64,000 bases of DNA, from NCBI GenBank assembly GCA_031264185.1, contig JAISEL010000035.1, positions 1 through 64,000 of the forward strand. Direction: 5' to 3'. The translations under genes and the position numbers were made by a program. The notes beneath the pieces were generated by a model, which saw nothing but the letters and a program-made list of their open reading frames with translations, searched no databases and was not told the DNA's origin. Each line of letters starts with the position of its first letter. Position 1 is the stretch's first letter. This document shows, piece after piece, positions 1 through 64,000 of the stretch. The stretch comes from Deltaproteobacteria bacterium. GTDB lineage: Bacteria; Desulfobacterota; Desulfarculia; Adiutricales; Adiutricaceae.

Positions 1-112
1 GCAATTTCTTCGGGTCGGTGACGTATTTACGCATTGGCATAAGAAAACCCTCTATATGCGTATTATACGTTCTCTTATCTCAATTTTCAAGCATAATTAT
101 TTATGTCGTTTA

Positions 113-217
113 CTATATATCCTGGCGGGACATGAATTCGACCGGGGCGCCGAGAGCATCGCCAATAGCTCCGCCTAACAAGCAATTGGTGCATTTTGAG
201 TAATATTTTTGAGTCAT
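113..217 (-). pseudogene. ADP-ribosylglycohydrolase (ARH/DraG family) N-terminal fragment, truncated after about 34 codons
   Basis: The minus-strand reading from ATG at 217 gives [34 protein letters not shown] followed by stop (TAG = plus-strand 113-115). [16 protein letters not shown] is the characteristic N-terminal metal-site motif of ADP-ribosylglycohydrolases. No continuation of the fold downstream. Confidence 0.4.
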
Positions 218-342
218 TTTTGTTAATTATTGCGTCGAGTCCGCTTGGTTTTGAAATCCATTAAGCTTAGTTTATTTCTGCCGACACAGTTTTATTAAAA
301 ATTCTATTGAGCGTCTTAATTCTTTCGGTGTGAACGTATGGT

Positions 343-1925
343 CTAGCTTGGGATGATCAATAGCGTTTCGGATAAACGTTGGCAGTGTCTCGTATCGTGT
401 ATTTCCATAGCAGTATATTTTTTATGAATTTTTAGATCGTATTCTGGCTGTGATTTAATGTATTCGTCACATGCTTTTACACTGCTGTGGCAATTTTTTC
501 CTTGCAAATAACCATAAAGTTCAATATGATAATCGTTTGATACAATATCAAATGTCAAGTAATTTGTTTCAGCCGATGTAATGCTGGGCAAAGTTGTTGG
601 TGAATCAATACGCTTATATGTAATGACTCTGTTTTCATCTTTAAGAGCAATCACTAAATTCTCATCTGGCCTGTCCAGCGCCGCACGAATAACATATTCA
701 GAATGCGTGGCAAAAAACAGTTGGACTTTTTGAAATCCATTGACAGAAAATAAATTTTTGTAGTAATTGAGAATTTTTCCTGCCACTTTGGATGCATGCT
801 TAATTCAGGTTCATCTATCATAATCACGGTTCCATCAAGGACAGCACTGTTTCTTAAGAGATACGCGCCTCTAAATACTATTTGCTTCTCACCAGTGCTT
901 AGGGAGTCAATTGAAATATCTTTACAGTTCTTGGTTAAAATTATTTGTTTTTGGTCGCCTTTATTTAGGACACGATCGAAGGTTAAATGTTCAAAAAAAC
1001 TGTGAAAAGCCTGTTTTAGCGGTATATTACCACAGCACGAAACACGAAACTCTGAGATGATTAGCTCAAGACCTGTAATATAAACGGTATTACAGCATTC
1101 TCAGAATTAAATGCCGAGGTAATAGTTTAGAATCAGGCTCAAACTGTTCCCAGGGTAAGCCTCTTCCGGGTTTTTCTCTGCTATTAACCCGGCGTATAAT
1201 TATGATATATCAAATACTCATTATTATTTATCTATGATCACGGTATAATAATTTTTTAACCATACTACAAATAGACTATAGAAACTGCATAAATTTTTGA
1301 GTATGCTAAAGACTGAAGAAACAAAGGATAAACTCTTTTGTCATAATTATCCGCCGGGGTAATAAGTAGAGCAAATTCATCATTGTCCTGGCTATCCAAA
1401 TCAACTAGTAATTGTTTTGAAGAGGTAAAGTCATCGCTTTTATCTATGTCATATTTGGTTTTATCTACTTATCTACTTATCTACTTATCTACTTATCTAC
1501 TTATCTATTTGTTGAGTTGTTGTGGATTTTATGGGTTGTGTGTTATAGTTGGCTCTGGCCTTTGAAAAAACACAGCCGCAGTGTCTAATGTCTGTTGGAT
1601 CATTATTTGCCTGGCAGAGACCATCAGTTGCATTTTAAACTTTGATATAACGGAGCCATCACTGTTCTGCTGTTTAAATCTATTTGAATTAGTTGGATCA
1701 GGGGATACTCTATATTTTTCACCGCTTATAATATATATATTCAAATCCTCTTAGAGTCCCTGTAGTCAAGAAGCGACTTAAGGTCTCAAGTACCGTGGTT
1801 TTTTCAGAGCCGTTTTCTCCGGCCAGTATAACGGTGTCAAAGGGCTGTCCGGTTTTTCCGTTTGCAAAACCCAATTCCAAATTGCCCAATATACTGTGGT
1901 TCCACTTTATTTTCGTTATTTTCAT
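343..1925 (-). pseudogene. AAA_21/ABC-like ATPase, disrupted (N-terminal Walker A piece 1719-1925; middle piece about 790-1100 with Walker B; C-terminal piece 343-786 in another frame)
   Basis: ORF 1719-1925(-) contains P-loop GENGSEKTT. The reverse complement of about 796-1100 reads ...LSTGEKQIVFRGAYLLRNSAVLDGTVIMIDEPELSMHPKWQ (ABC-signature-like plus Walker B/D-loop IDEPE..MHP). This is then out of frame with ORF 343-786(-), which carries the typical C-terminal FATHSEYV of AAA_21 ATPases. The intervening 1100-1720 is AT-rich, contains an octamer repeat with stops in all minus frames, and has no intact frame. Confidence 0.6.
1461..1508. repeat. octanucleotide tandem repeat (TTATCTAC) x5 perfect plus 1 variant
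   Basis: Direct reading of 1461-1508: ttatctac repeated head to tail, last unit ttatctat. Confidence 0.9.
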
Positions 1926-2179
1926 GCCCCCTCTGATGGTAGCTTTCTCATGCGCTATTCGTCTCTCGAATTACCGGCGATTCAACCTTTCAGTCTTTTA
2001 CTGGGCAATAGTCACATTTAAGTCTTATAGCTTTAAGACCCCAAGCCCTGACTTATAATCTGTTTAGAAGTTAAATTTGAAAAATATAGCGATATCAAAT
2101 AGTTATAAATCAAATATTTGATAAATCGGCCTGTTTTATGAGTCTATCAATAAATCAAATAAATATTTTTTAAATTTTA

Positions 2180-3775
2180 TTAGCATCCAAAAACGTGTAT
2201 AGTATAATTTTTATATATTTTTTTGTCATAATAGAGTTTATCATTCCATAATTTACCGCTGGGATCAAAAATTACGAGCCAACCTTCTTCTTCTCCGGCC
2301 CGTTCCAAGTACCCGGCTAACTGCTCCAAACTTTCATCAAGCTTAGAGTTTTCTTGGAGCTTGACCTCAATAAGATACTCACGACCCTGATAAATGGCCA
2401 CCAAATCAACCAAGCCCCGGCCCTCGGCATATTCTCTGTGAACTGTAGCCCCGCTATTAACCGCTTTTTGAAAGTAAGAGAGCAGCATAAAGGAGAATGT
2501 GGCTTCATCAAACTTGAGAGCCACTAAATTTTTAAAATGCTTTGGAAATGATTCAGAATTTTTTCTGTAAAACTGCTGAAAAGACGAAAGAAGATCGTTA
2601 ACAAAAAGAACTTTCCCGTCAGTCCACTGCTTTTTAGCAATATTATCATCTAAAGCATACTGGATTTGATCCGTAATGACTCTTGACATGACTTCTTTGT
2701 AAATTTGATTGGCTGGCCTTAATGATTGGTTATCATTTCTAACAACTATACCTAAATCAACACAATATTTCCGGTCGTCATCGTTTAAAGGAGCTGAGCT
2801 TTTAGTTCCGGCAAATACGGCATCCATCACTTTTATGACCCGTGGCTCAGTAAGTTTTTCCAACAGAGAGTCAATATGAGTGTCTCTGCGCTTAATCAAG
2901 GTTTCCGCCGCATTATTAATATGGAGGGCGGTTATTGGAATCGCAAAGTTATTTTTCAAATTATTTACGATTACTTCGTAAGCTAAAGCATTAACCAGCC
3001 AAGGCTGGCCCTCAGACCAATACCAAGCTCGGTCAATAGCGGTCTTCTCAAATACTTGGCCTGACGCCTCAGTGTGCTGCAGATAAAGGGCCTCAATTTC
3101 TTCTGTCGTAAAATTGTTTAAAGTCAAAGAGTCCTTTTTTATGTTAAATGGGCTGGCCAAGCCTCGGGACTCTTCATCAGGTCTTATTCGGAATAAATAA
3201 TCCCTTATGTCGCGCATCCCCACTAAAACGATGGAGTGAGGAAATTTATTGACAGGGTTAGATAAGCGGACATTATAGGCCCGACGAATCTGCCGCAAGA
3301 AAGTGATAAGAGGCGCCTCATAGGAAAGACAATCTGCCTCATCGAAAAACATCACTAATTTTTTATCTAGCTCCCTGCATAATCTATTTAACAAGACTTG
3401 GACCATGGAGCTTTCATCATCCATACCGGGCAATTTATCGTATGTATAAGCTTTTTCGTTAAGAATTTGTAATTCTGAAGAACTTAATGCAACATTAATT
3501 GAAGAAACAAGTCTCTTCATAGATTTATAATCATCATGAATCCCATCTAATAATTCAAGGGAACAGTATAATGCATAATAATCGCCTTTTGTATTAATTT
3601 CATGGGTTAATAGATTTAAGTACGTAGTTTTTCCAGACTGACGAGGCGAGTGGATGACGAAATAGTAGTTACCATCTATAAGGGCCACTACTTCAGACAG
3701 GCGTTCTAAAGGGGGTAATAAATAATGAACACTAGGAAAACAGGGGCCAGCGGTATTGAATGATTTTATTGTCAT
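2180..3775 (-). CDS. AAA-like domain ATPase (AAA_35-type P-loop NTPase) with C-terminal PD-(D/E)xK-like region; AT-rich gene
   Basis: 531-aa intact ORF. The N-terminus FNTAGPCFPSVHYLLP...ALIDGNYYFVIHSPRQSGKTTYL matches the AAA-like domain P-loop (PRQxGKT). The C-terminus GRGLVDLVAIYQGREYLIEVKLQ is a D..(D/E)xK-like motif. The gene is markedly AT-richer than its neighbours. Confidence 0.65.
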   Translation of the reverse strand: MTIKSFNTAGPCFPSVHYLLPPLERLSEVVALIDGNYYFVIHSPRQSGKTTYLNLLTHEINTKGDYYALYCSLELLDGIHDDYKSMKRLVSSINVALSSSELQILNEKAYTYDKLPGMDDESSMVQVLLNRLCRELDKKLVMFFDEADCLSYEAPLITFLRQIRRAYNVRLSNPVNKFPHSIVLVGMRDIRDYLFRIRPDEESRGLASPFNIKKDSLTLNNFTTEEIEALYLQHTEASGQVFEKTAIDRAWYWSEGQPWLVNALAYEVIVNNLKNNFAIPITALHINNAAETLIKRRDTHIDSLLEKLTEPRVIKVMDAVFAGTKSSAPLNDDDRKYCVDLGIVVRNDNQSLRPANQIYKEVMSRVITDQIQYALDDNIAKKQWTDGKVLFVNDLLSSFQQFYRKNSESFPKHFKNLVALKFDEATFSFMLLSYFQKAVNSGATVHREYAEGRGLVDLVAIYQGREYLIEVKLQENSKLDESLEQLAGYLERAGEEEGWLVIFDPSGKLWNDKLYYDKKIYKNYTIHVFGC

Positions 3776-4251
3776 AATGAACTTTTCAGATTATTTAGGA
3801 ATAAAAGGCTGCAATAACGATAATTAAATATAAATATACAATATATGATATAAAAATAATTTAATTTTGTTATGCTTTTGCCAAAAATTTATATCGAAAC
3901 CACTTTATTTTTTTCTAACTACCCAACCCCCGCCCCGGCGGTACCATGGGCTTTAACTCCCAAGCAATCAGGCTCCTGAATTTAGATATCCCGCTATACC
4001 GCGCTCATCTGTGCATTTACCTTCAGTTTTACGTTCTCTTGTTTTCCATGTACAACATATCCTAAGTCGTCAGAACCAGGTGCTTTGGTTAGGTTAGATG
4101 ATAAAACTCCCCACCAGCTTTGGCAGGGTGTTTTGCGATTTTATGACTGGTTGTTTCTGTACCTTATAGGCTGCGACAACCTCGAATTTTTGATTGATTT
4201 GTTAAATTACAGAACTCATACCCGATTTTATTTTAAGACTGGAGGCTTAAT

Positions 4252-5600
4252 ATGTCAACTTTAGTCAATTCCGCGCATCCGTCGTATAAGGACCGCCCGA
4301 CGTCCCTGGGATTGATATTGGGTTCAGGTTACATTTTGAGGCTGGGCCGGAAGGCGGACCGGCCCCTCTGTGTCATGGAGTTTTCCGTTGAGATCCGAGG
4401 TCTGGTAAAATGGTTGACTTTTTATGCTCTCACAATGTTAACTTGGCGGCCATGGAAGCAATAAGTATTTACTTGGGTGCACAGTTTAAGCATCTGGAAG
4501 GTGCTGGTTTTGAGGTTCTGTTCTCAAATCACCGCTCTCTTAAGTGGATTCCGGGCCTAAAGACCGACGTAAAAGACATCAATAGATTAGGGACATTAGG
4601 CCTCATGATTTTGGTGAGACATCCCTTATGCCGGCCAATGGCATGGTGGGTTTCATGGAACCTGTTCGGATGCGTCAACGTCCAGTTCAGGACAGCTCAA
4701 GTGATTTCAGTCAAACGATTAAAATACGCTGACTGATGAATTTAGCCTGAAAGTGGCTGTTACTGACATTACCGAACTAAATCGGTAAGTACCATTGGCA
4801 CTATTTTGAACGGAGGAAGGAACCTTTAGGCTAGCCAGTTTAATGGACTGTTATTGCAAAAAAGACGAAAAGACCATAGCCGTCTGTCTTGATGGTGTTC
4901 ACGTCTTTTCATTTTGTTTTTCAGCTAAAGCATACCACCTAAATTCCAGGAAAATTATAAACCTACAGCTTAAAAATTTAGTGTGGTAACGGTTTACAAG
5001 ACACTTTAAATTAAATTATTTCTTTGCTGCTTTGTTAATGGCCTAAATATATTGAATCCAATAATCCCGAACCTTCGGCTATTTTCGTAGAAATGTGTAT
5101 CTGCCTAGCCGCAGAAATTAATGTCATATTTTAGATTTGCAGGTTAAAATTTTTTAACCTGCAAAACGTCATTTGCCAACCATCAATTATCCTTTATATT
5201 TATGTTTTATTCCAATTTATGCATAAAAGTAGGTTAAAAAAGTCCGGGATTTTAGGATACCAAAATTCAGTATCGGATCAAATGTATCCAAATGGCCGAA
5301 ATTGAAGATGAAATTTGCTGGATGCTTCAAAGATCTTTCTAAAGAGCTTCACAGCGACGAAAGTCAGGAAAGTAGTATTAAAGACCTGGTCAATTTGATT
5401 CGAGCCATAACTCCCAATAATGAGTGAAGGAGTTGGCAGGAAAACCATTCTGGCAATTTTGACTGAAGTCGGCACTGATATAAGTAAGTGGCATAATGTC
5501 AAACATTTCTGCTCCTGGCTGGGACTATGTCCAGCAAATAAACAGTAAAGCCAGTGGTGGAAAATACCTCAATAAGCGTCACCAGGAAGGAGAACAGTAA
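4252..5600 (+). mobile_element. IS110-family transposase remnant (pseudogene; N-terminal DEDD-type domain about 4252-4740, C-terminal Transposase_20-like domain about 5390-5600, multiple frameshifts and stops)
   Basis: In 4252-4740 different frames read VPGIDIG... and MEAISIYLGAQFKHLEGAGFEVLFSNHRSLKWIPGLKTDVKDINRLGTLGLMILVRHP (compare IS110 N-domain ...GFEVLLVNPRHVK..PGRKTDVKDAEW...LLRHGLL). In 5390-5600: SEGVGRKTILAILTEVGTDISKWHNVKHFCSWLGLCPANKQ / SGGKYLNKRHQEGEQ (Transposase_20 motifs, frameshifted). SD GGAGG lies 9 nt before ATG 4252. Confidence 0.55.
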
Positions 5601-6742
5601 CTTTTCTGGGCTTTACGGAGGCGGCGCTCTTGAAGGATTTCCAAAAGTGCTTTAGGCTGTTTTTCAGAAAGATGCGATACCATATGATATTTGACCAGGA
5701 ATCTGGCTTGGAGGGGGTTGGGGATCTTTCTGAATAACAGCGGGGTAATTAACAATTGTGCCATCTTTGGTCTGGGATAGGTGGCAAAAGTGGAAATTTG
5801 AAACGTGTTATTTTAAGTTTCATCTTATAAACAAAAAAAGACAATCAAAGTTCGCGACCGATGGCTACCTCAGATGTTGGCCAGGGTGACTGACTGCGGA
5901 TGGTCGCAGGGAATCATCTCGGGAGGGAGTAAATATGCGGTGATTTGTTCCAACCAGGATTAAAAGTTCCCTGGACTTTGGTCGGCTCCGGCCGAAGCCG
6001 CAGGCCAGTTTCGGATGGCAAAACTTAGAAATATGCCAAAGTTGTCCAGGGACCCTGAAAATCTATAGTACATCGTAAAATGGACCGCTAATTTATTTGG
6101 GATTTTTAGCCAATCACTTGAAAAGACCTTTGGGTTTAAGGTTTTTTTGGTCGGCCGGTCATCAGGGCCTTTATTTCGGCTTTATGTTGAGGTTTTAGCC
6201 GTAGGTTCCGACCGAATGTCTGACCGGAGTCTTGAAAAGACAGTTTTTATTTCCGAATTTGAAAATTTGCTCAATTACTCAGGGAAATTTGGGTATGATC
6301 TGTTGAACAGCTTTCCGGTGCGGTTGAATTTCTTATATTTTATTATGAAATAGTTAAATATTTGAGGATATAAAGCGGCTTGACGGTCTTTGACTGACAT
6401 CGGCGAGGCGGTTCAATGAAGATAAAAATTTTCGAGAAAAGCTTAAATAAACTGGGGAAGGAAAAAATTATCCGGCGACCGTTCTTTTAATTTTGCCTTA
6501 TTTGATTTTGTAATTGCAAATAAAACTAATTTTATACATTTTTTTATTATTTATAAGAATAATTATTTGAGCATTATGAAAGGCTGCAAATAAGTATTTT
6601 GGTCATAAAGCAAGCGTAAAGGTTAATTTTAGGATTATTTGTATGTTAACAACGTTTAATTGTTTTCAAAATAAGAGCACAAAACTGTCAAAAAAAAAGT
6701 AAAAAAAAAGTCTAAAAATTTAGGTTCTGGCAAAAATTTAGC

Positions 6743-6771
6743 TTGACAAAGACTAAGGACCTAATTATACT
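6743..6771 (+). promoter_or_regulatory. sigma70-like promoter (TTGACA - 17 nt - TATACT) upstream of the Fe-ADH gene
   Basis: Exact consensus -35 TTGACA (6743-6748), 17-nt spacer, -10 TATACT (6766-6771), about 195 nt upstream of ATG 6968. AGGAGG SD at 6953-6958. Confidence 0.4.
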
Positions 6772-6967
6772 GTCTTTACAGCCTTTAAAAAATATACAAA
6801 CTTTGGTTTTACTCGCTAGCGTGTGGCTGATTGCCTACTAAAAAATTTGAGCGATTTTTCATCTTTTGTTGATGGGATTTGGTTTGAGTTTTGTTTGGTA
6901 CAACACCGTTCTATCAACGGCATCGTTGCCGTTTTTCTCTAACTGCTTTTGCTAAGGAGGCAAAGTA

Positions 6968-8134
6968 ATGGCCCGTTTTACTATTCCGCGCGACATCTAT
7001 TTCGGCCCTGACGCCATTGACAGTCTGACCACCCTTAAGGGCTCCAAAGCCATCGTCTGCTGCGGTGGCAGTGCCATGAAGAAACAGGGTATCCTTGACA
7101 AGGTATGCAACAACTTGAAAAAGGCCGGCTTTCAGGTTGAGACCTTCGAAAACATCGAACCCGATCCCTCCATTGAGACCGTCATGAAGGGCGCGGATAA
7201 AATGAGGGCATTCGGTCCGGACTGGATCGTGGCTCTGGGCGGCGGCTCGCCCATTGATGCAGCCAAGTGTATGTGGATATTCTATGAGTATCCGGATTCA
7301 AAATTTGAAGAGGTCGCCAAACCCTTCAACGTTCCGACCCTCCGCACAAAGGCTAAATTCTGCGCCATTTCCTCCACCTCCGGGACCGCGACCGAAGTGA
7401 CCGCTTTCTCGGTCGTTACTGATTACAAGACCCTGATTAAGTATCCTCTGGCTGACTACACCCTTACTCCCGATGTCGCCATCGTCGATCCCGAACCCCC
7501 GAAGGGTATGCCCGCTCTGCTGGTTTCCCACACTGGTATGGACGCTCTGACTCACGCTATCGAAGCTTATGTAGCCGGCTGGCATTCCCCCTTCTCTGAT
7601 TGCAACGCTCTGATGGCTGTTGATATGATCAACACCCATCTGTTAAAGTCCTATCAGGGCAATATGGCTTCCCGTGAGCAAATGCATTATGCTCAGTGTT
7701 TAGCCGGTATTGCTTTCACCAACGCACTGTTGGGTATCGTTCACTCCATGGCCCATAAGACCGGCGCTGTGTGGAAGATCCCGCACGGTCTGGCCAACGC
7801 CATCTATCTGCCTTTCGTTATTCAGTTCAACGCCAAGGTCTGCAAAGAGCGTTTCGCGACTATCGCCCGCTATATCAAGATCGACGGCACCAATGACGAA
7901 TATTTGGCCGACGCTCTGGCCCAGCACGTCAAAGACCTGAACTGCAAGCTGAACATTAAGCAAACCCTCAAAGAGAACGGCGTTGACAAGGCCGACTTTG
8001 ATGCCAAGATCCGTCAGATCTCCGAACGCGCTCTGGAAGATGCCTGCACCGGCTCCAACCCCAGGCCCATCAGCGTCGATGAGATGGAAAGACTGTTCCG
8101 GTACATTTATGAAGGCAAGAACGTTGATTTCTAA
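6968..8134 (+). CDS. iron-containing alcohol dehydrogenase (Fe-ADH family; DhaT/FucO/AdhII-like)
   Basis: 388 aa. GGGSPIDAAK NAD/metal motif and conserved His-rich region HSMAHK, DALTHAIEAY. Length and motif order are typical of group III Fe-ADHs. Confidence 0.93.
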   Translation: MARFTIPRDIYFGPDAIDSLTTLKGSKAIVCCGGSAMKKQGILDKVCNNLKKAGFQVETFENIEPDPSIETVMKGADKMRAFGPDWIVALGGGSPIDAAKCMWIFYEYPDSKFEEVAKPFNVPTLRTKAKFCAISSTSGTATEVTAFSVVTDYKTLIKYPLADYTLTPDVAIVDPEPPKGMPALLVSHTGMDALTHAIEAYVAGWHSPFSDCNALMAVDMINTHLLKSYQGNMASREQMHYAQCLAGIAFTNALLGIVHSMAHKTGAVWKIPHGLANAIYLPFVIQFNAKVCKERFATIARYIKIDGTNDEYLADALAQHVKDLNCKLNIKQTLKENGVDKADFDAKIRQISERALEDACTGSNPRPISVDEMERLFRYIYEGKNVDF

Positions 8135-8161
8135 TCAACTTTAAGGCCTTTTTTCCTGAAA

Positions 8162-8198
8162 GGATCGTGATCATATATGGTCGCGGTCCTTTTTTTTG
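8162..8198 (+). terminator. putative rho-independent terminator after the Fe-ADH gene
   Basis: ggatcgtgatcat / atggtcgcggtcc form a 13-bp stem (with G-U wobbles) followed by T7-8 at 8190-8197. Confidence 0.4.
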
Positions 8199-8678
8199 TC
8201 CACTGAAGTAGATCTAAATCCCAGGCCCCAAAATATCCTGAGGCATTAATAAGATGTCCGAAAATTTTGGAAAATAAATCAATTGACCATAAGGCCTTGT
8301 TTTAGCGGTTGTCGTCGGTAAAACTCCTCGAATGTTGGCTTTAAATCAAAATAGATGCTATTTTAAGATTATAGTTCAAATAAAATGAGTATTATTGTAT
8401 ATCTATATCTATATCTATATACTCTAAAAACCATCGGAAAGACCATGGTCGTTCCAAATTTTTGCTCACAGGTTTTGGAAATTAAGTTGATTTAATTAAA
8501 TACTGTAAATCCCCGAGTTTTTTTCTAACCAGAAGGCAGGTTGGTGACCTGGAACTCGAAGTTTTCGTTAAAAATCCTTGAAATTGCCTGCCAGTTAGCC
8601 AATAATATGAGCCATTAATTCCGGCCGCCCTGGGGCCGCTGTTTAGAATTTTTATTTTTTAAAAATACAGGTTTTAAG

Positions 8679-10331
8679 ATGGGTAGCAAATTTCGCGCCG
8701 TCATCTGGTCGGTTTTGGGCTGGGCCTTTTTTTTATCACTTCTGTCAGTCATCCCGGCGATTGGTCAGGAACAGCCCGAAGCCGATAAACCGGAGGCAGC
8801 CCAGAAAGAGATTGAGGCCGAAAGTCCGCCTCCGGCTTTTACTTTAGAGCAGGTGGAACATATGGCCAGGAATCTGGCCGAGCGGCCTTTTCTGGCCCAG
8901 AGTCAGGCAAAGGTTGATTTTGTCCGCAATAATTTGGGCGAGAGCGTTTTTAAGGAGATCACTTTTAAAGACAGTGACCGTCTGTGGCCGGGGGAAGGTT
9001 TTTTTGAGGTAGGCTTCCTCCATCCCGGCTCGGTTTACGATCAGACGGTTTTTATTAATGTGGTGGACGAGGGCAAGGTTCTCCCGGTTCCTTTTCGACC
9101 GAACCTGTTTAATTACCCCGATCCCTCTCTGCCGGTCCGGGTGGCCGAAAACACTTTGGGGTTTTCCGGCTTTGTCCTTTATTTTCCTGGTCAGAATTTC
9201 GAGGTTAAGGAAAAGGGCGTTGTTTTTCAGGGGGCCAGTAATTTTCAAGCCATGGCACGCCAGGCTGATTTAGGACTGGCTTCCCGTGGTCTGATAATCG
9301 ATCCGGCTTTGCCAGAAGGCGAGCAGTATCCCTATTTTCGGCAGTTCTGGCTGGTAAAGCCCAAACCCGAAGACCGGGAGATGACTGTCTACGCTTTATT
9401 GGATGCGTCCGGTCTGACCGGGGCTTTTGAGTTTATTATTAAACCTGGCACGTCTACGGTCATGGAGGTCTCGGCGGTTCTCTTTTCCCGGCCAGGCCAA
9501 CCGTGGCCCCGGAAACTGGGTCTGGCTCCGGTCAGCGGCATGTATCTCTTTTCGGAAAAAGAAAACGGCTCTCCTTACGACTGGCGGCCCGAGGTCCACA
9601 GCGCGGACGCCTTAATCTACTCAACCGACAGTGAAACCTGGTTTCATAGGCCTTTAAGTAATCCCCGCAGGCTAATGTCTACTTTTTTTAAAGATATGCC
9701 CCTGACCGGCTACGGCCTGATCCAGAAAGACGAAAAATTTGATCATTATCAGGACATCGGAGCCCGCTACGAAAGGCGGGCCTGGGCCTTTGTGGAACCG
9801 GGGCAGGGCTTCGGCTCGGGCCACTTGGAACTTCTTGAGATCCCCAGTTCCAGGGAGATCCACGAAAATATCCAGGCTTTCTGGGTCAGGGACATGAGTG
9901 CCCATAGCGGGTCCAGAGAACTCAGATACGATTATAAGCTATACTGGACGCCCCCCGGCAGCACGCCGCACCAACTGGGCCGGGTCGTGGCCAATCGGCT
10001 TTTAATTAATGCTAATCCGGAAACAGCCGAATTTATTGTTGATTTTGAGAGCGACTCACTAAACGCTCTGTCCGGTGAGACAGGACTGGCCAGTCAGGTT
10101 GAACCGGAAGGCAATTTTCCGGTCCTGGAAAAACGGCTGTTTAAAAATCCGGTCACTGGCGGATGGCGCCTGAGATTTAAGGTCCGTTCACCTCAGGGCG
10201 GCGGCATGGTAGATACTTTACTGACCGGCCGGGACGAAAACCGGCGGTATCCCCGGATCAGGGCCCGCTTAGTCAGAGGCGAAAACCTGCCCGAACCTTT
10301 GACCGAGACATTTATCTATGATTTTCAGTAA
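8679..10331 (+). CDS. opgG: periplasmic glucan biosynthesis protein G (OpgG/MdoG family)
   Basis: 550 aa with N-terminal signal peptide (MGSKFRAVIWSVLGWAFFLSLLSVIPAIG). Overall similarity by eye to MdoG. Immediately upstream of an MdoH-type GT2 gene. Confidence 0.8.
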   Translation: MGSKFRAVIWSVLGWAFFLSLLSVIPAIGQEQPEADKPEAAQKEIEAESPPPAFTLEQVEHMARNLAERPFLAQSQAKVDFVRNNLGESVFKEITFKDSDRLWPGEGFFEVGFLHPGSVYDQTVFINVVDEGKVLPVPFRPNLFNYPDPSLPVRVAENTLGFSGFVLYFPGQNFEVKEKGVVFQGASNFQAMARQADLGLASRGLIIDPALPEGEQYPYFRQFWLVKPKPEDREMTVYALLDASGLTGAFEFIIKPGTSTVMEVSAVLFSRPGQPWPRKLGLAPVSGMYLFSEKENGSPYDWRPEVHSADALIYSTDSETWFHRPLSNPRRLMSTFFKDMPLTGYGLIQKDEKFDHYQDIGARYERRAWAFVEPGQGFGSGHLELLEIPSSREIHENIQAFWVRDMSAHSGSRELRYDYKLYWTPPGSTPHQLGRVVANRLLINANPETAEFIVDFESDSLNALSGETGLASQVEPEGNFPVLEKRLFKNPVTGGWRLRFKVRSPQGGGMVDTLLTGRDENRRYPRIRARLVRGENLPEPLTETFIYDFQ

Positions 10332-10611
10332 ACGGTTGGCCATGCCTGAATGTCAGGGACATATGTTTTACCGTCGGCTCCTGCTTTACCTGGAGATCTT
10401 GGGCGTCTCTCCGGCCGAAAGTCTGGCCATCAGCCAGAAAATTTCAGGCCGAAAGCCGGTTGCTCTGTCTCAGGTTATGTCCATGCTGAAAGAGTATATG
10501 CCTCCCAGGCAGGAACCGGTTTATCCGACGTCCGCGCCTCCTTTAAACAGGCAGCCGATGGTTACCGATAAACTGTCCGCCAGTGATTTTTTTAATGATC
10601 TTGAACTGTGA
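10318..10611 (+). CDS. hypothetical 97-aa protein, translationally coupled between opgG and opgH
   Basis: ORF overlaps the opgG stop by 14 nt and ends 6 nt before the opgH start. No recognisable motif. Coding status is inferred from the tight operon fit only. Confidence 0.35.
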   Translation: MIFSKRLAMPECQGHMFYRRLLLYLEILGVSPAESLAISQKISGRKPVALSQVMSMLKEYMPPRQEPVYPTSAPPLNRQPMVTDKLSASDFFNDLEL

Positions 10612-10617
10612 TTATTA

Positions 10618-12696
10618 ATGATAAATACAGAAAAATGGAAAAGAGTCGGTAGCTTCCGGCGGACGGTTTTGCTTATATTAATTCTGGTGCCGACTCTGGT
10701 GGCGGCCACAGTCATGAAGACCCTTCTGCCGGCTCAGGGTCTGGGCTGGCTCAATACATTTATGACTGCTCTTTTCGCGGTCCTTTTCGGCTGGATCTCA
10801 GTCGGTTTCTGGAGTTCTTTGGCCGGAGTTCTGGTTCTGGCCAAAGGCGGGGACGTTTTTTCTGTGACTCGGGATCTGCCTCTGGATCTAAATCTGCCCG
10901 GTGATTTTAAGACCGCTGTCTTATTTCCTGTTTACAATGAAGATCCCCGTCTGGTGGCTGAAGGCATAAAAACGGTCAGAAGTTCTTTAGTCCGTTCAGG
11001 CCAGGCCGAACATTTTGATGTTTTTATTTTGAGCGATTCCACTGATCCCGATATATGGGTAGCCGAAGAAGAGAGTTTCAACCGGGCGGCCAAAGAAGAT
11101 ATGGGCGGCGGCAGACTGTATTACCGCCACCGCCAGTCCAACTTAAAACGCAAAAGCGGTAACATCGCCGATTTTTGCCGGCGCTGGGGAGCCAATTACC
11201 GCTACATGATCGTTTTTGACGCTGACAGCGTCATGTCGGCTGAGTCTTTAGTCCGGCTAGTCCAGATAATGGAAAAAAGACCGGACATAGGGATTGTCCA
11301 GTCGCCGCCGAAAGCGGTTTTCAGTGAAACGCTCCTGGCCAAAATTCAGCAGTTTGCCGGCCATCTTTACGGGCCTATTTTCGCGGCCGGCCTTCATTTT
11401 TGGCAACTGGGCGAAGCTCAGTACTGGGGCCATAATGCAATTATCCGTACGGATCCTTTTGTTAAATACTGCCAGCTGCCCAGAATTCCAGGCCACTCGC
11501 CTTTATCCGGCGACATCCTGAGCCACGATTTTGTGGAATCGGCCCTGATGCGCCGGGCCGGTTACGGAGTCTGGCTGGCTTATGATCTGGAAGGTTCCTG
11601 GGAACAGTGTCCGCCGACTTTAGTGGACGAGCTTATCCGGGACAAGCGCTGGTGTCAGGGCAATCTTCAGCACAGCCGCCTGGTTTTTGCCAGGGGATTT
11701 TTTCCGACCCATAGGGCTTTGTTTATTAACGGCATCATGAGCTACGGATCGGCTTTATTATGGTTTTTCTTTTTACTGGCTTCCAGCGTTGAGGCTTTAA
11801 GCTCCATTTTAGCTACCCCGGTTTATTTTCCCGAAGGCCCCAGTCTTTTTCCGGACTGGCCCCAGTATTTTCCGGCCTGGGCTTTGACTCTGCTGTCCAG
11901 TACCGCCCTGCTGCTGTTTTTTCCCAAGATTCTTTCGGCTGCCGTGGTCATTGTCCAAGGCCGGTGCAAAGCTTTTGGCGGCTTTTGGCGCATGTGGCTT
12001 TCGGTCATTTCGGAAGTCATAGTTTCGACTTTTCTGGCTCCGGTCAGGATGCTTTTTCACAGCCTGTTTGTGGTCACAACTTTTTTGGGCTTTAAGGTGG
12101 CCTGGAGTACTCAGAACCGGGATCTGTCCGGGGGGTTATCGTGGCGGTCGGCGGTCAAGTTTCATTGGTTCGGAAGTCTTTTGGGTCTGGTTTGGGGATT
12201 GTCAATGTATATCATAAGTCCGGGCTTTTTCCTGTGGTTTTCGCCGGTGGCCGCTGGTCTGGCCCTGTCCATACCGCTGTCGGTTCTGACCAGCCGGGTC
12301 TCTTTAGGCTCATTGGCCGCCAAACTGGGATTACTCAGAACACCGGCCGAAACCCAGGCTCCCATTGAAATAAAGGAACTGGCCGAGGGCATAAAAACTC
12401 CGATCAAAAAGCCTGTTTTCTCCATAGCGGCCAAGAGCGGCTTTGTCCGGGCCGTGGTCTGCCCCGATGTTTTAGGTCTCCACCTGGCCATTTCAGCCCG
12501 GAACCGCCGGCATAGTCCCGGAAAAGCGGCCTGGCTGAATAAAGTTAAGGAAAAGGCTTTGGAAATGGGCCCCGACTGTCTTTCGGCCCTGGAAAAGAAG
12601 GCTATTTTAAACGACCGGCCTCTGCTCACTTCTCTTCACTGGGCGGTCTGGGGTTTGGAGGGCGAAAAAGCCCGGGCCTGGGGTCTTGTGGACTGA
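10618..12696 (+). CDS. opgH: glucans biosynthesis glucosyltransferase H (OpgH/MdoH), GT2 family, polytopic membrane protein
   Basis: 692 aa. GT2 motifs FPVYNEDP, DADSVM, QSPP, RDKRWCQGNLQ (Q-R-W). N-terminal and C-terminal TM clusters as in MdoH. Confidence 0.9.
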   Translation: MINTEKWKRVGSFRRTVLLILILVPTLVAATVMKTLLPAQGLGWLNTFMTALFAVLFGWISVGFWSSLAGVLVLAKGGDVFSVTRDLPLDLNLPGDFKTAVLFPVYNEDPRLVAEGIKTVRSSLVRSGQAEHFDVFILSDSTDPDIWVAEEESFNRAAKEDMGGGRLYYRHRQSNLKRKSGNIADFCRRWGANYRYMIVFDADSVMSAESLVRLVQIMEKRPDIGIVQSPPKAVFSETLLAKIQQFAGHLYGPIFAAGLHFWQLGEAQYWGHNAIIRTDPFVKYCQLPRIPGHSPLSGDILSHDFVESALMRRAGYGVWLAYDLEGSWEQCPPTLVDELIRDKRWCQGNLQHSRLVFARGFFPTHRALFINGIMSYGSALLWFFFLLASSVEALSSILATPVYFPEGPSLFPDWPQYFPAWALTLLSSTALLLFFPKILSAAVVIVQGRCKAFGGFWRMWLSVISEVIVSTFLAPVRMLFHSLFVVTTFLGFKVAWSTQNRDLSGGLSWRSAVKFHWFGSLLGLVWGLSMYIISPGFFLWFSPVAAGLALSIPLSVLTSRVSLGSLAAKLGLLRTPAETQAPIEIKELAEGIKTPIKKPVFSIAAKSGFVRAVVCPDVLGLHLAISARNRRHSPGKAAWLNKVKEKALEMGPDCLSALEKKAILNDRPLLTSLHWAVWGLEGEKARAWGLVD

Positions 12697-12856
12697 AAAG
12701 CCCTGCTCATTTTGGCTCTAAGTCTTGAGCAGAGCGAAGAGCCAGAGTCAACGGAAGGTTTGACAATTAACCTTTATTTTAATACGATAAAAATGTTAGT
12801 TTAAAGAAATTTTATTCTGTTTGATGGTTTTATCTTTGACTAATTTTTAGGGCTTT

Positions 12857-14581
12857 ATGATGAAACTTTTGCCAAGTTCCAATCCAGACTTTTCATCACT
12901 GATAAACAGCAACCGAATTTATGTCGATAAGTCTCAGTATATTTATAATTTGATTTCGGCCGATGATCTGTATTTTTTGTCCAGACCTCGCCGGTTTGGA
13001 AAAACCCTGCTGACAGACACTTTGGACTGCCTTTTCAAGGGTCGGCAGGACCTTTTTAAAGGTCTGTGGATTGACAGTACTGGTTATGGCTGGAAACCGT
13101 ATCCTGTAATTAACATTAGTTTTGGTGATGTTTATGCCCCGGATCTTGAAACTTTCAAGTCTTACCTGATGTCTAAAATGACAAGCATTGCCAGAAAAGA
13201 GGGACTTTCAATACCCGACACTGTCCATTCTTCTTATTTTGAGAGTTTAATTTCCGGACTGTCTGACAAATATAATACAGAAGTTGTCCTCCTTATAGAC
13301 GAATATGATGCTCCGGTTGTTAAAAATATCTTAAACGAGGATTTGGCAGATAAAATACGCGCTTTATTAAAGTCATTTTACGGTGTTATTAAAACAAAAT
13401 TTAAGTCGTTACACTTCGTTTTTATTACCGGAGTGTCCAAATTCACCAAAACTTCTCTTTTTTCAGAACTTAATAATTTGAATGACATAACTCTTAATTC
13501 AGATTATTCTAATATCTGCGGCATTACCGAGGCCGAACTGGTTTTTTATTTTCAGGATTATTTCCCCCCGACTTTAGAAGAATTGCTTAAAATAAATAAA
13601 TTACCCCCTGGATCCTCTGAAACGGATTTACTAATTAAAATCCGCCACTTTTATGACGGTTACTCCTGGGACGGAGAAACCCGTGTCTATAACCCCTGGT
13701 CCCTGATGAATTTTTTCAGGAAAAAATCTTTTGATTTTTTTTGGTATGAATCAGGCTCTCCTACTTTTTTGATCAAATTATTGAAGGAAAGAAAAGTCAG
13801 TTTTAATTTTTTTGACAAAAACAATGCTATTAATAACCTTTCAAATGCTATTGATATAGGTCAATTCACTCCTGAGGCTTTAGCCTTCCAAACTGGCTAT
13901 TTAACTGTTGATAAAGCAGATTTCACTAAAGATCCTACGGGCTACTCACTGAAAATTCCTAACTTTGAAGTTGAACGGTCTCTTATAATTTATCTTTTGC
14001 ACTCTGATTATCCTGGCATGCCTAATATAGCAGCATTTACAGACTTACTGGAAAGCAAAGCCAAACTCATTTTGCAGGCTATTCTGGAAAAAGACGCTTT
14101 AAAGGCGGCCAAAGAATTCAATAGTTTTATGGCCTCTTTTTCTTATTCTCTCCATCTCCCCTATGAAGCTTATTACATGACATTATTCTATTTTGTATTT
14201 AATTTGACAAAACAGAATCTTTTAAGGCAAGAATCTGTCAGCGGCGGCATTCTTGATTGCGCTCTTGAGGCTCCGAATGGGGAAATATTTGTATTTGAAA
14301 TGAAGTATGCCCGCTCCGCTAAAAAAGTAAAGGCTGCATCGCCTGCTGCGGACAATAACGAAAAACCGGTCAAGAGCTTTAAAAAGATTAAATTAAGCCG
14401 GCCTGAGATCAGCAGGACCTTAGGTAAGGCCGTCAAGGCGGCTATGAAGCAGATTGAAGATAACAAATATCCGGCCAAATACTGGCAGCCTGGCCGTACA
14501 GTTTATCAGGTGGCTATAGCGGTTTGCGGGAGTGACAATGTCAGATTTTCTTTTAAGGAATACAGCCTGCCGGCTGATTAA
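12857..14581 (+). CDS. AAA-ATPase_like (DUF1703-type N-domain) / PD-(D/E)xK family protein; AT-rich gene
   Basis: 574 aa. N-terminal YVDKSQYIYNLIS...YFLSRPRRFGKTLL is the signature of the predicted AAA-ATPase_like domain. The C-terminus GILDCALEAPNGEIFVFEMKYARS gives a D...E.K nuclease-like motif. Confidence 0.75.
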   Translation: MMKLLPSSNPDFSSLINSNRIYVDKSQYIYNLISADDLYFLSRPRRFGKTLLTDTLDCLFKGRQDLFKGLWIDSTGYGWKPYPVINISFGDVYAPDLETFKSYLMSKMTSIARKEGLSIPDTVHSSYFESLISGLSDKYNTEVVLLIDEYDAPVVKNILNEDLADKIRALLKSFYGVIKTKFKSLHFVFITGVSKFTKTSLFSELNNLNDITLNSDYSNICGITEAELVFYFQDYFPPTLEELLKINKLPPGSSETDLLIKIRHFYDGYSWDGETRVYNPWSLMNFFRKKSFDFFWYESGSPTFLIKLLKERKVSFNFFDKNNAINNLSNAIDIGQFTPEALAFQTGYLTVDKADFTKDPTGYSLKIPNFEVERSLIIYLLHSDYPGMPNIAAFTDLLESKAKLILQAILEKDALKAAKEFNSFMASFSYSLHLPYEAYYMTLFYFVFNLTKQNLLRQESVSGGILDCALEAPNGEIFVFEMKYARSAKKVKAASPAADNNEKPVKSFKKIKLSRPEISRTLGKAVKAAMKQIEDNKYPAKYWQPGRTVYQVAIAVCGSDNVRFSFKEYSLPAD

Positions 14582-14755
14582 AATATTGAACTAAATTATT
14601 GTCTTATCTTGCTGTTTGACGCATCATAAAGTGATTGTTAATATACAATATACATTTTCACACATCTTCTGGCTGACTTTGAGCTTAAGCGTCCATTCCT
14701 TTAGGCCGGCGGATGTTCTCATCATACTTTCAGCCGCCCTCCTTAACTTCACATT

Positions 14756-15907
14756 TCAGCCCCCCTGGGGCCTTTCGGTCAGGAGATTTTTCAAATAACC
14801 GGCCACCGTCTTTTCGGTCTTTTTGAAGACTGTTCCAAAGCCTAAAGCTATCATAAATGTCAGGACGGCAAAGGTCAGGTAATTGGGCAGGATTGTCAGA
14901 TCGTAACCTGTGACCGCCAGAAGCTTAATGTAAACCGCTTCATGGATTATATAGATATAGAACGTTTTGTCGGCCACAAACAGTATAATTCGGCTCAAAA
15001 GTCCCCGGCCCGGGTTTAAGGAGCAGAAAAAGATGAACATGCCCATCTGAGCGAAAATGTAGAAGAAAAATTCCCGGACATAGTACCTTTGGTTGACAAG
15101 ACCATATTCATCTACGTTAAACTTCATGGTCAGAACGTAGAGGATGAGTCCGCCGGAAACATAAGCCATAAAACTGGACGGCAAAAGGATTTTCCGCCAT
15201 TTGGCTAAAAAATCCGGATTTTTGAAATGCCGGGCCAGTTCATGGCCGACCAGCATGAGCCACAGCCAGTAAAAAGGCTTTTCCTCAATCCACCAGTCCA
15301 AGTGCTGGACCGTAAAGCTGTCCGGAAAAATGCACAGCAGGGTCACCCTGAAGACAAAGAAAATACCCCCCAGCCACAAAAGATAGCGCTTAAGTTTCCG
15401 GCTTTTTTCATTGTCGGCGCAGATGATTTTGAGCACAGGAAAGCACAGGTAGCACAGGAAAAGGGCAAAGCTGAACCACAGGGACAGAAAAGGGTTGTAG
15501 TCCGGCAGATAGTCATAAGGCCAGGTGGTGATTAAAATCCGGCCGACTAAAATGATGTTTTCAAAGTGAATTCTTTTCAGGCACTCGGAAAAGCCGCCCT
15601 GACCGGCCAGCCAGGGAGTCAGCTGGGCGATGACCAGCATTATAATGATCATGGGGATAATGACCCGGCTGATGATGCGCTTCATATAAAGGGCAAAGGG
15701 TTTGTCGGCCCCGAAGAAAAAGCCTGCAATTAAAAAAAAGACAGGGGTTGAGGCGCATTTGGCCAGACTCCAGGTCAGACTGACCGCCGGATAGGCGGGA
15801 AAAAAAGCGTTTAAGTGGATCAGGACAACGCAGAAACAGCAGTAGATTCTGCCAAGTTCTATGCCTGCCTCCCGGGGAGCTTTAGGGGCGTTCATTGTCC
15901 GGGTCAA
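14756..15907 (-). CDS. acyltransferase family 3 integral membrane protein (OpgC/MdoC-like O-acyltransferase candidate)
   Basis: 383 aa and about 10 predicted TM helices. N-terminal LGRIYCCFCVVLIHL motif region typical of acyltransferase_3. 4-nt overlap with the upstream GH-like gene. Adjacent to opgGH. Confidence 0.6.
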   Translation of the reverse strand: MTRTMNAPKAPREAGIELGRIYCCFCVVLIHLNAFFPAYPAVSLTWSLAKCASTPVFFLIAGFFFGADKPFALYMKRIISRVIIPMIIIMLVIAQLTPWLAGQGGFSECLKRIHFENIILVGRILITTWPYDYLPDYNPFLSLWFSFALFLCYLCFPVLKIICADNEKSRKLKRYLLWLGGIFFVFRVTLLCIFPDSFTVQHLDWWIEEKPFYWLWLMLVGHELARHFKNPDFLAKWRKILLPSSFMAYVSGGLILYVLTMKFNVDEYGLVNQRYYVREFFFYIFAQMGMFIFFCSLNPGRGLLSRIILFVADKTFYIYIIHEAVYIKLLAVTGYDLTILPNYLTFAVLTFMIALGFGTVFKKTEKTVAGYLKNLLTERPQGG

Positions 15908-17571
15908 TGGAGCCTCAAGGGCAGGCTGTGAGTCTGGCCGCTGGGCGAAGTCATGGTCAGCTTCAAAAGACGGCCGTCCCCTGGACGCCGGTCGGGCAAG
16001 AGCAGAAAGTTGCGCCCTTCTTTGACTTCCACGGTCATTTCTATAATATTGGGGCTGTCCGAGTATTCCGGATCGCTTAAGACAAAGGCGGCCTGACCGG
16101 CCGTGGTGCTCCAGAACGGAATTTGATATTGGCCCAGCTCGGGATGCCGGCGGATTTCATAGGATTCGGGCCGGTAGTTCTGGCCGGATTTTCTGACAGA
16201 GACCACAGCCTCGGGAAAGCCGTCCTGAAAAGCGGGCTTTTTAAAGCCCAAAGCGGTCAGCCCGTTTTGGATCTCTTTGTTGTTCATAAAAAGGTTCCAC
16301 AAAAGACCCGTCCGGTAGTTTTCCACCATCAGAACAATGGGCAGCTGATCTATAGCCAGAGTGTGAGGGCTGGACCAGTCTTCTTTTAAACTGACGGCGT
16401 CTCTGGGTCCGAACCAGCCCCAGACTTTATCTTTCAGGCGGCCGTTTAAGTACTGAAGAACCTCCATGGAGTAATGTGGAGTAAATGGCATGGCCGAAAG
16501 GGCTGCGGTCGGAGCCACAATGCCATGATCGGCGGTCGGCGATGAGGCGGCGTAGCCTCCGTTCATGGTCTGACTGGCTGTCAGGCCCCAGAAGTTCTCC
16601 GAGTAACGGTAAGAAGGCGGAGCGTAGTTTAAGCAGTACTCCCGGTTGGATAAGGTCTGATTTACTGCCCGGACATAATAGCCGGAGGGGACAAAGCTGT
16701 CAGCCAGTTCCCAGGGATTGAGGCCGACAAATGAGTACTGGCTGGTAAAAAGAGGTCCGCCGCCGTAAGGAGAAGCCTGGATCTGGTAACCGAACGTCCG
16801 GCGGGTGCGGTAGTTGGGTCCGTTGGACCAGAACTGATAGGTTTTGGCGCTGATGGGGTGAGTGGGAGAAGAAGCGGCCAGAACATAAGTAATTAAGGCC
16901 TCGTTATAGCCTTTGATTTTTAGGCCCAGATAGCCTCTGGTCGGAGACCAGTGCCAGAAGATGCCGCTTTCCTGGTTGTCGGTAAAGAAGTTCCAGTCCG
17001 CGTTTTCCCATAGAAGAGTAATGTCCTTTCTCAGCCCGGCTTCCGAGCCGGGACCGTTAAAATAGGCCCGGGCAATGAGCAGCCCCTGGATAAGTAAAGA
17101 CGTTTCCACCGTGTCAATGACGTCCTTGCCGTTTTCAAAATCAAAAGGCTCCATGGTCTTGCTGTTAATCCAGTGGGGAAAACCGCCGTGCCACTCGGGC
17201 CGGGAGATTTTTTTCAGAAAAGACGTGATCTTTAAAAGACGGCCTACGGCCTGATCCCGGGTTATCCAGCCCCGGTCAGCGGCCACGACTAAAGAGGCTG
17301 CCCCAAAGCCGGTCCCGCCCACTGCCACAGGAATAATCTCCCAGCCGAAATCGGCCTCAAAGGCCATGCCGCTTATGGGATCGGCTGCTTCCCAGAAATA
17401 GAGAAAAGCCTGCCTTTGCAGTTCGTTGAGCAGTAACCGGTCTCTGGTCAGACGTTCGTCGGTCTGGCCGTACGTTGGGTCGGGACTGAAAAAAACAGCC
17501 AGAAAGGCCACAAGTCCCATTAATATGTTTCTCTTAGCAGTCTGGGCGGCAAAGGCGGCAGTACGAGACAT
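15904..17571 (-). CDS. secreted glycoside-hydrolase-like protein (glucoamylase-like six-hairpin fold family; possible beta-1,2-glucan-acting enzyme)
   Basis: 555 aa with signal peptide (LMGLVAFLAVFFSP). Aromatic/acidic-rich repeats FLYFWEAADPISGMAFE...WHGGFPHW typical of (alpha/alpha)6 glycosidases. Functional assignment is tentative and leans on the OPG context. Confidence 0.4.
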   Translation of the reverse strand: MSRTAAFAAQTAKRNILMGLVAFLAVFFSPDPTYGQTDERLTRDRLLLNELQRQAFLYFWEAADPISGMAFEADFGWEIIPVAVGGTGFGAASLVVAADRGWITRDQAVGRLLKITSFLKKISRPEWHGGFPHWINSKTMEPFDFENGKDVIDTVETSLLIQGLLIARAYFNGPGSEAGLRKDITLLWENADWNFFTDNQESGIFWHWSPTRGYLGLKIKGYNEALITYVLAASSPTHPISAKTYQFWSNGPNYRTRRTFGYQIQASPYGGGPLFTSQYSFVGLNPWELADSFVPSGYYVRAVNQTLSNREYCLNYAPPSYRYSENFWGLTASQTMNGGYAASSPTADHGIVAPTAALSAMPFTPHYSMEVLQYLNGRLKDKVWGWFGPRDAVSLKEDWSSPHTLAIDQLPIVLMVENYRTGLLWNLFMNNKEIQNGLTALGFKKPAFQDGFPEAVVSVRKSGQNYRPESYEIRRHPELGQYQIPFWSTTAGQAAFVLSDPEYSDSPNIIEMTVEVKEGRNFLLLPDRRPGDGRLLKLTMTSPSGQTHSLPLRLH

Positions 17572-18231
17572 TTACGCATAGATCCTTAAAACTGAAGGTC
17601 ACAGCCAAAAGAAAAATTAAGGCAGCCGGAGGCGGGTTCTGGCCTGCCGCCGGACACCGGAAAGGTGATTAGAGCCTGGCTTTAAAGACCGGCCGGGCTT
17701 GTTGGATTTAAACAAATTTTTGACAAAATTTTAACTATTTTTATAAACCCGGCCAGCAGTCCCCGAAAGCCCCGGAAAGACTTTAGACAGTTATTATAAA
17801 GGTTTTGAACTTTTTGAAGCTTAAAGTCCGGTTCGGGATTTACGGCCGGGAACCTAAAAATTTGAATTATATCATTAAATTAAAGATTATTTTTTACGCC
17901 TCCCCAAAGCCGGAATGTTAGTTCCCTGAGCCTGGGGACAGGCCCTATCCCGTCCTGGACCACGGCGGAGCCAATTACTTGATTTTCCCAAGTAAAAAGG
18001 TTAAAAAATATAGGTTATGTCAGACGGATTAGGCGGATAAGTTTACCCCGGAGCCGGGACGGCGCTTCTCTGACCAGGCCTTAAAAGGTGCCGAGGCCTA
18101 AAGCCGGATAGTTTTAGGTCAGGTCTTAGGGTTTATTTCTGTTTTTTTGTTTCTGGCGCTGGGAGTTAAATCGGTTGACAGGCCCCGTAAGGGGCGAAAA
18201 AATATCCTTATTTTATGGAAGGGGTTTTACT

Positions 18232-18633
18232 GTGGAATCTATTCAAAGAGACTTTCTGGACATTGTTTTTACCAAATACGCCTTTTTTTATGGCCGGGCC
18301 AGACGCCGGGAGTACTGGATGTTCCAGCTGTGGGCTTTTGTCGGCTATTTTGCCTTAGCGGTTCTGGCCGCACTGGCTTCAATGATCGCTACTTTTTTGG
18401 GTTACATTCTTATCTTCGCCTTTGTGATTTACTGTTTAGGCCTGGTTGTTCCCAGTTTCTGCCTGGCAGTGCGCCGCCTTCACGATATCGGCCAGAGCGG
18501 CTGGTTTTTACTTCTGTCCATAATACCTTTAGGCGGTCTTGTCGTTTTGGTCATGTGCTGCCTGGACAGTCAGCCCGGGGAGAATAAATACGGGCCTAAT
18601 CCCAAGGGAGTTGTGGCCTTGGGACAAGCCTAG
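18232..18633 (+). CDS. DUF805 family inner-membrane protein (copy 1 of 3)
   Basis: Signature FYGRARRREYWMF...RRLHDIGQSGWFLLL...ENKYGPNP. GTG start at 18232 preceded by GGAAGGGG SD. The track ORF begins at an upstream TTG (18175) in the same frame. Confidence 0.8.
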   Translation: MESIQRDFLDIVFTKYAFFYGRARRREYWMFQLWAFVGYFALAVLAALASMIATFLGYILIFAFVIYCLGLVVPSFCLAVRRLHDIGQSGWFLLLSIIPLGGLVVLVMCCLDSQPGENKYGPNPKGVVALGQA

Positions 18634-19068
18634 GCTTTTGGCGGACCTGCCGGCTCTGGGCTCCCAGGGCCATTTTTAAACCCGAGCTTATGTTTGGCGG
18701 GCCTGCTGGTCAGCAGCGGCCGGAGGGAAGCTGCGGACGCCGGAGTCTTTGGGACATCAAACGGTTGGCCGGCGTTTACTGGGTCAAGTTCGGCTGAGAC
18801 AGGGCTAACCCGCTTTTTCCGCTCATGACTTAAGCCATTCGGAAGATGAGGCGGGAGCGTTCAAGCTAAAAGCGGCCCGGCTGAAAAAAAATTTAAGGAT
18901 ATCATAGGTTGAACTGTCAGCCGGAAAGGACTGCTGGCAGCGGCGGCCAATCAGGCTCCTTCGGCAGTTTGAGCGGCCGGACCATTGGCCTGGCTATGTA
19001 AGGCTCCTCTGGGCCGATAATTCTGTCAGCCTGAGATTTCAAGGCTTTTTTTATGGAGGCTGTCCTGA

Positions 19069-19479
19069 GTGGAATCTTTAAAAAGAGATTTTTTAGACCA
19101 TATTTTCAAAAGAATCTTCCTCTTTTCCGGGCGGGCCAGGCGCCGGGAGTTCTGGATGTTCGAGTTCTGGGCTTATGTCGGCTATATGATTTTATGGGCC
19201 CTGTTTGTCTTCGGCTCGGCGGCATCTGTTCTTTTGAGAGACTGTTTTATGATCGCCTGGATGATTTATATTCTGGCCCTGATTGTCCCCAGTCTAAGTC
19301 TGGGTGTTCGCCGCCTTCATGATGTCGGCCTGAGCGGCTGGCTTTTGCTTTTGAATTTAGCGCCGCCTGTAGGTCAAATCGCTCTTTTGGTCCTGGCCTG
19401 TCTGGACAGTCAGCACGGAGACAACAAATACGGCCCTAATCCCAAGGGGATCATTGGCACAATGGTTCTGGCCAGGTAA
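19069..19479 (+). CDS. DUF805 family inner-membrane protein (copy 2 of 3)
   Basis: SGRARRREFWMF...RRLHDVGLSGWLLLL...DNKYGPNP. GTG start with GGAGG SD 8 nt upstream. Confidence 0.8.
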   Translation: MESLKRDFLDHIFKRIFLFSGRARRREFWMFEFWAYVGYMILWALFVFGSAASVLLRDCFMIAWMIYILALIVPSLSLGVRRLHDVGLSGWLLLLNLAPPVGQIALLVLACLDSQHGDNKYGPNPKGIIGTMVLAR

Positions 19480-19506
19480 AGCAATTGGATTTTTCTCCGA
19501 GTTTTC

Positions 19507-19536
19507 GGCCCGGATTCAGTTTTGTGGCCTTTTTTC
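19507..19536 (+). terminator. putative rho-independent terminator after DUF805 copy 2
   Basis: GGCC-(15 nt loop)-GGCC followed by TTTTTT. Confidence 0.4.
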
Positions 19537-19886
19537 AGCCTTAACCTAAAATATTTGGAGATTATTTCGGTCAGCGGCCGGAGGGAAGCTGCGGACGCCT
19601 GGGCCACAGGGGCTTCAGGCGGACGGCCAAAATTTATCAGGTCAAGTCTGGCCGGCCGGAAGATGAGACGGGGGCGTTAAAACTTAAAAGAGACTCCGGC
19701 CAGAAAGCCGGAACGGACATTGTCAGCCAGACTGTTGCAGGAAAGAGTCATTGACTGCTGGCCGGTTCTGTCTCTGCGCCGGCTGCCGTTCAGGCTGTCC
19801 GTCCTTTTGCCGGGCTAAGGATGGCCAGGTCAATAATTCTGTCGGTTTGGAGCGTTCATGGCTTAATTTTATTTAGGATGTCCTTG

Positions 19887-20298
19887 GTGGAATCTTTATA
19901 AAAGGGATTTTTTGGACAATATTTTAAACAAATTCTTCCTTATTTCCGGGCGGGCCAGACGACGGGAGTTCTGGATGTTTATGCTGTGGGAATTTGTTGT
20001 TTATGCGGTCTTAGCGGTCCTGTGTGCCTTCGGGGCTGCGACCGCCGATTTTTTGGGCGGCTATTTTCAGATCGCCATGATGATTTTCTGTCTTTGCGTT
20101 ATTGTTCCAGGTTTCTGCCTGGGTGTTCGCCGCCTTCACGATATCGGCCTGAGCGGCTGGTAGTTGCTTCTGGTTTTAATATCATACGTCGGTCCAATTG
20201 CTTTTTAGGTCATGGCCTGTATAGACAGTCAGCCCGGGGACAACAAATACGCCCCTAATCCCGAAGGGATTAGGGGCAAGGCGGTTCCGGCCAGGTAA
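19887..20298 (+). pseudogene. DUF805 family protein, copy 3, inactivated (nonsense at codon 5, a 1-nt frameshift, two further in-frame stops)
   Basis: Aligns to copies 1 and 2, but gtg gaa tct tta TAA at 19887-19901. A 1-nt insertion relative to copy 2 follows. The downstream frame reads ...RRLHDIGLSGW* LLLVLISYVGPIAF* VMACIDSQPGDNKYAPNP. Confidence 0.7.
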
Positions 20299-20323
20299 AA
20301 ACGGCCGGATTATCCCGATTTTT

Positions 20324-20351
20324 GGCCCGGATTCAGTTAAGGGCCTTTTTT
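20324..20351 (+). terminator. putative rho-independent terminator after DUF805 copy 3
   Basis: GGCCC-(12 nt)-GGGCC followed by TTTTTT. Confidence 0.4.
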
Positions 20352-20435
20352 AAACCAGGACTTTACAGTTGGTGGTTTTTTGGTCAGCGGCCGGAGGGAA
20401 GTTGCGGACGCCGGGTTCATCGGGAGGACAAGCGG

Positions 20436-21731
20436 ATGGCCATAATTGATTTGGTAAAGTACAGCGGACCGGCCAGCGTCCTGGCCTGGAAGTATCCCAA
20501 TTCGGAACTGAGCACCTGGACTCGGCTGATCGTCAACGAGTCCCAGGAGGCGGTTTTTTTCAAAGGCGGCCAGGCACTTGATACTTTAGGTCCAGGAACC
20601 CATACTCTTGAGTCGAAGAATCTGCCCGTCTTAACCGAGCTTTTGAAACTGCCCTTTGGCGGCAAATCGCCCTTTTCCGCCGAGGTCTGGTTTGTTAACC
20701 GGGCCCATTCCCTGGATATAAAGTGGGGAACGCCGACGCCCATCCAACTGCAGGATCCAAAGTTCGGGATTATGGTGCCGGTCCGTTCTTTCGGTCAGTT
20801 CGGCATTCAGGTCGATGACTCCAGAAAATTTCTGTTCAAACTGGTCGGCACTACGCCGGTGTTTGACCAGGAGACCGTGACAAAGTACTTTCGGGGCATT
20901 TATCTGACCAAGGCCAAAGATACCATTGCCACGTACCTTGTAAAAAAGAAACTCAGCATCTTGGAAGTCAGCGCCTATTTGGACGAACTGTCCGGTCATA
21001 TCCTGGAGAGAATCCAGCCGACCATGGCGGAATACGGGATTAAGCTCCTGAGTTTCTACGTCAACGATGTCAGTGTCCCGGAAGACGATCCTGGGGTGGC
21101 CAAACTTAAGGCGGCTCTGGCCAAAAAGGCCGAAATGGACATAATCGGCTACAGCTACCAGCAGGAAAGAACCTTTGACACTTTGGAAGGGGCGGCTTCC
21201 AATCCAGGAGGTCAGTCGACCGTCATGGGGGCCGGTATCGGTCTGGGCATGGGGGTTGAGGTCGGCCGAACTTTGACTGCCCAGATGGGAGCCGTCACCG
21301 GCCAGGCCGGTTTGGGCCCGGCTGCAGCGGCCACTCCGGCGGTGTCCTGTCCCAAATGCCGGGCTCAGGTGCCCCAGGGGCAGAAATTCTGTCAGGAGTG
21401 CGGGGCGGCCATGGCGAACCCGGTGCAGAAAGTCATCAAGTGCGACAAATGCGGGGCTGTCATTTCGCCTAAGGCTAAGTTTTGCCCCGAGTGCGGGGAT
21501 CCCTACAATCCCTGTCCCGAATGCGGAGCCGATCTGCCGGAAGGAGCTGCGAAGTGCCCTTCCTGCGGAGCGGTTTTGCCGCCGCCTTGTCCCAAGTGCG
21601 GCGAGCATTTAGCCCCTGGGGCCAAGTTCTGTCCCAGCTGCGGGGCGGCCTTAAGGAAAAAATGCTCCAAATGTCAGACTGAAATGCCCCTCACCGCCAA
21701 ATTCTGTACGGACTGCGGCCAGCCGGTCTAG
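20436..21731 (+). CDS. SPFH/band-7 domain protein with five C-terminal tandem zinc-ribbon repeats (COG4260 / B. subtilis YdjI-like)
   Basis: MAIIDLVKYSGPASVLAWKYPNSE... SPFH core. The C-terminus has five CPxCG...(K/R)FCxxCG units. ATG 20436 has a GGAGGA SD and follows the conserved 31-nt motif. The longer track ORF (20322) would read through that motif. Confidence 0.75.
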   Translation: MAIIDLVKYSGPASVLAWKYPNSELSTWTRLIVNESQEAVFFKGGQALDTLGPGTHTLESKNLPVLTELLKLPFGGKSPFSAEVWFVNRAHSLDIKWGTPTPIQLQDPKFGIMVPVRSFGQFGIQVDDSRKFLFKLVGTTPVFDQETVTKYFRGIYLTKAKDTIATYLVKKKLSILEVSAYLDELSGHILERIQPTMAEYGIKLLSFYVNDVSVPEDDPGVAKLKAALAKKAEMDIIGYSYQQERTFDTLEGAASNPGGQSTVMGAGIGLGMGVEVGRTLTAQMGAVTGQAGLGPAAAATPAVSCPKCRAQVPQGQKFCQECGAAMANPVQKVIKCDKCGAVISPKAKFCPECGDPYNPCPECGADLPEGAAKCPSCGAVLPPPCPKCGEHLAPGAKFCPSCGAALRKKCSKCQTEMPLTAKFCTDCGQPV

Positions 21732-21739
21732 GAGGGAAT

Positions 21740-22447
21740 ATGGAACTGTCCGTTTATCGTCACAAGACTATCTTCATTTTAGGGGCCATAGCGGTTTTTA
21801 TTTCCTGCGTTTCATTCTGGGCAGCCGTGGCCGAGGCCACAGTCATCCAGGGCTTGGCTTTTGTCTTTGTGCTGGCGGCCGAAATCGCGGTCACCTTCCT
21901 TCTGTCAGTTTTAGAGGCCAGTCTTTTAAAAGTCACAGCCCCGGTTTTCAGGATCGGAACTTACACGGCGGCCACGATCTATTTTGTTTTAAGTTTTGGG
22001 ACCTCCTTGCTCTTTATTGCGGCCGAACCGGCCGGAGCCGGGATTCTGATAACTCTCCAGCTGGTTTTTTTGGGTTTGCTGGCAGCTGCGGTTCTTATTT
22101 TTATGTCTGCCGGCCAGTCCCAGAGCCGGACTGACGCTGACACCGCCGAACGCCAGAGCCGGGTGTTTTTGATGTCCAATAAACTGTCAGGGCTTCTGGA
22201 CCGGTTCCCCCGGACTCCGGACCGGCCGAAACTGGCCGCCATTTGTGAAGATGTCCGGTATTTCAATGCCAACATAGAACTGCCCGGAGATGAGGATTTG
22301 GGAAATAAGATTGACGAACTGTTAAAGGCTGTGCCCGCAGGCGGCGGAGAAACGGACGCCGATATTTCCGGTCTTTTGGAACAGTTAAGGCTTTTGGTCC
22401 TTAAGCGCCGTCAGGAAAGCTCCACGGCCCAAAGAGGCAGTTCATAG
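21740..22447 (+). CDS. hypothetical polytopic membrane protein (YdjH-like position)
   Basis: 235 aa. Four hydrophobic helices in the N-terminal half and a charged C-terminal half. 8 nt after the upstream gene. Confidence 0.45.
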   Translation: MELSVYRHKTIFILGAIAVFISCVSFWAAVAEATVIQGLAFVFVLAAEIAVTFLLSVLEASLLKVTAPVFRIGTYTAATIYFVLSFGTSLLFIAAEPAGAGILITLQLVFLGLLAAAVLIFMSAGQSQSRTDADTAERQSRVFLMSNKLSGLLDRFPRTPDRPKLAAICEDVRYFNANIELPGDEDLGNKIDELLKAVPAGGGETDADISGLLEQLRLLVLKRRQESSTAQRGSS

Positions 22448-22507
22448 CCGCAGCCGGATGGAAAGACTTTTCTTTGGCCCCTGATAAAAGAAGATTTTAG
22501 GTGGGAA

Positions 22508-24535
22508 ATGGAAGAGATATCTCATAATAATTGCAAATCCTGCGGGGCCACTCTGGAGCTGAAACCGGGTGAAAAAACCATAACCTGCCCGTACTGCGGA
22601 ACTGTCAACTATCTGTTCGAAGAGCCTGAAAAAGGCTCTTTGATGCCGGAAGTGGTGGTGCCGGCTGAAATTTCCAAGCAGGATCTCCATAATTTCATTC
22701 ACCATACTATGATCCTGGACGAATCGGCTCCGGACGACATCCTGGAACTGAGCCAGATTGAAAGCGAGATTATAGCTTTTTACCCCATTTACACCTCCAA
22801 GGGGCATTTTAAGGCCAACTGGACCGCCTCTTTCGGCTACGACCGCCAGGAGCCTTATACAGTAATTGTGACCGAATACTCCAACGGACGGCCTCACCGG
22901 GTTCCGACTACCAGATACCGGACCGTAACCGACTGGTCTCCGGCCAGCGGCGAAGTTAACGGGTATTTTCAGGTCAGTGTCTACGGCGGGGCTGAACTGC
23001 CAAAAGAGGTGGCCAGCCTTCTTTCCCAGATAAGCACCAAAAACATTACCGGCTACCAAAAAGGGCACGTGGCCGGTTATGACCTGAAGCCGCTGACTAT
23101 TGACCTTAAAGCGGCCCAGGGGGCTTTGGCTCCTTTAATCGACCAAGAGATAGCTAATGAGGTCTATGCCCAGGCTCAGGGCGATCACCAGAAGAACTGG
23201 AAATGGAGCAGTAAATTAGAGAATACGGTCACCAGTCCCGGTCTGGCTCCTCTGGCCCGAGGCACTTTCACTTACCAGGGCAAGACCTATAATATCTGGG
23301 CCGACGGCGTTTCCCTGACCTGCAAGTATACCGACAAACTGCCCCAGGACGTTAAGCGGATGAAACAAATCCGCCTCAGCTATGTGCCTTTGTACTTAGT
23401 TTTAGCGACTGCGGGGGCCTGCTATTTCCTGGTTGAAAACAGTTTCAATTACTGGCCCATAGGTACTGGCTTGGCTCTGGCCTGGCTTTACGGCTTAATC
23501 AGGTCTAAATCAATTTCCGGCTATTCCCGCAAAAGACGGCTGGCCTCTTTGGCCCGCAAGAAGATGGAGGAAGAGACCAACGCCGACCAGAGAACCGATG
23601 AGGAACGGGAGGCCCTTTTAAAAGCCACCCAGGACCCGGTCCAGCCATTTTTTGCTAAAACCAAAAATGATCTGCTGGTGCTGCCCTTAACTGCCCTGAT
23701 AGCTGTAACAGCTGTCTTAATTGGAGTTTTTAAGCTTGATTTAGGCTCTTCCTTTTCTTCAGCCGCTTACAGAAAGCCTGCGGCTTCTTCCCAGGCCGTC
23801 CCGCCGTCCGGGAGGGCGTCTGACAGTCCGTCTGGCCAGATAACCGGCGGCACAATCCCCAAAAGCTCCGATTCGGCCCGAACCCAGTCATCGTCCGAGC
23901 GGTCTGCTGCCCGGCAGGCCCGGTTTATTGATCGCAGCGGTTTAAACTGCTCGGATGACGCCATTGAGATCTGCAAGACTAAAAACGGCCGGTTGGTTGA
24001 CGGTCTGGTGGGGACCATGAGCACCCAGAAAAGTTCTGGCCGGAAATATTTGCGAAAGCTGGCTAACTATAAGTCCGGCCGGGCGGAAGGGGTGAGTCTG
24101 ACCCTTTTTCCGGACGGTCAGGTTCAGTGGCTGCAGAGTTATGTAAACGGTTATCTCCAAGGGACAGGGATCAGGTTTTACCCACAGAGCGTCAAGGCCG
24201 AGGGAGACGGGGTTGAGGTGGTGGTTTTCTTCAAACAGGGCCAGATGGACGGCATGCGTTTTGATTTTGACACCAAAGGCAGGTTGGAAGGCCTGGTGGA
24301 CGCCTATGTCAAAGGCCAGCCGGAAGGGACGTGGTATGAATTTTACCCTGACGGGTCAGTCAGGTCAGAGGAGCAGTACGTAAACGGTCAAGTCTCCGGG
24401 ACGGCCCGGACATTTACCCAGGGCCAAAAACAGTCGGAATACGATTGGGTCCCGGATGTGGTGAATCAGGTTTTAACCGAGATGGCCAGGGATTCGGAGG
24501 AAATTATCGGGGAGCTGAAAAGGATTTCTGGCTAG
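22508..24535 (+). CDS. zinc-ribbon / transmembrane / MORN-like repeat protein (YdjG-like position)
   Basis: N-terminal CKSCGATLELKPGEKTITCPYCG zinc ribbon. Two TM helices around aa 290-330 and 380-410. C-terminal repeats of the G.w..fYPdG.v...YvNG type (MORN variant/YwqK-like). Confidence 0.5.
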   Translation: MEEISHNNCKSCGATLELKPGEKTITCPYCGTVNYLFEEPEKGSLMPEVVVPAEISKQDLHNFIHHTMILDESAPDDILELSQIESEIIAFYPIYTSKGHFKANWTASFGYDRQEPYTVIVTEYSNGRPHRVPTTRYRTVTDWSPASGEVNGYFQVSVYGGAELPKEVASLLSQISTKNITGYQKGHVAGYDLKPLTIDLKAAQGALAPLIDQEIANEVYAQAQGDHQKNWKWSSKLENTVTSPGLAPLARGTFTYQGKTYNIWADGVSLTCKYTDKLPQDVKRMKQIRLSYVPLYLVLATAGACYFLVENSFNYWPIGTGLALAWLYGLIRSKSISGYSRKRRLASLARKKMEEETNADQRTDEEREALLKATQDPVQPFFAKTKNDLLVLPLTALIAVTAVLIGVFKLDLGSSFSSAAYRKPAASSQAVPPSGRASDSPSGQITGGTIPKSSDSARTQSSSERSAARQARFIDRSGLNCSDDAIEICKTKNGRLVDGLVGTMSTQKSSGRKYLRKLANYKSGRAEGVSLTLFPDGQVQWLQSYVNGYLQGTGIRFYPQSVKAEGDGVEVVVFFKQGQMDGMRFDFDTKGRLEGLVDAYVKGQPEGTWYEFYPDGSVRSEEQYVNGQVSGTARTFTQGQKQSEYDWVPDVVNQVLTEMARDSEEIIGELKRISG

Positions 24536-25508
24536 ATAATAACGCCTCTGGAAAAAGAGTTTTCTGGGCGGGTAAAAAAGCCGGATCGGAAAGAAGCCGG
24601 ACTGAAAAAGGAAAATCATCCGTTTTAAGCTGCGAACTGAAAAGCGGCAGTGCTGACTTTTTGTCAGCAATATTGTTTAACGTGAAACATATCAGCCCTC
24701 TCAATGACCCAAAGGACAAAACTTCCCTGTCCGAGTCTGGAGGGCCCGGTTAAATCGTCATATGTATTGCTAATTATCCGCGCTTTAACTCAAATTAGAG
24801 TTGACTAAGTTCGATATATAGCCCTAAAAAATGTGCTAAATATGGTTTAGCTGCTTATTATCTAAAAAAATATAATAGTTTAAGAAAGTTATATCTCTGA
24901 ACTTTAACAACTTGTAAACTCGGGGCAGTGAATTAATTTAAGCTTATAAGGCGGTCGTCCGGTCATAAGCTAAATGCCCTGCGGCTACCTTGTGCGGCCA
25001 TGGGATTCGGAGGCTAATCTTCTGGATCTGGTGATACATACCTTTAGATCTTCAATATGGTAAAACGATGGAAATTTTTGACTTTTCGATTTGCTGCTGT
25101 TATCATAAAAAAGTAACAAGACTTTGAGAAATTTGCTTCTTAAGTTCTCTTAATTGTACCAGCTGCCTTAAGTGAAAGTGAAGTAGCAGCCGGATAGGCT
25201 TTTTGTGTCTCTAAGGAATATTTTTTAATTGGGCAGGCAAGCTTATTTGGCTTCTTACGCAGTTATTTGAAGACGATCGCTTTAATCTTTAATTCACCTG
25301 AAATCAAGGCCAGGAAAAACTGTCAAATTTCTGGGGATGTAAACCGTTGGCCAGAAATTAACAGTTCTTAACTTCAGGTATTAGGTCAGCTAAAGTCATT
25401 TTCATAAGCTTTTATTAATGAGGTGTGCTATTTTTTGAATCTGAATAAATGCTAACTATTGTGTCTGTTATAAGCTATTGCTACCAAAGGAGCTAATTTT
25501 CAGTCGAT

Positions 25509-26699
25509 ATGGTTACTGACGCCAAAACATTAGACCGTGAATTTTATGAAGATACAGCCCAGGAGGAAGGCGGGCGGAAGTGGGCCTTTTTTTGGTGGAC
25601 GATTATAACCCTCCTGATTATTGCCCTCTTGTGGCCCTATGTCATTGTAAAAATTGATCCCGGTCATGTCGGGGTCCTTTACCGCCGTTTTTTTGGCGGT
25701 ACAGAAATGAGGTATGTCTTCAAGGAAGGCACCCACTCGATCTTTCCCTGGGACACCATGTACAAATTTGATGTACGGTTGCAAAATGAAACTTTAGCTC
25801 TCAGTGCCTTAAACAGAATTGGATTGACGATAGATTTGGAAGCAACTATAATTTTTCATCCAATATCTGTCAGAACCCCTGAATTATTAACAGAAGTTGG
25901 TACTGATTTTATTGAAAAGATATTAATACCAGCCTTACGATCCTCAATAATTGATACGGTAGCATCACATGGGACTGAAGATTTTTTTAATGAAAGTATA
26001 GACGTTATTCAAGATGAAATTTTAGTTATGACTGTCTCAGCTATCGATCGAATGCCTGTTATGGTCGATAATATCCTAATCAGAAACATTAGAGTTCCCC
26101 GGGAACTGAATGAAGCTATAAATAAGAAGATTATAGCCGAACAGAAGGTTTTAGAAGAACGGAATTATGTGGAAGTGGCTAAAGAAAAATACAAAAAATC
26201 TTATGTGAACGCCAGCGCTGTTCGTTTAACTCAGGAGATTGTTAATCCTTTGATGACTCCTTCCTTTTTGCGCTATAAAGGCATAGAAGCCACAGAGAAT
26301 TTAGCCGCCAGTCCAAACTCCAAGGTGGTAATTGTTGGAAATAGAGACGGCTTGCCTTTGATTTTAAATCTTGAAGGCGAAGCGGCCTCGAAAGCCCAGA
26401 ACTCCCCCTTGACTCCAGCCCTTCCGGCTATGGATCCGGCCCAGAGTTCTAATGCGGTTCAGCCCGGAACAAGTTCAGGAGGTCAAAATGAGCCTGGAGC
26501 GGAGAGTATTCCAGGTTTTCCCCAAGCAGCAGACCGGCTTTCACTTTCAGAAGCTCCGAAACCGCAGATGGATAGTTTTACAGCGTCTAATTTAGAGAAA
26601 CTGGTCGGAACCTTAAGCCAAGCCATAGGTTTATCGCAATTAGCCGGGCCTGAGCAAAAAGATAAAGATCAGTCGGAAAATAACAATAAAAGTGAGTAA
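25509..26699 (+). CDS. SPFH/band 7 (prohibitin/HflKC-like) membrane protein
   Basis: N-terminal TM (WWTIITLLIIALLWPYVIV) followed by the band-7 core IDPGHVGVLYRRF...; C-terminal low-complexity tail. Confidence 0.7.
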   Translation: MVTDAKTLDREFYEDTAQEEGGRKWAFFWWTIITLLIIALLWPYVIVKIDPGHVGVLYRRFFGGTEMRYVFKEGTHSIFPWDTMYKFDVRLQNETLALSALNRIGLTIDLEATIIFHPISVRTPELLTEVGTDFIEKILIPALRSSIIDTVASHGTEDFFNESIDVIQDEILVMTVSAIDRMPVMVDNILIRNIRVPRELNEAINKKIIAEQKVLEERNYVEVAKEKYKKSYVNASAVRLTQEIVNPLMTPSFLRYKGIEATENLAASPNSKVVIVGNRDGLPLILNLEGEAASKAQNSPLTPALPAMDPAQSSNAVQPGTSSGGQNEPGAESIPGFPQAADRLSLSEAPKPQMDSFTASNLEKLVGTLSQAIGLSQLAGPEQKDKDQSENNNKSE

Positions 26700-26749
26700 A
26701 TTAATCTGATCAAGCTTTGCTATCATGTTAATTATATTGCGGAGTAAGT

Positions 26750-26944
26750 ATGCCTCCCCAAGTAGCAGCTCTTTATCTGGTAATCAGTATGCTTGTCGGC
26801 GTATTAGGCCGTAGATACCGTTTTGGTTTTTGGGGCTATTTTTTTTCTTCTTTGCTCTTGTCGCCCCTGATTGGCTTGCTGCTGGTTATTGCTTCAAAAC
26901 CTTTAAGTCACAGGACTATGTCTCCTAGAGATATGCTAAAGTGA
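26750..26944 (+). CDS. small hypothetical membrane protein (64 aa)
   Basis: Two hydrophobic helices. Status uncertain. Confidence 0.3.
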   Translation: MPPQVAALYLVISMLVGVLGRRYRFGFWGYFFSSLLLSPLIGLLLVIASKPLSHRTMSPRDMLK

Positions 26945-26965
26945 TCATTTCGGGTAAATTTTGCT

Positions 26966-28075
26966 ATGACAGCATTCTCCATAAAGATTGACCAAAAGGC
27001 CAAAAAATTAATATGGCAGATTGCCATTGGGGTTGTTTTAGCCGTGATGGTTATTACAGTCCTGGGCCTCCCGACTCAGGCCGCTGCTCAAAAGCGAGGT
27101 GCCCCTGAAAACCCCTACCGGGCGGCTTACGTCTCAGCTCGGGAATATTGGGCTTTTGTAAAATTTTTTTCTCTCTTTCGAGACCGCTTAGAGATTGAGG
27201 GTTGGGGAAGCAAAGTAGCCTTCCCGGGCGAACTGAAATTAATCCTGGATGACTATGAGTCCCCGGAGGCTAAAAATGCAGCCGTTTCCCGGCTTTTAGA
27301 CAGAGAGGACATTGATCTGGTTTTAAGTCTGGGCACGGAAGCGACCCAGTATGTTCTGAACAACAATTCTCAGGGGCGGCCTGTATTAGGTTGTTCTATA
27401 AGTAATCCCATATCTTCATTTTTAATTGAGGATGCCGAATATTCCACTAAGCCTAATTTTACGACTGTCATTTTTAATAATTCGCTTGCCAACAACATGT
27501 TTGCAATATTCCACCAGTTTCTGGGTTTTAAGAAATTGGGCATCGTGTACGCGGATAATGAGTTTGCCAGATCCTACTCCTTTCTGAATGAAGCCAGAGA
27601 GGTCGCCAGAGACCGGGGCTTTGAACTTTTGGAGTATGACCGGCTTGATTCGGCGGAGTCTTATGAATCATGCGTTAGAGGCGTTCAGGATTTGGTGCAA
27701 AGAGGCATTGATGCGCTTTTTATCACTAACACCGCCTGTTTCGACACCAACAGTAATAATTTAAAAGAGCTGTATACTTTACTATATGATAATCATATTA
27801 TTACTCTTGCAGCTGAAGATTTTGACCAAGTTCGACTTTACGCTTTATTTGGATATATTTTTATGGAATTATCGCCTATAGTGATTGAATTCCAAGTTAA
27901 TCAAGCTATTAAAATTTTATCTGGAAAGAAAACTAATGAAATACCGATTAAAGTTAATGCTTTTAGTCAATATGTTATTAATTTAGCGGCAGCGGAAAGA
28001 TTAAACTTAATAATTGACGATTCTTTATTGATTTTTAGTGATATACTTTTTCTCGATCTTAAAGGTATGGAGTAA
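26966..28075 (+). CDS. periplasmic substrate-binding-protein-like lipoprotein/anchored protein (ABC_sub_bind-like)
   Basis: Signal-anchor followed by an alpha/beta periplasmic binding fold-like sequence. Assignment by general resemblance only. Confidence 0.4.
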   Translation: MTAFSIKIDQKAKKLIWQIAIGVVLAVMVITVLGLPTQAAAQKRGAPENPYRAAYVSAREYWAFVKFFSLFRDRLEIEGWGSKVAFPGELKLILDDYESPEAKNAAVSRLLDREDIDLVLSLGTEATQYVLNNNSQGRPVLGCSISNPISSFLIEDAEYSTKPNFTTVIFNNSLANNMFAIFHQFLGFKKLGIVYADNEFARSYSFLNEAREVARDRGFELLEYDRLDSAESYESCVRGVQDLVQRGIDALFITNTACFDTNSNNLKELYTLLYDNHIITLAAEDFDQVRLYALFGYIFMELSPIVIEFQVNQAIKILSGKKTNEIPIKVNAFSQYVINLAAAERLNLIIDDSLLIFSDILFLDLKGME

Positions 28076-28212
28076 TTTTCTCAATCTTAAAGGTACGGAG
28101 CAATACTGCCTTTTGTGATTTTTTTTGATATAATTGCTGGCCCATATAGTTTGTCTTTTTTTACTGCGGGAATTAAACACCCAGCCTGAACTAAATTTCA
28201 AGGAGAGGTCCT

Positions 28213-28755
28213 ATGTCAGACTCTGAGCCCCAACTTCTCGATCCCCCAGCCACTGCAGCCCCGCCAACGGAGGCTGAAGTGGACAGCATCATCCGTAACC
28301 GCGTCTATGCCTCTCTGGCCGTAGGTCTGGTGCCGGTTCCGATTGCCGATTTAGGCGTGCTGACCACTGTTCAGGTGGAACTCCTCTACCGGCTGAGCAA
28401 GGCCTACAATATTCCCTTCAGCCGCAATTGGGCCAGTAAGGTCCTAGGCATCGTTTTGGGCAGCCTGGCCCCGGTCTTCTTTGCCCCCGGCTTAAGCGGA
28501 CTGCTGCGCTACGTGCCGGTTGTCGGCCAGAGCCTGGGTCTGGTCGGCGGCTCTCTGACCTTCGGCACGGCTACCTACCTGATTGGCCACGCCTTTGCCA
28601 AGCGCTTCGCTAAAGGCCAGGAAATTGACGAAAATGTGGCCGTCTCCATTGGAGAGGAAATCAAGGCCGGATTTGAATCCGGCAAGAAAAAGGTCAAAAG
28701 CCTCTTTTCCCGTCCAAAGAAAGAAGAGGCTGAAGCCGCTGCCGACCAGATTTAG
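28213..28755 (+). CDS. DUF697-like membrane-associated protein
   Basis: ...LAVGLVPVPIADLGVLTTVQVELLYRLSKAYNIP... pattern. GGAGAGG SD before ATG. Confidence 0.45.
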   Translation: MSDSEPQLLDPPATAAPPTEAEVDSIIRNRVYASLAVGLVPVPIADLGVLTTVQVELLYRLSKAYNIPFSRNWASKVLGIVLGSLAPVFFAPGLSGLLRYVPVVGQSLGLVGGSLTFGTATYLIGHAFAKRFAKGQEIDENVAVSIGEEIKAGFESGKKKVKSLFSRPKKEEAEAAADQI

Positions 28756-28877
28756 CTTTTTTCTTGGCTGAGAAAAATGACTGTGACCCAGTTGAACCGG
28801 CGAAATCGGCTGGCTGATCTGGTCAGCTGGGTCATGGCTATAATTAAGTATATCTATTATGTTTTAATTAGGTAAAA

Positions 28878-28897
28878 TATTTAATATATATTAAATA
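28878..28897. promoter_or_regulatory. 20-bp perfect palindrome TATTTAATATATATTAAATA in the AT-rich leader upstream of the BGC
   Basis: Exact inverted symmetry, about 260 nt upstream of ATG 29159. Confidence 0.3.
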
Positions 28898-29158
28898 ATT
28901 AATCTTGTGGTTTAAATTTTAGATCTGGTCTGGAATATGGCTTTAATCCAAGGGGAGGGTTTGGGTATTGTAATATTAGACTAAAAAAGAGCATTTAGAT
29001 TCTATTTTATCTAATAATATTTATTTAAACTGTTTTAAATTATTTTTTACTCAATAAAGTGTCATAAATTTCAGTAATATATTTTTAACTTAACAACAAC
29101 AAACTAATTTACTTTTCAGCCAATTAATTTAATTATTTTTAAAAGGAATGCTCTCAAT

Positions 29159-32100
29159 ATGGGAAAAATAAAAAAATCCTCTCATGATAATTTAGCGGAC
29201 CGGATTGCATTTTTAGTAAGTTTCGCTTTATTGGCGGTTCTGGCTGTATTTCAGGCTGGCCCTGTCTACGGCCAGGCCGACATGACTGAAGTAACCAATT
29301 CTATGGCTGATTATTTTGGAACACTGACCGGCAAAGATCTCATAATCGGCACGAAAATTAAGGAAAGCAGCTCAAGCTTTCCTACTACTCCTGAGTCCTT
29401 TTATTACAGCGCTCAGTCCAATGCTGCTTTAACTGAGACAAGCAGCTTCAATAGAATTAGGATTGGCAGCCAGTCCAAAATGTTTACCGCTGCGGTTATT
29501 CTGGCTTTAATGGATACTAGTCACGATTTTAGCCTGGAAACCACCATAAATGAGCTGTTGGAGATCCAGGCGGTCAAGGACGCTCTGCCGGCCAACGCCC
29601 AAGAGCGCATCGGTCATTATGCCGTTAAGGATCTTCTGAATATGGGGACCGATGTCCCAAATTATCTGGCCGTGCCCTCAGATCCTGACCATCCTGATGT
29701 CCCGTTTGTGTATTACTGGCTAGCTAGTCAAGCTAACGGGGCCACTGGAGGTTACGGCTCGGTTGAAGGCTACGACGACGATGCGACTGTCTATAAAAAG
29801 TTAGCCGAACTGGCGCTTATCGGTCAGCCGATTCCGCCTTTGACTCCGCCTTACAATTCCGAGTATTCCAACAGCAATGCCGTGATCCTCGCCCTCATTG
29901 CCCAGGCTTTGACCGGGGAAGATTTTGGGCATCTTCTAGATGAGTACCTGAAATCCGAAAGTATCACAAGCACCATTCTGCAGAGTTCAGTCGGGGACAC
30001 TGGCGGCAATGAACATATGGTAGGCACCGACGGGGGGCCTAGGATAGTCAATTTGGATCCCAGACTGGCCTGGACGTCCGGGGCAGTGATCACGACCATG
30101 CCGGATCTCTTGAACTCCCTGAATAAATTTGTCTCGGATTCCAGAAGAACTGAAGATCAATATACCACGCTAATGTCCATGCATGGAATGCCAACCCACT
30201 ACGGTCTGGGTCTGATGACACTGGATTTCCAGGATTTCGAAGCCGGACCGGTGCTGGCCACCGGTCACGGCGGGGCTATACCCGGCAGCACTTCTTTTTC
30301 TGCCTGGCTGAGAACCCATGATCCGAACCAAACTCTTAATACCCTTTTAGGGGTGTACCTCAACGGCTCCACCATCCTGACCTCCGGCGGCATCTTGGCG
30401 TCCCAGGGCTCGGAATCCATGTTCGTTAGCATGGTCGAACACCTTTACCGCCAGTACCGGGCAGAGGAATACGGTATAGCACCAAACGTAAACGGCAGTG
30501 ATTATACCCTTATATATAACGGCGATCCCAGCGGCTATTCCAGCGGCAACAGCGCCGCAGCTGCAATTGCCGCCAGTAATCTCTCCTTTGAGCTGACCGG
30601 GACTCTGGCTGGAAAGTCAGCGGTGCCTTCCATCGCTTACCTTGACACGGACACCGTAAGTCCGGGCTATTTCGGGCCGGGGGGGCTGATAAACGGCATA
30701 ACCTCCGTCACCTTGGATCCGGTCTACACTTTTTACGGGAAAAACGACTTTGTGGCAGCAGGTCACGTTTCGGTGGCTTTAACAGTCGCTGGCGCTCTTT
30801 CAATGCCCTCTTGGGCCAGAATTGAAAGCTATGCCAACGGACAAACGGCCGGCCGCAGATTTAACCTTCTCAGTTTGCCGGCCGGTTCTACGGGAGATAT
30901 AAACGGTCAGGTCGCCGCTTACGGCAGCAATGTCCTGGCTGTCCGGGCCGGCAGAAATTTAACGGTAGGGGAGAGCGGAGTCATTGAGGCCCACGGGAAC
31001 AAGGCCGCCGCTCTTGAGCTTTCAGCCGGAAACGGCAATATCGTCAACGGCCGGATCACAGCGGTGGGTTCTGGAGTGGTCGGTCTGGAAGTAAGCCCCG
31101 GGGCCGGGGTTACGGTCGGCTCTAAAGCCCTTATCCGGGCTGACAGTTACGCTTTGTCGGCCAAAGAAGACAATAACAAGTTTGTATATCTGGCTTCTAA
31201 CGAAGAAAATGCCGCTACAGCGGCCCGAGTTTTGTCCGGGGGCAGTCTCACTGCAGATGGCGGGACAATTATGGCCCGGGCCGATTATCCGACCCCGGAC
31301 GGTATCGTCCATGACCCGGGAGGAACTATCGATCTGAATGATCCGGCCAGCAGCCTGAAAGCCGGGGTGCTGGTTACCGGCTTAGAGTCAAACGGCGGGG
31401 CCACGGCCTTAAAAAACAGGGCCCAGATTTCAAGTTACGGCCAGGCGGTCAGTTTTGTCGGAGGGACGAATGACTTTCAGGCCGAAGATTCCCTGATTCA
31501 GGGCTCTGTCTACAGCTTTCACATCAAGTCCAGCTTGGCTTCAAATGATTCAGTGCATTTAAATTTAGAGAATTCGGTAGTATTAGGCAAAATATATTCT
31601 GAGGCCCAAGCCGGTTCAGTCTCTGTAGAGGCCGACGCCCGAACCGTAATCTTAGGGTCAAGTCTGGATCAGCCGGTCATAGAGTCGTCAGGACGGCCGA
31701 TTGACCTGCAGTTCAGTCCAGGAACCACTATCGGTTGGGACACTCCCGAAATCCCGGAAATTGGGGAGGAGGTTACAGTGATTTCCGGGGCCGCGTCCTC
31801 GTCCGTTTTAGATGGAGTCCGGGTAGCCCTTGGGCCTCAGGGCGTTTTGGATTTCACTTTAAGGACCAATGGCGGAGGTCAGCTGGCTCTCCAGGTTTCC
31901 GGTCTTTCCGGAACTTACGGACGCAATGCCCTGGAGATTTACGAGGCTTTCAGGCAGCGGACCGCAGGCCGGTCCTCGGATGTCCGGCAGCTGGCTTGGG
32001 ACGCTTTGCAGGATGCCAACAATCTGGCCCCGGAAGGGACGGTCGGTCAGTATTACGCCGGTCTGGCAATGTTTCAGCAGCTGACCTATAAGGCCAATCA

Positions 32101-33037
32101 GGCCATTAAAAATAAGCTGCAGTCCTCCTTTGGGGCTTCTGACCGGACCCCGGCCGCCGGTTCCGAATCTGGAGCGGAAGGCAATTGGCTTATAGCGGTC
32201 AGTTACGGCCATTTTGACCTGGACCGGAAAAGCGTCAGAGCCTACAGCGGCTATGAAGTTAACGGCGATGCGGTGACTTTGGGCATAGGCCGCCTTTTAA
32301 TTCCAGGTGTCAGTCTGTCGGCCTATCTGGCTTTAGGTCAGTCTGAGACGGAATTTGATCACTTAAGGTTCGACATGGACAGCGATTTATTCATGGCCGG
32401 AGCCAATCTTGGGTTCCATCACGCAATCAGTCCGGACTTGAGCTGGAACCTCTACGGCGGCCTCTCAATCGGCCGGACTGACAATGATTACCGCCGCCGG
32501 GTCGGCATTGCTTTCCCCCAAGGTTACAGCGGGTCTTTTCAGCAGGATTACTTTGGCCTTAATGCTGAATTTAATCTCATTAAAAAAATCTCACCCCAAA
32601 CTTCTTTCATCCCAAAGATCAGCGTAAGTTACATTAGAGCCGAACAGGACGGCCTCAGGGAATCCGGCGGCCAAATTACCGCTTTGACTACTGATTCCTT
32701 TAAGACTGACACCATAAAGACCCTGGTCGGGGCGGCTTTAGCCCATGACTTTGAGGTTTCTGACCAGAAAATTTTGACTTTGAGCGGGGAAGTCGGCTGG
32801 GAACATACAGGCGGCGATCGCAACCCGACGGTCAGAGGTTATTTTACCAACTTTCCGGTGACGACTTTTGTCACCAGATCCTCAGAAAATCCCCAGAACG
32901 CCTTAAACCTGGGACTGTCTATGGAATTGAGCAACCGCTCAAATCTGGGAATGAGCCTGAACCTGGAGGCCGACTTCCAGGTGGCCGAAAAAGAGACCAG
33001 CCAGCAGTACGCTCTGACTTTTAAGTACGTATTTTAA
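29159..33037 (+). CDS. type Va autotransporter with N-terminal S12-family (beta-lactamase fold) serine hydrolase passenger, beta-helical stalk and C-terminal beta-barrel
   Basis: Signal peptide. SxxK (GSQSK), YxN (EYSNSN) and HGG..PG (TGHGGAIPG) motifs of class C beta-lactamase / D-aminopeptidase / ClbP-type S12 enzymes in aa 90-400. Gly/Asn-rich pertactin-like repeats 550-900. C-terminal 300 aa of alternating-hydrophobic strands ending ...YALTFKYVF (aromatic terminus). Confidence 0.8.
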   Translation: MGKIKKSSHDNLADRIAFLVSFALLAVLAVFQAGPVYGQADMTEVTNSMADYFGTLTGKDLIIGTKIKESSSSFPTTPESFYYSAQSNAALTETSSFNRIRIGSQSKMFTAAVILALMDTSHDFSLETTINELLEIQAVKDALPANAQERIGHYAVKDLLNMGTDVPNYLAVPSDPDHPDVPFVYYWLASQANGATGGYGSVEGYDDDATVYKKLAELALIGQPIPPLTPPYNSEYSNSNAVILALIAQALTGEDFGHLLDEYLKSESITSTILQSSVGDTGGNEHMVGTDGGPRIVNLDPRLAWTSGAVITTMPDLLNSLNKFVSDSRRTEDQYTTLMSMHGMPTHYGLGLMTLDFQDFEAGPVLATGHGGAIPGSTSFSAWLRTHDPNQTLNTLLGVYLNGSTILTSGGILASQGSESMFVSMVEHLYRQYRAEEYGIAPNVNGSDYTLIYNGDPSGYSSGNSAAAAIAASNLSFELTGTLAGKSAVPSIAYLDTDTVSPGYFGPGGLINGITSVTLDPVYTFYGKNDFVAAGHVSVALTVAGALSMPSWARIESYANGQTAGRRFNLLSLPAGSTGDINGQVAAYGSNVLAVRAGRNLTVGESGVIEAHGNKAAALELSAGNGNIVNGRITAVGSGVVGLEVSPGAGVTVGSKALIRADSYALSAKEDNNKFVYLASNEENAATAARVLSGGSLTADGGTIMARADYPTPDGIVHDPGGTIDLNDPASSLKAGVLVTGLESNGGATALKNRAQISSYGQAVSFVGGTNDFQAEDSLIQGSVYSFHIKSSLASNDSVHLNLENSVVLGKIYSEAQAGSVSVEADARTVILGSSLDQPVIESSGRPIDLQFSPGTTIGWDTPEIPEIGEEVTVISGAASSSVLDGVRVALGPQGVLDFTLRTNGGGQLALQVSGLSGTYGRNALEIYEAFRQRTAGRSSDVRQLAWDALQDANNLAPEGTVGQYYAGLAMFQQLTYKANQAIKNKLQSSFGASDRTPAAGSESGAEGNWLIAVSYGHFDLDRKSVRAYSGYEVNGDAVTLGIGRLLIPGVSLSAYLALGQSETEFDHLRFDMDSDLFMAGANLGFHHAISPDLSWNLYGGLSIGRTDNDYRRRVGIAFPQGYSGSFQQDYFGLNAEFNLIKKISPQTSFIPKISVSYIRAEQDGLRESGGQITALTTDSFKTDTIKTLVGAALAHDFEVSDQKILTLSGEVGWEHTGGDRNPTVRGYFTNFPVTTFVTRSSENPQNALNLGLSMELSNRSNLGMSLNLEADFQVAEKETSQQYALTFKYVF

Positions 33038-33044
33038 AAGTCTT

Positions 33045-33114
33045 CTGACTCAAGATAGATCCCTGCAGAACGATTTAGATCAAATGGGTCTGTCTTGAGT
33101 CCAGAATTTTTTTT
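33045..33114 (+). terminator. putative rho-independent terminator between the autotransporter gene and the NRPS
   Basis: About 18-bp imperfect stem (ctgactcaagatagatccc / gggtctgtcttgagtccag) followed by a T8 run. Confidence 0.45.
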
Positions 33115-33237
33115 CTGTAGTTAAATTTTAATATAGCTATCTCTTGAAATTGGGTTTATGTACTTTTCTTTAATAGTAATTGTTTTTAATTAGCTATTAT
33201 TTTATCAAATATATAAATAATGGATCAAATAAATTTA

Positions 33238-36200
33238 TGAATGAGATGTCTCTTCTGGAAGAACTTAAATCAATTGCTTTCAGCAATTTTGGGCTTAAAC
33301 CTGAAGAGATTTCTCTTGAGACCGGTATTCTGGAACTGGGTCTTGATTCACTGATGATCATTAAACTGGGCCGGGAAATTGAACGCCGCTTCGGTCTGAG
33401 CATTCCGGCCAGATGGTTTTTTGCTAACAGGCCTTCACTTAGGGAACTGGCCGTCTATCTGGCTGAACATATACCTCAGAGCAGTCCCGCGCCCGGCTCT
33501 CCGGAGAAGAATCCGGAATTGGCCTCTAAACCGGCTTATGATTCGGATTTAAAGTCTGCAGAGACCGGGATTCAGCCCTCCTCAGCCGGAAGTTCGGTTC
33601 TCGGCCCCCGGAAAGATGCAGAAGGGGCGGCTAAGTTCTCCCCGGACAGGAACAGGGCCGGCCGTCAGGCCGCCGCCAGGTTCCCTGAGCCCTGCCGTTC
33701 CCCAAAGCCCCCTCAGTCCTCTCAGGCCTATGACGGCCCTGCCGGGCCTTCCGGAGCCAGTTCCGATTCCGGCGGCGGCTTGACCGCTGACCGGCTGGCC
33801 CTGTTCAAGCTACAGATGGAGGCCATGAATGAGCTGTTCGCCGCTCAATGGCGCGGTCTGGCTGAAGCTCCAGTCAGAAGGGCCGCTGGAGATGATCAGG
33901 CCGGCTCAAGTAACGCCGGTGATCTAAGAGGCGGACACAGTTGCATAAAAAAGGAAGAGTTCCCCCAATCCCCGAAACCGGCTTCGGTGAGCCGTAATTT
34001 TAGAGGCTTCGTTCTGGAGGAAGAGCCGCTGTCGGACGAACAGCTGGCTTTTATCCGGGCCCTGACCGAACGCCATCTGAAAAGGACCCGAAAATCCCGG
34101 GAGCTTCATCAGGCCAGCCAGGCTTTGGCAGACTGGAAATCTTCTCTGCACTACCGTCAGATTTTAGGACAGCTGGCCTATCCTATTGCGGCCCACCGAA
34201 CCTACAGAGGCCGCTTTACTGATGTGGACGGCAATGATTATCTTGATGTCGCTCTGGGCATGGGGGTCAATTTTCTGGGGCACAACCCAGAGTATATAAA
34301 TCAGGCTGTCAGAGGACGTTTGGAAAGGGGCTACGGACTCGGCCCCCAGTGCGATCTGACCGGCCCGGTGGCTTCAGGGATAGCCAAACTGACCGGGCTG
34401 GAGCGGGTTTGCTTTTGCAACACCGGCTCTGAAGCGGTGATGTTTTCCTTAAGGCTGGCCCGGGCCAGGACCAAAAGACCTTTGATTGCTATATTCAACG
34501 GTTCTTACCACGGCACTTATGACGGCATTTTGGCGGAAGACGATCACGGGCGCACGGTGACCTACTCCCCGGGAACCCGACCGGGCATGGTCGAAGATGT
34601 CCTGGTCTTAAATTACGGCTCCGATGAGGCCTTGGAGGCCATTAAAGAAAATGCCGGCCGTTTGGCGGCGGTCCTGGTAGAACCGGTCCAGAGCCGCAAA
34701 CCCGCGCTTCAGCCCCAGTCCTTTTTGAGACGTTTGCGGAAACTGACTGAAGAATTCGGCATAGCCCTGATCTTCGATGAAATGATCAACGGTTTCCGGA
34801 TAGCTCCGGGCGGGGCCCAGGAATTTTTCGGCGTCAGGGCGGATATGGCTCTGTACGGCAAACTTATCGGAGGCGGTCTGCCCATCGGTGTAGTGGCCGG
34901 GGCGGCCAAATGGCTGGACGGCATTGACGGGGGACGCCGGGAGTACGGTTCCCCTTCGCCGGAGGTTATTGTTTTTGGCGGGACCTTTTGCCGGCATCCC
35001 TTAAGTCTGGCCGCTTCAAAGGCTGTCATTGAGCATCTGCTGGAGCAGGGGCCAAAGCTTCAGGGCCGGGTCGCCAAAATGGCCGACGATCTGGCCGCCA
35101 GTCTGAACCTGTGGTTTCAGGACAGCCAGGTGCCATTAAGATTATTTAATTTTGGGCCTCAGTTTATTTTTGAAGGATACGGGCCCTGGTCGGCTCTGGT
35201 TAACCCTTTGGAACTGGATCTGTTTTATCTGCTGCTTTTAGAAAAGGGAGTTTACGTCTGGGAAAGGCGGACTTGCAGCCTGTCGGCGGCGCACACCGCA
35301 GAGGAGTTGGATTTTTTTGCGGCCAAAGTCCGGGAAGCGGTCACGGAAATAAGAGACCGCGGCTTTGAGTTCGGGCCTGATCTGGCCTACGGGGCTCCGA
35401 AACTGCTAAGACCCATGAACTATATTCAAAAACGGTTCTATGCAATTTTTCAGTCCCCTAACGGTCAGGATCCCTATCATCTGACTGTGGGCTTCCGTCT
35501 GACCGGTCAGGTCCGGCCGGATCTTCTGGAAATAGCCCTGGGGCGTCTCATTGAGATTAATGAGGCCTTAAGATCAGACTTTCGGCATATCGGGTCAGAT
35601 TTAGTTTGCTATGCTAAACCTTGGGTGCCGTTTCACCTGATTCAAGAAAAAACAGACCCGAATACTCCCTTAAAATCCTTGGTTGGCCGGTTAACCGAAC
35701 CCTACAACTTGCAGCAGGCTCCTCTCTTTCGGGCCGGCTTATTCGACCGGGGCGAAGATTTCATCTTTATCCTGGATGCCTCCCACCTTATGATCGACGG
35801 CGCCGGATTAGGTCTGATGTTAGGTCAGTTAAATCAGCTGATGAACGGGGAGTCCCTGTCTCAGACTGTAAAATTGGCCGAAGTCGAAGAGGATTTGAAT
35901 CACTATTTGGGCAAGCCTGACAAAACTGCCGGAAACAAAGGGCCAAGTGAGGCTGACCTTAGCTACTGGAGCGAAAAGCTTCAGGGTTTGGAGCCTTTGG
36001 CCTGGCCTTTGGATTTTCCGGCTAAAAGCGGGTCTAAAACCGGCTGCCAGAAATGGTTCGAGGTCAGCGCCCAGCAGCTCCAGAGTTACCGGCAGACCGC
36101 CCGGAAATTCGGTTTGACTCTCAATATGCTCTTAAGCGGCCTGTATGTTCTGACCCTCCACCGCTTTACCGGCTCCTTAAGGCTTTGCGTGGCTTTAGCC

Positions 36201-39200
36201 CACAGCGGCCGCTTCACTGAAAAGTCGGAAGAGGCGATCGGCCTTTTTGTGACCACAGTCCCCCAGGATTTTCAAGTTGATCCTCAGGCGGGCTTAGAGG
36301 CTTTCTTTAACGGAATAAAGTTCAGCGCCTTAGAAGCTTTGGAGCACCCCCACGCCCCCTATGAGAGTTTAAGCAAAAGACTGGGTTTTTCTCCGGCTCA
36401 GTCTATGCTCAGTTATGAAAAAGGCGGGTTCAGGTGTCCGGAATGGCCCGGTGTAGAAGCCAGGCCGCTGGCGCTCCCGGCTAACGGGGCTATGTACGAT
36501 CTGTCTTTAGACATAGTGGAGATGAATGACGGCTTAAAGATTAATCTCATTCATTCCGAGGCCTTTCGGGGGGAAACTGCAGAAATCATAGGACAGTACT
36601 ATTTGGATTTGGCCCGGACCGTAACGGCTTTAACGGCAGGCCCTCTCTGCGAAGATCTGACGGTTTCCGAAGTTCTGGCTCAGTCCGATATTTGGGAAAA
36701 AAAAACTGGTCAGTTTCTGTTCAATGATCAAAAAACTCCGGCAGATTTCGATGTCATAGAAAGTTTGGCTGAATCAGCCCGGAAGTTCCCTCTTCGCCTG
36801 GCGGTGGCCGTCAGCGACCAGAGCTGGAACAACCTGACCTATGCCGAACTGAATCTTGCGGTCAGTAATCTGGCCTCGAACCTGATGATCCGGGGACTGG
36901 GCCCCGGCCCGCCGGTCGCAGTCTGCCTGCCGAGGATCCCGCTTTATGCCGTGACAATCTTAGGGCTGTTAAAGGCCGGTCTGACTTTTCTGCCTCTGCC
37001 TTTGCCGTGTCCGCCCCGGCGGCTGAACTTGATCTTAGCTGATTCCGGAGCCAGATATCTTCTGGCCCTGGATAAGCCGGCGGATCTGCCTGCGGAAGTC
37101 CAGTGGCTCGATCCTGGGGCTTTGGCTGATCTGCCGGTAACCACGGTGGCATCTTCGCCGGGCTCCCCGAGCCTCCCGGCTCAGAAGACGTCTGCCCCAG
37201 ACGATTTGGCCTACATTATCTACACTTCCGGCTCCACCGGCCAGCCCAAAGGGGTCATGATTGAAAGGCGCGGATTGCATAATCTTTTGGCCTGGTATTT
37301 AAAGGAGTTCAAGCTGACCGAAAACGACCGGGTCAGTTCTTTTGCCCCTTTTTCCTTTGATGCCTCAATTTGGGAGATATTCCCTCCTCTGATGGTCGGG
37401 GCCGAACTTCATATCCTGTCGGAAGAAGAGCGGCGGAACGGTCCAAGACTCTGGCAGTTTTTAAAGGACCGCCGGATTACTGTCTGCTATCTACTGTCTC
37501 AGGTGGCCGAACTTCTGCCGGGGGAGAGCCTTCCTGATTTAAGAATTCTGTTAAGCGGCGGCGACAGGCTTCACTTGAAGGAGCCGAGGGGCAGTTATCT
37601 TCACTACAACACTTACGGCCCAACCGAGTTTACGGTGACTTCCCACTTTTTCCGGCTGAACGGCACTTCGCCGGTCCCTATCGGCAAGCCGGTGGCTCAA
37701 AGTCAGGGTCTGATTTTGGACGGAGACGGACGGTTATGTCCGCCGGGAAGACCCGGAGAGCTTTGCTTGTCCGGACCCCAACTGGCCAGAGGTTATGCGG
37801 GGCGGGAAGATTTAACGGCCAAAGTCTTTGGGCCGAACCCTTTCCCGCCTAAAGACGCCCATGGTCAGGCCGTTGAAGGTTTTGCCAGGATGTACCGGAC
37901 CGGCGATCTTTGCCGCCTCCTTCCTTCCGGTGATATTGAATTTTTAGGCCGGTTGGACAGGCAGCTTAAAATCCGGGGTCATCGGATCGAGCCGGGAGAA
38001 ATAGAAGGGGCCATCTTACAGCACCCGAATGTCACCGAAGCCTTAGTCGTCAAAAGTTCCGGGCCCGGGGAAAAGCTGTGGGCTTACGTGGCGCCGGAAA
38101 CAGTGGATGTTTCCGGTTTGCGGAGTTTTTTAGCAGAGATCCTGCCGGACTATCTGGTGCCGGAGGGATTGACCCCGCTGGCGCGGCTGCCCTTATCCCA
38201 AACCGGGAAGATTGATGCGGCGGCGCTTCCTGACCAGACCGGCCGGAATGAGAGTTTTGAACCGCCTCAAGGTCCGGAAGAAGCGGTATTGGCTGCGGTT
38301 TTAGGGGAAGCGCTGAATTTGCCTGAAATTAGCCGGACCGCCAATTATTTTGCTCTGGGCGGGGACTCAGTGGGGGTGATTTCGGTCACCTCTAAATTAC
38401 GGGCCCGGGGCTACTCCCTGACGGCCTCAGATTTTTACCAGAGCGCCGGGTTAGCGGATTTGGCCAGGAAACTGAAAAAGCGCGGCTTATCTGACTTAAC
38501 TGGCCGGACTGGCTTAGCCGGCTTAAGCGAACCGGCGCCGGAGGGCGGTCCTGGAACGGGAGAAAGCCGTTTTGGGGGGGATTTTTTGAAGTCCTCCGGT
38601 CCCTCCAGGGCGTCGGCGGAAATTTCTTCCCGGCCTGAAGAGCCGGCCGAGGCGTCCGTTGGCGGCGGCTTCAGGGAAAGTCCGGTTGATTTTCCGGTCT
38701 ATCCGGCTGATTCGGTCTCAAAAGAGGTTAAAGATGAGATCGCCCGGTTTTACCAGGGCGATGTGGCCGCAGTCTGGCCGCTGTCTCCCCTCCAAAGATC
38801 GATCCTCAGTCAGATGGCCCTCTCCGGGTCCGGGGCCGATAAGGAAACTTATATAGAGCAGACCCACCTGCGTTTGCCGGACTCCAGTTCGTTTGCTCCG
38901 GACCTGCTCCGGAGCCGGTTAGAAAGATTATTGCAGACTGCGGATATTTTCCGTTTCAGCGTTTACCGCTCTTCTCCGGAAGCCCCGGTCCAGGTTCAGA
39001 GGAGGACGATCCCGGATTTAGCTGAAGTTTATTCGGAATTTGATTTAAGTGATCTTAGCGACCGCGGCATTCAGGAAAAAATCGTAACTTTCCGGAATGA
39101 GCACTTTCAAAGGCTTAGCAACATCTCTTCCGGGCCTCTTCTGGCTCTGACCCTGATAAAAAATAATCAGGCCGGTTTTGATTTACTGGCCTCAACCCAC

Positions 39201-42200
39201 CATCTGATGAGCGATGCCTGGAGCGAGGGGCTGTTTTTTGCATCCCTGTTCGGCAGCGGCCGGGCGCCTTCTGCCGGTTTCGCCGGTTATCTTAAAGCCG
39301 TTTCTCTGAACGACCAGGAGCCGGACCGGATATTCTGGCGTGATTTTTTGAAGGATTTAAATGAAATAACCGAGCTGCCGGGGTACAGACGGCCCCTGAC
39401 GCCCGGCCTGACCGGCCGCGCCGTTAACCCGGGGGAAAGCGATAATTTAGCGCCGGCCCAAGTTTCAGGCCGGTCAGGGGAAAATTTAAAAACTCTGTCT
39501 TTTCCGCTTAATTTGCAGCAAAGCAATGACATCAGGAAGGCAGGCCGCTGGCTGCAGGCTGCGCCGGCCCTGTTTCTGGAGGCAGCCTGGGCCGTAATAG
39601 CGGCCAGGGCCGCCAGAGTCAGTCAGGTTTCCTATGCGGTGATCGATAACGGCCGCTCTCTGCCTCTCCAAGGCATAGCCGGTGTGATAGGCCCTTTGCT
39701 GACCGTCCTGCCCAGGCGGCTTTTCTACAGTCCGGAGTCCACTTTGGCCGATATGGTCAGGCAGATTTCCGCTCAAATGTCCGAAGTTCTGCCTCACGCA
39801 AACTTAACTTTGGCGGACATTCAAAAATGTTCCTCCCTTGGCCCGGGTTTTCTGACTCAGGTTTTTAACTACAGGCCGGCTGTAAGGACGCCTGAAGGAA
39901 TTCAAATTAAAAAAATTGACGATAAAAGCCGGGCTGAAGGCTTCCCTTTGGCTGTTAACTGGGAAAAATCAGATAATCTCTTCACTTTAGACTTTATCTA
40001 TGACAAAGCCGTCTTTGACTCTTATACGGTCAAATCCTTAGCTGAAGCCTATCTGCATTTTCTGAACACTATTTTTCAGGACATTCCCCGGCTGGCCGCC
40101 AAAGAGCAGCTCCGGCGCTTTAGTCTGTGTTCAGATGAGGAAGTCAGAAAACTGGTCACAGTCCGTAACGCTCCCGCCGTGAATTATCCGATCAGGACTG
40201 TGGTGGACGACTTTAACTCTTTGGCCGGCCGTTTTGAGGAAAGTCCGGCCGTCATTACCAGGGAGAAGAGGAAAACCTGCCGGGAGCTTGATGAAGAAAG
40301 CTTTTATCTGGCTGTCAGGCTTTATGAGATCTTTCAGAAGAGCCGTTTGAAGAGCAGAATGTCTTTCCGGGCGGCTCTTCTGCTCCCAAGGGACGTTAAC
40401 TATCCCGCCGCCGTCTGGGGAGTTCTGCGTTCGGGGGCGAGCTTTGTTCCTCTGGAATTGGGCGCCCCTTTGGAAAGGCTGTTATTTCAGCTCGATCAAA
40501 CCGGGGCCTCGGCTGCAATCGTTAATAAATCCCAGTTTCCTCTCTGGGCTGAACTGTCCCGTAAAAGGCCGGCCTTACAGATTTTGGATCTGGAATCCAG
40601 CCTGAGCCGGCCGCCGGATTATCCGAATGAACTGCAAGGCCGGAAGCTTCCGCCGGTCAGACCCTCCGATGAGGCCTACATCCTCTTTACTTCCGGCACT
40701 ACCGGTCAGCCCAAGGGAGTTTCTGTCCCCCACCGGGCCATCTATAACCATAACCGCTGGTTTGGAGACCTGATGGACGCCCAGCCCAGCGAAGTCCACA
40801 GCGCTTACGCGGCCTGGACCTTTGATGTTTCGGTTATGGAGATTTTGCTCCCCCTGAGCCGAGGGTCTGCGATCTATATTTTTGATGAATCGGAGCGCTT
40901 TGAGCCGGGGCTGATCAGCCAGGCGGTCAGGAACAACAGCATAAAGCATCTGTGGCTGCCTCCCCAGGTGGGCCAGACTTATATGGCCAACTACTCCCTC
41001 AGGGGCCTGAAAACCCTTAGTTTGGGCGGAGGGGTCTTTCCTTTGCCTTTTAAGGTGTTTGATCAGGGGGACTGCCGGCTGATTAACGGCTACGGGCCAA
41101 CGGAATGCGCGGTGACGGTCACCGCTAATTCAGCCGGACCGGGGTCTTGGCCGACTAATATCGGCGCCCCTGGAGCCAACTGCCCCATTTATGTCCTGGA
41201 TCCTTATGCAATGATGGTCCCTCTGGGCTTTGCCGGGGAATTGGCGGTGGGCGGGGTCCAGGTCGCCAGCGGCTACCTTCCCCCCGATCCCAATGATCCG
41301 CTGGTCTGCCTGGATCCGGGCGCTGATCCGGATTCGTCTGACGGTTCTGAGAATATCAAGGGGACACCGCCGTTTTTACCGGATAAGTTTTTTCATTACC
41401 GGAACGGCCAGTCCGGGCTTTATCCGCTTTACCGGACCGGAGATCTTGTCAGAAGACTGCCGGACGGGGCTTACGAGTTTTTAGGCCGCCTCGACCGGCA
41501 GATTAAAATAAGGGGGCGGCGCTTGGAGGTGTCGGAGATTGAAAAGGTTATCGCCGGCAGCCCTAAGGTGACCGAAAATACGGTAATTAAATGGACGGAA
41601 AATACTAAAGAAAAACTCATAGCCTATGTGGTCTTCCATCCGGCCGGGTCAGACGGCAGCGCAGAGCTGAAAAAAGAACTGGGCCTGAAGCTGCCTTCCT
41701 GGATGATTCCGGATTACGTTATGGCGGTTCCCCGGATCCCGAAAACCGCTTCAGGCAAACCCAACCTGACGGCCCTGCCCAAGCCGGTTTTAGTCTCGGT
41801 CTTTCAGGCTCCGGAAACCGCAGAGGAAAAGATTCTCGTGGCTGTTATCCGGGAGGTTTTAGGGGATGACAGCCCTATCAGTCTGGAAGATGACTTTCTG
41901 GCTTTGGGCGGAGATTCTGTTAAAGCCATTATGGCCGTGGCTTTACTGGAAAAGAGGGGATACAAGCTGCCGGCCAGGGCCTTATACGATGAGGCTACCT
42001 TAAGAGCCCTGGCCGCCTCTTTAAAGCCGGTGCCCGGCAGCGGCCGGGACAAAGCAGCCTTTGAGGCCGGTTCGCCGGGCGGATTCCGCCCGGCCTGTTC
42101 CGGCAGATCAGATGACTCTGACAGGGGGGTCAGCTTTTCTGACTCAGCAGTCTCAGAAGCTGCCGAGGGTTTCCAGGCCTTAGAGTCCTCGGTTTTCAGC

Positions 42201-45200
42201 TCCGGGTTCAGGCCGGAAACTGCCCCCGGACTGATAAATCCAGACGGACATAAAGATCCGCCTGCCGCCGGGGCCCTGGAAAGCGGACTTAAGGCTCAGA
42301 GTTCATTTCTGTCCGGGCGGAATTCTCAAGTCCTGGCGAATCCGTCTGATCAGTCTGATCCGGTCAGCCAGGCCGCGGCGGCTGATTTGCTCAGCCAGGA
42401 GGATCTTTTTTCCATAAGGGTTACGGAAAGCCTTCCTGCCGGCCCGGCTGCGGAACATTCGGCTTATGCCGTAAGCATAGATACTAAAGGACTGGGAGTG
42501 AACTTCCCGGCCCCTGCTTCTTCAGTCTCCGGGCTTAAGCGGCCTGACCGAAGTGACCATCAGGCCTCCCTCCGTTTCCGGCCGAAAACTTCAGAACTGA
42601 ACATCATTCTGTCCCAATATCCGAAAGACCAGGTTGTCGCTGTCCACGCCCTGACGGCTATGCAGGAGGCAATGCTCCTGGCCAGGGACGGCGACGCCTA
42701 CTGGATTAAGAATGCGGCCTCTTTAAACGGACCGCTGTCGGCGGAGAAATTAAGGGACAGCTGGGAGAATTTAGCTGCCAGTTATGAGATCCTCCGCAGC
42801 GCTGTTGTCAGTTTAGGTCTGTCCCGGCCTTACATGGTGGTTTTAAAAGAAAGGAAGCTGCCCTTTGAGTACCAAGATTTAAGCTCTTTGGCCCCAGAGG
42901 CTCAAGACAGCCTGATCAGTCTGGCTCCGGCTTTTCAGCCCGATTTGACTAAAGACCCGCTCATGGCTTTAAAAGTCTATAAGACGGCTCAGGACAGGCA
43001 CTGGCTGGTTCTCTTCTGGCATCACGTCATCCTGGACGGCTGGTCAATGTCCCGTATCTTAGGGAATCTTTTGGGGAAATCCTGCCTGGAGCCTCCGGCC
43101 GGCTCTCCGGAGGATCAGGTCAGTTTAAAATCAGGCGCCGTAACCGGTGCAGCAAATGAAGTGAACGGAACAGGGGTCAATGACGAACCGCCGGTCCGGC
43201 CGTTCCGCGACTATCTGAGCTGGCTGGAGCGGCAGCCGCACTCTTCAGCCCGCGCTTTTTGGTCCCAAGAACTGCAATCTGCGGAAATGGCCGCGACCGT
43301 GCCCAATCCCTTAGGCGGAGACGGGGTCAGAGACCCTGAGCCGGTGACTCTGGCTTTAGGCGCGGAATTGTCAGACCTCTTAAGGGCTTTAGGGAAAAGC
43401 GAGCGTCTGACTTTAAACGTTATCCTTCAGACTGCTTTGGGCATAGTTCTCTGCCGCTGCAACGGCCTGAGCTGCCAGGTCTTCTGCGGCCTGGATTCGG
43501 GCCGGTCCGGTCTGCCTTCGGAGTTGGCCGATGTGGTCGGCCCCTGCGTCAACCAGGTGCCGGTCCGGATTGATTATGATCCCCAAAGCAGTTTTGTCGG
43601 CCTGGCTAAAAAGGTTTTGGCCTTTAATCTGAAAGCCGTGGAATACGGCTTTTTGCCCTTAGCGGAGATCAGGACTTTAACCGGGCTGGACTTGGGCGGA
43701 CTTCTGTTCGCGCTGGAGAACCAGCCGGATTATCAGCTTCGGGGCCGCTACGAACTGACCCGGATTTTCAGTCAGAGCAGGGACGATCTGGGACTGGTTT
43801 TCGAGTGGTTTCAGGGCCGGAATTTGACCTTAAAGCTCCATTATGACGGCTTGAAATTTTCCCAAAGGCAGATTGAGGATTTGGCTGAATTTTACAGGGT
43901 CAGTCTCAGTTTTATCAGCCGCAGTCCTCATGACCCTGTGGGCGGGCTGGATATATTAACGCCTGAAGAGAAGGATCGGGTCATTGATCTCTGCTTCGGG
44001 GCCAAGACGGATTTTCCGGATGAATTAAGAGCTCTCGGGCTTAGCAGCCCGAAAAGCTTTATTGAAATCTTTATGAAAAGGGCCCGGCTGGATCCCGGTT
44101 CTCCGGCTCTGATCGAAAACGGCCGGACGGTTTTGACTTACGGGGAGCTGGATAATTTGAGCCTGGCCTTAGCCGGGCGCTTCAGGTCAATGGGAGCGGG
44201 GCCGGGGTCGGTGGTCGGCTTAAATCTCCCCAGAGGCCTGAATTACGCTGCGGCTGTCTTAGGAGTCTTAAGGGCCGGGGCCGCCTTTCTGCCCTTAGAT
44301 GTCTCCTGGCCTGAAGAGAGACTGGCCTTTGCGGTCAAAGACAGCCGGGCTAAGGTTATAGTTTCCCAGTTCTCCTCAGCCCCTCTTTGGGCGGGGGAGC
44401 TGGCGCATTTTACTTTTGAGTTCCGGAAGTTTTCTTCTGAGGCCAGGAAAACAGAGGACGGTTTTCGGGAAATGACCGTTCAGGCCGGGGAGCGGTCAGG
44501 CCGAATTCCGGCTTACGATCCGGAAGAGGCCGCTTACGTTATTTACACTTCCGGCTCCACCGGCCAGCCAAAAGGGGTGGTTGTAAAAAATCAGGGCCTG
44601 GTAAATATGGCCTTATGCTCTTTAGGTTTTTTTGACTTTAAGCTGAAAAAGCGTTTCAGTTTGTACGCGCCTGTTGCCTTTGACGCTTCGGTCTTTGAGA
44701 TCGTATTGGGTTTGGTCTCCGGGTCGGCATTAATCTCCGTTCCCGAAGAGATTCGTCTGGATCCCCCGAAACTTTCGCAGTTTTACGCTGATAACCTTAT
44801 CTATTTCGCTTTCCTGCCGCCTTTGGTCGGAGTGGAGGTCATTAAAGTCATTCAGGAGAAGTCCTCTCTGGAGATTCTGGCTTTGGCAGGGGACAAGCCG
44901 GGCCGGCTCTCTCCGGGCGGGAACGGTCTTAAGATCTATAATCTCTACGGTCCCACGGAGTTTACAGTTTGGTCCTCAGGCTACTTAATTGACCGGCCCC
45001 TGAACTCTCCTCCCATCGGCAGATCGCTGGCCAACTGCCAAAGTCTCATCTTAGATAAGGATTTAAACCTGCAGCCGCCGGGGTTAGTCGGGGAACTGTG
45101 CCTTTCCGGCCCCCAGCTGGCCAAAGGCTATTTGAACCGCCCCCAGTCAGAGGCCGGGGTTTTCCGGCCTAATCCCTATTCCAGAGGCTTAAAGGGTTTC

Positions 45201-48200
45201 GAGCGTCTGTACCGAACCGGAGATTTGGCCCTGTACGATTATCAGGGGCAGATAAATTTTTTAAACCGCCGGGATTTTCAGATAAAGATTCGCGGTCAGC
45301 GCCTGGAACCGGGGGAGGTGGAAAGGCAGATTTTAGCCGATGAGGAAGTAGCGGCAGTTTTGGTGGGCCTAAGTCCCAGGCTTGGGGACAGCGCCGGCTC
45401 TTCAGCTGATGAGACTGACCAGGCTTATCTGGTCGGCTGGGTGGTCCCTAAGATTTATCCGGCGGAGCCGTCTCTGGAGAGTCGAATCAGAACAAGGCTG
45501 ACCGGGGCTCTTCCGGCTTGGATGCGGCCAGGGTTTTACGTCTTCCTGGAGAAATTTCCCCAGGATAGGCACGGAAAAATAAGCGTCAAAGACTTGCCGG
45601 CCCCCGAGTTCCCAAAGACTGGAACCGGTTCCCCGAAAGGCGGTAACGGTGAGCTCCCGGGCTCCTTCCCTCAGGACCCCAATTCAGCAGGGCCGAATTC
45701 TGACGGGCAGCTGAGTCCGGCAGCGGCCCTGATTTCGGAAGTGAGCCGGGTCTTCAGCCGGGTCTTAGGTTTTTGGCCGGAGGAAGACGATCATTTTCTG
45801 GAAATAGGCGGGGACTCGATTAAAGCCATGATGGGCGTCTCCCAGCTGAGGTCTTTGGGCTACGATATCAGCACCAACGAGTTTTTATCAGCCCCGACCC
45901 CTAAAGCGGTGGCCGGGATTCTGTCCGCTAAGCCGCCGAAGTCCTTGAAGCCCTCAGAGTCTCCCGGGTCAGCCTCTTTTCGATCAGCGGATTCCGGCGA
46001 ACCCGGCCGGCCTGGCCTTCATAAGGCCGGCCAGTATGCCCGGGAGCTGGCTTTGGCCAGGGCGCATTTCGGATTAGGGACAGTTGAGGATCTCTTGCCC
46101 CTCGGACCTCTCCAGGCCGGCCTTTGGTTTCATTTGGCTCTGGAACCGGAGGCCCCGGTTTATGTGGAGCAGACTCTGTCCAAACTTAACGGAGTCTTGT
46201 CCGAAGAGCTGATAGCCGCAGCGGTCCGAAACATCGTCCGCAGGCATCAGGCTTTGCGCACCGTCTTTTGGGCCCCTGCCAGTCATTCACCGGAGTCAGG
46301 GCAGCCCTGGCAGGTCATTCTCAAGGATCTGCCTCCCTCTGTAACGGGCCTGAAAAACGCTGATTTACAGGTCAGTGGTTCTTTGGCCAGAGCCGAAAGG
46401 CAGGCCTTAAGCGGCCCCCGGGTTTTGGCGGGAGGCCCGCTATTCCGTTTAGTTATCAATGAGAAGGCCGGCCGGACAGAGATACTGCTGACTTTCCATC
46501 ACCTGATCCTGGACGGCTGGAGTGTGGGTCTGTTCTATGAGGAAATGCTCGGCGCCTTAAGTCATCAGGACTTTAGGCCCAGCTCCGGTCTTCCTTACTC
46601 TGAGTGCCTGAAAGCCTTAATGGCGGAAAGAGAAAAAAGCGGGCCCCATCTTAAATTTTGGGGAGAGCGTTTAAATTATGATCCCCCCGGGCCCTGGCCT
46701 TTAATAAGGGGCGCCGCCCCTGAGCCTGACGGATCCGGGGAGCTTAAAGCTTATAAAGAGATCGGACTGGCGCTTCAGGATTTGGCCCGGGATCTTTTTG
46801 ATTTGGCCAGAAGCCAAAGGGTCAGTCCGGCCACCTTAATCCAGGTCATCTGGGGCCTGCTGTTGCAAAAGTACCGGGGCGGGGCGGGATCCTGGTTCGG
46901 TCTGGTCGTTTCCGGCCGCGAGACGATTCCGGCATCTTTAGGGACTCTGGGCCTTTTTGTCAACACTGTGCCCCGCTACCTGCCCTTAAGCCTGAAAGCG
47001 GCTTTTGCAGAGGTTTTAGCCCAGACCCAGGCGGAGGCCGGAGCCGTCGGGGAGCACGCCTGCCTGACTTTGTCCGAGGCTTTAAAGGCCGCCGGTCATA
47101 ACGGACCGGCGGCCAGTATAATAGATCATCTTTTAGTCATTGAAAATCTGCCGAAAATTCAGGCCGCGGAGAATTTGGAGATAGCTTTTGAGAGCGGGTT
47201 CAATTATCCCGGATACGATCTTAATGCAGTTTTTTTTCTGTCTGAGGAATTGTCAGCCCCTGATTCGCCGGCAGATAACGCGGGGGCTGACTTCTGCCTT
47301 GACGGGCACATTAAATTCAGGGCCGACGTTTTCAGGCCCGATGATATTCAGACCCTGACAGGCCATTTCAGGTACCTCTGCCTGCAGGCTGTCAGCTCCC
47401 GCGGCCGGATGTCTGTCGGAGATTTTAAGCTGAACCGGCCTGAAGAAGAGGACGATATTATCCGTGCCGGATTCGGCGAAGAGCTGGCAGTCCCTTACGG
47501 CCTGATTTTCGGTTCCAGAAAGGCCGGCGGAGACAGTTCGGTCCCCTGGCCGGTACCCGTTTGTTTGGCCGGGCCAAAACCGTCCGCTTCGGAGTCGGCT
47601 GCGGAACCCCTGACGGAAAATTCCTTAGCCATAGTCTGGCCTGGGGGCCGGATGAGTTATTCCGGCCTTTTGGGGAAGGCGGGAAATCTGACGGCTGATT
47701 TTAAAGCCAAAGGTCTTGGTCCCGGGGCTCTGGTGGCCTTAACCCTTCCGCCAGGTCCGGCTTTGGTGATCAGCCTCCTGGCTGTTCTCCATTCGGGGGC
47801 TGCCTATCTGCCCATTGATCTTAAATGGCCTCAAGGGCGGATCGAGACCATCCTCAGATCGGCTCAGCCGGCCCTGGTCATTTCGGCTTCTGACAGCCCG
47901 AATCCGGTTCCGCCGTTCCAGGAAGTCCCGGAAGCTCCGGGAGCCGGGACTCCGGACAGTCTCTCTGACCGCTTTTCTGTAAAAGGCTTGTCGTTAAGTT
48001 CTCTGACTGTAGACTCCCTGGGAACCCCGGTCTCTTTTATCCCCGGGGCCTCATTTAAGGGCGCGGTCTCTTCAGGCTGCCCGGACCTGACTGACGGAAC
48101 AGCCTCCGCAGTCCCTGCTGACACGGCCTACGTCATCTACACCTCAGGCTCCACCGGCGAACCCAAAGGGGTCATGGTGGGCCGGGGGTCTCTGGCCGCT

Positions 48201-51200
48201 TTAGTTGCCGGTCTGGTTAAAGACTACGGCCTGACCTCCCAGGATCGCTCCATGGTGACCTTCAGTCCCGGGTTCGACGCCTTCGCCTGGGGTGTCTATC
48301 TTTTGCTAGCCGTTGGAGGTCAGGTCCATTTTCCGCCCCGGGATATTCTGACTGATGCGTCCCGGCTGCGGGATTATATGGCGGAAAACTCAGTCACGGT
48401 GGCCAATATGCCTACGGTCCTGGCTGAGGCCATCCAACGGTTGGAACCTCCTCAGTCCCTGAGACTTCTGACTTGCGGCGGCGACAGACTCAGTTTTTAT
48501 CAAAAGCGCCCCTACGCTTTTTACAACGAGTACGGTCCCACGGAAGCGACGGTTTTAGTCACCAAGCACCTGGTGACTGAAACCGCCGCCCCCATTCCCA
48601 TCGGGCGGCCCATCCCCGGGGTTCAGACTCTTATCTTAGGGCCGCATGACGAAATAAGACCTTTTAATATGGCCGGTGAGCTGGTCTTAAGCGGTCCCTG
48701 CCTGGCTTTGGGTTATTTGAGGCGGGAGGATTTAACTCAGGCCAGCTTTGCCGAAAACCCCTGCGCTTTAAAGGCCGGGGCGCTCCGGGAGCCCCGGCCC
48801 TCTCCCAATTTCGATCCCAGCTCCTATCAAACAATCTACCGGACCGGGGATCTGGCCAGAATGGGCCCGGACGGCCTGATTGAGTTTATCGGGCGGATAG
48901 ACAGCCAGGCCAGTATCGGCGGGATAAGAGTCGAACCGGCCGAGGTGGAGGCCAGAATTAAGGATAATCCCCAGGTGGATCGGGCTTTGGTTTTAGCCCG
49001 CAAAGATGCCGCCGGAGACAGTTTTTTAGCGGCCTATATTACGGCCGGCGCAGCCCGAGGGGCCAATTCTGAAAGCCTGGGTTCGGGGGAAGCCTTGATT
49101 AAGACGGTCACTGACCATTTAAGCGCCCATCTGCCTACGGCCTTCAGGCCCAAGTTCATCTGCCTGTTAGACCGGTTCCCTTTGACGGCTAACGGGAAAA
49201 TTGATTATTTGGCCCTCCCGGCGGCCGGTAACGCCCCGGTCGGCTCTGCGGACCCGGAAAAGACGGGGCTCCCCGAATCTTATAAGCCCCGGAGTGCGGT
49301 GGAGGCCAGCGTTTTGGAAGCGTACCGGGAAATTTTGGGGGCAGCGGATGCTGACGGCATAGACCCTGAAGCGGATTTTTTCAGCTTAGGCGGCGATTCC
49401 TTAAAGGCCGTGCGTTTAGCGGCCCGTCTGGAGACAGTCCTGAAGGCGGCCCCTAAGGTGTCGGAACTTATAGGCGGGTTCAGCCTAAAAAAACTCTGCG
49501 AGTCTGTTGAAGGCCGGAAGGCCGGCCGGAAGGAGATTCTTTCCCCTTTAAGGTTAGGCGCTGGTCCGGCTCTGATAATCGTGCCCACTGTGGGCGGCAG
49601 TCTCTGGGCTTACCGGGAGTTTTACCGGAGACTGCCTCAGGACCGTTCTCTCTACGCTTTGGACCCCAATTGGGAGTCAGCGGTTTCAGCCGTTGAGGCG
49701 GTTAATGGGGCCGATAAACTGGCCGCTCTGGTCAGACCCTACGCTGAGGCTGTACTGGAACTCCGCGCTGAGGTGGTTCTCTGCGGCCTGTGTCTGGCCG
49801 GACTGACCGCCTGGGAACTGGGCCGCCAGCTTCTCGACCGGGGGGCTCAGGTCAGATCTCTGTTGTTTTTCAATGCCCGAACCCGCCTTTTGACTGAAGG
49901 GGAGCCGGTTAAAGAAGGCGATTCGCCTCCTGAGGCGATGGCCGAAGAACTTCTGTCTTCCATGCGTCTGTATGAAGGCGCCGAAAAATTCCCTGACCGG
50001 CCGGAAAATTTTATAAATATGAGTTTCCCTGAACACCTCAGACGTTACGCGTCGGCTCAGCTGTCGGCCTGGGGATTTTACCGGCCGCAGCCGATGGATG
50101 TAAAGCTGACTTGCCTCAGGCCTTTGGATTCCTTCGGGCCAAAGTACCTGCCCTTTGAAACCGGCCCCCTGGGCTGGGAAGAGCTGGCCCTGCAGGGTTA
50201 CCGGGAGGTCCGCACCCCGGGTCACCACTATGACCTTTTAAGGCTCCCCGCGGTCAATACTGCGGTCACGGTAGCCGGAGAACTGACCGCCGAGAAGACC
50301 TCCAGACCTGCGGTTCCTCTGACTCCAATCCAAAAGTGGTACTTTGAACTGGGACCAAAGGCCTGGCCCATGTTTCAGAGTGTCGGGCTGGTGAGCCAAG
50401 TCGCCAGGCCGCCGTGGGTTTATCTTCTGGTTTTAGAGGACCTTTTAAAGACCCATCCGATGCTCCGGGCGAGTTTTCCGGAAAATGACGGCGGCGCTGA
50501 GGCCAGGATAACCTCAGATTTTACGGCTTTCACTTTTGAGATATCGGCGGATCGGAATTTAGAAGGACTGACGGAAAGATTCGGCCAGATAGCCCGGAAA
50601 TACTTGCAAAATGCAGATCCCTTAGTCATATTTTTATTGGGCCGGACTGACCAGGGGCAGGACTGTTTTCTTTTGGCCGTCCACCATTTGGTGGTTGATA
50701 ATGTTTCCTGGCGGGTTTTGGAAAGCGACTTTAAGCGGTCTCTTTCGGCTTTGGACGGCCAGGGGGTTTTGGATTATGACCGGGCCAAAAACGGCCTGGC
50801 CCGTCTGCCCAAACCGGAAGCGTCCGGCAGCGTCTTCCGGATTTATGCCCAAAAGCTGTCTTCATTGGCCTTGGACAATGATTTTTTGGCGGCTGAGGCC
50901 GCCTACTGGGGCGGAGCTTTAGAGGCCATGGGGCCGCCTCTGCCTTCTTTAGCGGAGACGCTCCGAAAGGCCCCCGAATTCAGAGGCCTCAGAGTCAGTA
51001 AAACTCCGGAAAAAGCAAGTTTGCAGTTTGAATTAAACAGTTCGGACACTGAGCTTTTTCTGACCGCTCTGGGTCCGGAATTTGGGGCTCGGGAAATGCT
51101 TTTAACGTCCCTGCTGCTGTCGGCCGCTGAGGGTTTCGGAGTTAAGGAGCTGACTTTCTGCCTGGAAGGGCACGGGCGGACCCCTGTTTTCCCGGAAGCG

Positions 51201-51701
51201 GATTTGGCCTCGGCTGTTGGCTGGTTTACGGTTTTGTATCCGGTCCGGCTAAGCTTAGGATCAACCCCCTTGGATACTTTGAAGATCGCGGCCGAAAAAC
51301 TTAGGGCTGTCCCTCATAACGGCATCGGTTACGGCGTTTTAAAATATCTGGCCGGGCAGAATAATCCTGGCTGTCCGCCCGGCTGTTCCGGTCCGGGGGC
51401 TGAACTGCCTAAACTCCCTTGGCTTAAGCGTCCGGCTGACGTTCTGTTTAACTATTTAAGTGAAATTAATTCCGGGGCTGAAGAAACCTCTTCAATAAGT
51501 ATTGAGAGGCTGGGCTCCCCCTACGACAGTCCGGTCACTTTTCCGGCCCAGGGATCTTTGTCCGTAAGCGCTTTTATCGACAGGGGCGCTCTGAAATCCA
51601 CCTGGATTTGGTCTGAGGCGATCAACATTGATCTGCTGAGCTGGGCTGCCGGGTTCCAAGCCAGCCTGCTTGGCTTAGGACGTATTTTAAAGGGCGTTTA
51701 G
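33238..51701 (+). CDS. non-ribosomal peptide synthetase, about 6150 aa: ACP - class III aminotransferase (AMT) - C-A-T - C-A-T - C-A-T - C-A-T - TE(Cys) - C
   Basis: Carrier motif GLDSL (about 33340). AMT PLP-fold with YGKLIGGG (34150-35400). C motifs SHLMIDG (35787), HHLMSDAWS (39199), HHVILDGWS (43018), HHLILDGWS (46494), HHLVVDNVSW (50680). Four A domains each with (Y/F)TSG(S/T)TG(Q/E)PKG, FD(A/V)S, N.YGPTE, YRTGD, K.RG. Four PCP GGDS(V/I/L)(K/G)A motifs. TE with GLCLAG at 49785. Start codon uncertain (33180/33238/33247, all in frame). Confidence 0.95.
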
Positions 51702-51705
51702 GCCG

Positions 51706-52509
51706 ATGAGTCGCTTTTTAGTGTTAGCCGGCCGGCTGGCCCCGGAGCTTTTAGACCGGAATCTAGGCGGTTTGACCAGGCTGTTCGGTTATCTGGCCGA
51801 AGAGCAGACTTTGGCAATTCAAAAAAACCGGCGGCCTCAAGATGCGGCCTTAAGGCTGCTGGTCCGGGTGTTATTGGTTAAAGCCTTAGATCTTAACGGT
51901 TTGGACGGCCTTTCAATACTGCCTGATCTTATCTGGAATGACCGTGGTCAGCCGGAACTGAAAGGAAGCCCTCTGAGGTTAAGCTTCAGCCACTCCTGGC
52001 CTTACGGGGCCTGCGCTGTAGCTTTGTTTCCTGTGGGGGTGGATGTGGAAAGAATCCAGCCATTGGCGGTCGGCGGGGCCGGTTCGGTTTTCTCGGATTC
52101 TGAAGTGCGCCGCATTTCGGGATCCGATGATCCTCAGTCGGAAGCCATCCGTCTTTGGACAGTCAAAGAGTCCGGTCTTAAAGCTCTTGGGGCCGGATTT
52201 TTAGAAGATCCTAAAAGGCTGAAAACTGAACCGGTCTTTAATGAGTCAGCCGGACAAAAGGCGCCGCCAGCGGGGCGGTCGGTTTGGGGCAGTCGGACGA
52301 TCTATTTCGGGCATTTGCCGGTGGACCCAGGCTACTGGCTGTCCTGGGGCGCCTGTCCGGATTTTCAGGAGCCGCCGGTAAATTCTCAGGCCGGTCAAAG
52401 TCTTAAAGCCTCTGAACAGGTCCGGGCCTCTGCCCGTTTTTTCGGGCCGGCCTCCCTTATTTATCTGCCCCGGGTCAGTGAGTATATAATGAACAGACTC
52501 ATAGAGTGA
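51706..52509 (+). CDS. Sfp-type 4'-phosphopantetheinyl transferase
   Basis: Motifs GVDVE and WTVKESGLKALG. Starts 4 nt after the NRPS stop. Confidence 0.85.
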   Translation: MSRFLVLAGRLAPELLDRNLGGLTRLFGYLAEEQTLAIQKNRRPQDAALRLLVRVLLVKALDLNGLDGLSILPDLIWNDRGQPELKGSPLRLSFSHSWPYGACAVALFPVGVDVERIQPLAVGGAGSVFSDSEVRRISGSDDPQSEAIRLWTVKESGLKALGAGFLEDPKRLKTEPVFNESAGQKAPPAGRSVWGSRTIYFGHLPVDPGYWLSWGACPDFQEPPVNSQAGQSLKASEQVRASARFFGPASLIYLPRVSEYIMNRLIE

Positions 52510-52551
52510 TTTTTTTAAAATTGCATTTTACGAAATGTAAATATTGCCTTA

Positions 52552-55500
52552 ATGATTTTTTTGGGTAGGAGTATGAAAGATCTTATATACGTATTTTCCG
52601 GTTTGGGCTCGCAGTGGGCGGGCATGGGGGCTGATCTGATAGATTCCGACCAGGTTTTCACCGAAGCCTTCAGGGAATTCGATTCGAGTTTCCGGGCCTG
52701 CAGCGGCTGGTCCGTTGAGGAAAAGCTGTTCCGCTCTGACGAGCCCGTAGCCTTATCTTACGCCCAGTTCTGGCATCCGGCCATTGTGGCTGTCCAGTAC
52801 GCTCTGTATAAGGCCTGCGAAAACAGACTGCCCAAACCTCAGGCTGTCCTCGGGCACAGCGGCGGAGAGGCGGCGGCCGCTTTAATAGCCGGGGCTTTAA
52901 GCTTGAAAGAGGCGGCCTGTCTGACCTGCGGACACATTAAGCTTATGGAAAAGACCTCTCCCGGCGCACTTATGCATCTGCCCATAAGCTTTTCGGCCGC
53001 TAAGGAGCTGACTGAAGGGACCTCTATAACGGTAGCCGCCGTCAATTCGCCCTCTTCGGTGGTTTTAGCCGGCGACAGCGGGGTTTTAAATGATTTTCTT
53101 TTAACTGAAAATCTGACCGGGACGGCCCGCCTTGTTCCGTTTGACCGCTCTTTTCATTCGCCGGCTTTAGAGCCTTTCGGAGCGGATTTTGAAAAAAATC
53201 TCCAAATAAAACCCCAAAAGGCTAACTTTACATTTATCTCTTCCTTTCTCGCCCGGATTGTCCCTGGCGAGGCTTTAACCCCCGCCTACTGGCGCCGTCA
53301 TGCGGCCGAACCGGTTCGCTTTGATAAAGCCGTAGAACTGTCTTTGTATTTGGGAGCCAAAGGGTTCGTAGATTTTTCCCCCCATCCGATATTCCTTCAG
53401 GCGCTGCACGAGACGGCCAGTCTTCAGGGCCGGAACATCTTTTATGTCAATTTAATGCAGCGGCATCAGAAAAGTCTGCCGGTAATAGCCTCAGCTTTGA
53501 CTAGATTAAAAGAGGCCGGGAGCAAAACGTTCAGCTCTTCTGGGCCTCAGGCCTCTGAAGACCGGGACGGCCCGGAAAACCTGCTCCCGCCCGGAGCCTC
53601 AGATCCGACCCTCCAGGCTGACCTGGAGCTGCCGGGCCTGAACATTCATCAAAGGGCAGCGGCTTTAGAAAAGTTTCTGGTCAGTAAGCTTCACGAACTG
53701 ACCGAAATTCCGGATGACCGGACCGGGGAGACCGCCCTGTGCCCTTTTATGAGTCTGGGTCTGGATTCCCTGAATTTGGTCAGCCTGATTAATGATTTAG
53801 CTTTAAAGACCGGCCTGACTTTGGCCCCGTCTTTGGTGTTCAGCTACCCGGAAGCCAGATCGCTGGCCAGGTATTCAGCTGAAGCCATGGAACTCCCCAA
53901 GTCTGATTCCGGTGAGACCGGCTGCTTTTTAAAATCCTCCGCTGCCCAGTCCTCTTCCGATCGGCGCCCGGAAGTTAAGGCCGGTCTGACCGGCCGCGAA
54001 CCTCTGGCCGTGGTTGGCCTGGCTTTTCGGTTTCCGGGCGGGGCTGTGGATGGTGAGAGTTTTTGGCGGATACTTAAAGAGGGCAGGGATGCGATCGGAA
54101 TAATTCCCAAAAGCCGCTGGAATGCAGAGGATTTTTATCATCCTGACCGTGAACACCCAGGGACCATGTACACCCGGTCCGGCGGCTTTATTGAGGATAC
54201 TTTCCAGGGATTTGACGCTAATTTTTTCGGTCTGGCCGGCCGTGAGGCCAAGCAGCTCGACCCCCAGCAGCGTCTTTTGCTGGAACTCAGCTGGGAGGCC
54301 TTTGAAGACGGCTCAATTGATCCTCTGAAGTGGAAGAATAAGCGGGCCGGGGTGTTTTTAGGCATGACCAACAGCGAATACAGCCGGGCCCACCGCGATT
54401 CTTTTGACCGGGACCTCATTGATGCCTATTCCCTGACCGGAACCACTATGAGCGGGGCCTGCGGCCGGCTGTCTTATTTTTACGGCTTTAATGGTCCCTG
54501 CTTTACGGTAGATACCGCCTGTTCTTCCAGCTTGGTCGCCTTAGCCCAGGCCGGTCAGAGTCTGAGAGCCGGGGAATCGGATTTAGCTTTGGTCGGGGCG
54601 GTTTCTTTGATGCTCATTCCGGAAATGCACATCTGCTTCACCAAGTTGGGGGCCATCAGCAGCGACGGGCGCAGCAAGGCCTTCGATGACGGGGCTGACG
54701 GTTACGGCCGGGGCGAAGGGGCGGCGGTAGTCCTGCTGAAAAGGCTGGGGGACGCCGAAAAAGCCGGGGATCGGATTTTAGGGACTATTAAGGGGCACTA
54801 CCTTAATCAGGACGGACGGAGCAACGGTCTGACCGCACCCTCTGGTCTGGCCCAGCAGGAGCTGATCAAAGGCTCTTTGGCGGACGCCGGACTGCTGCCT
54901 TCGGAGATTGATTATGTGGAAGCCCACGGAACCGGCACCTCTTTAGGCGATCTGGTGGAGCTGGAGGCCTTGTCGGCGGCCTACGGCCCCGGGCGCCTGA
55001 AGCCTTTGCTGATCGGCTCAGTCAAGGCCAATATCGGGCACTTAGAACCGGTGTCCGGCCTGGCTTCCCTGATTAAAGTCCTACTGGCCATGAAGCACGG
55101 TCAGATTCCGGCTAATATTCACTTAAAAAGCCCTAACCGCCGCTTTGACTGGGCCAAAGGCCGGATTGCGGCCCCCACCTCTTTGGTAAGCTGGCCGGAT
55201 AATGAGTCCGGGGCCTTAAAAAGGGCCGGCCTGAGCGCTTTCGGTTTTTCCGGGGTCAACGGGCATCTGATAGTCGAAGAATACCGCCGAACGGAATCAG
55301 CCGCAAGCCTGAAAGGGCAGTCTGCGGACAGTGTGGCTTCTGAGCCGCCCATCCTTCTCCTTTTGTCGGCCAAGAGTCAGAAAGCCCTGGAAGAACTGGC
55401 CTTTAAGGTCGCCCAAAGGCTCAGAAACTGCGATCGCCGGGCAGCCCTGAACTTAGCCTACAGTCTGGCCAATCACCGGCCGCACTTCGAATTTCGGGCA

Positions 55501-58500
55501 GCCTTAGTCGGCAGCTCTCCTTCGGAATTAGCGGACCGGCTAGCCAGTATCCGGGTCCGTAAAACCAGAGGTCCAAGACCTCTCGGCCTTTTATTTACCG
55601 GTCAGGGCTCCCAATGCCCCGGTTTAGGCTGGGAGCTGTATAAAGCTTACCCGGTTTTTCAGGAAAGTCTGGATTCTGCCCGGAAGCTCTTGCTGCCCCG
55701 GGGTATTGATCCGATTAGTTTAATTAACCCTGACCTCCCTCCCGAGGCGCTGACCCCGACTCAGATTTCCCAGCCTTTGATTTGCGCGGTCAGTTTGGCT
55801 TTGTACGATCTTTGGACTTATGTGGGCCTGACTTTTGACAGTGTCCTAGGGCACAGCGTCGGCGAGTTCCCGGCTTTAGCCGCCAGCGGGATCCTGGATC
55901 GCCGGACCGCAGTGGATCTGGTCTGTCAAAGAGGCCTTTTAATGGCCCAGGCCCCGGACGGTTCCATGACAGCGGTGTTCGCTTCAGTTGCGGAGATAGA
56001 GCCGGTTTTAAAGGACTTTCCGGATGTCAGGATCGCGGCCGATAACGCAGTCTCTTCTGTAACTTTATCCGGTCCCGCTGACTCTTTAAGCCGGTTGAGC
56101 GGGTATCTGGAGAAAGAAAAGATCAGTTCAGTGCCTCTGAAGGTTTCGGCGGCTTTTCATTCTCCGGCCATGCAGGAGGCCGCTGAAAAGTTTGACGAGT
56201 ATATCTCCCTCAAGTACGGTCAGAACAGCCCCGACTCTTTTTCTGACCTGGAAAAAACGGGCCGGCGGGGAGAATTTGGCTTCCGTCAGTCCAGGGAATC
56301 TCCGGCGCCTCTCAGCCCCTGCGGACTCCTGCAGCCGAAGGGCAGCCAGTATCCGGTTTTTATCTCCAGCCTTTTGGCTCAACCGGCTTATTCGGTCGAT
56401 TCCGGCTATTTTGGCCGACAGATCGCCTCACCGGTACGTTTTCGGGAGGCCAGTTCCGTTATGGCCCAAAGAGTCAGTCTGGCCGTGGAGGCCGGTCCCT
56501 CGGGAGCCCTTTCCGGGCTGGTGGCCCAGGGCGGGCAGATATTAGGACTCAGCACTCTGAAGCCCGGCCGTTCGGCTCTGGAGAGCTTTTTGGTCGCAGC
56601 CTCGGAACTGTATCAGGAGGGGTTTGATCTTGACTGGGGCAAGGTCTGGGAACCTCTTCCCCAAGGCCGGACCAGTCTGCCTGCCTATCCCTTCCAAAGG
56701 GAGCGCTTCTGGCTGGAAGTCCGGCACTCCCCGCCGCACTTTCCGGCCCCGAAAGCCGGAATGGCCGCCGCTGAAGCTGATGAGGCCCCCCGAAAAAGGC
56801 ACCCCGTTTTAGGCCGCCTCATCAAAAGTCCGGCTCTGGGCAAAGCCTCGGTCTTTGAAACCGTCTTCAATGAAGAAGGACCTAGGTTTCTCTGGGAGCA
56901 CCGCATCCTGGGGCGGGCCGTCAGTCCGGCCGCCGGGCATGCGGCCATGGTCTTAGCGGCGGCGGAAGCTCTGCGCGGCCGGGCGGTCTGCGAATTGAAG
57001 GAGGTCAGCTTTACCCAGCCTTTAGTGATAGGTCCTCGGGAGGAACGTCTGGTTCAGGTCATTGTCGATAATCCCCAGGATGACTTAAGCGCCTTTTCTT
57101 TGGTCAGTTGCGGAAAAAATGCTTCTGAGTTTGTCACCCATGCGGCTGGTTTTATTAGTTTTGCAGTCCCAGAAAAGCCCAAAAATAATCCGGAGGCCGT
57201 AAAACAGCGGCCTCAGACCATGACCGTGGACAGTTACTGCAGCGCTTTCGCTGACTACGGGTACGGCTTAGCCCCGGACTTCTGGCGGCTGTCTTCAATT
57301 TTTGTCGACGGCCCGGAAAATTACTGCCAGGTGGAAGCCAGAAGACACACCCCCTCAGAAGCCGGTCACGTCATTTATCCGGGCTCTTTAGACAGTGTCT
57401 TTCAAACCACTATGCCGGCCGTAATTAATGAGGCCGTACCTTTTATGGTCGCCAATAACGGCCTTTTTGTCCCTCTGTTCATGGAAAGTCTGAGTTTGTG
57501 GGCCCAGGTTCCTGAAAAGCTTTTTTGTCACGGCCTGACGAAGTTCAGCGCATCCCCTCTGGGCATCACCAGTTCCGTGACGGCTTATGACCGGACCGGG
57601 GAGCCGGTCCTGGCTGTCAGATCCCTTTATCTGCCCCTGACCAGTCAAAAGGTTTTTTACAGGCGGCCGCCTTTGACCCCGGCCCCGGTTTTTGGCCGTG
57701 ATTCAGGAACCGCTGAGGACCAATCCCCGCTGCGTTTTTATCTGGAGAAATGGCAGAAGGCAGATCTGTCAGCGGCAAAAAAAGTTACTCAGCTGAGCCG
57801 TGAAACTGTCAGCTGCGATAATCTGCCTGACCTGAAAGATCGGGCGCTTGAAGTCATCAGTCTGGGCCGTTTCCTGGCTCAGGGCTCTGAGGCCGGGGTT
57901 TTAGCCGGCCGGGATAAAAGCCGCCGGAATTTCACCGGTTATTCAGCCGAAGCTTCCTCCCGGCTGACGTTATCGGCTGACTGCGATATTGTCTTACTGG
58001 CTCCTGCCGGTCAGACGGAGATCTCCGCCGAGCTGCCCTTCAGAGAGCTTGCCCTCTTCAATGAATGCCTGGCTTATGTAAAAGTCCTCTTAAAAAGCCC
58101 GTATAAGCACCGGATACATTTGGTCACCGCACGGGCCAGAGTCGTTGACTGCATAGAGCATCCGGACAGCGGCGGCCGCAATGAGCCGGTCTCTTTGCAG
58201 GGCGCCAGCCTCATCGGCTTAGGCCGGACTCTGGCTTTGGAAAGACCGGATCTCTGGGCCGGGCAGCTGGATATATCTGGGGACAGCCGGGAAGATGCTC
58301 TGGAGATTATCAGACGCTTAAATAATGAACTGTCCGGTGAGCCTTACGAACTGGCTTTTCGGGGCGGGGTTTTTTACGAGCCTTTCTTATTAAATCATCA
58401 GGCGCCCTCCGGCTTGGATCTCCCTGAAGCCCTTAAAGACCATAAAGACAATAATGTCCAGGGAATTCAGGTCATCACCGGGGCCAACGGCGCCTTAACC

Positions 58501-59769
58501 CGAAAACTGGCTGAACATTTAGTCGGCAGAGGCGCCCGGGAGCTAGCCTTAATCAGCCGGGAGGGCTTATCCGGCGAGTCTTTGCAGCTGGCTGAGGAGT
58601 TAAGGGCCAGGGGCGTTACAGTTCTGGATTTAAACGCTGATGTCACGGTTTTTGGGGAATTGAGCCAGGCTCTGGCCTCAGCCAGAGAGGCAGGTGCGAT
58701 AAAGGGGATATGGCATCTGGCCGGGACTCTGGCGGATGGGCTGATTGAGGCTATGTCCGAGGAGAGGGTCCTTAAGGTCTTAGGGCCCAAGATTTTTGGA
58801 GCCGTTAATCTCCATCTGGCAACTTTAAAAGATCCCCTGGACTATTTTACGCTTTTTTCTTCCGTAGCCGCTCTTTTGGGATCAGCCGGTCAGGCCGGCT
58901 ATGTCTCCGCCAACTTTTTTATGGAGGCCATTGCCCGTTACCGGCGGCTGCAGAAATTGCCCTCGGCCGCTCCTGAGTGGGGCCCACTGGCCGGTTCCGG
59001 CATGGCCGGCAGTGCCGTGCGCGGTGATAACCTCAGGCGTCAGGGTTTTATTCCGCTGGAGACTTTTGAGTTCTTCCGGGTTTTGGATTCAGTCTTGGGG
59101 CAAAAATCGGAGGACTCAGAGGTCCTTGGGGTGTTCGGGGCTGTGAAGATGGACCTGGAAAAATTTTTCCGGCACCCGGAACGGCGCCGGGACCGGCGCC
59201 TTAAGTCCATTATCCCCCGGCCGGCCAAGACCGGCGGACCAGGGAACGGGTCGGGAGACCGATCCCGCCGCGCCCCCGGGGACGGTGTAAACGACGGGTT
59301 AGCCTTAGCTTTAAGCCAGTTAAATCTGGCAGGGGACCGGGGGCCCGTTCTGCAGGAACTGACGGAACTGGCCGCCGATCTTTTAGGCTTCGCTCCTCAG
59401 GATATCGATCCGCAAAAACCTTTAAGCGACTACGGCTTTGACTCCCTGATGACGGTTTCCCTGCGCAACCGGCTGGGCAGCGCTTTAGGCCGCAGCGTTC
59501 CGGTATCTTTAGCCTTCGAGCACCCGACAGTTTCGGCTATGACCGACTGGCTGGCTTTAAATTTTGGCCCGGCCTCCGGTGAGGCGGCCGGCGGCCTGGG
59601 GGTTGCCGGATCCTCAGAATCCGACCGGCAGGACCAGCCGTACCTGCCGGATAAAACCGATCGGCCTGACCGGTTTGACCGGACTGCCCCCCCGCTGGCT
59701 CCACTCGGAGGGGCGATTAGTGTCGATGCCCTGATGTCGGACATAGAAAAGCTTTTGGATAATCAATGA
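52552..59769 (+). CDS. type I polyketide synthase: loading AT-ACP + module KS-AT-DH-KR-ACP
   Basis: AT1 GHSGGE (about 52850). ACP LGLDSL (about 53760). KS DTACSSSLVAL / EAHGTGT / NIGHLE. AT2 GHSVGE with AAFHS (malonyl-type). DH HRILGRAVSPAAGH. KR GANGALTRKLA. ACP GFDSLMTV. Alternative start ATG 52573. Confidence 0.95.
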   Translation: MIFLGRSMKDLIYVFSGLGSQWAGMGADLIDSDQVFTEAFREFDSSFRACSGWSVEEKLFRSDEPVALSYAQFWHPAIVAVQYALYKACENRLPKPQAVLGHSGGEAAAALIAGALSLKEAACLTCGHIKLMEKTSPGALMHLPISFSAAKELTEGTSITVAAVNSPSSVVLAGDSGVLNDFLLTENLTGTARLVPFDRSFHSPALEPFGADFEKNLQIKPQKANFTFISSFLARIVPGEALTPAYWRRHAAEPVRFDKAVELSLYLGAKGFVDFSPHPIFLQALHETASLQGRNIFYVNLMQRHQKSLPVIASALTRLKEAGSKTFSSSGPQASEDRDGPENLLPPGASDPTLQADLELPGLNIHQRAAALEKFLVSKLHELTEIPDDRTGETALCPFMSLGLDSLNLVSLINDLALKTGLTLAPSLVFSYPEARSLARYSAEAMELPKSDSGETGCFLKSSAAQSSSDRRPEVKAGLTGREPLAVVGLAFRFPGGAVDGESFWRILKEGRDAIGIIPKSRWNAEDFYHPDREHPGTMYTRSGGFIEDTFQGFDANFFGLAGREAKQLDPQQRLLLELSWEAFEDGSIDPLKWKNKRAGVFLGMTNSEYSRAHRDSFDRDLIDAYSLTGTTMSGACGRLSYFYGFNGPCFTVDTACSSSLVALAQAGQSLRAGESDLALVGAVSLMLIPEMHICFTKLGAISSDGRSKAFDDGADGYGRGEGAAVVLLKRLGDAEKAGDRILGTIKGHYLNQDGRSNGLTAPSGLAQQELIKGSLADAGLLPSEIDYVEAHGTGTSLGDLVELEALSAAYGPGRLKPLLIGSVKANIGHLEPVSGLASLIKVLLAMKHGQIPANIHLKSPNRRFDWAKGRIAAPTSLVSWPDNESGALKRAGLSAFGFSGVNGHLIVEEYRRTESAASLKGQSADSVASEPPILLLLSAKSQKALEELAFKVAQRLRNCDRRAALNLAYSLANHRPHFEFRAALVGSSPSELADRLASIRVRKTRGPRPLGLLFTGQGSQCPGLGWELYKAYPVFQESLDSARKLLLPRGIDPISLINPDLPPEALTPTQISQPLICAVSLALYDLWTYVGLTFDSVLGHSVGEFPALAASGILDRRTAVDLVCQRGLLMAQAPDGSMTAVFASVAEIEPVLKDFPDVRIAADNAVSSVTLSGPADSLSRLSGYLEKEKISSVPLKVSAAFHSPAMQEAAEKFDEYISLKYGQNSPDSFSDLEKTGRRGEFGFRQSRESPAPLSPCGLLQPKGSQYPVFISSLLAQPAYSVDSGYFGRQIASPVRFREASSVMAQRVSLAVEAGPSGALSGLVAQGGQILGLSTLKPGRSALESFLVAASELYQEGFDLDWGKVWEPLPQGRTSLPAYPFQRERFWLEVRHSPPHFPAPKAGMAAAEADEAPRKRHPVLGRLIKSPALGKASVFETVFNEEGPRFLWEHRILGRAVSPAAGHAAMVLAAAEALRGRAVCELKEVSFTQPLVIGPREERLVQVIVDNPQDDLSAFSLVSCGKNASEFVTHAAGFISFAVPEKPKNNPEAVKQRPQTMTVDSYCSAFADYGYGLAPDFWRLSSIFVDGPENYCQVEARRHTPSEAGHVIYPGSLDSVFQTTMPAVINEAVPFMVANNGLFVPLFMESLSLWAQVPEKLFCHGLTKFSASPLGITSSVTAYDRTGEPVLAVRSLYLPLTSQKVFYRRPPLTPAPVFGRDSGTAEDQSPLRFYLEKWQKADLSAAKKVTQLSRETVSCDNLPDLKDRALEVISLGRFLAQGSEAGVLAGRDKSRRNFTGYSAEASSRLTLSADCDIVLLAPAGQTEISAELPFRELALFNECLAYVKVLLKSPYKHRIHLVTARARVVDCIEHPDSGGRNEPVSLQGASLIGLGRTLALERPDLWAGQLDISGDSREDALEIIRRLNNELSGEPYELAFRGGVFYEPFLLNHQAPSGLDLPEALKDHKDNNVQGIQVITGANGALTRKLAEHLVGRGARELALISREGLSGESLQLAEELRARGVTVLDLNADVTVFGELSQALASAREAGAIKGIWHLAGTLADGLIEAMSEERVLKVLGPKIFGAVNLHLATLKDPLDYFTLFSSVAALLGSAGQAGYVSANFFMEAIARYRRLQKLPSAAPEWGPLAGSGMAGSAVRGDNLRRQGFIPLETFEFFRVLDSVLGQKSEDSEVLGVFGAVKMDLEKFFRHPERRRDRRLKSIIPRPAKTGGPGNGSGDRSRRAPGDGVNDGLALALSQLNLAGDRGPVLQELTELAADLLGFAPQDIDPQKPLSDYGFDSLMTVSLRNRLGSALGRSVPVSLAFEHPTVSAMTDWLALNFGPASGEAAGGLGVAGSSESDRQDQPYLPDKTDRPDRFDRTAPPLAPLGGAISVDALMSDIEKLLDNQ

Positions 59770-62700
59770 CCAGTCAGCCTCCGTCTAGAGAACAGCAGTT
59801 AGAACTGGCTCTGGGTCAGGCCAGAGAGGTAATCCGCGCCCTGACTTTGGAGCGGACAAAAGAGGCTGAAGTTTTCCGCTCCGCTTTTGAGCCGGTGGCG
59901 GTCATCGGGCTGGATTTGCTTTTCCCGGCCGGAGACCGGGACGCTCAGGGGCTGGCCGAGTTCCACTCTTCTTTAATAGAGGGGGTTGTAAGTGTCAGAG
60001 ATATTCCCGAGGCCCGGCGAAAACTGTGGCAGTCTGTAAGCCCGGAAAATTCCTTTCAGCTGGCCAGGGCTTCTATTCTGAAGCGGGAGCCATTTAAAGC
60101 CGATCTGGGGCGCTTTAATCTGACCCCGGCGGAGGCCCGCCTGATGGATCCCCAGACTTTTCTGGCTTTGGAGACCGTAACCCGGGCCCTGGATAACGCC
60201 GGGCTGGACCCGGAAACGCTGGCCGGAACCAATACCGCCGTTTACTTCGGCAAAAGCGGCTTTGACTTTTTTGTGGACTATTTAGGCCGCCCTGAAAACC
60301 GGTTTGCCGATGACCCTTACAGTTTAACCGGTAACATGGCCAGCACCCTGCCGGGGCGGATCTCGTATCACTTTGACTTTTTAGGGCCCTCGGTCTTTGT
60401 GGAAACGGCCTGCTCGACCGGTTTGGTGGCCGTGGCTCAGGCCGTAAGAGCCTTGCATTCCGGGGCGGCCGATCTGGCGGTGGCCGGCGCGGTCAACCTT
60501 ATTTTGGGGCCGACTCCCTCCGGCTGGCTGGCGGCCATGAAGGCCCTGGCTCCGGACGGACTTTGCCGGGCCTTCGGAGCTGACGCCAGCGGTTTCGGGC
60601 GGGGCGAGGGGTCTGCGGCAGTGATTCTGACTCCTTTAAGCCGGGCTTTAGCCAAAGGGGACCGGATTCTGGCTGTCATAGAAGGAATAGGGGAGGGCTG
60701 TGACGGCCGGAGTTCCGGTTTTACGGTGACCTCGTCTCTGGCTCAGAAGATGGTCTTGAGGAAAGCCCTGAAGGAGGCCGGGCTGGAGCCTTCGGAGGTA
60801 GGTTATGTGGAAACCCACGGGACAGGCACGCCCTTAGGGGACCCTATTGAGGTGGAAAGTTTAAAGGAGGTTTACGGGGTGAAAAGGCCTTACCCTCTTT
60901 TGATCGGTTCAGTTAAATCCAATTTTGGGCATTTGGAAGCCGTAGCTGGCCTGGCCTCTTTAATAAAAGCGATCGGTCTGTTAAGAGAGAACCAGATTCC
61001 GCCCAGTCTCCACTGTGAGGAACTGAATCCCCTGATCGATTTTGGAGGGCAAGTGGAAGTCAATCGGGGCCTCAGAGCGTGGCCTGACGGATACGCCAGA
61101 AAAATAGCCGGGGTCAGTTCCTTTTCCCTGACCGGGGCTTTGGTGCATTTGCTGGTCTCGGAACCGCCCTCAGCAAGGTCCAAGTACCGTCTTGATCTGT
61201 CAGTGACTGAGACTGAGGCGGCAGGACCAAATGTCCGTTCAGCCAATCTTTATTTGTCCGCTCCGACCCCCGGGGCTTTAAGGGCGGAAGTCCGTCTTTA
61301 CCGGGAAAAATTATTAGCCGGGGCCGATTTTACTGAACTGGCCAGAGGATCATCCCGCCGGCCGGCCGGCCGGGAGCGTCTGGTTCTGACTTCTGATTCC
61401 GGCCGGGCGGCCTCGGATTTGGCCTCTTTTTTAAGGACAGAAAATAATAGCCGGTTGTCTGCCGGACGGGCTGAAAAACTGAGCCTGCTGTGGGTCTTTG
61501 GCGGACAGGAGCCGCTTGCCCCCGGCCTGAGCCGGGAACTGTCTGACTGCTTTCCGGTCTTTAAGGAAAGGCTGCTGGCCTTGGAACAGCGGGCTTTTCC
61601 GGTACTGGGCTTGAAAATCACTGAGATCATGTTCCAAAATTACTTAACCGGCTCCAAAGACTTTAACCGCAGCCAAGCCTTTAAGCCGGCCGTCCTGAGT
61701 GAGGTCTGCCTGTTCGCCTTTCAGGCGGCCACGGCGGCTTTGCTTTCGTCGCAGGGCCTGAAACCTGAGGCGGTTATGGGACACGGCCAGGGCGAGTATG
61801 CGGCTTTATCAGCCAGCGGACTGTACGGCTGGGAGACGGGTCTGGATCTGGTTATGACCAGGGCAAAGATGGCCTCGGAGCTGGAATCGGAGGCCCTGAA
61901 AGGCCCTAAAGTCGCCTGGGCCACTGTTTTGGCCTCCGCAGCGGAAGTAAATTTTGACCGGCCCCCTCAGGCCTATGTCATTGCGGAAAACGGACCGGCC
62001 AGCGTTACGGTAGCCGCTCCGGCGGAAGTTTTAAAGATCTGGCTGCAACGGTTAGCCGGCCGGGGCTTGGCGGTCCAGGGGCCGGCCTCCCAGCCCTTAC
62101 AGTCCTCCAGACTCTACCATTCGCCTTTTTGTGAGCCACTGTTAGGAGAATTCAGCCGGTATCTGAGACAAATCAAGTTCAATCGCTTAAAAATCCCGTA
62201 TCTGTCCGCTTCTGCGGCCTCTTATCTGGACCAGACCTACGAAAATTGGGCCGATTATCTGGCTGCCCAGACCTGTGGGCCGGTTCTTTTTCATCAGGCG
62301 CTCTTAAAAGTCCGCCAGAAAACAGGGCTGGAGATCGGCCCGGCTCAAAGTCAGATCCCGGAAGGTCTTCCGGATTTTATCCGGCTGACTCCGGTCAGCC
62401 CCGGCCGGGAGTTAGAGCAGTACCTTTTGGCTATGGGGCAGCTGTGGAGCCGAGGCGGGACAGCCAAATCCAACCCCCCCGGCCCCGTAAGGCCGGAAAT
62501 CCTCCCCCCAATTCTTTTTGAAGTTCAGGATCTGTCCAGTCCCTTTGCCGCAGAGATGACTGGGGCTGCCGGGGCGGCGGGATCATCAGGTTCAAATGCT
62601 GCAAATGATCATGAGCTTTTTGGAGGCGGCCTGAAGGCTGATCCTCTTCCGGCGGCAGCTTCCGGGGAGTCCTCAGAGAGTTTGGTCACCGAAGTTCCGC

Positions 62701-62894
62701 TGACCGGTGTTCTGCCTGAGGCTGCCGGCTCTGAGGCGGCCCTGGAACTGGCGGAGTTGCAGCTGTTCCATTTTAATCGTGTCTGCCGGCTTCAGATGAA
62801 GGCGGTTAATGAGGCCTGCGGAGACGGTAACGGCGATAATGACTGCGAGGCTGAGGAATCGGTCAGATCAAGCGGTTTTAACAGTCCGGGCTGA
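59766..62894 (+). CDS. stand-alone KS-AT didomain PKS protein without ACP; AT active-site Ser replaced by Gly (GHGQGE)
   Basis: KS ETACSTGLVAV / ETHGTGTPLGD / NFGHLEA (catalytic Cys and His present). AT region aligns, but GHSxG reads G-H-G-Q-G (Gly codon 61785-61787). The C-terminal about 200 aa are acidic/Ala-rich with no DSL carrier motif. ATGA overlap with the upstream PKS. Confidence 0.9.
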   Translation: MTSQPPSREQQLELALGQAREVIRALTLERTKEAEVFRSAFEPVAVIGLDLLFPAGDRDAQGLAEFHSSLIEGVVSVRDIPEARRKLWQSVSPENSFQLARASILKREPFKADLGRFNLTPAEARLMDPQTFLALETVTRALDNAGLDPETLAGTNTAVYFGKSGFDFFVDYLGRPENRFADDPYSLTGNMASTLPGRISYHFDFLGPSVFVETACSTGLVAVAQAVRALHSGAADLAVAGAVNLILGPTPSGWLAAMKALAPDGLCRAFGADASGFGRGEGSAAVILTPLSRALAKGDRILAVIEGIGEGCDGRSSGFTVTSSLAQKMVLRKALKEAGLEPSEVGYVETHGTGTPLGDPIEVESLKEVYGVKRPYPLLIGSVKSNFGHLEAVAGLASLIKAIGLLRENQIPPSLHCEELNPLIDFGGQVEVNRGLRAWPDGYARKIAGVSSFSLTGALVHLLVSEPPSARSKYRLDLSVTETEAAGPNVRSANLYLSAPTPGALRAEVRLYREKLLAGADFTELARGSSRRPAGRERLVLTSDSGRAASDLASFLRTENNSRLSAGRAEKLSLLWVFGGQEPLAPGLSRELSDCFPVFKERLLALEQRAFPVLGLKITEIMFQNYLTGSKDFNRSQAFKPAVLSEVCLFAFQAATAALLSSQGLKPEAVMGHGQGEYAALSASGLYGWETGLDLVMTRAKMASELESEALKGPKVAWATVLASAAEVNFDRPPQAYVIAENGPASVTVAAPAEVLKIWLQRLAGRGLAVQGPASQPLQSSRLYHSPFCEPLLGEFSRYLRQIKFNRLKIPYLSASAASYLDQTYENWADYLAAQTCGPVLFHQALLKVRQKTGLEIGPAQSQIPEGLPDFIRLTPVSPGRELEQYLLAMGQLWSRGGTAKSNPPGPVRPEILPPILFEVQDLSSPFAAEMTGAAGAAGSSGSNAANDHELFGGGLKADPLPAAASGESSESLVTEVPLTGVLPEAAGSEAALELAELQLFHFNRVCRLQMKAVNEACGDGNGDNDCEAEESVRSSGFNSPG

Positions 62895-62939
62895 ATTTTG
62901 GCTGTGGCAGTTTAGACAGGCGGTTACAGCCTGCAGGTT

Positions 62940-64000
62940 ATGCTTATGACTCAAATACGTTTCCTTCTGTATCTCATAAAAAGGGCCGGCTCCAAACGTG
63001 ACACCCTTATTGTCACCTCTTTGCTGTCCGGCATAATTCAGGGTCTGCTGCTCTACTCCATTAACTTGTCCGTTGGGGAGCTGTCTGCGTCCCAAAGCAT
63101 TTCCTTAAGAACTTTTCTGATTTTCGTTCTGTCCATCTGCTGCCTGTACAAATGCCTTTCCGTGGCCATGGCCATCAGCGCCGGCATCGGCCGGGATTTG
63201 GTCACCAATTTGGAGCTGAAGATAACCGAAAACCTCAGCCAAATAAGCTACCGGGGCTTTTTCGGCTTAAATCAGCCTAAACTGTTTGAGGCCATCTCTG
63301 GAACCAAGGACATCATCAACGAGGCCTCAATACTGCTGCCGGTTTTTATCAGCAGTATCACCATGCTTCTTTGTTCGGTATTGTTTTCCTTCTATGTGTC
63401 CGTGGTGGGTCTGGTTTCTCTTTCGGTGGTGATGGGGATTGCGGCTTTAATATTTTTCCGCAGTGATCAAAAATTTGTGGCCGCCTTATTTAAGTACCGT
63501 CTTAATGTGGATAAATTCCAGGGTTCTTTGAAATCCGTGGTTTTAGGCTTTACAGAACTGAAAATGAATGACCGAAAGCGTTTGGAACTTTTTTCCCGGG
63601 AGATTACCCCTCTTAGGGACAAAGTTTTAATCGGCCGGCAGAAAACCGACGGCTTCCGTGTCCAAAATACGGTCATGTACGGGCTCATGGTTTACTTTCC
63701 TGTGGCGGCTCTGCTGTTTATCCTGCCCCAGACCGGGCTGGCCACATTCGAAGAGTGCATTAAGATTGTGGCTATCACCATGTTCAGCACCATACCTCTG
63801 ATCGGTCTGCTGTCCTTTATGCCTATGTCGGCCCGGGCCGCTATGATTGTCTGGTCTCTGGCTGATTTTGAAATTGAACTCAATCAGCTAAGGGACGAGA
63901 CCGGCGGCCAGCAGCAGAAGCCCTCTGATTTTGCCACCATCGCCTTAAAAGACGGGTGTTTTTCTTATAAAAATAACATAAACGGCTCTCACAGCGGGAA
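62940..64000 (+). CDS. ABC transporter, cyclic-peptide exporter type (SyrD/YojI/PvdE-like), N-terminal TM domain; 3' partial (runs off window)
   Basis: Open frame from ATG 62940/62946 to the window end. Six hydrophobic helices in the arrangement and spacing of YojI-type exporters (...LKMNDRKRLELF... compare LTLNRERAEY). Confidence 0.6.
   Translation, partial: MLMTQIRFLLYLIKRAGSKRDTLIVTSLLSGIIQGLLLYSINLSVGELSASQSISLRTFLIFVLSICCLYKCLSVAMAISAGIGRDLVTNLELKITENLSQISYRGFFGLNQPKLFEAISGTKDIINEASILLPVFISSITMLLCSVLFSFYVSVVGLVSLSVVMGIAALIFFRSDQKFVAALFKYRLNVDKFQGSLKSVVLGFTELKMNDRKRLELFSREITPLRDKVLIGRQKTDGFRVQNTVMYGLMVYFPVAALLFILPQTGLATFEECIKIVAITMFSTIPLIGLLSFMPMSARAAMIVWSLADFEIELNQLRDETGGQQQKPSDFATIALKDGCFSYKNNINGSHSG

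Follow-up and report, generated by a model that had tools for sequence, protein, structure and literature searches.

In the prodiginine systems (PigJ-PigH/RedX-RedN), a ketosynthase (KS) without an ACP of its own condenses onto malonyl held by a separate protein, which combines an N-terminal ACP with a PLP-dependent domain. In the iturin family, MycA, ItuA and BmyA form a KS-ACP-aminotransferase-C interface that has no acyltransferase (AT) and whose aminotransferase produces the beta-amino acyl chain with which the peptide starts (PMC3039948). The discrete FenF loads the MycA ACP with malonyl in trans, ahead of the aminotransferase, which is a precedent for loading from outside the module (PMC3039948). 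AT folds lacking the serine of the GHSxG motif, presumed inactive in assembly lines that still work, have been described as rare (PMC9301873). Subunits starting with CP-aminotransferase-C-A-CP have been listed for Xenorhabdus nematophila and for a Streptomyces strain (PMC3870968).

Here, we analyzed a stretch of 64,000 nucleotides of Deltaproteobacteria bacterium (contig JAISEL010000035.1), hereafter the window, focusing on its gene for an ACP-less KS-AT protein with a degenerate AT (KS-AT0). A literature search found no paper describing this gene-cluster family. Our main reading, to which we give a probability of roughly 0.72, is that KS-AT0 is the KS half of a split module, with a vestigial AT, malonyl supplied in trans, and a tail ending in a helix that tethers the protein to its partner. 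The gene varies a known design, within a cluster family that is uncharacterised, and brings no new principle. The features discussed below are collected in Table 1.

Table 1. Positions in the window of the KS-AT0 gene, its parts and the partner elements discussed in the text.
Feature	Coordinates	Strand	Basis
Gene for ACP-less KS-AT0 protein, 1042 aa	59766..62894	+	ORF list, Pfam
N-terminal long helix, aa 8-40; presumed docking element	59787..59885	+	AlphaFold secondary structure
Ketosynthase domain, aa 42-470	59889..61175	+	Pfam, alignment, catalytic residues
Degenerate acyltransferase domain, aa 575-860	61488..62345	+	Pfam, family alignment, AlphaFold, Foldseek
Post-AT linker, aa 861-925, ...RPEILPPILFEVQDL	62346..62540	+	Alignment with canonical PKSs; model matches DEBS/CurL didomains
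Low-complexity Ala/Gly/Ser/Glu-rich linker, aa 931-988	62556..62729	+	pLDDT <50; no Pfam match at E<=10
C-terminal amphipathic helix, aa 990-1018, EAALELAELQLFHFNRVCRLQMKAVNEAC	62733..62819	+	Family alignment, AlphaFold
N-terminal PKS-type ACP of NRPS; proposed in-trans carrier	33264..33458	+	Pfam PP-binding, aa 29-93
Helix in ACP-to-aminotransferase linker of NRPS, LALFKLQMEAMNELFAAQW; candidate docking partner	33795..33851	+	Profile match
Class-III aminotransferase domain of NRPS, aa 336-648	34185..35123	+	Pfam Aminotran_3, E 4.2e-39
Sfp-type phosphopantetheinyl transferase gene, between NRPS and PKS genes	51706..52509	+	Pfam ACPS, E 4.9e-12
AT2 of upstream PKS; candidate trans-loader of NRPS ACP	55594..56160	+	Pfam, motifs

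A presumed condensing ketosynthase and its probable partner NRPS

The KS-AT0 gene starts with an ATG that overlaps, in an ATGA junction, the TGA of the upstream PKS gene (52552-59769). Six other loci have the same PKS and KS-AT cassette; the genes overlap by 1-8 nt in four of them, and a gap of 3 nt lies between them in a fifth. Hence, the coupling to the PKS proposed in the first-pass annotation is present, and the tight spacing recurs in homologous loci. KS and AT are the only domains that Pfam finds in the protein (ketoacyl-synt, aa 42-294, E 6.6e-59; Ketoacyl-synt_C, aa 302-418, E 1.7e-37; Acyl_transf_1, aa 576-858, E 6.5e-24, 85 bits). The AlphaFold model (pLDDT 81.7) has 2hg4, 8cuy and 4mz0 as its top Foldseek matches, with E down to 5e-73 and target-normalised TM of 0.74-0.84. 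The KS-AT didomains of DEBS, CurL and Pks13 superpose with the model, in which the KS-AT linker, AT fold and post-AT linker are arranged as in DEBS and CurL. In canonical KS-AT didomains the post-AT linker packs back onto the KS. The AT fold is probably retained, with both linkers, as a frame for the KS dimer.

The protein is one of a family, with at least 33 members, of stand-alone ACP-less KS-AT proteins placed after a synthase of the order AT-ACP-KS-AT-DH-KR-ACP, which is also that of the upstream PKS in the window. The cluster family is present in MAGs of Desulfobacterota, Accumulibacter, Lentisphaerae and Latescibacterota. We aligned 33 homologues of ~790-1120 aa, the window protein included, and an ACP is absent from every one. 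Active-AT motifs (GHSIGE, GQGSQ, HAFH) are found in 28 of these, and the remaining five form the degenerate clade described below. The KS catalytic triad, earlier reported as intact, could be located in full: Cys216 lies in ETACSTG (codon 60411-60413), His351 in ETHGTG (60816-60818) and His389 (60930-60932), together with Lys384, in KSNFGH. The triad is kept in all aligned members. Of the KS positions with >=90% conservation among AT-intact relatives, the window protein (P0001) retains 88%.

The NRPS ORF (33180-51701, + strand) codes for 6173 aa over 18.5 kb without a stop codon, and the true gene start is likely the ATG at 33237. The protein starts with ACP-Aminotran_3-C-A and has no KS of its own; the phosphopantetheine serine lies in GLDSLM (33348-33350) and the first C domain spans aa 745-1164. 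By analogy with MycA (PMC3039948), the aminotransferase (AMT) would turn a beta-ketoacyl-ACP into a beta-aminoacyl-ACP. Hence, the cluster contains a condensing KS, an ACP, a class-III aminotransferase and a C domain, i.e., the domains of a McyE/MycA-type beta-amino module, split over two polypeptides: KS-AT0 at 59766-62894 and ACP-AMT-C from ~33237. Two KS domains are encoded in the cluster, together with a loading ACP and two ACPs for extension, one of the latter being the N-terminal carrier of the NRPS; this count supports that carrier as the one used by KS-AT0. The first-pass annotation had proposed that the KS works in trans on this ACP, and its proposal gains from the KS-less ACP-AMT-C start and from the same pairing in Desulfoplanes formicivorans, whose cluster encodes an ACP-less KS-AT, an NRPS starting with PP-binding-Aminotran_3-C-A, and an Sfp-type PPTase too. 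These are the two loci with an NRPS near the KS-AT gene: the other contigs end or stop short, and we found no NRPS within 10 kb in a Lentisphaerae locus (L007). Since the family is ACP-less and the NRPS starts with ACP-aminotransferase-C-A, the most likely role of KS-AT0 is that of the KS half in a split module forming a beta-amino acid.

One might instead suppose that the KS does not elongate and, like a KS0 domain, moves the chain from the upstream ACP onto that of the NRPS without extending it, so that neither malonyl nor an AT is needed. This would account for the tolerated AT loss in a cluster that has no dedicated trans-AT gene. We consider it very improbable, because the residues on which decarboxylative condensation depends, Lys384 and the two catalytic histidines, are conserved. 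In the KS0 domains known from trans-AT synthases, the histidine of HGTGT is typically missing. Furthermore, the upstream DH-KR module delivers an enoyl chain and not the beta-keto substrate that the aminotransferase needs, and, as the AT-intact sister proteins show, the ancestral module used an extender unit.

Acyltransferase decay and the proposed source of malonyl

The nucleophile motif of the AT reads GHGQGE (aa 672-677), with Gly674 encoded by GGC (61785-61787). The glycine initially noted in place of the serine is thus seen, and the Ser-less state is common to a clade. The same first reading held that the AT aligns well; an AT domain is indeed found, but the wording was too generous. The domain scores 85 bits, whereas the two ATs of the neighboring PKS together reach 287 bits. 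Of the 75 positions with >=90% conservation among AT-intact relatives, it has lost 29, with GQGSQ changed to GQEPL and VSHAFH to SSRLYH. It retains Gln581, His673, Arg699 and His785 and a fold predicted with confidence, and may therefore have a residual or altered binding function.

The five AT-degenerate proteins, including that of the window, form one monophyletic clade, sister to the AT-intact P0002 and P0003. Within it, KS identity is ~56% (52-71%), AT identity ~29%, and the AT alignment has ~86 gapped columns; AT-intact pairs of similar KS divergence have 49% AT identity and ~3 gapped columns. The window protein keeps 61% of the conserved AT positions and its clade mates 33-40%. The AT decay runs through the clade alongside a conserved KS, and on these alignments we conclude that the AT of the window protein is inactive and that Ser-to-Gly is an evolutionary loss, not a base-call error. 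If AGC had been misread or misassembled as GGC, the AT would be active and would itself load the NRPS ACP: one G/A transition restores the serine, His673, Arg699, His785 and Gln581 are kept in a confidently predicted fold, and the source is a metagenome assembly. Such an error is hardly credible, given that the identical 1042-aa sequence occurs in an independently built Logan assembly (SRR14710921), that the other conserved AT positions mentioned above have changed as well, and that the ATs of the four closest KS relatives are likewise nucleophile-less or shredded.

The pocket residues raise another alternative, in which the Ser-less AT was repurposed as a non-catalytic module, e.g., a landing pad for a trans AT or for malonyl-ACP. 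The malonyl-binding Arg699, with His785 and Gln581, the confident fold and the higher share of conserved AT positions in the window protein speak for it. Yet the other four members of the clade have lost residues of the Arg699/His785/Gln581 type, with large AT deletions, and keep the KS and the tail, which argues against clade-wide selection on a function of the AT pocket. We regard repurposing as rather unlikely. The dead AT could also be the first step in the pseudogenization of a gene or whole cluster that no longer makes a product. Its loss removes the sole in-module route of malonyl loading, and the lineage is known from metagenome contigs only and has no known product. Against such decay, all five AT0 proteins keep a full-length ORF, the Cys/His/His triad, 79-90% of the conserved KS positions and the C-terminal helix. 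Moreover, the KS identities show that the clade is old, so that, long after the AT died, selection was still maintaining both KS and tail. The remaining cluster ORFs in the window are intact, including the long NRPS ORF. Ongoing decay is thus improbable.

Since the AT of the preferred split module is vestigial and has no serine nucleophile, we infer that malonyl for the KS-AT0 step comes in trans, from AT2 of the upstream PKS or from FabD. That PKS has two intact integrated ATs. AT2 shows GQGSQ at aa 1015, GHSVGE at aa 1100 (55849-55866), a conserved Arg, and AAFHS at aa 1200. In the loading AT1, the Arg that binds the carboxylate is missing; AT2 is the sole malonyl-type AT encoded in the cluster. 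We found no discrete AT gene among the ORFs of the window that were scanned or over the next 9.4 kb downstream. With no stand-alone AT gene in this range and with integrated ATs in the upstream PKS, the system does not classify as a trans-AT PKS. No adaptation of AT2 was detected; the upstream PKS is longer in the AT0 clade through linker expansion only. A cis-AT serving a second ACP on another polypeptide is unusual. If AT2 does routinely load two ACPs, one of them on another protein, nature would offer an example of a cis-AT that moonlights as a trans-AT.

The C-terminal tail and the predicted route of the chain

The absence of a carrier domain, already noted from the sequence alone, is borne out by profile searches: PP-binding was sought in the last 184, 252 and 624 aa of KS-AT0 without any match, even at E<=10. 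In the AlphaFold model, aa 931-988 and 1019-1042 are disordered, a single helix spans aa 990-1018, and there is no four-helix bundle. The tail had been described as only acidic and Ala/Gly-rich. The composition is as described; the "only" is not, as a family-conserved helix lies at its end. Its motif, L-x3-Q-x3-F-x3-C-x2-Q-x3-L, is conserved over the 33 aligned ACP-less KS-AT members, including all five AT0 proteins. The helix is probably a docking element. A profile of it matches the helix in the NRPS linker with weak similarity (E ~0.01) and reaches a best E of 3e-5 at the equivalent position of other ACP-AMT proteins; among 85 long PKSs used as controls, the best match has an E of 0.67. The linker helix might conceivably be the docking partner of the KS-AT helix. 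It is a tentative and somewhat doubtful idea that the two helices are an undescribed docking pair tethering a trans KS, and that in the AT-dead clade AT2 loads two ACPs.

Under the split-module reading, we infer the following route. The upstream synthase would extend a monocarboxylic starter into a short 2-enoyl chain. Its C-terminus (...ISVDALMSDIEKLLDNQ) would be the docking site of the N-terminal helix of KS-AT0, by which the chain is presumably received and passed to Cys216. The KS would then carry out a decarboxylative condensation between this chain and malonyl on the N-terminal ACP of the NRPS, most likely loaded in trans by AT2 or the cellular FabD. The adjoining aminotransferase would convert the beta-keto group into a beta-amine, and the first C domain would start a four-module peptide with a thioesterase at its end. 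During these steps, the disordered tail and the C-terminal helix of KS-AT0 would tether the protein to its partner, and the helix may pair with its counterpart in the ACP-aminotransferase linker. The product is probably a short cyclic peptide capped by a beta-amino acid and exported by an ABC/RND system.

Comparison with described systems

The first-pass annotation had pointed to enediyne and iterative KS-AT proteins for comparison. This suggestion was weak, as the KS-AT-ACP-KR-DH-PPTase layout is absent and the context is that of a modular PKS-NRPS. We do not class KS-AT0 with enediyne PKSE or iterative synthases, since it has KS and AT domains only; the relevant comparators are beta-amino modules at PKS/NRPS interfaces, the nearest analogues being those of the McyE type and MycA/FenF. 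We also rejected an identity with PigJ. KS-AT0 scores 125 bits against NF053555 (NCBIfam), far below the equivalog cut-off of 900, and matches it in the KS region alone. PigJ has a second KS-like domain and no AT, unlike KS-AT0, and PigH carries an alpha-oxoamine synthase, whereas the NRPS of the window has a class-III aminotransferase followed by NRPS modules.

Split KS-AT/ACP-AMT junctions like that of the window are found elsewhere in metagenomes, e.g., in locus L009, where one protein has KS-AT at its end and the next, a separate one, consists of ACP and aminotransferase. There, the KS-AT protein ends directly after the post-AT linker and, unlike KS-AT0, has no tail or terminal helix; no GHSxG-type nucleophile motif was matched in it. 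Unlike the Ser-less ATs described previously (PMC9301873), which lie in complete modules with their own ACP, that of the window is part of a protein that stands alone and has no ACP, and a clade is available in which to trace its decay. In the iturin family (MycA/ItuA/BmyA with FenF/ItuD/BmyD), the interface has no working AT of its own, like that of the window, and malonyl comes in trans, as proposed here. The AT is absent there and vestigial here, the trans-AT is a dedicated cluster gene there and no discrete AT gene was found here, and the iturin KS, ACP and AMT share one polypeptide, unlike in the window.

General understanding of such enzymes is unchanged in principle. Split modules and trans complementation of dead domains are what PKS/NRPS engineers attempt to build by hand. 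The KS-AT family offers a natural series in which the AT is alive, freshly dead (the window) or shredded; as the KS and the tail helix are common throughout, the series tells the dispensable parts of a KS-AT didomain from the structural ones. Should the helix pair prove to be a true docking code, it could be reused for joining PKS and NRPS parts. The ACP-AMT region of the window has many relatives in the database that are fused, in the order AT-ACP-AMT. Set side by side by domain layout, and not by sequence alignment, the McyE/NdaF-type modules of cyanobacterial toxins (KS-AT-ACP-AMT-C-A-T) have the same domain set and the same predicted chemistry as the window. The window module differs in being cut between AT and ACP into two proteins, whose genes lie 26 kb apart and out of colinear order, with an inactive AT and a C-terminal helix in place of the covalent link.

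The KS-AT0 protein and its C-terminal tail

The KS-AT0 gene (AT0, an AT without its serine nucleophile) lies on the forward strand. Its ATG start codon and the TGA stop codon of the gene before it, which encodes a 2405-aa PKS, overlap as ATGA. The coupling to the PKS reported in the first-pass annotation is thus seen. Pfam recognizes a two-part ketosynthase and an acyltransferase in the product, with no other match rising above noise, and phmmer against PDB sequences placed known KS-AT didomains (CurL 4mz0, DEBS) among the top matches. The KS residues are Cys216 (ETACSTG), His351 (ETHGTG), and Lys384 with His389 (KSNFGH), and the AT nucleophile motif reads GHGQGE. Since the ORF bounds, the Pfam domains, the KS residues, and the GHGQGE/GGC read-out all agree, the coordinates and residues of the first-pass annotation are exact.

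No PP-binding match was found with Pfam at E≤10 in the last 184, 252, or 624 aa of the protein, in line with the initial claim that no carrier follows the AT. In the tail, the NCBIfam matches were limited to the AT end and a chance DnaX-like low-complexity stretch. The AlphaFold model, built on 33 family sequences (mean pLDDT 81.7, pTM 0.76), gives confident KS and AT folds, and it superposes on KS-AT didomains from DEBS module 5, Pks13, and CurL with E down to 5e-73. Its tail has no four-helix bundle. On the two profile searches and a modeled tail of disorder plus one helix, we reject a cryptic ACP.

Features of the cluster and its surroundings (window coordinates unless marked as aa or as L001, the same contig past the window end)
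Feature	Position	Remark
Band_7/SPFH and ABC substrate-binding genes	25509-28075	adjoin the cluster
DUF697 gene	28213-28755
1292-aa protein	29159-33037	directly upstream of the NRPS
NRPS	33180-51701	gene order 1; 18.5-kb ORF
Aminotransferase (class III) of the NRPS	aa 336-648
C domain of the NRPS	aa 745-1164
Weak tail-helix match in the NRPS	33795-33851	LALFKLQMEAMNELFAAQW
Sfp-type PPTase gene	51706-52509	gene order 2
PKS	52552-59769	gene order 3; AT-ACP-KS-AT-DH-KR-ACP
AT1 motif	52852-52869	GHSGGE
KS-AT0 gene	59766-62894	next in order; 1042 aa
Long N-terminal helix	aa 8-40	AlphaFold
Ketosynthase	aa 42-294, 302-418	Pfam
Acyltransferase	aa 576-858	Pfam
Gly674 codon	61785-61787	GGC
Disordered stretches	aa 931-988, 1019-1042	AlphaFold
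Single C-terminal (tail) helix	aa 990-1018; 62733-62819	AlphaFold
Cyclic-peptide-type ABC exporter		past the window
Type II thioesterase		past the window
Conserved 170-aa protein	L001:15810-16322	past the window
RND pump		past the window
DUF697 gene	L001:21474-22034	past the window

Decay of the AT within one clade

When 5.8 billion proteins were searched, the identical protein came back from NCBI, JGI, and Logan sources; at NCBI it belongs to a MAG labeled Deltaproteobacteria bacterium. Around 35 further proteins of 790-1120 aa were found, all but one having only KS and AT, without a carrier. These originate from Deltaproteobacteria and Desulfovibrionaceae MAGs, Desulfoplanes formicivorans, Accumulibacter, a Betaproteobacteria MAG, Rhodospirillaceae, Latescibacterota, and Lentisphaerae. 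An exhaustive search of representatives with aa 480-1042, in which score summation brought giant multi-AT synthases to the top, gave no close relative of the AT0-plus-tail region and no further information on the clade.

Among 33 aligned family members, 28 keep GHS(I/V)GE, GQGSQ, the Arg, and the (H/Q/L)(A/S)FH(C/S) motif. The other five do not, and at the nucleophile they read GHGQGE (window protein), GFGLGE (P0018 and P0019), GQGRGE (P0052), and GRSLGH (P0005). These five form one clade in a neighbor-joining tree of the KS domain, with the AT-intact P0002 as sister, then P0003. As this tree has no support values, a single loss of the AT is the parsimonious reading and not a proven one. Within the clade, the KS domains are on average 56% identical and the AT domains 29%, the latter with about 86 gapped columns; where AT-intact pairs have diverged to a similar degree in the KS, AT identity is 49% and about 3 columns are gapped. 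Considering the 75 AT positions conserved in at least 90% of AT-intact members, the window protein keeps 46 (61%), its clade mates 33-40%, and AT-intact relatives 95-100%. It is the least decayed member of the clade. Of the conserved KS positions, it retains 88%. A base-call error at Gly674 is very unlikely, because the decay extends across the clade and the identical protein occurs in a separately built Logan assembly. Judged from its sequence, the AT of the window protein is dead and was lost in evolution.

The window protein still has Gln581, His673, Arg699, and His785. Conceivably its AT pocket has taken on a new, non-catalytic role, but its clade mates, in which the pocket residues are gone, do not support this. 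One might instead suppose that the whole cluster is decaying. This is unlikely, given that the KS and the tail are conserved across an old clade and that the NRPS ORF is intact. All five AT0 proteins keep the KS triad, a full-length reading frame, and the C-terminal helix, which argues that the KS-AT0 protein would still work without its AT.

Probable pairing with the NRPS carrier and possible sources of malonyl

The NRPS ORF as called mechanically begins with a TTG at 33180, and a carrier domain starts right after an ATG at 33237. The latter is likely the true start and fits an independent gene call of 6154 aa. Hence, hardly any sequence precedes the ACP at the N-terminus of the NRPS. This first carrier has the PKS-type motif GLDSLM, and the four later ones read GGDS(V/I/L). 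It is followed by a class-III aminotransferase, a C domain, four A-T units, and a thioesterase. Besides two KS, the cluster has a loading ACP and two ACPs for extension. Of the latter, one is this orphan carrier, with an aminotransferase behind it and no KS before it. The KS-AT0 protein is the sole KS left unassigned. Since the aminotransferase needs a beta-keto substrate, no KS precedes the ACP, and one KS is spare, the domain count supports the pairing put forward in the first-pass annotation, in which the KS works in trans on the N-terminal ACP of the NRPS. This mechanism is probably right. A KS that does not elongate and serves only in transfer is unlikely: the KS retains Lys384 and the two histidines, the beta-keto group needed by the aminotransferase is not supplied by the upstream DH-KR module, and the AT-intact sisters show that an extender unit was ancestrally used by the module.

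At six other loci, the KS-AT gene again lies directly behind an AT-ACP-KS-AT-DH-KR-ACP synthase, with a gene overlap of 1-8 nt in four and a 3-nt gap in a fifth. Genes for an ABC exporter, a type II thioesterase, and the small conserved protein usually come next. The D. formicivorans cluster, AT-intact and from a cultured organism, has a PPTase together with an NRPS of 5430 aa that opens, by Pfam, with PP-binding, Aminotran_3, Condensation, and AMP-binding in this order. These recurrences indicate that the split between KS-AT and ACP-aminotransferase is ancestral to the family. Free-standing ACP-aminotransferase proteins are numerous in metagenomes, and subunits starting CP-PLP-C-A-CP have been catalogued (PMC3870968). 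In an unrelated cluster (L009:5479-12079), a FAAL-ACP-KS-AT protein stops at the post-AT linker, and an ACP-aminotransferase protein of 692 aa is encoded separately behind it. The cut has thus evolved more than once.

In the window protein, the post-AT linker (...RPEILPPILFEVQDL) is followed by around 60 disordered residues, the helix EAALELAELQLFHFNRVCRLQMKAVNEAC, and an acidic end. The helix motif, L-x3-Q-x3-F-x3-C-x2-Q-x3-L, aligns cleanly in 33 family members at an equal distance from the C-terminus. Its profile matches a helix in the ACP-to-aminotransferase linker of ACP-aminotransferase proteins (best E 3e-5 in a set of 123 sequences) and gives a weak match in the window NRPS (E about 0.01); the best E among 85 long-PKS controls was 0.67. 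The tail would be a flexible tether bearing a docking helix, with the NRPS linker helix as its candidate partner, and the two may form a docking pair. The KS-AT protein at the unrelated L009 junction has no such tail.

An AT without the carboxylate-binding Arg is typical for loaders of monocarboxylic starters. In each of the seven clusters compared, the loading AT of the PKS (AT1) carries His, Gln, or Ala at this position, and it probably loads such a starter directly, without a KSQ domain. The Arg is present in the second AT (AT2, GHSVGE), which also has an AAFHS motif and is of malonyl type. A scan of window ORFs and of the 9.4 kb following the KS-AT0 gene turned up no discrete AT gene and no extra ACP gene. 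Hence, the cluster encodes no malonyl-type AT other than AT2, and we infer that malonyl would be supplied by AT2 or by a housekeeping FabD. The upstream PKS is about 100-230 aa longer in AT0 clusters than in AT-intact ones, but alignment shows only linker expansions, so no compensating extra domain or other adaptation is visible.

In two AT-intact sister clusters (L004:5-3371 and L008:1-3304), genes for a 3-hydroxyacyl-CoA dehydrogenase, a free ACP, an acyl-CoA dehydrogenase, and a HAD/FkbH-like protein lie directly upstream of the PKS. Together, these are the genes for hydroxymalonyl- or methoxymalonyl-ACP extender units. None of the four is in the window cluster. Loss of the AT may be correlated with a change of extender unit.

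Surrounding genes and known systems

The 1292-aa protein has a beta-lactamase/PBP fold (aa 99-383) and a C-terminal autotransporter barrel. It may be part of the cluster and act, e.g., in self-protection or in processing of the peptide. At another locus, L010, a gene of the beta-lactamase family is likewise close to a homologous ACP-AMT-C-A NRPS start (AMT, aminotransferase). The 170-aa protein, around 2.7 kb past the window end, has an N-terminal hydrophobic segment, several cysteines, and no Pfam or NCBIfam match; it lies directly behind the type II thioesterase in five family clusters (35-41% identity). The Band_7/SPFH and ABC substrate-binding genes are conserved neighbors, with 43% and 30% identity to those at L008:16360-18543 in a Betaproteobacteria-labeled MAG. 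The whole cluster lies between the two DUF697 paralogues (52% identity), and its GC content is about 55%, up from about 42-45% in the flank, which suggests a horizontally acquired island.

The system is not a trans-AT PKS: the neighboring module has integrated ATs, and no discrete AT gene turned up among the window ORFs scanned or in the 9.4 kb following the KS-AT0 gene. We dropped the initial comparison with enediyne or iterative synthases, as neither the domain content (KS and AT only) nor the context fits. PigJ was likewise rejected (125 bits against a cut-off of 900). In the open-access literature, a scope that is not proof of absence, we found general precedents and no description of this cluster family or of an ACP-less KS-AT paired with an aminotransferase. 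Split modules, dead domains, trans-loading, and docking helices are each known principles. Trans-loading of a carrier before an aminotransferase domain is characterized in the mycosubtilin pathway, where FenF loads MycA (PMC3039948), and serine-less ATs in working assembly lines are noted as rare (bengamide, desertomycin, conglobatin, gephyronic acid; PMC9301873). The window system would work like a McyE-type beta-amino module or the MycA/FenF arrangement, but its module is split at the AT-ACP junction, with the two proteins encoded in non-colinear order, its AT is vestigial rather than absent, and it has a family-specific terminal helix.
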